Origin: Prorocentrum cordatum
Taxonomy: Eukaryota
Length of the DNA: 56,943 bases
Direction: 5' to 3'
NCBI GenBank assembly: GCA_963575745.1
Contig: CAUYUJ010000052.1
Location: forward strand, 62,001-118,943
The position numbers and the translations under genes were made by a program. This document shows positions 1 through 56,943 of the stretch, piece by piece. The notes under the pieces were generated by a model that had not been told where the DNA came from, made no database searches, and saw nothing but the letters and a program-made list of their open reading frames with translations. Each line of letters begins with the position of its first letter. The stretch's first letter is position 1.

Positions 1-300
1 GAAGCTCTCTCCTCCCTTGAGGGCCCTATCTTCGACCCACCGAATCTGTTGAGCAAAGGCTGGCCGTCCAGGTATCCCAACATGTCTACTATGAAAAACG
101 TATTTGTAGATCCACAGAACGCCCACATGACAGAAACAACGTTCATAAACAGGACACCCTAAAACAGAACTGCTTCGACCAGAGATGTCATTGAAGCACG
201 TGCGACAGGACAGATGAGGTGTTCAACACGTTTTCTGTTGGGGCGTGGGAAGGCCCAAACGCTTTGTCAATGCTCCGAGAGGGAACTCCAGAGGAGTATC

Positions 301-467
301 TGACTACCTACCAGACCACCCCAACCCAACCCGAAGACCCGAATTTCGGGTTGGGGGGGGTACGGGTTCCACATGTGTTTTTTCGATGTTTCCCGCCCCC
401 CCCCCACTGGAAATCGAGGGAAAATCTGACCCTTCGGGTTGGGTTGGGGTGGTTTGGTGGGTGGTGA
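301..467. mobile_element. MITE family A, copy 1 (~167 bp, long TIRs)
   Basis: Left end ACTACCTACCAGACCACCCCAACCCAACCCGAAG is a near reverse complement of the right end CTTCGGGTTGGGTTGGGGTGGTTTGGTGGGTGGT. GTATC flanks both sides. A second copy lies at 38361-38529. Confidence 0.85.
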
Positions 468-578
468 GTATCGGCTGAAGGGGGGAAGCAATGACCTGGA
501 ATCGGCGATGCATGGCCGAGACATCGGCGAGAGGCCCCCGACAACCAAACTGCATGGCCCTGGACGTGGTGGGTTTTC

Positions 579-745
579 CTAGGGCTCCCAAGTTCGCGCT
601 TCGCGCTGCGCGAAGCGCGAATAACTTCGCGCTCTCGCGCCGCCCTCCCAAAGGGAGAATAGGAGGACGAGGAGGAGGGGGGAGAAGGAACGAGGACCGC
701 GAAGCGCGAAGCGCGAATGACTTCGCGCCCTCGAGGGAGCCCTTG
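579..745. mobile_element. MITE family B, copy 1 (CTAGGGCTCCC...GGGAGCCCTTG)
   Basis: 11-bp imperfect TIR, internal CTTCGCG/CGCGAAG inverted repeats, GTTTTC target duplication (573-578 and 746-751). Four near-identical copies in the window. Confidence 0.9.
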
Positions 746-859
746 GTTTTCGGGACTGTATCGACGAGGAGGAATCGATTGGGGGCCGATGCGTCACCCC
801 CTGAGCCTGTCCCCCCCCCCCAAACGTTGCGCCCTGGCTTTCGGGCCACAAACCATGGA

Positions 860-1010
860 GGGCCCCAGGACACACCAACAAATATACACACAAAAATAAT
901 AAGATTCCCCATAGTTTCCTACATTTTCTAGGTTTTTGTCTTCCCCCCCATTTCCCATATTTTCCCATATTTTCCTTGTGTGTGTGTGTGTGTTTTCCCC
1001 CTCCTGAAAA
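860..1010 (+). repeat. Dispersed AT-rich repeat family C (GGACACAC..AAATA..TTTTGTCTTCCC..TTTCCCATATTTTCCC)
   Basis: Similar copies at ~33680-33830, ~54570-54730 and ~56560-56695. Boundaries approximate. Confidence 0.75.
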
Positions 1011-1193
1011 CTGCTCCCGGGCGGGCGGCCGTTCGGGACGATCCAGTTAACCCTGGGGCGCTCTCAGCGAGGCGCAGCCGCCCAAGGCCCCCCGGACGAT
1101 GGAAAGCAGACGAGATCCGACGAGACCATCAAGAAACCTGGAACCTGGAAACCGTTCGCCCACTCCTGAACCGAATCCCCCCTGACGTTGCCC

Positions 1194-1397
1194 CTGAGTC
1201 GGGAGCGGCAAAGAGGGGGGTGTCGAAGAGGGGGGTGTGCAAATCATGACTGGCGGCATGTGCGCGGCCCAGCGGGCGGGCCGGGGACGTAAGGAAATAA
1301 GAAGAGGCGCCACGAAATCTGGGGAAATATCATGGCCCCCGCCATGATATCCACCCCCCCCTAGTCATCACCCCCCTCTTTTCCGCTCCCGACTGAG
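1194..1397. mobile_element. MITE-like element with ~45-bp TIRs
   Basis: CTGAGTCGGGAGCGGCAAAGAGGGGGGTG at the left end matches the reverse complement of CACCCCCCTCTTTTCCGCTCCCGACTGAG at the right end. Confidence 0.7.
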
Positions 1398-1521
1398 AGC
1401 CCCCCCCCGGCCGATCCTCGAAAAACGCGGACGACCTCGCCCCGGCCCCGGGAGACGCGAGCGCCGCCAGCGGGGTCCTGGCCCGGGCGGGGGGGGGGCG
1501 CTGCCGGGGCGGTCGGCGGAT

Positions 1522-1530
1522 TCGTCGTCG

Positions 1531-1620
<90 letters not shown>

Positions 1621-1641
1621 CGTCGTCGTCGGCGTCGTCGT
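1522..1641. repeat. (GTCGCC)n/(GTC)n microsatellite
   Basis: Seen directly. Confidence 0.95.
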
Positions 1642-2656
1642 AGCGCTCCGGAACGCTTTGCGCATTGCTTTTTCATAAAAGATGTTAAAGGAGGTGTTTC
1701 CCTTTGAGCGGAACCTTTCGGGCTTCACTAAGGGAATTCCCGCTGCAGCGTTGGTTACATCGGATCGGTGGTTTGTTTCCGTCGTTCAAACGAGCGCTGA
1801 CCCCCCGAAATCGACGCGGGATCGGACCGGGCCATGGCAAGCGCATCCAAAATTGAGCAAGCTCTCCGTTCCGACCGCGCGCGCCCCCAGTGACCTTGCC
1901 AGGCTCTTTGCGACAATCGCGGTGTTCGTAAAACGACGTTGCTGTGAGTGCGAGTTTGGGAAAAGCTTCACTCGTGCAGCTAGCAGCGGGAACTTCAATT
2001 TTATCGTCACCTCTCCTTGCGGCCTTCCTACGACCGATGAAAGACTGGAAAATATCACCAGCCAGCCAAGCAAATACCTCAGCCAGCCAGCCAGCCAGCC
2101 AGGCCAACCTCTTCATGGACATGCACATCAATACCCACATTCACATGGCGATCTTCATTTCTCTTATCCTGCTTGTTTTGAACATGCTCCAGGACTGGGA
2201 TCAAACACTTTGCCTTCCGTGGCCCCGCATTTCCATCCCAGGTTTCCGTGCGTGGATTTCAAAGCAGGCCAGGACGCGCAGCCAGAACATGCTGCAAACG
2301 AACGGTGCGACGAAGCGGTCTTCACCAATTGTGCAAACATTTACTCAGGCGCCGCAGAGTGCACGAACTGATATACCACGCCACAGCATCAACAACAGAT
2401 CTCTACTCTTCCCCGCTATCTTCAAATTCGACGTCACCAGCTTCTCCTCCATCATGTTCTTCATTTGCATCCCCGGGCTGTCTGCACGCATCTCAGACCA
2501 GAGAAATCAGAGGCTGCAGATTCACAAAACAATTCTATGGGCGCGTTGCACCATCGACCAGAACATGCCTCCTGGGGTCGACCTAAGATGTCTGCAAGCC
2601 TCACAACCTTCGGCGCCTGGGACTTGAAATGATCAGGGTCTCCGGGCGAATGCGTT

Positions 2657-3607
2657 GTGAAAATGGACGAACGGTTGGTCATGATATCAGGACGGGAACT
2701 GGGCATATCATGCATCCAGGAAGCCCATCTTGATGATGCCGAATGCTACCCACGAAAAGGTTCTGCTATGTTCTGTAATGAACGAAAGATTATATGCAGA
2801 AGCGAGATTCATAGTATCATCTCGCATTCGTTCGGCTGTTGTTGCGTTCAAAGCGCACGACGATCGCATAGCCACACTTCGTTTGAACATGGATACTGGG
2901 ATGCTTACTGTCTTGTCCGTCTACACGCCACACAACGGAGCCGCCTTTCATCATACATGCATTTAAGCGCAGCTTGTAAGACCGCATTCGCCACCATATT
3001 CGCCACCACGAACAGCAATGTGAACCGATGGACGAACGAGGACTGAGACCCTGGGTCTAATCTGGTAATGAGTGCGACCACTCAAATGAAAAGCACTGGC
3101 ACCACCGTGACCTTGCCGTTCACCCAATGGCGACCATCGCCTGTGCAACATCCGCGCAACTAGATCACCTCCTCTGCTACCGAAACTGCCGTTCTACGTT
3201 TCCTGACTCCTGGACGTACTGGGAGAGGCCAATCAATGGCCAACATGTTCACACGATTGCTGAATCGCCGCTTCAATTCACAGTGGACGGCAGCGAAAAA
3301 AAGCATTGAGCAAACCACCATTGAAGCGCACGGGTGCCAGACGTGAGTTGACGGATGCGTTTGAATGCGACGGCGTTCAAATTGGATGCTTAGGCGGCTG
3401 ATCTTGAACAGGCTTTCCAGGCAGCGGCGTCGTCTTTACCCTGAAAATATTAATACTTTGCCCCTAGACGTCCCTCGACAAGTTCACGCACACCTGACCT
3501 CATTGGAAAACGCAAGACATAAGACTACACAAGAGATCACCAAAACGAGAATCTGCCAAAGAAACCGATTCGGCAATCAGGCAAACCAGACCGCAACAGT
3601 GGTTTGA
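2657..3607 (+). pseudogene. Decayed LINE apurinic-type endonuclease (APE) fragment
   Basis: Motifs appear in APE order across frames: SCIQEAHL (QE motif), RIATLRL..LTVLSVYTPHN (YxP motif), QLDHLLC (D-H/Y motif). Many frameshifts and stops. Confidence 0.65.
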
Positions 3608-4127
3608 CGATGTTGTGGGCAATGGCGAATGGCATGCTGTGAAATCCGCTGGGACAGCGCGTGAATTTCAAAGAACCTATGCTACAGACTACAGCCTGAG
3701 TTTCAGCTCCGCTGGGAGGGGGGGCGGGGGGGCTCTGCCAGGGAATGGGAGCGGGCCAGCTCCGCTGATGCTCAGTTTTCATGGCGGAGCTGGGAGACGT
3801 CAAAGTCCGCCAAATTCTCACCCTGGGAGCAGAGAGCCCAAAATGGCCGCCAGATATTACTCAGACGGCTCAAGATGCGCCCAAGTTGGCCCAGGATGCC
3901 ACCCAAGAAAGGCCCGAAGAGGCCCAGACCATTGATTTTTCTTTACGCTTTTGAAAGATTTGCGCGCTTCATTCTTTTCGGCCTTCCGACGGCTGCAGTG
4001 GCCCCCAAGATCGCGAAGCGCCCCCAGAGCGCTCCCAGAGGGCACAGCGAGACGCCCAAGACGGCTTCCGACGGCGCCCGACCGGTACTTACTTGCTGCT
4101 CAGAAACTCTTTCTGGTGATCAATGCT

Positions 4128-4331
4128 CGGGGAGACGTAAGACCCGGGTACGGGGGACTCGGAAATCCCCGACGAGGTCGTCAAAAAAATGACGAGGCCG
4201 AGCCTGCATTTTGACGAGGCCTCCCGCTGCAGACATCCCACGAAACTCCTCCTCGTCAAAATCCGAGGCGCGGTCGTCAAAAAACGATGGCGAACCCGAG
4301 TCCTGGCAAACCCGGGTCTTACGCTCCCCCG
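4128..4331. mobile_element. MITE family D, copy 1
   Basis: TIR CGGGGAGACGTAAGACCCGGG / CCCGGGTCTTACGCTCCCCCG. Near-identical copy at ~42368-42564 with a shortened right TIR. Confidence 0.8.
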
Positions 4332-6109
4332 AAATGCAAAAGTCGGTTCGAACATCAAAAGTCTTGGGCCAGACTGGAGACCTGCCAGACCAAGACAGCG
4401 CCCGCAGCGCACCGGAACTGCCGCCGCGTGCGGGCCGGGTGGGCCCGCCCGCCCCGCCAAGGGGAAGGCGCTCCGTGGGTCTGGAGAGCCCCCCCCCGCG
4501 CGCGAGCGGCCACAGCGCCCACCGTGGTCCACAATGGTCCCGACACGAAAGTGGCGATGTTTCAGGCGAAGTGCTCCTCAGAACACTTCTCAGGCGGCGC
4601 GAGGGCTTCTGAGACGCCCCGCCGCCTTCTGGCAAGGCCTTCTACTCCTTCTTTCCCCCCCCCTGGCTTGCCGCCTCGCCGCCGACCTTTCCGGAAAAGG
4701 AGGAGGAGAAGGAGGAGGAGCAGGAGGGGAGTATGAGGAGGAGGAGGAGGAGGAGGAGGAGGAGGAGGGGGAGGAGGAGCCCAGGGACGACTTTTCACCC
4801 CCAGTCGTTTTGGTTGACGGGCGGCTCCCAGCGAGGGCCCCCAGAGGCCAACGACGGTGTCCCGTGCGAAATGGCGCCTGAAACGATAGACCGAACGAAA
4901 CCCGACGCTGCAGCCTAACGCTTAAAACGGCATTGGTGCCAAACGAGACGAGCAGCAGAACGAGGCGGTTGAAACAACGACGAATGATGAACCGATGTAG
5001 ACAGGAAACACAAAACGCACAACACAACAAAGGCTTACACATAACTAAACGGCGTTGTGGTCGGTCTTTGGGTCCCGACAGGCCCCCATAATCCCAAAGA
5101 TGGTTCGCAAGATGGTGCAATGTAGCCCATGATGGCTAAACACATGGCATCGAACACAAGCTTCAAGAACGCCCAGAGACAGCCACAACACGGTTCCACG
5201 TCGCCCAGGACCCTCAACATGATGCCTCTTGGAGGTCGGGATCTTCCAAAAACCGCAGGTGCTGCATTGACTCGTTGACGTCGGCCTTCGGCCTTCTAGC
5301 CTTGCCGCTCACGATGAACGACCGAGGTCGCAAGGTGACCGCAAAGCCCAAGCCGCCCAAGGGAAACCCCGGAGGGAGCCCGAAGAACGAACCCCAGGAC
5401 GGCCCCCAAGCGACACGCGGTCAGCCTTTTGGACCTCGCTCCCCCCTTCTCGCCGTGCGTCGCCGTCGGGCGGGGGGGGGAGCCCCTCTCCCCCCCCGAC
5501 AAGGCCAGGGAGGGCGCGGGGCCCTTGGCCGCTGCGCCGCGAGCGCCCCCCCCCCACCCGAGGGAGCTCCTGGCGGCCTCTGCCCAGGCAGGCGCGCCGC
5601 TGGCGGCGGCCTGGTGGCGGGGGCCGGGAGAGCGTGGAGGCAACGCCTGGGGGGCCTTCGGTGGAACCCCGACTGGAGGGCCGCTTCACCGGATCAGGCC
5701 GGCTTGAGCCCGCGACCGAGCCAGATGACCCCAGATGAACCAGAATAAGCCGGATTGGCCCCGACGAAGCCGGTCATCGACCGCAGCGCCGATGCAGAAT
5801 CAAACCTCCCAGGGAGGGGTCAGGCCGAGCCGATGATGCAGGTCGGGTCGGGCGGTAAGGCTGCAGGCTCCGCACAAACGGCACCCCCCGGGCAGGCCCG
5901 GCCGGCCTCGACAGGCCCCCAGAGTGGTTCGGGGCGGTCTCAACACCCTGGCGCCGCCTCCACCGGCGCACCTTGGGGCGCTCCGCGCCTGGGGGCTCGG
6001 GGGCCCGTCGCAGAACATGCAAAACATCGGATGTCTGGGATCGGATCGGCCGCGCCAGAATGCACAACGGCGCCGCGCAAGCAGCAGGCCGCATCGGCCC
6101 GTCAGAACT

Positions 6110-6646
6110 ATCAGAATCCCTGTGGAGACCTAAAGAGATCCCCAATCGGGTCCTTTAGGATCCCATATAGAGGCCTTATAGAGAACCCGATAGGTTCACT
6201 CGGATCCCTATAAAGACCCCATGGAGATCTCTATAGGGCTAGGATCCCTATAGAGACCCTATAGAGACCGTTAGAGGGCCCCTTTCGAAACCCTATAGAG
6301 ATCCGATCGAGATCCCTATGGGGCCCCCTCAAGAGCCCAGTGGAGATCCTTTCTAGAGATCCCGAATATTTCCCTATAGGACCCCTTTTAGGACCCTGTA
6401 GAGGCCCTATAGAAATCCCCACAGGGTTCCTTTAGGAAGCCTGCCGGGATCCTATGGCGATCCCTATAGGGTCCCTCTGGGAACCCTAGAGAGACCCGAT
6501 AGATATCCCTAAAGGATTACTGTTGAATCCCTATCGAAACCCTGTAGAAATCCCTAGAACAAATCCGTTCGGGCCCCTATGGAAACCCTGTGGAGATCCG
6601 TATCGGGTCCTTTAGGATCCCCACAGAGACCCTATAGAGATCCCTG
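6110..6646. repeat. Degenerate GATCCCTATAGAGACCC-type satellite (left flank of the large transposon)
   Basis: Recurring CCCTATAG/GGATCC/GAGACCC units. The same satellite resumes at 20901. Confidence 0.85.
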
Positions 6647-7163
6647 CCTGAAAGGAACGCTTCGGTTAGTAATAGTTAGCTGGAGTTATAACTAGTTAGT
6701 AACTCGTTATAACTAGTCCCCGTCTTGGAGTTTTTGGAGTGACATGTTCGTTTTGCTGGCTCATATTTGAGTTTTTTTTTGGGGGGGGGAACGTGCATTT
6801 TGTTTTTTTGGAGATTGCATGTTGTGTTCTTGTCATATCGATGTGTTTTTTTTTTTTTTTGTAAAATATGCGCTAATAGAACAATTTACGGTATTCCACT
6901 GGCCAAATGCACGCGATATGATCGCCAACTCTCCTGTAAACCACTGGAGATTTCAACGAACTGAAGGGGGTGAGAACGGGGTCGCGGGCATCATCGATGA
7001 CATGCCTAGTAAAGTGTTCGCTCGCATGCGCGTGCTTTGTAATCAGAATCTGAACTAAGCTCTGCGGCGGATCGCCGTCGCATGTCACGTGGAACCACAC
7101 TTGGACTGCAACGTGGCCACGATCGCGACCCATCAGAACTATGTCACCACGTTTGCTTTTCCC

Positions 7164-8990
7164 TCAATGTTCGGTGTGCGCTTCAATGGTCGAGGCTGCT
7201 GCATGCGTGCCTGGCCGCGGCCGCTGCAAAGCACTCAACAAACGTTTGCTTACAGCTGTGGCGCACTCGAACTCGCACTCCAGTGACAAGCCGCGGATGT
7301 TCTGTAGATCATGCATGTGCTGAGCAGTGAGCTGGATCATTACAGCCTTCTCGGGCCTCGTCTTGCACAGGTGGTCCTTTGCAAATCCTTTGACATGTTT
7401 GCGTTTCCGCTCTTGGACATAACATGATAAAGCACCATCCCTCTCGAACATATCAGCCAAGTGGACAGCCATATGATGCTTAAACACCGAATACTTGGCA
7501 CCATATGCACGCTGGTGAAGCTCCAAATGTTTCAACACTGCTGACTCAATCTCGTCGCGCGTGCATGGCAATCGCCTCGACGCGCAGAGAATAACTTCCA
7601 CGGCGTCACATAACGCCAGCATGCTTGCTATCTGGTCTGCGACTGCATCGCATGATGGTGAACTGGCAATTGCTTGCCTGATGTACAGAGCCAGCGCGGG
7701 AATCGCAGATAGCTCTTGCGAGGCACTCGCCTGGAAGTCTCCCGTTTGCCAGACTGTTGCAGCAGAGTGGTGTTTGGATGGCCACGTCCACTTCGCGATG
7801 TAATCGTGGAGGTCGCCGTTGCTGCACAAGTTCTTGACATCTTTGTGCTCTAGGAGGGCCCTGACTTTCCGATCAAACATGCCACTGACGACATATACGT
7901 GCATCCAGCCGAAGCAGAAGAATGTCATCACCAAGTATCTAAGAAACGGGTCCAGTGCGACATGCTTTGGATGGAAATTCCAACCTTTCACCTGCGTCAC
8001 AGATGTGTACTGCGCGTCTGTGATCTCGTCTCGCTGGTACCTCTCCCAATCAGGGCGCAACCTCTCCAAGACCGCGACGACTGTCGCATCGGTGTTGTAT
8101 ACGAGTTTGCTTTTGTCTAGGCAGGTATCATCAACGTATGTCCCCGAACTGTCGAATTGCGTGTAGCCGAATTTCTTGTTAAGGACGTTCCTGCAAATTG
8201 CGCAGGGCTTAGAGCCAGCGTGCCCCTTGTTCATATGAAGCTCACTCAATGCCTCCTCGTCTCTTATAACACACGCCAATCTCGCAACGATCGTTGCGTA
8301 TGTTGTTGCGTCACCCAGCGCAGATACATCCAGCGTAACCCCCGTTGCCAAAGTTAACGCCACCCGATCTATTTTTTTTTTTTAAAAAAAAAAGCTCGCC
8401 GAGCATCATGCGGATAGATTGCCCGATGCCCCCAGGCATATCTTTCACCTTGGCAACGCGCGCGGTGCTGAGGGTGAACCATAGATCTTCGTTTTGCAAA
8501 TGTTCGTCAAAATCGGCAAAAGACCAGTACACAGCATCCATACCACGGTAGTCTTTGCCTTTCGCGAGAGGATCGCGTGGCGATATATCATCAAAATAAA
8601 GACTTAGGGTCCAAGGCACAACTAAAGAACATGGGTGCTTTTGCAATTGTTGGCGCATCAATGACCTGAACTGCCCGCTTTTCTTGCATATGGCGTACAA
8701 GAACGCCCCTGGGTTACACACCCAATTCTCAAATGTGGCCATCGTTATCGTCGCCAACAGGCAGCTGCACGCCATTCAATATAAGGCCATATGTGTTACG
8801 ATCATTGACCACATGTTTCTCGTATGCCCTATATTGGGACCCCCGCGAGACAGCGTCTGGCAACCCATTGTCACGAACGTATGTGAGCACGTGAGACAAT
8901 GCTGCCTGGGAAACACACGGGCCGCGGTGGACCCCAACTAATGCCTCGGAATGTGTTCGGGACCGCTTCGGCCGCGGACCCGACGCCGTA
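7164..8990 (-). pseudogene. CACTA/EnSpm-like DDE transposase, frameshifted
   Basis: Three joined ORFs (8729-9127, 8311-8775, 7164-8363). Motifs LSLYFDDISPRDPL..AVYWSF (D1), VIRDEEAL..KGHAGSKPCAIC (D2 plus CxxC), FGWMH (decayed DxMH), KHHMAVHL, SCYVQERK (E). The probable start is mutated to ACG at 8990. One frameshift lies at a T/A homopolymer near 8372-8393. Confidence 0.8.
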
Positions 8991-8992
8991 CC

Positions 8993-9010
8993 AGCCAAAA
9001 TGCTTACGGA
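8993..9010 (-). promoter_or_regulatory. SL-like sequence upstream of the transposase
   Basis: TCCGTAAGCATTTTGGCT vs DCCGTAGCCATTTTGGCT (16/18). Confidence 0.75.
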
Positions 9011-9145
9011 CTGATGCGATATGCGATGACCGCAACGCAATCGACACGAGCGAGACAGGGTGCGACGATCGCACCGTATTTGTTTTACACCACAGATGCA
9101 CAAGCGAATCCATCGCTGCAACAACAAACAATGAGATGTGCTGGC

Positions 9146-10633
9146 CTACGACCGATCGTCGATGAACGCCAAGGCAGCGGACCACGCCTCAGCGCGCGAG
9201 CGCACGCCAGGGCCCCACTTGATCCTCTTGTCGCTCCGCCCCACTACGGGGCGATATACCTGCTTGTCGTTCTGGGTCAGGGCGTAGCCAGCCCTGTAGT
9301 GGAGGCCCCCCGCCTTCGCAGGCGGCGGCAGCACCTTCGGCTTCGCGACGTGGCTTGAAGGCCTCTTCGCGACGACCTTGCCCGTGCTATTGCCCGTGCT
9401 CTTGCTGCCCTTGCCGTGTCCCTTGCATGTGTTATGGCCTTTGTGCTTGTGTTTGATGCCCTTGCCCTTGCCCGTGCTCTTCGGCTGCTCTGCATCCTCT
9501 GATGCATCTGCTTCGGCGGCATCGGCGACCGCGTCACCAGCCGCGGCGGGGCGCTCGCGCGCGGCCGTCGCCGCGGCCGCGGCCTTCGCCTTGGTGGCGA
9601 GCAGCTTGCGCAGGGCGGCCTCCTCGTCGCTCAGGTTGGCATCGGGCTGTTCGTCATCAACGGTTGGCTCGGCCGCCGCCGACTTGCCGAGCGTTGGCTC
9701 CTCACGGGGCGGAAGCTTCGCCTTTGGTGGCTCCAGAGGGCAGCCCCCTGAAGATGCCCCTGTGTGCACCCCTGTAGACGCTCCTGCAGACCCAGCTGCA
9801 TGTCCTCCATGGAGTGCCACATTGGCGAAGGGAGCCGCGGCCAACTGCCCCCCGAACATGTTCTGGCGCATATGCATCTGCCCACCAACCGTCATATCTG
9901 GCATCGCGGCCTTGGCGTGGGGGGGGGGGGCGCGACGGGCTCAACGGTGGTAGTCTTCATGATCTTGCTGGAAGACCCTCGCACGAACTCGGGCTCGTCG
10001 GCACCCGTGTCCTCCATGTATGGGCCTTCGGCGTTGTCATGCGCCTCTCCCCACCATGCCTCGCTATGCATCTGGTCGATGGTGCCGTAATCCCAGATCG
10101 TCCTGCACCCGCGTTTGGCCCGCGCTTTCGCAGCGACAGCTGCGCCCAACTTCTTCTTCACATCCTTCAATAGTTTCATCCACGCACCTGCATTGTCACA
10201 TTTCCCAACGGCATGTGCCACCACAGCCGCCACTCGCGCCTTACTTTTTTTCCAGATAACGCACGCATGCCAATTAGCGCTGCACGGTTGACCGCAATGT
10301 TTACACGCGCCTTCTCTGATAAATCCCACCTTCAACTTAGCGAGCTCAGTCGCTGTGAGGCATTTAGAGAAGATGGTTACCTCCTGCCACTTCTTAGAAC
10401 CGCTGGTGTATCCCAACAAGCCAGTCTTGTTACCAACGGCCGACAAAGCTGGGCAAGCTCTCGCGAGCTCCAATGGTCCAGTGCTCAAGTTTCCCAGATT
10501 GTCAACTTTGAGGAGCAACTGGTCAAATTGACCCTTGGCCACTGCGGCGGGATCCAACGCACAGCTTATCTGAGTTTGCACCCATTCGTGCATAAGGTTT
10601 AGCTCAGCGAAAAGGTTTGGCACGGACGTCATT
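9146..10633 (-). pseudogene. Cargo gene: unknown protein with Ala/Lys-rich linker and C-terminal AP2-like beta-beta-beta-alpha segment
   Basis: ORFs 9892-10929 (from MTSVPNLFAEL) and 9146-9904 join through a slip in the G-run at ~9919-9930. The C-terminus is LHYRAGYALTQNDKQVYRPVVGRSDKRIKWG..RAEAWSAALAFIDD. SL-like motif at 10704-10721. Confidence 0.6.
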
Positions 10634-11015
10634 GCGAAGTAAACGCAAGTAGATGGCGCGACAGATCGCGACGTGGCAAGTGGATATCGAACGTCAGACT
10701 CGCGGGCCAAATGGGATACGGATAAGATGCCGACTGCAACATCACATGCAAGTGCAGGGCGGCCCGACCGCGGTGGGGGGTGCATTGGGGGGGGGCAACA
10801 ATGGTGCAGCCCCCCGCGCCGTCGCCAATCACCCTCATCCGCACATCCCCTCCCCTGATTCGCTGTCGTCGTTGCCACTCTGCGGCCAGACCGCAAACCA
10901 CAAGCGGGATCGTATGCAATCATGTGCATGATGTTAATGCAACAGATGCAAGATAGTTCGACACACGTCGCACGGCTTTACAGCTTGCATTTCTAGTGCG
11001 CGATCCGACTCGGGA

Positions 11016-11403
11016 TCAGGCCACGCCCATGGACTCCGCATGCTCAAGCCATGCGACTGCGACGCTGTGCGACTCGATCGCAGCCCCACGGTCCAGAATT
11101 GAGTTCATCCACTCATCCTTCGCCTTGAGGAACGCGGCGTAGTCGACATCTGCCTGTTGAGGCCGCTGGGGGTCAGGGTGGGGGATGGCCGTTGTCATGG
11201 GGCGGGGAACTTAATTAGCAATACGTTATTAACCGCATGCATGCCTTCTTGGTCAGTGTTTTCACACGGGAGCGAGTCGACGCCACATCCTTGTTCGCAG
11301 CCTTGACAATCTCTTTCTTCTGGCGGGCCCGCTCCTCACGCTCCCCCCTAAGCTCATGACGACCCTGTGCCTCCATCGCCTTCTGCTTGGTGAACTTCAC
11401 CAT
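11016..11403 (-). CDS. Cargo: small basic helical protein(s), possibly two exons or two ORFs
   Basis: Protein-like ORFs 11215-11403 (MVKFTKQKAMEAQ..) and 11016-11198 (..VDYAAFLKAKDEWMNSILD). SL-like motif about 60 bp upstream. No in-frame splice was confirmed. Confidence 0.45.
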
Positions 11404-11462
11404 TGCAGCCGGAACAGTTTACGTGCAAGGGCCTGCGCGCGCACACACGCACACGCGCACAC

Positions 11463-11483
11463 CTTGGGCCAAAATGCTTACGA
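11463..11483 (-). promoter_or_regulatory. SL-like sequence
   Basis: TCGTAAGCATTTTGGCCCAAG vs CCGTAGCCATTTTGGCTCAAG (17/21), followed by GT. Confidence 0.75.
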
Positions 11484-11657
11484 AAGGCTCGATTGCCGCC
11501 GTAGCGCCGCCCTATAGACCCCACTGGCGTGCAGACCCACATGTGCATGACGTTGCATTGTTGCACGCAGCGCCACAAGCGATACGATGAATGCGTTTGC
11601 ACGCATGGGCGACCCTAGTAGCTACCCCGCTACCCTGTAGCTAACCCCGCAAAGCTG

Positions 11658-11878
11658 CTAGAGCGCACTACGCGACGCCGAGGGCCTTGCGGCCCCGTGC
11701 CCGCGTGAGGCCACCCACTGCAACGAGGCGACCAGCTGCGCGAATGTGCACATTCCTCCACACCTCTGCCCCCCGCAAAACCATGCGGAACACCTCCTCG
11801 GCGGCCTCCGCCTGTTTCATGGCTCGCTCCAGCTTCTTGAACGCCGCATCTACCGTTCGGGGAGGGGAGGATATGGCG
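11658..11878 (-). pseudogene. Cargo: small helical ORF lacking ATG (..RTVDAAFKKLERAMKQAEAAEEVFRMVLRG..)
   Basis: Reading frame translated by eye, with coiled-coil-like composition, on the same strand as its neighbours. Confidence 0.35.
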
Positions 11879-12060
11879 TGAACACGACCCTACCAACCCA
11901 CACCTGGAAACATTCAAACCCTGTAACACACGAAGCGATTGGGGTGTCGAATCGAACCACAGCAACGCAATACAATGATTCGTACACGTGTGTATCAACA
12001 CGCGTATACATGCAACGCAATGCAAGTCAGTATAGTAGCCAACACTACGAAACATAAAGA

Positions 12061-12219
12061 CTACATAACGAGCTCAACCTTATTGTCGTTATTCTTCGCC
12101 TGTGATTTAGTGTATTTCACGTGCCTGACGGTGGCCGTGCGCGCGGCGTTGGAGCCCGCCCTGTCCCCGCGACGGCGCTGGGCCCGCAATGCCTTGAGTT
12201 GGGCGGACATCGCAGGCAT
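12061..12219 (-). CDS. Cargo: small Arg-rich ORF (MPAMSAQLKALRAQRRRG..)
   Basis: Within ORF 12061-12276. SL-like CCGTAGCCGTTGTGG (13/15) at 12273-12287 lies just upstream. Confidence 0.35.
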   Translation of the reverse strand: MPAMSAQLKALRAQRRRGDRAGSNAARTATVRHVKYTKSQAKNNDNKVELVM

Positions 12220-13634
12220 GATGTGCACAGCGGCGCGCAGACGCCTCGCGCGAGAGAGACGCGCCTCGCGTACCACAACGGCTACGGCCGAGATGCATAT
12301 TGCGACTTAGTCGCACAATGCAATATCACATGATGCATCCCCCCTCTCACATTCGCACCGCCGTCGGCACCGACGACGTGGTTCGCCGCCGCCTCACATC
12401 ATCAACATCATCACCGTCACTGTCGTCATCGTCGGCATCATCATCATCATCATCGTCCGTCGTCATCACCATCATACTCATCATCGCAATCCGCCCCTCT
12501 TCCCCACCGCAGCATTCGTCGTATGCCATCCTGGAGATCCTTCCACAACATCAACGATGATCGCCGTCCCTACACCCGCCCTCTCATTCGTTGCACTCAG
12601 TTTGAACCACCTCCCGTGCCACACATCCTGTCCGTCCGCACTCTCCTCGCCATCGTTATCGCATGCTCCCACTCGTGGCCGTCGCCGTCGTCACCGTCGT
12701 CGCCGTCGTCGCCGCCGTCGCGCCCCGACCCCCCTGGCCGCGGAGGGGGCGCGCGCAGGACGGCGCCGCTCTGGAGGGGGTCGGCGCGCGACGGCGCCGC
12801 CGACGACGACGACGGCGCCGACGACAACGGCGGCGACGAAGACGACGACGACGACGACGGCGATGACGACGGCGACGAGGACGACGGCAACGGCAACGGC
12901 GACGGCGGCGGCGCCGGCGGCGGCGACCACGAGGGCAATGCGACACACCACAACGAGAAAACGAAATGACACGGGGCGGGGGGGGGGGGGCACATGAGCT
13001 CGAGCGAACGAGGACCTGGATATCTGATAGCGTCGACTGAACACTGGGAATGGGACGAGGCGGTGGAGGAGAGCTGGTGACGATGGCGACGGTGGCGAAG
13101 GTGGTGGTGACGGTGGTGACCGACGACGACGAAGACCGATTGCGGTGGTGGCGATGACGACACTGATGATGAGGCGATGAGGTGACGACGGGAAACGAGC
13201 GGCGGAAGATAGAAGCAACGAGGGAAGGACGATGGACGGATGATGAGCGAACGCTGGAGGACGACGATGGACGGGCGATGGGGGCAACAAAGGAGGGGCC
13301 ATGGAGGACGGGCTGCGGGGGCGATAATGCGAGGATGATGCTGCACCGTTTTTTTTGCGGCTCGTGGCCCCTGTGGCGGTGTTTATCTGCGCGCACGCCG
13401 TGGGGCTGATAACTATCATCGTGTCCACTTAAATTATCCACAACAGATGCACACCTGTGGGTTCTAGACAAGACGTCAACTACAGGAGCGGGAGGTGTAT
13501 ACTATCAACTGATCACGAACGACCCCAAATGCAAACCCGTCGACCGAAATTTCACCCCTGGAATGATCCAAGACCGCTCAAATCGTCGCCACCAGGACTC
13601 GCCACCAGGAAACTGTGATCCGACCACCCCGCTG

Positions 13635-13785
13635 TCGTATATGAGAAACTCATATACGACAACTTTGTCGTATATGAGTTTTTCATATACGACAGCGCTG
13701 TCGTCAACACTATCACACCGAGTTTGTCGTATATGAGTTTCTCATATACGACAGCGCTGTCGTATGTGAGAAACTCATATACGAC
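13635..13785. repeat. Four 27-bp palindromes GTCGTATATGAG-AAA/TTT-CTCATATACGAC
   Basis: Copies at 13635, 13667, 13726 and 13759 with the loop in mixed orientation. Confidence 0.9.
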
Positions 13786-14090
13786 AACTGAGCCTCTGAT
13801 CGCTTCAGAAGGAGGGGAGGGGGCAAACTGTTCTCGCAGTCGCGATTGCGGAGAGATCTGGAGGCAGCGCGTGAGCCTAGAATTAGCGATGAGCTGCCGT
13901 AACCTTAGCTGTAGCCCTTGGCCGCCGTCGTGGCAGCCCAAAGCCGCCTGTCGCTGCAGCCCTTGGCCGCCGTCGTCGTGGCAGCCCTTGCCGCCAGTCG
14001 CGGCAGCCCTTGCCGCCGTCGTGTCAGCCCGTGGCCACAGCTGTAGTAGCCACCGACGCGGCCCTTGCCACCGTCGCGGTAGCCACTGTC

Positions 14091-15259
14091 CTACGACAGG
14101 TTGGCATCGCGCCACGCGCGCTGGGCCTCCCTCCACACATGCGCGTGGAGCCTCTTGTTCCACTCGATGTACTTCATCTGCTGATAGTCGTAGCCATCGA
14201 AGCCCTCGACCAGCTCTTTCACCGCCAGGGCCTTGGCGAGGCGGATGTGCTTGCCACCGCGCGGCCGCGGGACGTAGTAGTCGTCGTCGCCGCCCTTGTG
14301 GCCGCTGCCCTTGCCACCATCGTAGTAGCCCTTGTGGCCGCTGCCCTTGCCACCGTCGTAGTAGCCCTTGTGGTCGCTGCCCTTGTCGCCGTCGTGGCCG
14401 CTGTCGTGGTAGCCGACGTCGTTCTGGCTGCTGTCGTAGTAGCGGCCACGCTTGCCGTAGTAGCTGCTGCTGTCGTGCTTGCCACCGTGCTTGCCACCGC
14501 TGTGGTAGTAGTCATCGTGCTTGCCACCGCTGTGGTAGTAGTCATCGCCCTTGCCACCGCTGTGGTAGTAGTGGTCGTCGCCCTCGCGCTCGTAGTAGCC
14601 ATAGCGCTTGCATGGGCGCTTCTTCGGCTGTGGCTCATCACCGTCGTAGTCGCGGCCCTTGCCACCGTCGTAGGCGCTGTCCTTGCCGCCGATGTAGTAG
14701 CCCATATCGCTGCCCTTGCCACTGGTGCCCCTGCCACCGTCATAGGCGCTGCCCTTGCCACCATAGTAGTAGCCCGTGCCGCTGCCCCTGCCGCCGTCGT
14801 AGGCGCTGTCCTTGCCACCGCTGTAGTAGCCCATGTCGCTGCCCTTGCCACTGTCGTAGCCGCTGCCCTTGCCACCGTCGTGCGCGCTGCCCTTGCCACC
14901 GTCGTGGTAGCCCATGTCGCCGTAATCGTCGTCGTCTTGAACGAAGTGCTGCAGGCCGTGCATCTGGTTCATGCTCGGGCTCATCGCGGGCGCCATGTCG
15001 AACATGTCGAGCAGCTGGTCCGCCGCGCACTGCCTCGCGTGCTCGGCGGCGGGGCGGTCGGCGGCGGCCGCGGCCCGTAGTGCTTCGCCTCAGGCGGGAC
15101 CGCAGGCTGCCGCGGCCCGAACTTCGACTTCGGCTTCAGCGGCGGCGGTGGCGCTGGCGGCCGCAGCGCTGGCTGCGGCTCGGCAGCGCCGCAGCCGCGG
15201 CGGCGGCGGTTGAGGTCCTCCGCCGCGTCCAGGAGGAGCGCCACCGCAGCTTCGTCCAT
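14091..15259 (-). pseudogene. GGKG/YYD low-complexity repeat protein (paralog 1), one frameshift
   Basis: MDEAAVALLLDAAEDL..Pro-rich segment (ORF 14981-15502) shifts frame near 15040 into ORF 14091-15005 with YYDGGKGS repeats and QQMKYIEWNK. SL-like motif at 15385-15408. Confidence 0.6.
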
Positions 15260-15384
15260 GGCGCTGGTGCTGCTGCGCGTGGTGCGATGCTGGTTGCGCG
15301 GGTGCTGCTGCGCGTGGTGCGCTGCTGGTTGCGCTGGTGGGGCTGCGCGTGGCGCAGCGCCGCACTGGCGCGAAGGCCCAAACG

Positions 15385-15408
15385 CTTGGGCCTGAAAAGT
15401 GGCAACGG
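15385..15408 (-). promoter_or_regulatory. SL-like sequence with small insertions
   Basis: CCGTTGCCA(C)TTTT(CA)GGCCCAAG vs CCGTAGCCATTTTGGCTCAAG. Confidence 0.65.
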
Positions 15409-15628
15409 ATGAGGATATGGAGGTGAGGCTGCTGAGGATGGTCGATGCAATCGTATGCAACATGCGTGTACTGTCCTTTTTTTCTGCGCCGTGCAATCCC
15501 ATGCGGTGTACCGCAACGCATGCGTGTTGCTATACTAGCTGCATGCACCCCCTAATACAAAAGTGAAACACTAGGGGCGGCCGGCGGCAGACGACGGGCG
15601 ACGGGCGACGGACGCCGACGACGGACGC

Positions 15629-15662
<34 letters not shown>

Positions 15663-15762
15663 ACGACTGAGGGGTTCACCGCCGTTTGTGCTCAATTCCG
15701 AGGCCCCATGCAGGGCCACGTCCCCCCAGCGGCCCTCCCAGGGCCCATCGGGGGACATCCAT

Positions 15763-16876
15763 ATGCCATGGATCCCAAGGTCCCTCGAGGACCATCTCGC
15801 GAGCCGCGGTGATGGCACCGCGTTCGACGAGAGGATCCCCGATGCCATCGCGAGGTCAGCGATTTCGGCGGCGTTCGCCGAGCTGAACGAGGAGCTTGGA
15901 ACGAGAAAGGGGAACGGAGGGGATGAGAAGGGGTGGATGGATAGGGTTCATAGCACATACCCCCCATAAGGAGTTGAAGCGCCAGTGCCAACGCGCAGGC
16001 GACGCAGAGCGCGAGACGAAGAGGCTGAAGCTGGAGATGCACAGCGGCTGCAGCGGCCACAAGGGCGGTGACGACGACCACAAGGGCAGTGGCGACAGCA
16101 GCGGCCACAAGGGCGATGACTACAACCACAGCGGTGGCAAGGGCAGCGACCACAAGGGCGACGACTACTACCGCGACGGCGGCAAGGGCAGCGACATTGG
16201 CTACTACGACGGTGGCAAGTGCAGCGACGACGGCTACTACGACGGCGGCAAGGGCTTCGATGGCTACGACTATGGCAAGGGCAGCAATGGCTACTACGAC
16301 AGCGGCAAGCACGACAGCGGCAAGGGCAGCAATGGCTACTACGACGGTGGCAAGGGCAGCGATGGCTACTACGACTATGGCCAGGGCAGCACGGGCTACT
16401 ACGACGGCGGCAAGGGCAGCGATCAGCAATGGCTACGACGGCAGCAGACGAAGTACATCGAGTGGAAGCAGAAAAATAGTGTGCAGGGCGGCAACTATGA
16501 CGGTGACAAGGGCAGCGGGTACGACGGCGGCACGGGCTGCCACGACGGCGACAAGGGCTACCACGACGGCGGCAAGGGCTACCACGACGGCGGCAATGGC
16601 AACTACGACGGCGGCAAGGTCTGCAACACCTACGACGGTGACACGCCCGCGGGCAGCGACACGGGCTACTACGACGGTGGAGGCAGCGACTACGACGGTG
16701 GCAAGGGCGGCGCCTACGACTGTGGCAAGGACAGTGACAAGGGCATCGACGCCCGCAGTGACAAGAGTGCGGACGACAGCATCGCGAGCGTTGCCGCGAG
16801 CAAGGTCACTGGCGCTTCTGACTCAGATGTGATGGTGCACGATTCTGGCACTCCAGACTCTGATAGTTCGGACTGA
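15763..16876 (+). CDS. GGKG/YYD low-complexity repeat protein (paralog 2), two exons (15763-15891, 15971-16876)
   Basis: ATG at 15763. A 79-bp GA-AG intron (15892-15970, AG|G at both junctions) joins ..AFAELNE|ELKRQCQR.. in frame. YYDGGKGS repeats and QQTKYIEWKQ. SL-like GCCGTTTGTGCTCAA at 15681-15695. Confidence 0.65.
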
Positions 16877-16962
16877 TGCTCGAGGAGCGATACAGAAAAG
16901 GGAGAGGGATGGGGATGAGAGGGGGGTCAGACGGTGAGCGAGCGAGCGCGTGCTAGTCGCGA

Positions 16963-17896
16963 TCACTCGGCCGCGTTCTCTGGATCGACGCCGCGCGTAG
17001 GCGAATCTTCGCCAGGTTGGCCAGCAGGCGAACCGTCGCCATCATCATCGTCAACCATATCGTTCCCCTCGGTGGCAGCTGATGTTGCACCGAAGACTTT
17101 GTGCAGCTTGAGCGATGTATACGGGTTCCCAATCGTCGACTTTAGATTGCACCCGTTGCGGCACGCCGTCTGTACCACGTATCGTCATGAACGCTGTCTT
17201 GCGACGCTTGTCGCAAAATACGCAAGTGGCGCCACACGTGGAACTGGCTCGCTTCTCTCGGTCATGCGCGTCGATCGCTGCAGCCACCGCTGCAACGCGC
17301 ACGTACTCCATAGCAGCAGGTACACACTCGATCGAGACCTTCTTGCACGCCTTTAACTCGAACAGAAACGTCAACGTGATAGCATCGTGCTTCAAGTGCT
17401 GGCCGCCGTGCGTGCACTCCACCGCCGGGAACGATGCAGTCACGGTCTCTGGCATCAGAGATGCATCGAGTATACCCCGATTGATCGTGACGATCGAGGC
17501 CTTATCGGCATCGTCCTGAAGCAACGGGTCTGTCTCTTTCATGTGTTGCCAGATCGCATCGTCACATGCGGCGCTCCTCATCTTCATCAGATCACCAAAG
17601 AAAGCGTTGTGCGCTAGGGGAGCGTTTGACTTTGCGGGGTTCGGGGCTCCGATGAAGTTCTTAAGCTTGCGATCGCTCTTCGGCAGCCCCAAGAATAGCG
17701 AACCAGCCGCTTGGATAATCTGTCTGGGGGCCCATGGGTCTTTCAATGCACCCCCCTCGATGACAGTGCGCATGTGCACAGTCACGGGCGTGATTGCAAA
17801 CCAAAGCTCGAGTGGAAACGCATACGGACAAGGCAACGATTGCCGACGTCCATGCGGCATGCGAGCGATAACTCATGGCACTGCGTTTGCCGCCAT
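16963..17896 (-). pseudogene. Cargo: unknown ~300-aa protein
   Basis: Complex protein-like ORF 17051-17860. The upstream ATG (~17896) is separated from it by an in-frame TGA. The acidic tail lies in shifted frame 16963-17178. Confidence 0.55.
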
Positions 17897-17973
17897 GGGA
17901 AAAAAGCGACGTTTTGCAAATGGCCATATTGCAATCGAACGCGCGTTTACTGCATAGATGTATGCATACAACG

Positions 17974-20459
17974 TCACTCCCTAGACTTCTTCACTGCGGG
18001 CGCAGGCGCATCCTCAGCCTTGCGCTTTGGCATAAACGATGCCAGCGGTGCGATCAGCGCGTCTCCCTTCGTGACGTCGCTTTTGTTGGTCAGCACCTGC
18101 GCAGACACAGACGGCGTCACATCGGACTTCATGGTCGCGACCTTCATGTTTGCATTGAGTTCGGGGGTCGACTCCTGCACGAACCAAAATGGAATGACTG
18201 AGGAGCCAGGGGCCTTTGTCAGCCCCCCTACACCCGCATTCGCCTGCACCTTGGGCATCTTCGCGCCGCCAGTGGGGAGCAACGCGACGTTGGAAATGGC
18301 GCCTTTGAAGTCCTTGTACGACTTCGCAAACGCGCTCCCGTTTGGTGAGTCCTCGTTGGATTTCTTCACGACGATGCTCGAAGTGAGTGGGGCAAGCACT
18401 ATCTCTCCTGTTTTGAATGCGCGCGTGGCAGTGATAGACCGATACTTAACAGGCGATGTTACGCCAGTGATGCCCCTCAAGCAATCTGAATGCTGGGCGT
18501 GCATGTCGTCCAAGGCGATTCTGATTTTCGCCTCCTCAATTGACCGCTGCCAGCCGGCGCTCATCATGGGGCCGTGGTCAGCAAACTTTTCGATTATTTC
18601 CTGGGAAGGATGGGGGGGGGGGGCATGCGAGAGGCATAGCGCTGGATGGGCGAATGGATTGTTAAAAATACATAGAGCGGGGGACGCATAGACAGAGAGC
18701 GAGCGGGGGAACGAGAGAGGGATGGGGATAATGATATATGTATAGAGATGGATAGACAGATGAAATAGAGGACGGGTATATATATAGAGAGAGAGAGGTG
18801 TCGTCAAAACAATTGAAGGCCGGGTTGCGACGAGATCGCATGTTGCCCTAGCTGTCCTTAGTCGTGCTCGAGACGTACTTCCCATTTAGCATCTCGTCAA
18901 TGCTCTCAACCACTGTCTTACTCCCGATCATCAACTTCACGCCCTTCGCATCGACCCCAACGAACTCGAACGCGCTGTCCCTGTCGTCGCCCTTCGCCAA
19001 GCAGAGCTTTGCTTTCGACGCGAAGCCTCTCTCCGACAACTTATCTGCCTGGTTGGACCATGCGCCTGTCGCAGTATACTCCTTCACACCCGAGCTTGTA
19101 GCCGTTTTGGGCGCTGCTGCAGGGGCGGCCATGACCCCCCATGGGCTGTCCACTGGTTTGCCCACGTGCGTTGCCAACGCAGTACAGAAGCTGGCGACAA
19201 TATCTGGCAACGTTTTGGCGCTGCCCAACCGTTCATCTGGTTTGTTGAATGCGAAGTGCACGACGCGAACATCAGTCAACCCTGCGATGGTGCCGTATGC
19301 GAGCGTGTCTGGCGTAACGCCTCGGTCGTTTGCGATCTCTCACACCTTCTGCAAGAACTCATCCGCATGCAGAACAAGTGTAGCCTTCTTGTCACCAGAC
19401 AGCGCGGACACGTCCTGGCCTTAAGAGCATCTGATGGCCGTCCCTGGCGCACTTGCCACTCGCGGCCGCCGTGGCTTTCATGCGCGCGAGTTCGAATGTC
19501 ACCGCAGCCCCCTCGTTTTTGATCTTCACTTCGGCGAGGCTCTTCGCCATGGCGCCTGTGACCACGCACTGGGCAGTTAATTGCCGCGAGAAGTCCCGCA
19601 ATTCGCCGGGGCAAATTGGCCCGCCCAAACCACCCGACATCTCTTTCACATACGTTACCAATCCGTCGATTTCCCCAGGGAAGAGGGAACCCGCGCGAGT
19701 CGCCTCTTGAATGACCCTCGGCCAATCGATCTTGTCCTTGATTTGCCAAACGGTTCGCAATGGATGCGATCTTGAACTTCAGGCTCAATCGGGGCACGCA
19801 GCGCGCGATCTGTTGCCCCGCATTGCCTGCTCCCTGGGCAAGGTTTGAAATCCAATGGGAACGCTTTGACAAATCCATGCCGAAAGACCTTCCACTCAAT
19901 GCCCTCATCGCAAGCCTTTGCGTAGTCGGGCTGCGCTTCCCTCAACCTCGTCATTGGCAGAAACCCATATTGTGAAATCCTGTCGAATCGTTCTGGATCG
20001 TGCTGCGGCACAAACAACGCAGACCCATGCTCGTATGTCCACGCGTGTAGCTTGCGAATTTAGCTTCGCATTAATAAAGGCATTTGGCCAGCAGAATCTT
20101 TCATTAACTTATCGCTGAACGCTTTGACCTTCTCATATTCCGCCGAGCATGTTTGCAATTCCATGCGCGCTGGATTTTGAAGGGCCGAGTTCTTGAAACC
20201 GTTCCTGAATATTTTTACGATAAAATCTAGCACATCGCTCGGGACAACCCCATCCCCATGCCTGTTTTCCATGCACACGAACATGTATTTGCTATGAATC
20301 CCCTCCATCCTGATGCAATCGATGCCAGGCCGCTGCGCCATGGCGCATACCTCTTCGAACAAAGAAACAACGGGGGGCGCCTGGCTGCTCATGCGCAGCC
20401 TTGATTGCATGCATCTCCCCAACAACATTCTGCATGTTCAGTTCACGCTCGGAGGTCAT
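17974..20459 (-). pseudogene. Cargo: large protein with putative N-terminal ParB/Srx-like domain and C-terminal SET-like domain
   Basis: Chain of ORFs 20292-20480, 20060-20428, 19655-20017, 19392-19760, 18848-19279, 17974-18885. N-terminal motifs VCMENRHGDG..DVLDFIVKIFRNGF..P and FASYTRGHTSMGLR. C-terminal motifs ITATRAFKTGEIVL, PFWFV..NANM, VLTNKSDVTKGDAL. In-frame GA-AG intron at 18601-18856. Confidence 0.6.
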
Positions 20460-20485
20460 GGCGCCTCGCGCGGAAACCACCTCTG

Positions 20486-20506
20486 TTGAGCCAAAAGCCT
20501 ACACGG
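20486..20506 (-). promoter_or_regulatory. SL-like sequence upstream of the ParB/SET-like gene
   Basis: CCGTGTAGGCTTTTGGCTCAA, ending 26 nt before the ATG at 20459. Confidence 0.65.
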
Positions 20507-20900
20507 CGCATGCATATGTATGCAAATGAACATTGCAATCTTGCAATAACACCCTTCGAAATTCACGAATGAATTGCACCGGTCGCACTCGCATGGGGGG
20601 AGTCAGGCAACACTCTAGCAACGCCATGCCGAAACACGAATAGCAACATTGAAAAAGAACTAAACACCAGGGAAACCAGCCTACACGTCATGGCTTTTGC
20701 CAACATATGCTGAAAGTTAGCAGAGTTGCTGAGTTTTCTAACTCCGCGTAACAAGATTAAACAGAGGGACCAAGTTAGGGAAGTGAGTAAGTTTATAACC
20801 TAGTTATAACAACTTATACTTACTTATAACAGACATATAACATAGTTATACCATGGTTATAACTCACGGTAACACTTATTAACCACGCCGATCATTTAGG

Positions 20901-21690
20901 TGATCCCTCTGGACCCTGTAGATATCCCATACCCCTGTAGGGTCCTATTCGAAGTCCTACACAGATCCGATCGAGATTCCTATGGGGTCACTTAAGGAGC
21001 CCTATACAGATGTCTTAGAGATCCTAGAAATGCATCCCCATAGGACTCCTTTTCAGGACCCCGTAGAGACCCTATACAATTCCCTACAAAGTCCCTTCCG
21101 GAGACCTATCGGAATCCGATGGAGTTCCCAATCGAGCCCCTTTTGGAACCCGATGGAGACCCTATTGAGATCCCTGGAAGGTCACTGTTGGATCCCTATA
21201 GAACCCTGTAGAGATTCCTAGAAAAGGATTCTTTAAGGATCCCTATGGAGACCCTATAGAGTTTCCCAAACGGCTCTTTAGGATCCATATAGAAACCATA
21301 TAGAGACCATGAGGATCCCGCTGGGATCCCGATAGGGTCCCATAGATACCGTATAAGATCCCACTAGGACCCCTACTGGATCACTATAGGGCCCCAATAG
21401 GATCTCTATAGAGAGTCAGAAGGGCCTGAAAGGTCGCCAGCGGCTCCCTGCAGGATCCGTTGAGGATCCCTATAGAGACCCTATGGAGATCCTGGGGGGC
21501 CTGAAAGGCTCTACAGGATCCCTTTCGGATCCGCAAAGAGACCGTATACAGATCCTGCAGGGCTTGCAAAAGTCTCTACAGGATCCCGATGGAAACCCTC
21601 AAGAGATCCCTATAGGATTATTATAGAGAACCTGCAGGGCCTGCGCGGTCCCTATAAGATCCCGATAGAGAACCCCGCAGAACCCCTACA
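20901..21690. repeat. GATCCCTATAG-type satellite (right flank)
   Basis: Same motif vocabulary as 6110-6646. Confidence 0.85.
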
Positions 21691-21908
21691 TAAATACAAG
21701 TAGTCGTGGCACTGGCAGTAGCAGTATGTAGTACACTTTATACGATTCGTACTCGTAGTATTACTACTACTCAGACTACTGGTAATATTTCTAATACCAG
21801 TAGCGCTAGTAGTACTGGTAATACTAGTAGTAGGTGGGTTGAGGTTGCTGGGTTGCTGGTTGCTGGGGGTGGTGTGGGGGGGGGGGGGCCTTCAAACCCG
21901 CCTTGACC

Positions 21909-21950
<42 letters not shown>

Positions 21951-22832
21951 TACTAGCACGTGGGGACACTCCGTTCTCACCAGTGCCAGGGTTTTCATAG
22001 GAGGCGGGCAATACCCCCACTTTGTGGGGGGGCCGGTTCAAGCTCTACCAAATTTCCAAACGACTCTTCGCCACCACCCACACCCAGCTTCCCGCCCTAT
22101 GACGTTCGGACACTTCACTTCGTGGCCTGCGGACGACCTTGGCTACTACACTGGCGCATGGGTACAGTGACTTGTTGTGGTAACATTTTCTGTAAGCTAG
22201 CTTAGTATACGACTTTTCCCCCTGTTCCAACACTGGACACCTGTACTGGACCTACGGTGCGATTCGTGCGATTTTATGATACGCGGTGCTGAAATTCTTA
22301 AGAAACCCAATGGTGTTTGAAGATTTCGGCGTGCGCGCGCGAAGAAAAAACGAATGTGTCCCATATGGTATTATTTGACAGGGATGATGGCCCTGGCATG
22401 CGCGCAACCGTTGTTGCAGAAGTTCGAAGCACGTGAAAAAGTTGCTCGCAAGAGCCCGTTTGACAGAAATGTTGAAAAAGTATTGGGTTTCCTAAGAAAT
22501 CCGCAAGAGCGCGCGGGATGAATTTTTGAAACTTTTTTTTTGAAAAACCATTGGGTTTTTCATGTTTTTATGTTAAAATCGCTACGAAAACTAAGGTTTT
22601 GGAAGGATTTCATCTTGCGCGCGCGAGTGTGCACTTCGTGTCATTTTTTGCAAAGGATTCTTGAAGTTTGGTTATGTTAGAACAAGACATGTCATTTTAT
22701 ATTGTTTTTTGACAGGGAAAGCGGGCGTCAACAAAACAACCGGATCCGGACTCCCCCGTTTTGCCTGAGACTTCCTCACGAAAATGATGAAAATGTGGCT
22801 GCGGCCTAGGCGCGGCGAGGGGGGCGTGCACC

Positions 22833-25300
<2,468 letters not shown>

Positions 25301-25789
25301 ACGCAACAAGCATAATTCTCCCCACGAGTCCCCAATTCAGCCACGCACCCAGGGGCAATAAATGACCGTTCGGCCCCCTCACTCTGACAAGGCACATATA
25401 TTCAACTAGAACCATGCGCGCGCTTCGCGCGTGCTTCGGTTCTAGCCAAGCTCAGGGACGGGATTTGCTGTGAAGCTACCATGAAGCAGAACGCCACAAA
25501 AAAAAGTATATGCACGAGGACATATGGAGTCAACTAGAGGGGGACAGGGGAGGAGGGAAGCCTAAGTGTGTTTCTTTGGGGCGTCGGATGGCCGCGGCCG
25601 ATACTACTTCTAATCGCATGAACGGGTTCGCGCAGAGTGAGGGCGTACAGAACAAGGCGCACAAGAGGGATGGTGCAGAGCAGGGCTTGGCCATGCGAGG
25701 TCCAAGCAATAGCCCACGCGAGGAAGGTGCACGACGCGAGCACCGCTGAGATATCCAAACGCTTCGGAGGTGGTGTGGCCCTGCCCCAT

Positions 25790-26325
25790 GGTGGTCCGGT
25801 CGTTTTCGCCTATGACATTCTCGCAGCTCGGGTTTCCGAGATGCCCCAAGCTGAGGTGGTGTGGCCACCTTTGCCTGAGGCATCTTCGCAACCCTGACCT
25901 CTGAGATGCCCTGCCTAATTGTGGTCATTGCTTCTCGCCTGAGACAGCCCTGCAACTGCGGGTGATGGGATGCACTGAACTCAGGTGGTCAGGCCACCTC
26001 CGCATTAGACATCCTCGCAACGAAACTCTAGGTTCCGAGAGGCCCTGAGCTGGGGTGGTCAGTCCACTTTCGCCTCAGACATCCTCGCAACTCTGACCTA
26101 GGAGATACCACGCTCCATGGTGGCTCGGCCACTTTCGCCTGGGACATCCGGGGAACCCTGGATTCCGAGATGCCCTGAGCTGAGGTGGTCTGGCCACATT
26201 GGCCTGAGTTATCCCTGCAACTCTGACCTCATGCCCTGTCCTATGGTGGTCCAGACACGTTCGCCTATGACATCCTCGTAAACTGTGGATTCTGAGATGT
26301 CATGAGCTGAGGTGGTCATGTCACC
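25790..26325. repeat. Degenerate ~60-70-bp minisatellite (GAGATGCCCTGAGCTGAGGTGGTC..TTCGCCT..GACATCCTCGCAAC)
   Basis: Seen directly. Followed by a (CGA)n tract at 26332-26412. Confidence 0.8.
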
Positions 26326-26330
26326 TCCGC

Positions 26331-26412
<82 letters not shown>

Positions 26413-27201
26413 ACGAACTCGGCGACGACAACTGGCCATCCGGGGTCGTCCTGGAGGCGTCTGGCGCTCCTCAATGAAGCATCTGAACAGTTCGTTCGGA
26501 TCTCGTGGCAGGTCTCTTGGGGGCCTCCTGGAAGCAGTTCCGAGGCTCTTGGGGCCCGGTTCAGTGCCTGTTGGGGGCCGTTTGGGGGGCTTTGGGGGGC
26601 CCGTCGGGAGCCTCTTGGGGGTTCCTTGGGGGCCTCTGGCGGCGTCTTGGGGGCCTCCCGGGCGCTCTTGGGGCCTCCTGGGGGCCTCTCGGGGCCGAGG
26701 GCCCAGAAAGTCTGTTCGGATCCCCCGTCTGGGCCCCTTCTTAAAGCCGTCTTGGGGCCCTCTTGGGCCATTTTGGGTGTCTCTTGGGCTGTCTTGGGTC
26801 CCGCTTGGGTTGTCTTGGGGTCTGTTGGGCCCTCATGGGCTGCCTTAAGGCGGTCTTCGGGGCTTTTTGGACTGTTTGGAGCGTCGGAAAAGCGAAAAGG
26901 TGCTTCTGCTAAAAATGTACGTTCACAAAGGAATTGGAATTTGTTGCCCTCTTGGGGGCATTTTGATAGGCCTGTGGGAGGCACCTTGAAACGTCTTGGC
27001 GCCTTCTTGCGACGCCTTGGGGCATCTTTTTTGTTGTTGCCCTTACGGTTCGCTTCCCCCATCTCGCGTTGCCAATCTCGCTTCGCTGGGGTCGCGCCGG
27101 GCGGACAGACCCGGCGAACGCGACTTCAAAATGAGCGCGCAGGTTATCACACGAGCGGGCAGGACGATAAACCGAGCGGGATTCAGAAGAGGACAATTGA
27201 G

Positions 27202-27729
27202 CTAGCAGGGGCTACATATCGCGTTACTAGCACAACAATACCCCCTTGTGCACGCGTTCCAATATCTACGTCCGCACTTATACCCTGGAACAACATAATC
27301 ACCCACGCAGCAAGTTTGAAAATTCTTGGTAGAAGTCTTCCTGATGCAGCAGTACGTGTTTGCTTGAGGGCACTCCAACTCACACCCCGAGGAACGGAGA
27401 TGCACGTCACCAGGATGTTTATGCTGGCGATGCATGGTAAAGTTGAGGTTCTGGACATCGATCGGTATATCCTCCACTCTCGCATCCTCATATTGTTTGT
27501 GGTCCGGCGTCTCGTCCTTCCACATGTTCGCGATTGGCAATTCGCTGGGGCCCGACGCCCGTGACTGGAGTAGCCCCACGCCGTCGGCCTCGTTCGTGGC
27601 GTCGCAGTTGTGCGAATCGTCCTCCATCAGGCAGCGTTCCTCCGAGGTCTTGGCTAAGTCATCGGCGGCAACGCAGCCGCGGCCGACGAGCAGGATGGCG
27701 AACGCTCCCGCAAGCACCACGACGTTCAT
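27202..27729 (-). CDS. Intronless secreted Cys-rich protein (175 aa), probable retrogene
   Basis: Intact ORF with signal peptide MNVVVLAGAFAILLVGRGCVAA, an acidic pro-region with GLLQ, and a C-terminal 12-Cys domain. Near-perfect SL about 83 nt upstream. Confidence 0.8.
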   Translation of the reverse strand: MNVVVLAGAFAILLVGRGCVAADDLAKTSEERCLMEDDSHNCDATNEADGVGLLQSRASGPSELPIANMWKDETPDHKQYEDARVEDIPIDVQNLNFTMHRQHKHPGDVHLRSSGCELECPQANTYCCIRKTSTKNFQTCCVGDYVVPGYKCGRRYWNACTRGYCCASNAICSPC

Positions 27730-27812
27730 GGCGGCAACGGCGGAGTAACAGGGGCTTGGCAGCAGTAGGAGCAAACCAAATGTTCCCGATTCCTGCAGAG
27801 TTGCCACAATGT

Positions 27813-27834
27813 CTTGAGCCAAAATGGTTACGGA
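27813..27834 (-). promoter_or_regulatory. Relict dinoflagellate spliced leader
   Basis: TCCGTAACCATTTTGGCTCAAG vs DCCGTAGCCATTTTGGCTCAAG (21/22). Not followed by GT. Confidence 0.92.
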
Positions 27835-28901
27835 GCGCCTTGGGGCCATCTTGGGCGTCTTGGGGCGATGGTTCGGTGACTCTCTGGGCTGCATTGGACC
27901 GTCTTGGAGCCTTCTTGGAACACTTTTCAATACGTTTCGGGACTGCCTTGGGCCGTCTGTGAGCGCTCCCGGAGGCCGTGACACGCCATGCCCCCCGTGG
28001 TCCCTTGGCCCGTCCAGGCGGCCTCGTCCCCCAGGATATGTATACTACAACCACGCGCGCGCTTCGCGCGCGCTTAGGTTCTAGCTAGGATCATTCTCGC
28101 TGGGAGTTTGACGTAGCTTCTCGGGAGCCTCTGAACCTGTCGGGGGCCTCCTGGAAGCAGGTTCGAAGCATTTTGGGGGCCGATTTGGGGCTTCTCGGGG
28201 CCTCCTTTGGGCCTCTTGGGGGTCTCCTGGGGCCTCTTGAGGGGCCTCCTTGGGGCCTCCTGGCGGCCTCTTGGGGCGGAAGGCTCGAGCTTGCGGTTCG
28301 TGGTCCCCCTCTGGGCCCCCTCTTGGGCCCGTCTTGGGGCCCTCTTGGGCCATCTTGGGCGCCTCTTGGGCCGTCTTGGGGCCCTCTTGGGCTGTCCTTG
28401 GGCCCTCTTGGAAGCTTCTTGGGCCGTCTTGGGGCGGTCTTGGGCGCCTCGTGGGCCGTCCTGTAACGTCGGAAAGCCCAAAAAGCAACTTTGTGAAAAA
28501 TGTACGTTTTACGAAGGGAATGGGCCAATGTTTGCGTCTAGGGGCCCTCTTGGGACGCATGTTGGAGGCTTCTTGGGGCGTCTTGGGGGCGTCCTTGGAC
28601 GTCTGGAGGCCATCTTCAGCATCTTGGAGCCCTCTTGGAGGCCTCTTGGAAGTTTCTTGGGCCGTCTTGGGCGCTTCTTGGGCCGTCTTGTCTGACTGGG
28701 GAGGCCTCCGGCAAGCCCCGACGAGCCTCCGGGCCCCCCGGGGCCCACATTTGTGGTCGGGGTCCCGGCCCCGGGCCCCCGGACCCGGTGCGCCGTTATA
28801 TGTATACTAGAACCACGCGCGCGCTTCGCGCGCGCTTAGGTTCTGTCGAGTCACAGACCCAGGAATCGTTGTGAGAAGAAATTGGTGACGCGAAGCGTCG
28901 T

Positions 28902-30815
28902 GGGGGCGTCCTTGGACGTCTGGGGTCTCCTGGGGCCTCTTGAGGGGCCTCCTGGGGGCCTCCTGGCGGCCTCTTGGGGCGGAAGGCTCGAGCTTGCGGT
29001 TCGTGGTCCCCCTCTGGGCCCCCTCTTGGGCCCGTCTTGGGGCCCTCTTGGGCCATCTTGGGCGCCTCTTGGGCCGTCTTGGGGCCCTCTTGGGCTGTCC
29101 TGGGGCCCTCTTGGAAGCTTCTTGGGCCGTCTTGGGGCGGTCTTGGGCGCCTCTTGGGCCGTCCTGTAACGTCGGAAAGCCCAAAAGACAACTTTGTTGA
29201 AAATGTACGTTTTACGAAGGGAATGGGCCAACTTTTGCGTCTAGGGGCCCTCTTGGGACGCATGTTGGAGGCTTCTTGGGGCCTCTTGGGGGCGTCCTTG
29301 GACGTCTGGGGTCTCCTGGGGCCTCTTGAGGGGCCTCCTGGGGGCCTCCTGGCGGCCTCTTGGGGCGGAAGGCTCGAGCTTGCGGTTCGTGGTCCCCCTC
29401 TGGGCCCCCTCTTGGGCCCGTCTTGGGGCCCTCTTGGGCCATCTTAGGCGCCTCTTGGGCCGTCTTGGGGCCCTATTGGGCTGTCCTGGGGCCCTCTTGG
29501 AAGCTTCTTGGGCCGTTTTGGGGCGGTCTTGGGCGCCTCTTGGGCCGTCCTGTAACGTCGGAAAGCCTAAAAGACAAGTTTGTTGAAAATGTACGTTTTA
29601 CGAAGGGAATGGGCCAACTTTTGCGTCTAGGGGCCCTCTTGGGCCGCATGTTGGAGGCTTCTTGGGGCGTCTTGGGGGCGTCCTTGGACGTCTGGGGTCT
29701 CCTGGGGCCTCTTGAGGGGCCTCCTGGGGCGGAAGGCTCGAGCTTGCGGTTCGTGGTCCCCCTCGTCCCCTCTTGGGCCCGTCTTGGGGCCCTCTTGGGC
29801 CATCTTGGGCGCCTCTTGGGCCGTCTTGGGGCCCTCTTGGGCTGTCCTGGGGCCCTCTTGGAAGCTTCTTGGGCCGTCTTGGGGCGGTCTTGGGCGCCTC
29901 TTGGGCCGTCCTGTAACGTCGGAAAGCCCAAAAGACAACTTTGTTGAACATGTACGTTTTACGAAGGGAATGGGCCAACTTTTGCGTCTGGGGGCCCTCT
30001 TGGGACGCATGTTGGAGGCTTCTTGGGGCCTCTTGGGGGCGTCCTTGGACGTCTGGGGTCTCCTGGGGCCTCTTGAGGGGCCTCCTGGGGGCCTCCTGGC
30101 GGCCTCTTGGGGCGGAAGGCTCGAGCTTGCGGTTCGTGGTCCCCCTCTGGGCCCCCTCTTGGGCCCGTCTTGGGGCCCTCTTGGGCCATCTTGGGCGCCT
30201 CTTGGGCCGTCTTGGGGCCCTCTTGGGCTGTCCTGGGGCCCTCTTGGAAGCTTCTTGGGCCGTCTTGGGGCGGTCTTGGGCGCCTCTTGGGCCGTCCTGT
30301 AACGTCGGAAAGCCCAAAAGACAACTTTGTTGAAAATGTACGTTTTACGAAGGGAATGGGCCAACTTTTGCGTCTGGGGCCCTCTTGGGACGCATGTTGG
30401 AGGCTTCTTGGGGCCTCTTGGGGGCGTCCTTGGACGTCTGGGGTCTCCTGGGGCCTCTTGAGGGGCCTCCTGGGGGCCTCCTGGCGGCCTCTTGGGGCGG
30501 AAGGCTCGAGCTTGCGGTTCGTGGTCCCCCTCTGGGCCCCCTCTTGGGCCCGTCTTGGGGCCCTCTTGGGCCATCTTGGGCGCCTCTTGGGCCGTCTTGG
30601 GGCCCTCTTGGGCTGTCCTGGGGGCTTCTTGGGCCGTCTTGGGGCGGTCTTGGGCGCCTCGTGGGCCGTCCTGTAACGTCGGAAAGCCCAAAAGACAACT
30701 TTGTTGAAAAATGTACGTTTTACGAAGGGAATGGGCCAATTTTTGCGTCTAGGGGCCCTCTTGGGACGCATGTTGGAGGCTTCTTGGGGCCTCTTGGGGG
30801 CGTCCTTGGACGTCT
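28902..30815. repeat. ~386-bp tandem repeat, about 5 near-identical copies
   Basis: The anchor GTCCTGTAACGTCGGAAAGC recurs at ~29161, 29547, 29908, 30294 and 30668, with a single copy at ~28457. Confidence 0.95.
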
Positions 30816-33491
30816 GGAGGCCATCTTCAGCATCTCGGAGCCCTCTTGGAGGCCTCTTGGAAGTTTCTTGGGCCGTCTTGGGCGCTCCTGGGGCCGTCTT
30901 GTCTGACCAGGGAGGCCTCCGGCAAGCCCCGACGAGCCTCCGGGCCCCCCGGGGCGCACATTTGTGGTCGAGGTCCCGGCCCCGGGCCCCCGGACCCGGT
31001 GCGCCGTTATATGTATAAAATAGCAGGAAACACGGAAACTCATCACCTGACTGGTGTTCCTGAATTTTCTCCTGTAGAGGGGCATGCCCGACTTCATCTC
31101 TGACGTGTCGCCAGTTTGGGCCGCCGTGTGGCCCTCTCGGAGGCCACCGCGATCTGCCCACAAAGCCTCGGATGTGGGGGGAAAGTGTCGCCGCCGCCGT
31201 ACTCGGCAACCGCCGTCGTCGGCGCCGGCACGAGCACACACAACCTGCGCAAGCAGACGCTTTCGGAGCTCCGACGGAAGTTCGAGGGCCCTGCGCTGGG
31301 GCCCCATGCCTGACGCGCAGGGCGGAACGGGGGCGTCTCCAGAGGCGCTGTTCAGGGGGCCCCGCGCAGGTCCGAGAGATCTGCCCGGAACTCCGATCAT
31401 GTCTGTTCCTCTTCCTCGAGCCAGACACGTGCAGAACTGCACGGCTCGAGCGCGCACCGCTGCAACTCCCGAGATTGCACCAGTGCAGTGCGGCTGGGGC
31501 TGGACTGTAGCTGGGCCTTTTCACCGGCGAAGTGGGCGTGGGCCCGATGGCATGTATACGGCATCTCAACTTCAACCAAGAAAACTTGTCTGGGTGTTCG
31601 GCGGCGAGCCCCGAGCCGGGGGAGAATGAGAAGGGGCGGGCCTTCTGAGACGGATCGGATGCCCCTCGGCCTTCTGAGAAGTTTTCTGAGCCTTCCCCGA
31701 AGACACACAAACTCTCCCAGAAGACGCGAAGGCGTCTGAGAAATCCCGCCGCCTTCTGAGAAGGCCTTTTTTTTACTTCCGCTCCTCGCTCGCCGCCGGT
31801 ATACTTAGGTCGGGCATGTCCTCCTACAGGGGGCTCTACGACGAAAAATGAAAAATAGTGACAACAATATCCTCAAAAAGCTTAACCCCCCCCCCCAAAA
31901 AAAAAACAATTAAACATCGTCCCATGACTATGTTTTGCCTACTTTTGAATTTTCCTCCTGTAGAGGGACAGGCCCCACTTGACAATGTACGCGTGGCGGG
32001 CAGCCAGAGGATCTGAACTGGGCGGGGCTCCAAGAAATCGATCAAGGGGGCGGGCAAGGCCACATCACCTCAAAATCTTTCTCAGGACCCCATCCCAGGG
32101 TCCATCCGGTGCGTCAGGGGCCCAGGGCCACACAAATCAACGCACACCAAACCCCAGGATCCCCAATATTCGTCAATATTTTCATGAGTTTTGTCTTACC
32201 TCCACTTCGCGTGTTTTCCAATATGTTCATACGAAATGGACGATTCTTTGTGTCTGCGTCGATTTCCCCCTCCTGCATGCAATTTATCACCCTGAATCCG
32301 CTTTTGATAATCCTGCAGGGCCAGAAGACGGCCCTCGGAGGCCGAAAAGGCAAACCACCTTCTCGAACCCAGAACCTCGAACCCTGGCCCCCCCCCGTCC
32401 TGCTCGCCGGGACCAGTGCTGGACCAACTGAGACCCCCAGCCAGCTCGGAATGTTTACCCCATGGACAAACAGGAGCTCCGAAAATCATGTATATGGTCC
32501 AGGGTCTGGGCTCCCCCCCTTCATGCTGATGCCATTGGGCTCCCCCCCCCCGCGATGGGACCCCTCCCTGTGGGGTTGGTGTGGTGGGACCTTCCCCTGT
32601 GGGCGTGCGATGGTGGGCATGGGGTCTGGCCCTCCCCCTCTCCCTCCTGTGGGTGCGGGGTGGTGGGTGGTAGTGATGGTGGTGGTCAGGCCCGCCTACA
32701 TAGGAGGAGGAGGAGGAAGATGAGGAGGACGAGGAGGAGGACGACGACGAGGTCAGCGTCGCCGTCGCCGTCCGCCCCCGTCCCAGGCATGACCAGGAAG
32801 ACAAAGTGTCTTCCCCGTCGTCGCCTCCCTCTGGGTGTGGCGTGGTGTTGTGGTGCTGGACGTTTTTTTTTTTGGACCCAAAGGGCTCAGGAGGCTCCAG
32901 GGGTCCCAGTTGAAGGCGGTCGACTCCTTGGTCGAGCAGTCCGAGGACACCGTGGCGAGGGGGGGGGCCCACTGTCCGTGGGGAGCGCCTGCCTGCCGAA
33001 TGGCAAGCAGGGCAAGAGACAGCCGCGTTCCCCCACGCGGAGCCGTTGTGGTGCTGGACGGTGTCTTTGTCTTCGTCGTCGTCGTCGTCGTCCCTCCCAA
33101 AATCCCATCGGGGGGGGGGGGGGCCGAGTGACCGGACGCCCGAGTTATCCGGGGTAACTCGGGTCCGGGGTAACTCGGGTTTGGGGTCCCGAAACACGAA
33201 CCCGAGTTAGCCCTGACCCGAGTTATCCCTGATGATTCGGGGCTCTTGGACGCCCGATCCATCCGGGGTAACTCGGGTCCGGGGTAACTCGGGTTCGGAT
33301 TCCCGAAAAAGGAACCCGAGTTATCCCTGACCCGAGTTACCCCTGATGATTCGGGGCTCTGAACGGTGTCTTTGTCTTTGTCGTCGTCGTCGTCGTCGTC
33401 CCTCCAAAAATCCCATCTGGGGGGGGGGCCGAGTGACCCCGAGACCCGTCCCAGCGGGGGGGCGGCCCGTGGGCCCAAAGCCCAGGATCAT

Positions 33492-33664
33492 CTAGGGCTC
33501 CCAACTTCGCGCTTCGCGCTGCGCGAAGCGCGAAGCGCGAATAACTTCGCGCTCTCGCGCCGCCCTCCCAAAGGGAGAATAGGAGGACGAGGAGGAGGGG
33601 GAGAAGGAACGAGGACCGCGAAGCGCGAAGCGCGAATAACTTCGCGCCCTCGAGGGAGCCCTTG
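33492..33664. mobile_element. MITE family B, copy 2
   Basis: Near-identical to 579-745. ATCAT duplication. Confidence 0.9.
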
Positions 33665-36600
33665 ATCATTGAAGGGAAACTGGGACACACAAAGAAATAC
33701 ACACACATAAAAATAGTCCCCATATCTTCCCATGTTTTCGGGGTTTTTGTCTTCCCCCCCACTTCCCATAGTTTCCCACATTTTCGGGGACATCGACGAT
33801 TAGTTGTGCCTGTGTGTTTTTTTCCCTCCTGGATCATGTGTGCAGCTTGTTCTTCCTCGAGCCCGCAAGGAGCCTCAAAGCTGCCGCCAAAGAGAAGCTC
33901 CCGAGAGGCATCCCAAGCGTTGGGAATCCCAAGCCGTGCGGTGACAGACCGTGCGGTGACCTCGGAACCCCAAGAGACCTCACCGCACGGTCCGTCACCG
34001 CACGGTCTTGGGACCCTGGAGGCCCCTCTCGCCCGAGACATTCTCCGAGAGAGACTCGAGTCCCAAAACAGAGCGGTGACCCCGAATCCCCACCGACGCA
34101 CCACACGGAGCGGTCACCACCCTGTTTTGAGGCCCCCGAAACCCTAAGAAGCATCCGGGAAAATTCTGACCCAAAACCCAGGCACGGTGGCGGGCTGGGC
34201 CGAGGGCCAGTAGACATGTCATTTCTTCGTCCTCGAGCCATCGGCGGTGGCGGCGGCGTCGACATCTGCGGGCAAGATTTATATCCAATTCCACTGCGTC
34301 TTGGAGCTTCGGGCTCCCTGCCCAAGAAACCCGAGGCGCAGTGGAGAGGAACAGAAATCTGGCCCCATGGAGGCTCGATCGTTACACCAGTCAGCTGCTC
34401 CTCGGCCTTTTTGCGCCCCTTCCCAGAAAGTCCACGACGCTGTCGATGTGGACGTAAATCTTGCACGCGACGTCGGCGGCGCCGGCGGCCCCCAAAGGAA
34501 CGATGAATGAGGAAAGAAGTGCCCTTTTTGCCTCAAAAGCGCCTGCGCGCACGAGGAGGGCCAGAGAAACAACCATGGAGGGACCAGAGGAACATCGAGC
34601 CCCTTCCGAACCCAAACTGTTCCCTATCTCAGCGCTTCGACTGTATGCCGCTCCATCTTCCTCGAGCCATGGGTGCCGGCGCCGTCGCCGACGTCGGCGC
34701 TGTGGATGGCGTGGTCGTCGACGTCGGGGGTGTCGGCGCGTCGTCGGCGTCGTCGGCGTCAGCGACACGGTCAACAGCGGTGGCGCAGTCGACGTCGGCT
34801 GCGTCGTAGACGTCGTCGTCGGCGTCGACGACGTCGGCGGCGGGCGGCGTCGGCTGCGTCGTCGACGTCGTCAACGTCGGCAACGTCGGTGCCGTCGTCG
34901 ACGTCGGCGGCGTCGTCGGCGCGGTCGTCGCCGACGGCGGCGAGCTCTGAAGCGCGCCTGCGGCTGGGCGGCGCCGCGCGGGCCCTGCCGCGGCTCCTCC
35001 TGGGCGGCGCTCCGCAGGGTGGCGCCCGGCTTCCAAGAGAGGAGGCGGGCCCGTGAAGGGTGCTGCAAATGGAGAGGGACCCAGACGTGCAACGTCCTGG
35101 AGAACTCCAGGCGAAGCGACACGTCGAGCCTTCCGCCCCAAGAGGGCCCCTGGAGGCCGGAGAAGCCCAGAAGAGCCCCGAGAGCACTCCCAAGACAACC
35201 CTGAGAGCGTACAATTCATGATTTCGCTGGAGATGCTGAACGTGTTTCGTCGTCGCCGTAGTCTTAATCTTAGTCGTAGTCTTAGTCGCAGTCGTAATCT
35301 TAGTCTTAGTCGTCGTCGTTCAAGGTCGGCGGCATCGGCCGCAAGGCATTCACAATCAGGACCGAGGTTGTTTGTACGTTTTCTGGTTCTGGGGGCCATC
35401 ACCGGACCCCGCGACCAAAACCAAAAGACTCGGGTTGGACAACCGGCCCTGTAGGGAAAACGTCAGGGCATCCGGGGACCGCATGCTACAAAACTCAGGA
35501 CTTCGCGTGTCTGGGGAGAAAACTGCATACACATGAACTGTCGGAAGTCCGTACGGATTTCTGAGATCGTCGCTGGGGTCCCCTGGGGGATCTGGCGCCG
35601 ATCCATGAAATCTGCGCGGTGCTCCAGCAGTTTATGCAAAAAGATGTTCATGCCGGGGTGCTTCTCCTTCTTCGAACAAGGGGCAGGCCCGAGATGGGTC
35701 GAATCGCGGAAACGTCCCGCATCGGATCGAGGTTGGATCGCTCTGACTGGCCCCGGCCGACGCCGGTGAATCGAGCCGAGCCGAATCGGGCTGGATGGTG
35801 GCCCCGGACGGCGAATAGAATTGCATCGAACCAGATCGTAAGGCGGCCCTGTGAGGTGGCCCTAGCGTTCCCAGGGAGGCACAGGTGGCTTCTACGGCGT
35901 CCCTCGCGAGGCCGCAAAGGACCCTGGCGACTCCAAACTGGCGTGGGCAGCTGGAGACCCCTTGGGCCAGGATCAGCTCTAATCCGCCACCGTACCCTTG
36001 AGGCACGAGTTGGAGCAGCCTCAGGTCCTTGGCCTAGTCCCTTGAGCCTGAATCTTCAATCTGAGGAACCCTCAGTCCTCGATCTGAGGATTCAAGGAAC
36101 CCAGAACCGAAATCCCACAAGCCCTTTAGGGCGTGAGTGGTTAAGGGAATTTCCTCTTCCAACACCCTTCTTCCCCTTCGGGGAGGGGTTTATCCCTGTT
36201 CCCTAGAAATAACAGCCCCTGCCCCTGGCGACCGGCAGCCAGTCAGGACCAATGCGAACACCCCCCCACCATCGCTGTCAAACACAACACGCAAACACTT
36301 TGGGCAAAAATCTTGGGTCATGCTCGTGGGCCCCACGCGCACTTTGTTTCGTTTTGTTGACAGGCAAATTCTGCGGAAGTCGAGAACGCTCCCCTGCTCG
36401 ACGTTTTGCAAGTTGTGAGTGCCCACAACAGCGAGGGGCCGGTTTTGGCACCAGAGATCCCGAGGGACCTCGCAGGCACTCTTACGAAATACGAGCCAGA
36501 TATTGCTAGGAGGATGGCGCCGACTAAAACTAACGGCCCAGGCGGCATGATCGGAGAGCGGTGAAGCACTACTGGACAAAGGGAGAAACCGCAGACTCGA

Positions 36601-38360
36601 GAGGACCATGGAACGCCAGAGGAGCCCTTCCCAGAGGCGGCGCAGGTGTGCCCCCAGGCAGCAGCCAAAAGCACAGCCGCGCGGCAAGGACCCGTACGCT
36701 TTCGACCAGTCGGGGAACCCCATCCGCAGGATCAGCACTTTCGGCAAGGACGGCCAGCAGAAGATGTGCGGGGCTCGGACATTCGCCAAGGTGTGTCCTT
36801 CTCAGTCCAGTTGCCCGCAGCGGGCCATCCACGGCTGTGGTGCTCTCTGGTAATCGATCAGGGCCCTTCTCTCCCAGCCGACCTCGGACACCTGGCACAG
36901 CCACCATCGCCAGACGTTGAAGAAGTATCATCTGCAGCATCTACCGAAGCCAATCTAGGTTGGCCACGCACGCAGACGACATCGACTCAATTTGCGCAAG
37001 AAGAGCCCGAGGCACACTGTACCGTCGGAGGTGTTGCTGCCCAGCGTTCTCAACCTGGCGGATGCTGTTTCGAGGTGCGCGTTCCTTTGCTCAGGACGGC
37101 TGGGTGGGTTATTGCGGTTGTCATCTATAGCCAGGACCCTCTCTATGGGCCTCATGGGGGGGTCCCTCTAGCTGAAACCCCAAACAAACCTGCCAGGAAC
37201 GGAGAAGACCATGCAGTTCGGCAGCTATACCACATGCCATTATCGAAAGATTGCAGGTGCGCGTTGGCTGCCAACGACAAACACGCCAGGTGATATACAT
37301 GGTCCGAGGTGCAAGAGGCCTGGAAGGGGCCAGGTTCGTCCAGGCGGATGCGAACCAGCCCCAAAGAGCTGCTCAAAAAAAGGGCTGACCACCCACCAGC
37401 AACCCTGTGGCAACAAGCGCGCTGATCGCTTAGCATAGCTATGCGTCGGTTGGAACACGTAGGTAAAATCATGAAGTAGGCAGGCGGATAAAGTAATTAG
37501 ATTGGGTTAGAGAATAACAAAAATCGTCGGCAGCGAGGCGGGACGACCCGCTCCAGCGTGGCAGCGACGCATGGACACTGCAAAGCGAATTGGCCGGCAT
37601 GCAGGAGGAGGGAAAAGGAAAGCGAAAGGCGGCCGCGGGGAAGGAGGGAAAGGCGAGCACTCAGAAACGGAAAACTTCCGCGGGCGGCCGGGGCGGCCCG
37701 CGGGCAGCCGGGGCGGGGACGGCGTCCGGGGGGCCGCGGGCAGCCGGGGCGGGGACGGCGTCCGGGGGCCGGAGCGCCAACCAGGCAGACCGCGTCAGCA
37801 GGCGCGGTGCGCTGGGCAAGGGGAAACAGCATTCGCGTCCACTCGCCATCGCTCGGACGTCCATTCCCTGTGTTTTTTTCTGTTGGCTTCGTGCGAGTAG
37901 TTTTCACCAGATGATCAAGGATGCTCCTCGATGGCCCTCGCCGAAGGAAACCATGCGCACGTCCGAGCGATGCCACGGTCCAGGGATGGCCTAAAAGCAG
38001 TACACCCTGCGAGATGCTTAAGAAATCATGGGTTAAGAAATTCACAGTCTCAGAACTTGAATAAAAAACCCAACATTTCTATTAAATCTTAAGATTTACA
38101 TTGAAATGTTAAGAATAGTCGAGACTCTGGCCGAAAACTTAAGTTTTCTTAAGCATCGCCTAAGGTGTACGCTTCTCTGTGCCGTGCCGCCTGGGGGCCG
38201 GCGGCCGGCGCGGGGCGCCCTGTGGGGCGGGAGGCGCGGGCAGCGGGCAGGGGCGCCGGCTCCGAAGCATGTGCGCTGCGACGGCAGTGCTTCGGCAGTG
38301 GCAGGGCACAGCAGAAGCGTGTCGATCCCTGAAGCAGGAAGGCGCCTGAAGTAGCAACGA

Positions 38361-38529
38361 TGACTACCTACCAGACCACCCCAACCCAACCCGAAGACCC
38401 GATTTTCGGGTTGGGGGGGGGTAAGGGTTCCACGCGTGTTTTTTCGAGGTTTCCCGACCCCCCCCCAACTAGAAATCGAGGGTAAATCTGAACCTTCGGG
38501 TTGGGTTGGGGTGGTTTGGTGGGTGGTGA
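38361..38529. mobile_element. MITE family A, copy 2
   Basis: Similar to 301-467. Confidence 0.85.
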
Positions 38530-39599
38530 CGACCGGCGTGTGGGTTCTGGCCCCCCCCCTGCCCTTGAACAGGGACGACCGTCGCGGCATCCCTGTAGTC
38601 CTACCACGACATGTTCCCAGATCCCACAAATGTTCTAAGAACGAAAGCAGTGTTCTCAGAACATGAACCCGATGTGATAAAACAAGACAGGCTCCGCCAG
38701 AAATGTTCTAAGAACATTTCGTGGAAACCACAAAAGGTTCTTAGAACATTGCTTGGTAGGGCTATTGGCGAGCCAGGACGCTTCGCCTCTGCTTGAAGCC
38801 CAGCTGTTGGTCGTGGGGGGTGGTGCGCGTCGTTGGCTCTCGGGCGGCGGCCCGTGCGGCGACCCTCCCGGCAGCCAATGGCCAGCGGAGGGCGGTGGTC
38901 CGGCCACGACGGTTTGGAACGGCTCCCAGCGGTCCCTCTTGAGGTCATCCCGCGGCCCGCGATCCCCTCTGCTCGCCATCGCTCGGACGTCTATTCCCCG
39001 TGCATGGTTCGGTGTCGTGCTTGCTTGTTTTTGGCCAGATGGTCCAGGATGCTCCTCGAAGGTCCCCGCCGACAACAAAATCACACGTCCGAGCTACGTC
39101 AAGTCTCGGTCGCTCTCCCTCGTGGGCCCCATGGACCTTCTGCCTCCTCTGGGGAGCCCCCCCGAGGCCCCGCCCGACCAGGAGAAACCCAGGGAAACCT
39201 GAACTTTTAGAGGTCTTCGCCCGTGGTGGGCATAGGTCTTCAGGGCGGAGGATTTCATTTCAGCCGACTCCTTCCTCAGTTGTTCTTCCTGTGGGAGCAA
39301 CTCGACGGAGAGCGAGGGGGGGGGAGTGAGAAGGGGTGGGTCTTCTCAGAAGGCTCGGAAGTCACCCGAAGACACAGAAAGCCTCTCAGAAGGCGCGATG
39401 GTTTCTGGAAAGCCCCGCCGCCTTCTGAAAAGGCCTTTTCCTGTTCATTTCCACCCTTTCGTCGCCGCCGACCATCCGTTTCCCCTGCGGGAGCTGTGCC
39501 CGCGGCTCCAGCAAGATGCCCGCCAGATGGGTGAGTTCACGAACAGTGCGCTGGCAGACCCAGCAGAGGCCGCGGCGCTTCGCAGGGCAACCAATTGTC

Positions 39600-41238
39600 T
39601 CGCACTGTCTAAACAGAGTGATCGAACTGGCCGCCAAAGAAATGGAGCGCCGGACTTCGACCGTGGAGCCCAAGCAGCGAATTGAAGCCCTTTGGGCGGA
39701 GGCAGCAGACTCGGAAAATGGCGGGGGCCACGGCTTCGGGGTCGTTCAGAGCGGCGCACTGCGGTAAACTCCCCCAGGGCTGTCGTTCAGCGCGAGGGGG
39801 CCATGGCGTCCAGGATGGCCTGCCAGCGGGCCTGAGGCCAGGTGGTAACCCGAAAGCAACGCGAGGTGCATCTTGAGGGCTCCCCACTCTGGCAAGCACA
39901 CCACGCGGCGCCTTGAAACGCCAAACAACAGACTGAACAGCAGCACGACCAGGCCCAGCTTGTCGAAGGGTTCCCACCTGCTCCAGATGATCTGCTAAAC
40001 GTAGCGGCTGTCGAAACGGCTGTCCCACATAAAGAGAGATCCGCGCTTCTCGCAAAGCACCTTTCAACCACAATCTCGACGGATAACATCCGCATTCTGC
40101 CTGTCCGCGCAACTTGGGGGGGGGCGCGATCACGCAGTGACCATCAATATGTTCACGGGGTGAAGCGCTCTTAGGGCCCGGCGTTCTTGAATACACATCA
40201 TGCACCACGGGAGGTGTCTGAGGAACTCTGGCCAACCCCTCGGCGAGACCACTGTCACATTCCAGCTCAGAAGGCACGACTGGTCAAGCATTGCTCGCTG
40301 TCGCCAGTTCCTCTGCGCCCTCGCGAGATCCTGTCACGGCGTCGCCTTGGACAGGATCTCTTGCGCGTGCGAGTCGAGCTTGAGGTCCAGGCGAATGTCG
40401 GCAAGCAGTGCCGTCGCCGTCGGGCACACCGTCATGAGGTGTGCCTCGCGGTCCGACTGCTTGGGCCTCTCTGGCGGCCGTTGCCAGGCAGTGCGCTGGG
40501 GGGGAAGATCACCTCGCCCTGTCATTCGCAATGTCGAAAGCGGGGCCAGAAGTTCCCGGCTGATGGTTGGGGATGGCGATGGCCAGCTGCTCCTTCAGAG
40601 TTCGCGCTGCCTCCACCTACTGCGTGCTGACCCCGAGCTCCTGGCCGACGCTATCGATATTGTGCCACGAGGTCTGGCGCGATGGGTCACGGCGCTGGCC
40701 ACCGTCGAACTCCGGGCCTTTGATTGCTTTCAACACGGTCCACATCTCGTCCGAAGAAACATTACGAATCTTGAGACGTTTGAAGTAGCTTCCAGTACCC
40801 GCTATCCTGTCGTAGGCGACGGCCCTCGTCTTGAGCTCCTGCTTCAAGGGCTCAAACAAGACATCTGGGGACTCGCACGTCCAGCCTCCTACGCACAACC
40901 CCGCGGCGGCTCACTGGAATGAGCGCTTCCGTCGAGGTTGTCGATTGCGCCGCGGGCAACGCCGTCGGCAACGGTGCGTGCAGGTGGGGCCCCTCCGCCT
41001 CGACGTGCTTCCATCCCCGCACGTCGCCTTTCGAAGTCCTGCTGTTGTATGCGAAACTCCTCCTGCTTGGCCTTCCCCTGAGAGGCGTCCTTCGTCGCGC
41101 CGTCCGCATGCTCCGTCAAAATCTCAACCTGAGCTCTTTGCCGAGCGGTCGCATCCTTGACCATCCCGCCCACGGCCTTGAGGAGGCGCGCCTGGGCGTC
41201 GTCCAAGCCGCGCTCCGGCGCGCGGGCGACGGCGTATG
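39600..41238 (-). pseudogene. Decayed coding region, coiled-coil N-terminus, possibly retroelement ORF1/gag-like
   Basis: Protein-like minus-strand fragments 40889-41206, 40617-40898 (..WTVLKAIKG..SWHNIDS), 40334-40531 and 39609-40277. No catalytic motif recognised. Confidence 0.35.
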
Positions 41239-41416
41239 ACTCCGCGATCCGCGGCTGAGAGGCTGCGACTTTGCGGCGCTGCCTCCGCTCTGCGCGGAAC
41301 GATCTGGGCCCTACTCCTCTTGAGCAGGGACTGACCGTCCCGGCATTCCTATAGGCCTACCACGACATGTTCTTAGAACCCAATAGCGTTCGAATGAACA
41401 AATTATCCCAGTGCGA

Positions 41417-41998
41417 CCCTACCTAGGAGTTGGAACCCCTAGGAAAGCAGCATTAGTAGTAACAGTAACGCTAAGCTAAAGCTAAGCTAAAGCTAAGCTA
41501 AAGCTAAGCCACAGCTAAGCTAAAGTTAAGCTAAAGCTAAGCTAAAGCTAAGCTAAAGCTAAGCTAAAGCTAAGCTAAAGCTAAGCTAAAGCTAAGATAA
41601 AGCTGAGCAACAGCTAAGCTAAAGCTGAGCTACAGCTAAGCTAAAGCTAAGCTAACGCTAAGGTAAAGCTAAGCTAAAGCTAAGCTAAAGCTAAGCTAAA
41701 GCTAAGCTAAAGCTAAGCTAAAGCTAAAGCTAAGCTACAGCTAAGCTAAAGCTTCGCTAAAGCTAAGCTAAACGCTAAGCTAAACGCTAAGCGAAACGCT
41801 AAGCGAAAAGCTAAGCTAAAGCTAAGCTACAGCTAAGCTACAGCTAAGCTAAAGCTAAGCTAAAGCTAAGCTAAAGCTAAAGCTAAAGCGAAAGCTAAAG
41901 CTCCCAGGGGACCGGGGGAACCGCCCGGGGCGCTTTGCACTGCCCGGCCCCTTTAAGCTAAGAGAGTAAGAACCCTTCTAGGCAGAGCCTAGGTAGGG
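41417..41998. mobile_element. 582-bp non-autonomous element filled with (GCTAAAGCTAA)n satellite
   Basis: Perfect 11-bp TIR CCCTACCTAGG / CCTAGGTAGGG, 2-bp GA duplication (41415-41416 and 41999-42000). 11-mer array at ~41470-41902. Confidence 0.8.
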
Positions 41999-42367
41999 GA
42001 CAAAATACTCTTAGAACATGACTTACCCCCATGTGTTCGAACAAGACCATGTCGGCCAAAGATGTTCTGTGAACATTTCGTGCACACCACAAAAGGTTAT
42101 CAGAACATTATCTGGTGCGCCGACAGGCCGGCCAGGACGCTTCGCCACTGCTTGATCCTCTCCGCGACTACCCGCCATCACCAGACAAAACCATCGGCCC
42201 CCTGAAGACGGGGCCCGCGCCTCCGGCCGGGACCTGAGCCTCGGGAGCAGACGCGGCGCAGGGGAGCATGGCGCATCAGGTAAGAGAACGGCGAGAGACA
42301 GGAAGGACTGTAGCGTTAGGTCGAGCATGCCCCCCTGCAAGGGGGGTCTTGGACGACGAACAATCAT

Positions 42368-42564
42368 CGGGGAGACGTAAGACCCGGGTACGGGGGACTC
42401 GGAAATCCCCGACGAGGTCGTCAAAAAAATGACGAGGCCGAGCCTGCATTTTGACGAGGCCTCCCGCTGCAGACATCCCACAAAACTCCTCCTCGTCAAA
42501 ATCCGAGTCGCGGTCGTCAAAAAACGATGGCGAACCCGAGTCCCGGCAAACCCGGGTCCCCCCC
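42368..42564. mobile_element. MITE family D, copy 2
   Basis: Near-identical to 4128-4318. Confidence 0.8.
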
Positions 42565-42798
42565 GTCGCTGAGCATGTGCGGCATGTCATGTCCCAGGTC
42601 CCTGGCCGTTCCATTTTTCGGTGTATGTATTATAAGATTGGAGCCAAGACCAACCGTCGTATTGATCTTCTCCGCTCCCTCTGCTGCTCCGCTCGCCTTC
42701 GGGCCACTGAGGGTACGCCTGTACCCGTGCCTGCGCAGCCTCAAGGGGGGGTTGGCGATCACCTCACTCCCGAAGTGCCGTGAGTCAACTCCGCGCTC

Positions 42799-42840
42799 GG
42801 GAGCGCCGGGGAGCGCCAGGGAGCGCCAGGTAGCGCGGGG

Positions 42841-42876
<36 letters not shown>

Positions 42877-42893
42877 CGGGGAGCGCCGGGGAA

Positions 42894-42926
<33 letters not shown>

Positions 42927-42970
42927 CAGGGAGCGCCTGGGAGCGCCAGGGAGCGCCTGGGAGCGCTTGG
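42799..42970. repeat. (GGGAGCGCCT)n 10-mer satellite
   Basis: About 17 copies seen directly. Confidence 0.95.
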
Positions 42971-44771
42971 AGCCATTTGGGAATTTAGGGGTCCCTGGGG
43001 CCTCCGACGGAGCCGAGGGGTGTGACCTCCCAGCTCGGTCGGGGAGTCCTGGCAGCGGGGGCCTCGGACCCGACCACGGAGGGGTGCACTCTGGGGCCGA
43101 GGCTGCTCACGCTGGGAGAGGCACTGGCAGCCTCGCTGCTCCCTCTTCCATCCTCCCTCCTCCCTCCCTCCCTCCCTCCTCCCTCCTCCCTCCTGATTCC
43201 CTTCTCCTTCCTCCCTCCTCCCTCCTCCCTCCCTCCTCCATCCTCCCTCCCTCCTCCCTCCTCCCTCCTCCTTCCTCCCTCCTCCATCCTCCACCCTCCC
43301 TCCTCCCTGCTCCCGTTTTCGTTGACGTGTCGGATCTGTCTCGGTCCGCGTGTCGTCCGCGTCGTTCGTTGAGTTCGTCGTCCTCTCGTTCGGACGGTGG
43401 TGGTCGTAGGGTTCGGCCCCGTGTCACCTTTGACCCCATAGAGTTGGTCAAGACACCTGACCAGGGTAGGCTGGACGGGGCCATCCACGTCCTTGGCTCT
43501 GCCGAGCCTGAAGGCTCCTGTCACCCTGATAAGAGACGATGCATAGGAAGCAAGGGGCTTAACTCTAGACCCACCCTTGCTTCCAGCACGGTCCCCCGCT
43601 GTGCCGTGCCGAGTACGGGCCCCGTCCCCGCGGACGCTGCCAGGGGCCGTCGGCTCTGGGTGGCGCCCTCCCAGGTGGTGTTGTGTGTGTGTCCTGCGGG
43701 TTTTTCACAGCAGGCACGGCGGGGCACCTCCTGGTGGACTGTGTATCGTGCCAGCCTGGCCACTCGCCCTCTGAGAGGGCCAAGCGAAACCGTAAGCAGT
43801 TTCTCGCTGGGTTTCACCCAGCCGACGAGGGCCGCTCGGATTCCAGGCGGATGCAGGCGCCGCGGCCCCTCTTGGGCGGCTCCGACCCCGAGGTCCATTG
43901 GGTCAGGCTTCGTCGTTTCTCGCGGGTTGAGGGGGAGCAAGGCAGCACAGTTGAGCACCACTGGGTGCTCCATGCTGCCTTTCACATTTTGTCGCTCCCT
44001 CTCTCCCCTCACTTCCTTACCCTTCATTTGCGCCTGCAGTGCACCCCGAGAGCCTTTAAGTGGGGGCGCATTGGTTTTCAGGCGCCTGAGCGGCCACCGT
44101 GCGGCTGCTCTTGCTGTCGAGCGCGCCTTGCGCCCATTGGAGCGCGGCGTCCGCCAACGAGTGCGGTATCCTCCTCCTCCTCCTCCTCCTCCTCCTCCTC
44201 CTCCTCCTCCTCCTCCTCCTCCTCCTCCTCCTCCCCTCCTCTTCCTCATCGGCCTCCCCCTCCTCCTTCGCAACCTCCTGGCCCTCCATATTCCTATCGA
44301 GCCATCGGGTCCCCTCCTTCATCGGCGCCTGCTCCTACAACCCCCTGGAACACGACCACCTCCGCATCCCCCTCCTCATCGTCGTCGTCGTCCTCCTCCT
44401 CCTCCTGGCCATCCTGCCCATCGTCCTTTTTCCCCGCGCTCTCTCTCTCTCTCTCGTCCTCTTCCTCTCCCACCTCCACCGCCTCCTTCTCCTGCTTCTC
44501 CTGCTTCTCCTCCTCCTCCTCCTCCTCCTCCTCCTCCTTCTCTTCCTCGTGATCCTCCCTCCCTCCTTCCTCCCTCCTCCCCTCCCTGCCCTCTCCCTCC
44601 CTCCCTCCTCCCTCCCTGTTCCCTCCCGTGTCCCCTCCCTCCCTCCTCCCTGCCCCATCCCACCCTCCTTCCTCCTTCGATACTCTACACGAGGACCGTT
44701 GGTGAGCGGACACCGACAAGAGAATGTGCACACGAGGGCAAGGTGACCCATGATGTGTGTGTATCCGAGGT

Positions 44772-45610
44772 GAAATGTGTCGCCCGGGTGCGGTTATGGC
44801 TGCGGTTGCGCAGGTGCGTTGAAATGTGTCGCCCGGTTGCGGTTGCGGTTGCGCGGCTGGGTTGGAATTTGTCGCCCTAATGCGGTTGCGGTTGCGCGCG
44901 CGGGCGGCTTGAAATGTGTCGCCAAATTGCGATTGCGGTTGCGCTTGCGCGGGCGGGTTGACATGCGTCGCCCGGTTGCGGTTGCGGTTGCGGTTGCGCG
45001 AGCGGGTTGATTTGTCACCGAGTTGCGGTTGAGGTTAGGCGCGCGGGCGGTCTGAAATGTGTCGCCTGGTTGCGGTGGCGCTTGCGCGCGCGCGGGTTGA
45101 AATGCGTGGCCTAATTGCGGTTGCGGTTGCGCGCGCGGGCGGGTTGAAATGCATGGCCCAGCTGTTTTTGCGGTTGCGGTTGCGCGGGCGGTCTGAAATG
45201 CGTCGCCCGGTTGCGGTTGCGGTTGCGCGCGCGCGGGCGGTTTGAAATGCATCGCCCACTTGCGATTGCGGTTGCGCGGGCGGGTTGACACGCGTCGCCC
45301 TGTTGCGTTTGCGGTCGCGCGAGCGGGTTGGAATCTGTCGCCCGGTTGCGCTCGTGGTTGCGGATGCGCGGGTGGTTTGACATGCGTCGCCCGGTCGCGG
45401 TTGCGGTTGCGCAGGATGATTAAAATGCGTCGCCCGGTTGCGGTTGCGGTTGCGCGCGCGGGCGGGTTGAAATGCGTCGCGCGGTTGCGGTTGCGGTTGC
45501 GCGCGCGCGGGCAGATTGTCGTGCGTCGCCCGCCTGCGCTGGTGGTTGCGGTTGCGCGGGCGGGTTGACATGTGTCGCCCGACTGCGGTTGCGCGTTCGG
45601 GGCGGGTTGG
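44772..45610. repeat. ~45-60-bp minisatellite (GAAATGCGTCGCCCGGTTGCGGTTGCGCGCGCGGGCGGGTT)
   Basis: About 16 degenerate copies. Confidence 0.9.
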
Positions 45611-46549
45611 AGCTCGTTGTCAGGAGTGCTCTCCTGACGTTCCGTCAGTCAGTCAGTCACTCAGTCAATCGCTCACGCCGGCGGGCACGGAAATCCATCC
45701 GGCTCCGCCGGGGGAAAATGTCAGGAACATGTAAAAATGCTCCGAAGTGTTTGAAAAATCGCCCCCAAACAATTGTTTGACTAGATTTTCATTCCCACTG
45801 TAGAGGGACACGCCCGACTTGACTGAGCGGGCGAGCGCGGCTAAAACTGAAGCCTGCACGCCCAGAAGTTTCTCGAGCCGGAGCGGCGGCAGCGGCGCGG
45901 GGGGAGGCTGCGGCGCAGGAAAGAGGGCCGACAGCTCTAGGCGCGGTTGAGTTTGATAATTTGGAGGCGTCGCAAACAAAATGCACTGGTCTCCAATACT
46001 TCACGCAGGACAGCGCGTGGCAAGAGATGTTGGAGGTAGGAGAGGGGCGCGGCGCCAATGGGTGCAGCGCCAATCGTGGAAATGGAGATGCTATCAACGA
46101 TGAATCGCATCGCAGGTTCAGCATTGGCACCGCGCCCCTTCATGCCGCGCCTCTTTCTGACCTTCAGAGAGAACAAGGAAACGAACCCTCGCGACAATGA
46201 TGCCGATTTGCCAGCAGCAGATGCAGCTGCTTCAGATGGCGCCAGAGAGAAATGCAGTTCCGAGGATCTCGACCCCGGCGAGCTGGAGGCGCCCGAGCCA
46301 AGGAAAAAACATTTCGACGCACTCAATGCCAAGATGGTTGAGCCCCACAGCACGAAGCAGGCGCGACCCTTGCAGTGCAGGAGTAGGAGCGCGGGATCAG
46401 CGGCGCAATGGGGATCCACGCGGCGGCAACGCGAGCGAGGGCGCACGACCCACGCCTCCTGCGAAGCCGACTTCCGAGCGCGCCGGTGGCGCGGCACCGC
46501 GCCCGCCCGATCAAGGAACCTGCGCCCCAGAGAAGATTGAACGTCAAAG

Positions 46550-49500
46550 TGATGAGAAGGGCCCTCTGTTGCCGTTGGTCACGCGCGTTCGTCTGAGGTG
46601 CCCCCCGCCAGCTCAGCCCGTCGGTCGTGCGACCCCCTGCGAGCACGCGGACGCTTTGAACTGCGGCGGTGGCAAGAAACACTCTTACCAAAAGGTTGAA
46701 GGCAACGCGCGCGATTGTGCTGATAGGTCTAGACTTAGGACACGCAGGGGAAGTTGTTGGCCCCGATTAAAAAAGGCTTGAACGCAATGTTCGGTGGATT
46801 GCTCATGGGCGCAGGCGTCGAGAGCTGAAACTGATGGTGCTTGCAGCCGTTCAAGTATTCAGATCACTGCCGAAAGCTCTGAACACTATGGAATTATCCC
46901 CCGTGTCTCGCCTCGTGAAAAGTGTCGATTTTCACTTTCCCACTCCATTGTCGAAGCTCGTGTTCAATGTACGACGAGCTCCTCGAGCGACGCGGCTACG
47001 CCAGCACAACTCGGGCGGGATTGCGCGTGCAGAACGCGGGCTTCCAGCGGGTGATTTATGGCAATGGCGCCGAACGTGGCACGGCAACTGTCGACTGATT
47101 CGCCCCGCGCCAAACACATTGACAGTTCACGTTGAACACAGATGACTATGTAATAGAACATTTAACCAGTGATCGTGGGACAACTACAAATCTTGCGGTC
47201 AACTCTGGCAAATCATTCCAATTTGAAAATAGAATGATCAACGCTGGCATCAATGCCGAGATTGCGGTTGTTGCCAGCGAGGTTGAGCGTGACCGCGACA
47301 TTGCCCAAAGGCTGGGACTTGCCCAAACAGTTGCGAGGGCGCCAAGGACTTATCTTGGAGAAGACGACGCAGCAAGTGCTAAGCGTTCGGCTGCGCGTGC
47401 CCGCGTCAAACAGCGTTCTCGCCACGCGGTACGAAGCTCCGAGTCAAGTGTAACAATCGTTTCAAATCGCGAGCCCCGGCTGAAGAGGCCGAGCTTAGCT
47501 TGGCCAAATAGTTGTGCACTGGCGTCGCCTTATGGTTACGAGGTTGCGGTTTTCCCTGGCGCCGGGGCTCAACGCTTTGCGCGGGCGCCAGGCTCGACGA
47601 CTACCCCAAACTCATTCGGCACGGTGAATTGGACACTCGAACTGCTGTGGGTCCTCCCCTGCAGAGGTGCAGGATGCTCTGACACTCCCAGAAAAATAAC
47701 TCCTCGAACCTGCATTCCGTTTTCTAATCCTACTACGGGTGTGCGAACAGGCTCGTGCCAGCGAGGCTAGTCACTGGAGGTCTAGGAAGGGCCCCTTGCG
47801 AGAGCTGCCATGTCGGCTAAATTTGGTGAGTGGAAGGTTGCCCAGGGAAAGCAGCGGGTTGACCAGTGAGGCAACACTGCAGACATCAGCGCGACACAGC
47901 CATGGCTGCTTCTGGGTGTATGACGTGATGGGCTTCTGAGAAAAGCTGACTTTCAAACTGCTAGTGGTCTTGAGCATCCAGCATGTGCGCGGGCCGCGTT
48001 TGCTCTTGAATTCCCGTGCATGTGCACGCGTGGCAAGCAACAGTCGCGACAACAAGAATTCGTAATTGTTGTGTGTGCGTGTGATGCGATGTGAACTGAG
48101 ACTGGTGCGGTGACCCGGAACACTTCATGGAAAATATCTACCAGTGCGGAAGGCGTCACACCATCCATCAATGCTTGCTCGTTCGCACGCGTGCTGAAGT
48201 TGTTAAAACGAAACCGAGCTTGGTGCGATTGCCGAAAAAATCTAAGGAAAAGGGCATCAAGCAATGATCATGTTTTCACTCGGGGGTTGTTTGTTCTTCG
48301 GGATGATGGCGCGCGCCCTCCGTCCACCAGTGCGCCGTGCGAGATTGTGGATGGCACAGGAGCTGGTTCGAACATGCAACGCGAAGAATTGTCTGCCCTT
48401 GCAAGAGGTGCAAGCACCCTCGAACTGGCTGCCGACGGTAAGTGAACCAAGCAGGCCCTCCGCTGCCTCCACAAAGCCTCGTGGGCGATTGCTCTGCTAG
48501 CATCAGGCACAGATGCTCCCTTGGGCGCCTCAAATGGAATCGTCCAGTGAAGACTACTCGCAATCCCCAGCGGTGGCTGACAATGCAGCAGCTGCGTTGT
48601 GCGGGCAAGCAGCACATCGGTCCAACTACGTCGCATTGGACTGCAACGCAGCGACTTGTCAGATACAGCGTCGCCTCAGCAAGCAGCTTATGGGACCGAC
48701 AAGTGTGCGGCTGCCAGGAGGCTTGCAAAGGGCTGGCTGGGAATCGGTTTGTCCACGTTCCACGTGGAGGCCCACAGGGACTTCGAAACCCTTGAGGGGA
48801 TTGAAAATAATGGGCGTCGGTCCTGTGTTTTTAATTCCGCTGTGGATTCGGCAACCGAAAAAGGCCATAGATGACCACCCGAGGCCCAGCTCAAAATTGT
48901 TAGAGAACGTTGAACTGTATCAAGGCCGTGCTACTATGTCTGTGCAGCTTGTTTCGGCGGTCCTTCCGTTGCTTTAGATTGACTACATCATGTGGGCGCG
49001 GGCCTGTTGTTCTCCCATCCCCGCAGTCGGCAGAATAAAGTCTGGCACTTGCGGCGACGATCAAAAGTGGGAATGCAATGTCGAATGTGCTGGATGCTTT
49101 CTGATCGACCCGCCAGGCCTGTGCGTGTGTGTAGGGGGCCCACCTCCTGCTCCCCAGAAGCTGCTGTGAGAACCCAATGGCCACCTTCTCGCGGCTGTTC
49201 CGGGTGCGGCTCCTGAACCTCTTGAAACCCTGTGATCTTCGGGGGCCAGCGGTGATCTTTACTGTGAGAGCAGCAAGTTCTGTGTTTCAGTTGTGGGGGC
49301 TGGGGTCAAGGGAGAGCCGTGCAACTCGCTGAGGTCTGCACGAAGCCAACACGAAATGGACTGGACGTCCAGAGCAAGTTCCGCCCAGGGTTCGGACCCA
49401 GCATGCGTGTTAGAGCAGTTCTGGATAAAGCGTTGACGTGGAACTAGGTTCAGCTGAGCCCGAAATTGCTATCACCTCGATTCCGCTGGCTTTCTCGGAT

Positions 49501-49550
49501 GCTCCCACAGCCCGTGCCCACGATCAGCGTATGGCAGCCGTTGTCGTCAG
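46550..49550 (-). pseudogene. Heavily decayed DIRS-like retrotransposon pol region (RT) with possible upstream C5-methyltransferase remnant
   Basis: Minus-strand motifs in RT order: PNEFGVV..AKR (~47570-47620), LD..SYRV, QPLGNVAVTLN (PFG-like), NWNDLP (YxDD-like), AGVAASL. Upstream: IVAASARLYSA..G..HD, AFFGC, PLKGFEVPVGL. Boundaries approximate. Confidence 0.45.
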
Positions 49551-49719
49551 AATCAAGGCCAAAGAAGAGGCCCGTTCTTCACGGACAATATCAGAGTGAA
49601 GGGGGCCGAACGGTCATTCATTGTCCCTGGGTGCGTGGCTGCATACGGAACTCTTGGTGAGAATTCTGTTTGTTGCGTTGTCGCTGTTGTTGTTGGAATT
49701 GTTGTTTGTTGTCGTCGTC

Positions 49720-49998
49720 CCACCCCGCGACCCATCCGCGACCCGACCCGCGACCCACCCCGCGACCCACCCCGCGACCCACCCCGCGACCCACCCGCGA
49801 CCCAACCCGCGACCCACCCGCGACCCCCCCCGCGACCCAACCCGCGACCCACCCGCGACCCACCCGCGACCTACCCCGCGACTCACCCGCGACACCCGCG
49901 ACCTACCCCGCGACTCACCCGCGACCCACCCCGCGACCCATCCGCGACCCATCCGCGACCCACCCGCGATCCGCCCCGCAACCCACCTGCGACCCACC
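49720..49998. repeat. (CCCGCGACCCA)n 11-12-mer satellite
   Basis: Seen directly. Two to three more copies at 50165-50194. Confidence 0.95.
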
Positions 49999-50437
49999 CT
50001 CAAGGGAGGAGAAACCACCCAGACCCGACACTGGACGTTTACTAAAAAAACCCTGGGCGTTTACTAACCAGCCCTGCCCTGTTCGATTCATTCCGTGTGG
50101 GCGTTTACAAAACGGCTTCGCTTGTCGGGGAGATTACTATGGGGGGGGGGTTCTGCCCTCTACACCCGCGACCCACCCGCGACCCACCCGCGACTTACTT
50201 ACCCGCATTGGTTTAACGAACAACTCGGCGCCTGCGGCGGGCGTCCTCCAGAGTCTCGCAAACAGCCGACGTCCCCACCGCCCCCTCACTCTGATCCGCA
50301 CATGCGGGGTGCTGCGTAACTCGGGCGGGTCCCCCCCCTCGTCTTGGTGGTGTCACCTCCCGAGCTTACCCCTCCTCCCCCCCTTGCTCCCTCCTCCTCC
50401 TGCCCCTCGTCCCTCATCCCTGCTGCCCCCCCCTCAC

Positions 50438-50596
50438 CTAGGGCTCACAACTTCGCGCTTCGCGCTGCGCGAAGCGCGAATAACTTCGCGCTCTCGCGCC
50501 GCCCTCCCAAAGGGAGAATAGGAGGACGAGGAGGAGGGGGAGAAGGAACGAGGACCGCGAAGCGCGAATAACTTCGCGCCCTCGAGGGAGCCCTTG
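50438..50596. mobile_element. MITE family B, copy 3
   Basis: CTCAC duplication. Confidence 0.9.
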
Positions 50597-53500
50597 CTCA
50601 CTCCCTCACTCCCTCCATCCTGTGGCATCCCTTCACACCCAGTGCTGGCGCTGCTCCTCTTGTCTGGGCGCGCGGACCAGTCGCGCATGTTTCTGCCGCG
50701 CCGCCCTGCATTCCACTGGCTCTGGCCGTGGGCACGAAGGGGACGCGGTCTAAGCACGGCCAGATGACGACTCAGAGGAAAAGCGTGGCAATACCAATCA
50801 GCATCGAATCGGCAAATCGGATCGGACCGGCCCGAGCGTGGGATCGAGGCCGCGTCGGCACGGAGTCGGCATCGAAACGACCCCGCCGCACCACCTGCCC
50901 AGCTGCAAAACTCACGACGTCGGGGGGCAAGGGCAGGAGGGGGGGGAGGGGAAGGACGATGAAGAGGAGAATGGCACAGAGGAGGAGGAGGAGGAGGAGG
51001 AGGAGCAGGAGGAGGAGGAGGAGGAGGCGGAGCCACTTACCCTGCCCACTGGGCGCCCTGGAACGGCACACCACAGCCACCGTCGTATAATTCCTCCCGG
51101 ATCACCCCCCGAATGTGCCACACCCTCCCGCCTCCCACTTCCTCTTGCCATTCACGCTCTTCCATCCCCATCGTCGGCAGTCGGTCCCAGAAGGTTCCCA
51201 ACGGGCTACGAACGAAACCACACACAAACAAACACTCCATCCTCCGCTGATCTCTTCGGTTCCCCTCCCTCCTCCCCAGACTTCCGATGTCTTGTCCCCA
51301 GTCCTCCTCGCTTTCTCCCAGTCCTCCTCGCTTTCTCTCCGCAGCGCCGCGCTCCCGTCTTCTCCCCGTCCTCCTCCCTCCCCCCTCCTCCCGACCATCC
51401 TCGCGACTCCTGCCGCTGCAACTTCCCGCCCCCGCTGCGCAAACCTCCCTCGTGGCCCGTCCGCTCTCAAACTCCCCGGCCCTCGGCGCCTGGCCGCACA
51501 CTTCCCCGTCGGGTCGCACGAGAAGGGGGGTAACAACGGGGCGGTTCGCGAATCAACGCACACAGTGAACTGACGTTCCCGACGACCCAGCACCAGCGTG
51601 TCGAGAAGAGCGCCCGGCGACGGCGACGAAATCACCCGTGTGCGGCAGCGTTCTTACCAACCCCCGTGGCCCAGCCCACCTCTTTCGTCAGTCCCGAGTG
51701 GTCGTCGTTGTTTGGATCCCGGGCAATATCTGACTCGTGCCCCCTGTGGCGCCACGAAGATCCGATGCCGTTTTTTCATCAAAAGTCCCACCACTTTACC
51801 AGGTGGCCGGATTTTCCTCTCGAGAAGTCTTCTTTGTGGCCCCGGGGCCTGGCGAAGGCCCTCCAAAGACCAAGAACGGCCCAAACACCTCCTGTCTTTA
51901 CGGATGTTTTCACGGCGCTGGCAGGTACGGGCCCTTTCCCAGTCCCCCGCCCTCTCGGTCCCACGCGAAGCTGACCGCGCCTTCCCTCCGTGACGACCCG
52001 AATCTTTGGCTGGGCAACCGGCCCAGCCCGGGAGGCACCGCGCCGGCGGCGACCTCTAAGTCGGCCCAGGGGAGGCGGCAGGGGCCGCCGTCTCACGCCT
52101 CGTCGCATTCAGCCTCGGCACGCGGTAAGGGCAGGGGGACGATCCAACCAAAACTCCCACGATGCACTCATTGTTTCCGCCGGGGCGTTTCTCCCGCGTT
52201 CCAGCCTCATGTTCCTCCTCCTCGTGGCGACGCATACTTTGAAAAAGCTGACCACCATCGCCCGGCATCCCTGACCTGCGAAGGCATACGCTTGAAAACC
52301 ACGAACACTTTCAACCAGTCGAGTTCGAGTGATAGATCGTTGACAAAAAATGTGTTAATACGTTGCATACTGATTATGAAAGTTCGTTGTCTTTACACGT
52401 GGTCCTCTAGTTTGGAAAAATAAAACGTTTACGAGCGATGCTGTTTGCAATATGCTCACCAGCAGTGGAAGGCGGTTCTGATTTCCACGGTCTGGCGCAG
52501 GTTTTCGCAGAGCCCCAATCGGGACTGTGCGGTCCCAACTCGCACGCAAAGGGGTTCGAGTTTCACTGGCGTTGGAAGCGCGACGCACTGCAGCACTCCA
52601 AGGACATGCTGCCGCTTTCCTTTGGATATCCGGGCTGTCAGGAAAACAAGGCGTGGCACAAACTGCGTTTATATACGTTACATATATATATATATATATA
52701 TTAAAAATAAGTGGTCGGCATCACGATTTTCCGCGTCATTGACACATGCAAGCCCACGTGAAGCAAATTGCTGAGAACCGCTGTACAACGATGACGCGGA
52801 CGTGGTGTCTTTGAAAACGAGAAACAAGACGTTGCCGTATCGAACAATATGCCGTCGACGGAACATTACATTGCAAGTCCACGCGCGTGGATATAAGAAC
52901 AGATCTGAAACTGGCATGGACCCAACTATGTGAAATATCTCACCTCAAAAAAACTGCAACCACGGGCGATGGCACGAACACCTGCCGACGCCGACGCGGC
53001 CCGAATGCCCCTCCCCCCCACACACACAAAAAAATGCAGCGCTCGCTGCAGATAGGGAGCCTCGGCGATAAAATGGTTGTGAGTTCGGCAGGGCAACAAA
53101 CTGCGTATGATAACGAAGGAAAACGCGGCTCGGGCACCTGCGAGCACACATATCAAAGACTTCGGTTCTTCTGGCACTCTGCGAAAGTGCCTGAATAAAG
53201 GGCATGCGAGGTTTGTGTCAATATCGCGGGATGGAAAACTTCCTCGTCGCGACTCAACACGGCACATGCCATTCACGCTAGGGCCCTGGCCGAGGGCGCG
53301 ACATGCAAAATATTCGCACTGCACTTTTTTAGAGGCGTTTCCATCTCATGCCATCCTCGGCCCAGGAAGCGGGCGATGCGGGCCAGGCCGCAGCAAAGTG
53401 CGACAGCGCATCGCTGCGCCAACGAAGAAGCAAGCACTCGCCCCGAACGACAGCGCGCAGCGCGAGGCGGCAAGGGGGTCTGGTCACGAACGCGAACACG

Positions 53501-54803
53501 CAGTTCAAGACTGCAAACACATGCGCATGAAATGAGCGGTGGAAGAACCCGCGGGCTCTCTACGAGATTCAGGACTGCTGCCGTCGCTTGAAAAGGTCAA
53601 TCTTATCAAAGGGAGCGTGGCAGCAGCCCTTGGCAGAGCCAAATCTGGCAAAGCGCGTTCACCAATGCTATCCAAACCTGCCTGCGTGGAGGCAATGGGC
53701 CTCGCGCCTGTTGAATGCCCTAAGGAAGACGAACGGGCGCTTCTGAGACTTGGTGATACGTTGACGCTTGGAGCGATAAGAGAGCTCATATCGTTCTTCG
53801 GGGAGATGCAGCGCCGGCAAACGCGCGACATATCGCAAGCGAGCTCGGCCTCGCAATCGCGAGCGCCGCGCGGATCACAACGGTCGGGCCAGCCGGCGTC
53901 AGCGCTGCGCGCGTTGTGCTCGACAGACCCAGCGAGTCCCGTGGCGGCTGCTGTTCCTGCATCGGGAACATCGGCGTCTGTCAGCAAGCACTGTGCACCT
54001 TCACAGAGATAAAGGCGTTGCGCCCCTGGCAGACCGCCGCGGCCGCAGCGCAGTCTGAGCAGCAGCCCGCAGCGACGCCGATGCAAGTGCACCAGGATGG
54101 CCCATGGGTTCATAACTAAGCCTCGCCGCAGTGGGCGACGCACGGGGCGGCGAGAAGGTGACTTGCACCGTTGCGAGCACTGCGGGCGGATTGGAGCTCA
54201 AGCCGAGCTGGGTGGAACTTGCGACGAAGCGCATCCAGCTGACATCTTCGACTAGCGCAACCCACCTCAATGTCATGGCTAGGCCTGGACCACCGGGCAA
54301 TCGCATCGCGCTAATGTTTGGCGGGCCATTTGGCAAACGCGCCGCTTGCCGAAGGCGCCCCGAAGGCGCGCTTGCCCCCGTGAGCTACAAGGCGCTGCAA
54401 GCCAAGAGAGCGTTCGAAAAGGATGGCTTTCGCCCCCGCACCAATCGAGACTTCAATCCCGCTGTGAAAAGCAAGCTGGGGACGCATCGGGCGGCCGCGC
54501 GCGCCGCCGGGGGCGCGCGGATCCGGGCGAGAATGCCACTTGCAAACCGGCCCTCGCCCCGAGAATGAAGGGGCCCCAGGACACACAAATAAATGCACAC
54601 AAATAAAAATATCCCCCATACTTTATCATATTTTCTGGGTTTCTGTCTTCCCCACCACTTCCCATATTTTCCCATATCTTCCTGGGAGTCGACGATGAAT
54701 TGCGTCTGTGTGTGTTTTTTTCCCTCCTGAGAGAAGGGCGCCCCCATCCACGCTGGCGTCGGCGGACCGCCCGGCGTCTGTCGCCGCGACGCCCCGGCAG
54801 ATC

Positions 54804-54976
54804 CTAGGGCTCCCAGCTTCGCGCTTCGCGCTTCGCGCTGCGCGAAGCGCGAATAACTTCGCGCCCTCGCGCCGCCCCCCCAAAGGGAGAATAGGAGGAC
54901 GAGGAGGAGGGGGAGAAGGAACGAGGACCGCGAAGCGCGAAGCGCGAATAACTTCGCGCCCTCGAGGGAGCCCTTG
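54804..54976. mobile_element. MITE family B, copy 4
   Basis: CAGATC duplication. Confidence 0.9.
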
Positions 54977-56707
54977 CAGATCGCAGTCGCGCCGGGCGCG
55001 GCCTTGAAACGCGGCGCCCGACGTGGGCCTGGAGATTTTGCGGGGGGCTCGGCGCCGGCGCCTCCCGACGCGACGGCCTGGCCGGCGGGGAAGGCAGCGC
55101 GCGCCGCCGAGGGCGGCGAGCTCGAACGCGGGGGGGGGAAACGTGACGACGCGTGCGCGCGCCGCTGGGTCTGCCCTGCAGAGCGAGCGATGGCTACGAG
55201 CGCTCATTATTTTACGCCGCACGGTGCGTCGCGCAAGAAATCTTCTGCATTCGTCGATGCTTTTAAGCGCGCGCAATTGCCCATGCACATGGCGTCCGCG
55301 CTGGCGCTGGGCATCTGCATCCGTCAACGCCTTCGCGACGTCATCGCGCAGCGCCGCGGCCGTTCTTCCGCGATGCCTCTACGCTGGCGCGCGCCGTTTC
55401 GCGAGCATCTGGCCCGCCCGCGTCTAATCGGCCATGTCGGTGAGGATTGCAAGCCGATTGGCCATCGTGGGCGGTGGCCTCGCGGGCCCCTGGGCGCCGC
55501 GCGCGCGGCGTCGCGCTGAGCGCGGGCCAGGAGTTCATTGCAGCCCCCGCGCATGACCTAATGTTTTATTTGTTTGTCAAACTCCCTTACTGGGGCACCG
55601 CTGCGAAGGGGCGCGCCCGGCTCGTGGGCGAGACCTCCTTCGCGGAGTTGATGTAGATGTGCGCGACAGCGTAGTGGTCCAGTGGGCGCGGGCCACCAGA
55701 AACACGAGGATGCGCTACTGCAGGACCCCACCAGAAACAAGGCCACCTCCAATCCCAACAAGCATATCGGCGAGGCAGCAGCGCCATGACTCTGCGGGGT
55801 TGCACCCCCCGCGCATCGAGCGCGAGCCCGATGTTGAAAGGACAGCAAGCAAGACTGCGACGCCATCGCAATGATGCGCTTGATCACTGCGCAAACGGCG
55901 CGCAAAGTGCGCGGGGAGTGCATCCCCAATGTCATGGCGCATATGCGCTGCGACGCACTCCTGGCGGCCCTCGAGAATCGCCGGCGGGGGGAGCGGGCGG
56001 GGCCCGCCACTGGCGCGCGCAGGATTCGGCTTGACCAGCGTCACAAGGCGGTCTTCGCCGCGACGGGGGGGCGCGCCGCCCCCGGCCGATTGCGCGCCCG
56101 AAAAGAGCCCGCGGAGTGGTCGGAGATCAGCGCCGCCCAGCGCCAAACGCGAACCTCGCAACCAAATGGTGCAGGATGGCGGCGAACGTCGGCGAGGAAA
56201 TCGCACGTCATTTTCATCATTTTTTCGCGAAAGCTTCAGAAAAGTGGATGAGCTCCGGATCCGGTTTTTTGTTGACGCTCGTTTTCCCTTGCAAAAAACA
56301 ATAGAAAATGAAAATTCTTGTTTTTACTTGATCAAATTGCAAGAATCCCTTGCAAAAAATACGGCGATGACGACGGGGCGGCGAACGTCGGCGAGGAAAT
56401 CGCACGCGGCGCGAGCGACCGCGACCGCCGACGCCGCGTCGGTCGACGCGGGGCCCTGAGGGTGCGCGCCGTCGGCAGGGCGCGCGCGCCCGCCGCGTCG
56501 CGGCGTGGCAGGGCAGCTGCGCGCCGCGCGGCGTGCGCAGAGCAATAGTAAAGGGAAATTAGGACACACAAATAAATACACACAAATAAAAATAGTCCCC
56601 ATATTTTCTCATATTTTCAGGGTTTTTGTCTTCCACCCCAATTCCCATATTTTCCCATATTTTCCTGGGAATCGAGGATTAATTGTGTCTGTGTGTTGCA
56701 GCGCGGA

Positions 56708-56882
56708 TTGGGCGTGGCTTCATGGGGGGGTCACAAATGGGGGGGTCAGAAACGGTCCCCTTTCGTGCCCCTTTCGGGCCCCTCCGAGGCCCCAGGGGGC
56801 TCGTTTGGGTACCGTTTGGGTACCTTTTCGGACCACCCTCGCCACCCCCCCATTTATGACCCCCCTATTACACAACGCCCAA
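56708..56882. mobile_element. MITE (TTGGGCGT...ACGCCCAA)
   Basis: 8-bp terminal inversion plus subterminal GGGGGGTCA(C/T)AAATGGGGG inversion. 5-bp GCGGA duplication on both sides. Confidence 0.75.
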
Positions 56883-56943
56883 GCGGAAGCGGGCGGAAAT
56901 GGGCCGGGCGGGGCGCGGGGGGGAGGGCGCGCGGGGGGGGGGT

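Follow-up and report, generated by a model that had tools for sequence, protein, structure and literature searches.

Relict spliced leaders precede most genes of a repeated unit with a predicted transposase gene in Prorocentrum cordatum

In a 57-kb window of Prorocentrum cordatum DNA (56,943 nucleotides of contig CAUYUJ010000052.1, the whole stretch analysed), seven motifs resembling the dinoflagellate spliced leader (DinoSL) stand close to gene starts in what a preliminary description took to be a transposon with its transposase. They lie in a block of ~14 kb (about 6650–20890) between two arrays of ~45-bp repeats. Are these motifs relics of the leader, and how did they come to precede so many neighbouring genes? 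Relict DinoSLs upstream of retroposed genes trace to Slamovits and Keeling 2008, a source cited in the excerpts of PMC5585692 and PMC6050394, where, in two Symbiodiniaceae genomes, relics lie within 500 bp of 22–23% of gene models (Song et al. 2017, PMC5585692; Song et al. 2018, PMC6050394). Their meaning in these sources, as marks of mRNA-recycled genes, is the one that the preliminary description had given.

All seven motifs were found where that description had placed them, on the sense strand and 0–125 nt 5′ of the first ATG. Its match counts were reproduced for 11463–11483 (17/21), 10704–10721 (14/18), 12273–12287 (13/15) and 15681–15695 (12/15), and 15385–15408, described as having insertions, agrees with the leader at 19 positions and has 3 inserted bases; 8993–9010 matches at 15/18 ungapped, not 16/18. 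Chance was assessed from local alignment scores (+1/−1/−2) of the 21-nt DinoSL printed in PMC5585692 on both strands of the window, with 100 permuted leaders and 100 dinucleotide shuffles (both strands) as null models. Per strand per 57 kb, permuted leaders gave 0.02–0.03 matches at scores of at least 13 and 0.5–0.9 at scores of at least 11; dinucleotide shuffles gave 0.05, 0.27, 1.06, 3.6 and 13.2 at scores of at least 13, 12, 11, 10 and 9, respectively. The − strand of the window holds 4 matches scoring at least 13, 7 scoring at least 11, 12 scoring at least 10 and 24 scoring at least 9, and the + strand, with 0, 1, 5 and 13, is at chance level. Five of the seven noted sites score at least 11 (11463, 14; 8993 and 20486, 13; 15385 and 12273, 11), against ~0.26 expected for that strand within the block (1.06 scaled to a quarter of the window). 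The block is a quarter of the window, yet it contains 5/7 of the − strand matches of at least 11 (binomial ~0.013).

Table 1 Features of the block and its surroundings, with positions in the window.
Feature	Position	Strand	Details
Left array, ~45-bp repeats	6110–6650	.	flanks block
A15 run	6848–6862	−	14 nt after gene 1 stop; poly(A)-remnant-like, as read from the sequence
Gene 1, predicted RAG1/Transib-like transposase pseudogene	6873–8989	−	start ACG; frame changes near 8745 and 8340; in-frame stop 7161–7163
Relict DinoSL of gene 1	8990–9010	−	TCCGTAAGCATTTTGGCTGG, then T, then ACG at 8989–8987; score 13; contains exact 15-mer variant
Gene 2	9146–10632	−	two ORFs joined over G-run frameshift near 9920–9930; no Pfam match
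Relict DinoSL of gene 2	10701–10721	−	CCGTATCCCATTTGGCCCGCG; score 10 here (chance level alone); ATG 10632, 68 nt downstream
Gene B	11016–11403	−	small ORF pair, 62 and about 60 codons; possible intron, judged from sequence
Relict DinoSL of gene B	11463–11484	−	TTCGTAAGCATTTTGGCCCAAG; 17/21, score 14; exact 15-mer variant; ATG 11403, 59 nt downstream
Gene C	11670–12219	−	two exons; plausible GT..AG/G intron of ~200 nt (about 11892–12090), by eye from frames and splice-like sites
Relict DinoSL of gene C	12267–12287	−	CCGTAGCCGTTGTGG...; score 11; ATG 12219, 47 nt downstream
Gene D	14091–15259	−	protein rich in Gly, Tyr, Lys repeats (GYYDGGKGS type); paralogue of gene E, inverted (inverted repeat I21)
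Relict DinoSL of gene D	15385–15408	−	CCGTTGCCACTTTTCAGGCCCAAG; score 11; 19 leader positions matched, 3 inserted bases; ATG 15259, 125 nt downstream
Weak leader-like motif before gene E	15676–15696	+	score 9; 13 at scores of at least 9 observed on + strand vs 13.2 expected
Gene F2	17051–17860	−	269-aa ORF; no relic detected
Gene F1	17974–20459	−	frameshifts, in-frame stops; homologous to P0155–P0158 as far as ~18851
Relict DinoSL of gene F1	20486–20507	−	GCCGTGTAGGCTTTTGGCTCAA; exact 11-mer TTTTGGCTCAA; score 13; ATG 20459, 26 nt downstream
Right array, ~45-bp repeats	20890–21670	.	orientation as left array
Best relic of window, outside block	27813–27833	−	20/21; 83 nt 5′ of ATG 27729 of a 175-codon ORF with signal-peptide-like start

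Chance resemblance, or a by-product of local composition unrelated to the spliced leader, would suit 10704–10721 (in this copy) and 15681–15695, which score in the chance range, as well as the Tyr-Gly coding repeats, which yield several GTAGCCAT matches scoring 9–10. It would also suit a mechanical test, which was not significant (binomial P 0.18–0.98), of whether matches lie no more than 100–150 nt from the first ATG of ORFs of at least 60 or at least 100 aa; spurious ORFs are everywhere in this GC-rich DNA, so this test is uninformative either way. As an account of the motifs together, chance is extremely improbable, given that one strand holds 4 matches of at least 13 where 0.05 are expected and the other strand holds none, and given an exact 15-mer shared by two sites and a peptide compatible with 21/21 leader bases upstream of a distant family member, P0065. 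Both control sets contradict a chance origin for five sites. Strand enrichment is thus present on the − strand, and five sites exceed chance; the motif before gene E is not distinguishable from it, nor is 10704–10721 taken alone. The block motifs are genuine relict DinoSLs, beyond chance and on the sense strand, and they precede most block genes (5–6 of about 8–9), as had been claimed. The 20/21 relic before an unrelated gene outside the block indicates that retroposition is active in this genome.

Relics stand directly 5′ of homologue-supported start codons in two genes: that of gene 1 adjoins its start codon (0–3-nt gap), an ACG that aligns with the initiator Met (Met1) of P0003 and P0012, and the first ATG of F1 aligns with Met1 of its homologue P0158. 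By tblastn, gene 1 is colinear with the ORF-called homologues P0001, P0002 and P0003, with no intron-sized gaps. Its family, of 2606 representative clusters, has no sequence match in Pfam or PDB. For the structure model of the member P0005 (pLDDT 92.4), the top Foldseek matches are RAG1 (E 5.9e-8), HzTransib and BbRAGL, over ~600 columns, and the family alignment retains D, D and E plus a C..C / H..H set, the spacing of which we take to resemble RAG1 D600/D708/E962 and C727/C730/H937/H942. The predicted fold would place gene 1 in a transposase-type family matching RAG1, Transib and ProtoRAG; this copy is a pseudogene. With a relic touching the start, a colinear frame and an A15 run past the stop, gene 1 appears to be the clearest case of retroposition in the block.

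We consider it fairly probable that the motifs are relict leaders of the ordinary kind, left when mRNA was copied into DNA, in a block that was later amplified as DNA. Each tagged gene would descend from an mRNA given its leader by trans-splicing; the leader-bearing mRNA would have been reverse-transcribed and returned to DNA ('mRNA recycling', or retroposition), and the composite, relics included, would then have multiplied as DNA. We infer the order of events and, from what relics mean in the literature, the RNA intermediate. To this extent the origin from reverse-transcribed, trans-spliced mRNA envisaged in the preliminary description is supported, with gene 1 as its best fit.

The number and content of copies were read from contigs of four DNA runs (X1–X4) on 6650–12390, divided into 30 bins. 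X1 gave 495 contigs on 5741 bases, covering 30/30 bins, with 71 contigs at an identity of at least 99%, 209 at 95–99%, 167 at 90–95% and 48 under 90%; X3, X4 and X2 covered 27/30, 25/30 and 15/30 bins, respectively. The stretch 6650–12390 is multi-copy in the four DNA runs. Contigs of X2, X3 and X4 span the 8993–9010 relic plus both flanks, indicating that relics travel within the repeated unit; under the retroposition reading, other copies would have the same relic and relic–flank junction because multiplication as DNA followed relic acquisition. Among the matches listed, position 10705 reads A instead of G in 4/4 X1 contigs and 1/1 X3 contig, which restores GGCTC and ...TTTGGCTC and raises the hand count of the gene 2 relic to 12, nearer the canonical leader. 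Spread at the DNA level may have been by cut-and-paste transposition or by segmental duplication, to which we give about equal weight. The two arrays have 22 12-mers in common in direct orientation versus 1 inverted, with 75% identity over 369 bp, and at the block ends inverted terminal similarity is weak, with neither a target-site duplication nor an RSS-like heptamer. Calling the unit a transposon with a transposase is apt for its repetition and for the predicted fold of gene 1; in the strict sense the unit is a putative transposon, given the weak inverted termini and missing target duplication.

Several features of the block count against the retroposition reading. Gene 1 alone has a poly(A)-like run, which the spacers downstream of genes 2, B, C and D lack, and no target-site duplications were detected around any block gene. 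Parental untagged copies were not identified, and for most genes the term retrocopy rests on the relic. About six tagged neighbours, mostly in one orientation, exceed the ~20% background. Two of the genes, C and F1, apparently contain introns, F1 through a putative intron or spacer at ~18620–18850 followed by another ORF (17974–18620); introns had been held against simple recent retrocopies in the preliminary description, an argument that fails on published grounds, as the excerpts of PMC5585692 and PMC6050394 document intron-bearing retrogenes and a tendency of retrogenes to land near their parents. Two relics, before the unrelated genes 1 and B, carry an identical double change: the 15-mer CGTAAGCATTTTGGC is exact at 8994–9008 and 11468–11482 (− strand) and nowhere else in the window, and has a third copy with 1 mismatch at 27818–27832 (with at most 2 mismatches, 0.14 expected; 0/100 shuffles reached 3). 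The sharing reported earlier is real; its use as an argument against recent retrocopies is not supported. The spacers share TGCA-rich words (WTGCAW, 40 in the 14.2-kb block versus 34 in 42.7 kb outside), and GCATC lies 7–9 nt 5′ of 3/6 relics (P ~1e-4, lost on correction for post hoc choice of word); independent insertions do not predict such common words.

Distant relatives of two of the genes (transposase family and F1) appear to carry leader-compatible sequence upstream. In P0065, of the transposase family, IRSHFGSR stands 21 residues before the MTTVRKR start and can encode all 21 leader bases, whereas the best of 242,475 comparison placements outside the first 80 residues still has 2 mismatches to the leader; in P0116, of the same family, ACLAQG adjoins the family start. 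At the matching upstream place among F1 relatives, P0157 begins MAQA and P0156 has YRSVMAQ, peptides that, read from protein, would fit TTG GCT CAA G and CCGTAGC..GGCTCAA. Relics at matching places thus occur in relatives at 64–72% (F1 family) and about 23–30% (transposase family) protein identity. These places could equally be expected if selection kept the leader-like sequences as a portable cis-element of the mobile unit, a promoter-like site, trans-splice acceptor or ready 5′ end wherever the unit lands, their retro origin being old or irrelevant to that role. Such an element would fit the inheritance of relics by copies, their enrichment in the block, the single 15-mer variant before two unrelated genes and the spacer words including GCATC, and it has published parallels in the excerpts of PMC5585692 (TTT(T/G) core proposed as promoter) and of PMC10235124 and PMC9651163 (DinoSL on a dinoflagellate RNA virus, interpreted as molecular mimicry). 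We nevertheless regard it as unlikely. The relics here are unevenly degraded, with indels and 13–17 of 21 matches, and their distance to the ATG ranges over 0–125 nt; apart from short words the spacers show no alignment to each other, GCATC does not survive correction, and the 80-nt upstream stretches have no folding advantage over shuffles (z −0.78 to +1.34). F2 has no relic (no leader match scoring at least 9 in 17861–17973), the gene E motif is at chance level, and relics at matching places would also follow if retroposition recurred at a conserved splice site.

The orderly layout of the unit, in which most genes share a strand and the transposase comes last, invites a further account. Trans-spliced mRNAs of the element itself would have been reverse-transcribed and then recombined into element copies; a multi-gene DNA transposon that already existed would thereby have acquired leaders at its trans-splice sites, instead of the unit being assembled from separately inserted retrocopies. 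Relics exactly at the expected acceptor place just 5′ of starts, internal genes without poly(A) runs or target duplications between them, and introns retained in some genes agree with such cDNA-mediated conversion. However, homologous conversion should not import non-homologous ends (the leader and A15), and no relic-free version of the unit is present among the matches listed (40 of 552 differences, 32 of 612 pieces), which makes this origin distinctly unlikely.

On the retroposition reading, the relics may still have a present role: by published proposals, a new leader could be spliced to the AG of the relic, and the TTT(T/G) core, suggested as a promoter in the excerpt of PMC5585692, could be promoter-like. 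Of the hard-wired mimics that the preliminary description gave as its alternative, the promoter and acceptor parts have thus already been proposed in print for ordinary retrogenes and so would not be special to this element. Of the other block genes, gene 2 has one named relative (P0154, 88% identity over 94 aa), and F1 gave no match in a Pfam search and an unusable structure model (pLDDT 38.7).

The block thus presents a known phenomenon, relict leaders, in a new context, a repeated unit that includes a predicted transposase gene. As in known mRNA-recycled genes, the 22-nt leader is partial or slightly varied, on the sense strand and no more than 500 bp from the start codon, its T-rich core is kept, some tagged genes have introns and tagged pseudogenes exist; unlike in those, 5–6 neighbours of one repeated unit are tagged, the RAG1/Transib-like gene among them, and the relics are copied, as DNA, along with the unit. 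The family representative resembles Transib, RAG1 and ProtoRAG transposases by its predicted fold; in contrast to them, this copy is without an RSS-like heptamer, a clear terminal inverted repeat and a 5-bp target duplication. Transib elements are a few kb long with a single gene, whereas this unit spans ~14 kb and roughly eight genes, with no RAG2-like partner identified. Gene-prediction pipelines for these genomes discard transposon-like models, according to the excerpts of PMC7245778 and PMC10666404, so that tagged transposon genes have probably gone unexamined. A selfish or foreign gene bearing the host leader has a precedent in virus-derived dinoflagellate sequences: for dinoRNAV transcripts and endogenous copies, relics lie within 500 bp of 6/26 endogenous RdRp ORFs (PMC10235124, in excerpt), and they stand upstream of 13/59 virus-derived Symbiodiniaceae genes (PMC9651163, in excerpt). 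Both excerpts read these relics as signs of retroposition and propose mimicry and a TTTT promoter role. Those are scattered RNA-virus or viral genes tagged at about background frequency, whereas here a DNA-transposase family gene and its neighbours are tagged within one unit, at ~70%.

The preliminary description had placed seven motifs resembling the dinoflagellate spliced leader (DinoSL) shortly upstream of gene starts in a transposon; they are examined here as candidate worn genomic copies (relics) of the leader in a block of ~14 kb at 6650–20890 (genes 1, 2, B, C, D, E, F1 and F2). The 21-nt leader, as printed in PMC5585692, was aligned locally (+1/−1/−2) to both strands of the GC-rich window, and two controls were run: 100 permutations of the leader aligned to the actual window, and the unaltered leader aligned to each strand of 100 dinucleotide-shuffled windows. 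The shuffles yielded an expectation per strand of 0.05, 0.27, 1.06, 3.6 and 13.2 matches at scores of ≥13, ≥12, ≥11, ≥10 and ≥9, respectively, against 4, 4, 7, 12 and 24 observed on the minus strand and 0, 0, 1, 5 and 13 on the plus strand. All seven motifs lay where they had been described, and the 15-mer variant said to be shared was exact at two of the sites. Five sites scored 11–14, with ~0.26 matches of ≥11 expected on the block strand. The sixth (10701–10721) scored 10 in the window and is raised by other copies: at 10705, A stands for G in 4 of 4 contigs of sequencing run X1 and in the one X3 contig, which restores GGCTC. The seventh and only plus-strand site scored 9, the chance level for local alignment against the shuffles, and was not retained. 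The top three relics of the window all carry A at leader position 6. An automatic test for matches close to ORF starts, taken as the first ATG of each long ORF, detected no enrichment (P 0.18–0.98). With 256 ORFs of ≥60 codons crowding the window, that test is uninformative.

The relics lie ≤500 bp upstream of a start codon on the same strand, which is the criterion of PMC5585692. The distance from relic to start codon is 0–3 nt for gene 1, 68 for gene 2, 59 for B, 47 for C, 125 for D and 26 for F1, and in genes 2, B, C, D and F1 the first ATG past the relic opens the downstream reading frame. For two genes the start is backed by the N termini of homologues: the gene 1 relic is followed by three bases and an ACG that aligns with the initiator Met of the database proteins P0003 and P0012, and in F1 the ATG is matched by Met1 of P0158. 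Apart from short words, the spacers flanking the relics show no alignment to one another, so duplication of a single segment does not account for the relics. WTGCAW is 3.5 times denser in the block (40 in 14.2 kb versus 34 in 42.7 kb outside) and clusters in spacers upstream of relics, for example at 10900–10990, 12290–12340, 17910–17970 and 20508–20545; the distance of the TGCA words from the relics is variable, and the relics themselves are partial. Hairpins in these TGCA-rich spacers were considered and rejected (seven 80-nt stretches, z of −0.78 to +1.34 versus shuffles). GCATC occurs 7–9 nt upstream of three of six relics, which is not significant after correction, and ATATGCATC with ≤1 mismatch gave 13 matches versus 5.7 expected that were not relic-specific.

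Some database proteins were called from an upstream start and hence translate their 5′ region, so that leader sequence in relatives can be read from protein, although not from DNA. In P0065, of the gene 1 family, IRSHFGSR stands 21 residues ahead of the MTTVRKR start and can encode 21 of 21 leader bases; as a control, 242,475 placements beyond residue 80 of 158 proteins gave 2 mismatches at best. P0116 has ACLAQG directly ahead of the family start, compared with AILAQG in leader frame 3. In the F1 family, P0157 begins with MAQA, which fits TTG GCT CAA G, and P0156 has YRSVMAQ, which fits CCGTAGC ... GGCTCAA; P0155 has a weak RSGSS, and P0158 begins at its Met. The distance from relic to start also varies, from 0–3 nt in the window copy of gene 1 to 63 nt in P0065. 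Together, these readings show that the window copy is far from alone in having putative leader sequence ahead of these genes, a recurrence that would fit either repeated retroposition or long retention.

Four DNA sequencing runs (X1–X4) contain parts of the stretch. On the 5.7 kb at 6650–12390, X1 placed 495 contigs of graded identity that covered 30 of 30 bins, and X3, X4 and X2 covered 27, 25 and 15 of the 30. Contigs of X2, X3 and X4 cross the relic at 8993–9010 into both of its neighbours, and 12241 is joined to 9566 in a single X4 contig, the arrangement expected of a deletion derivative. These contigs indicate that 6650–12390 is multi-copy, in the sense of copy number and not of dispersal, and that the relics lie inside the copied unit. 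Neither blastn nor tblastx detected a further copy of the block elsewhere in the window, the only similarity being the distant F1-like stretch at 53010–53647.

The block, flanked by two arrays in direct orientation, looks like an insertion into an array of the ~45-bp repeat. Clusters of the word GTTATAAC lie directly inside the arrays, at 6664–6716 and 20800–20884. Inverted similarity at the block edges was weak (6664–6711 versus 20836–20884, score 34, where shuffles reached at most 30; blastn E of 0.05–0.19), and terminal inverted repeats with an end resembling a recombination signal sequence (RSS) were not found at the block, the RSS-like heptamer CACNGTG being absent from 6000–7000 and 20400–22000. 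No 5-bp target-site duplication was present, the flanking pentamers being GCTTC and ACGCC. Because of the weak inverted similarity, the missing target duplication and the missing heptamer, we call the block only a likely transposon.

Features located in the window, by position and strand
Feature	Position	Strand	Remarks
Leader relics proposed in the block	8993–9010, 10704–10721, 11463–11483, 12273–12287, 15385–15408, 20486–20506	−	
Seventh proposed leader site	15681–15695	+	
Near-intact relic	27813–27833	−	20/21, G6 to A; outside the block
~45-bp repeat arrays	6110–6650, 20890–21670		CCCTATAGAGACCC type; direct orientation, flanking the block
Palindrome of ~28 nt, four copies	13630–13790		GTCGTATATGAG...CTCATATACGAC; between genes C and D
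Head-to-head paralogous genes	14091–15259, 15923–16876	−, +	Gly/Tyr/Lys-rich repeats (GYYDGGKGS); KYIEW motif in both
Tandem units of ~386 or 703 bp	26500–31000	−	repeated Pro/Lys/Gln/Glu-rich frame (…PKMAQEGPKT…)
Distant F1 paralogue	53010–53647	+	27–35% identity to P0155–P0158; one frame change; outside the block
Dispersed 173-nt repeat, four copies	572–744, 33492–33664, 50431–50603, 54804–54976		61–100% identity; unrelated to the block

Gene 1 (6873–8989, minus strand) has few close relatives, yet its family is very large, with at least 2606 representative clusters at 50% identity (E ≤ 0.001) and members typically of 650–700 residues. An alignment of 51 members revealed conserved D229, C248, C251, D346, H349, K483, E507 and H510 and nearly conserved D123, H485 and H489. 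The spacings of the conserved D/D/E and C..C/H..H residues are presumably close to those of RAG1. The AlphaFold model of the family member P0005 (mean pLDDT 92.4), searched with Foldseek against the PDB, returned RAG1 chains first (E 5.9e-8, probability 1), with HzTransib at E 4.8e-6 and the amphioxus RAG1-like protein BbRAGL at E 3.1e-5. The earlier naming of gene 1 as a transposase is thus borne out by predicted fold and not by any sequence library, and the model, together with the conserved residues, supports a RAG1/Transib-like transposase family that has a predicted DDE core of RAG1 type with catalytic D, D and E and a zinc C2H2 set. Pfam matched neither P0001 nor P0003, both homologues of gene 1; its only matches among the 51 members were three to unrelated families, each confined to one member, and it has no model for the family. 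Sequence searches of the PDB returned nothing useful. Metagenome contigs scanned with a single protein gave 78 pattern matches and no relatives, the MNKGH..KPCAICRN motif, searched as a degenerate pattern, had no matches, and viral contigs yielded 9 pattern matches and no relatives. The window copy has an ACG start, two frame changes and an in-frame stop; by eye it keeps the conserved residues, but has G at the invariant D346 position. Judged from its sequence, this copy is a dead pseudogene.

According to passages of PMC5585692 and PMC6050394, relict leaders are an accepted tag of genes reverse-transcribed from trans-spliced mRNA; the same passages report a relic within 500 bp for 22–23% of gene models in two Symbiodiniaceae genomes, the existence of intron-bearing retrogenes, a tendency of retrogenes to land near their parents, and a proposed promoter role for the T-rich core of the relic. 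According to PMC6616646, relics seen in transcripts begin with CCA, from which the use of AG as an acceptor is suggested. The same relic logic has been applied to virus-derived genes in dinoflagellates, including the idea of mimicry, in PMC10235124 and PMC9651163. The simplest reading of the block is the one published for retrogenes, namely plain recycling followed by multiplication at the DNA level: the tagged genes would preserve the trace of a passage through RNA, with multiplication of the composite as DNA coming afterwards. If recycling is combined with an acceptor role, transcripts should have the canonical leader joined to the relic AG or close by, as in leader + CATTTTGGC....

Introns in two of the genes had been held against simple recent retrocopies. 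F1 and gene C each have an apparent intron in their sequence, but this argument is weak, since intron-bearing retrogenes have been published. Gene 1 is colinear with its homologues, with no intron-sized gaps; its family may simply be intronless, because the homologues were called as plain ORFs. An A15 run lies 14 nt past the gene 1 stop, the only such run among the tagged genes checked, with none after genes 2, B, C and D. No target-site duplication around tagged genes was convincing by eye, and untagged parent copies were not found. The simple reading leaves five points unexplained: that tagged genes are packed so densely into one block, that the spacers are rich in TGCA, that GCATC precedes three relics, that two relics share the 15-mer variant, and that the internal genes are not followed by poly(A) runs. 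Because of them we keep, as an improbable but live alternative, the proposal that large multi-gene units of dinoflagellates, built around a RAG1/Transib-like transposase, carry a DNA-encoded leader cassette before each gene, with CGTAAGCATTTTGGC under selection. Likewise improbable is a spread of the family largely through its own trans-spliced mRNAs. If a cassette, the portable signal would be an acceptor, a promoter-like core or a ready-made 5′ end, and the variant CGTAAGCATTTTGGC would be a selected form and no shared accident; if spread was by mRNA, a DNA-transposase lineage would be multiplying like a retrogene.

We regard the phenomenon itself as known, but its setting as new and somewhat puzzling. 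In the literature searched, mostly judged by title, no title dealt with leader relics in DNA transposons or with Transib-like elements in dinoflagellates. In published dinoflagellate gene sets, as described in PMC7245778 and PMC10666404, transposon-like models were filtered out before analysis. On the reading of recycling followed by DNA-level multiplication, a DNA-transposase family that is RAG1/Transib-like by fold would itself have undergone mRNA recycling, and leader-tagged genes could make up most of an entire repeated multi-gene unit. Should the relics be conserved or used, they would offer a direct test bed for the published promoter and acceptor ideas and show how selfish DNA is expressed where every mRNA needs a leader; if they decay neutrally, the block would be merely a dense patch of ordinary retrogenes.

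Pfam matched none of 11 window ORFs and none of the F1 homologues P0155–P0158. For the proteins of the window, the only named relative was a Prorocentrum cordatum product annotated as an unnamed protein, with 88% identity across 94 residues. On this match, the GC-rich composition and the 20/21 leader copy ahead of an ordinary-looking gene, the window is treated as nuclear DNA of a dinoflagellate. F1 shares 64–72% identity with its homologues and has several frameshifts in the window copy; its structure model was unusable (pLDDT 38.7). Frame changes in genes 2, F1 and 1 fall at homopolymer runs (9920–9930, 18610–18622 and 8300–8345; G10–12, A-run) and may reflect either genuine decay or errors of assembly; a 5-base deletion is present in other copies at 9919. 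The antisense strands of the two GYYDGGKGS genes hold several weak leader-like GTAGCCAT matches, and the palindrome copies adjoin long low-complexity DNA of GAC/GGC type (12400–13300).

Outside the block, the 1.5 kb upstream of the distant F1 paralogue contained no leader relic. The near-intact relic lies 83 nt ahead of a Cys-rich ORF (27202–27729, minus strand) with a signal-peptide-like start. The tandem units at 26500–31000 carry on the plus strand GCCATTTTGG, a 10-mer of the leader core, which is either a chance match or leader-derived.
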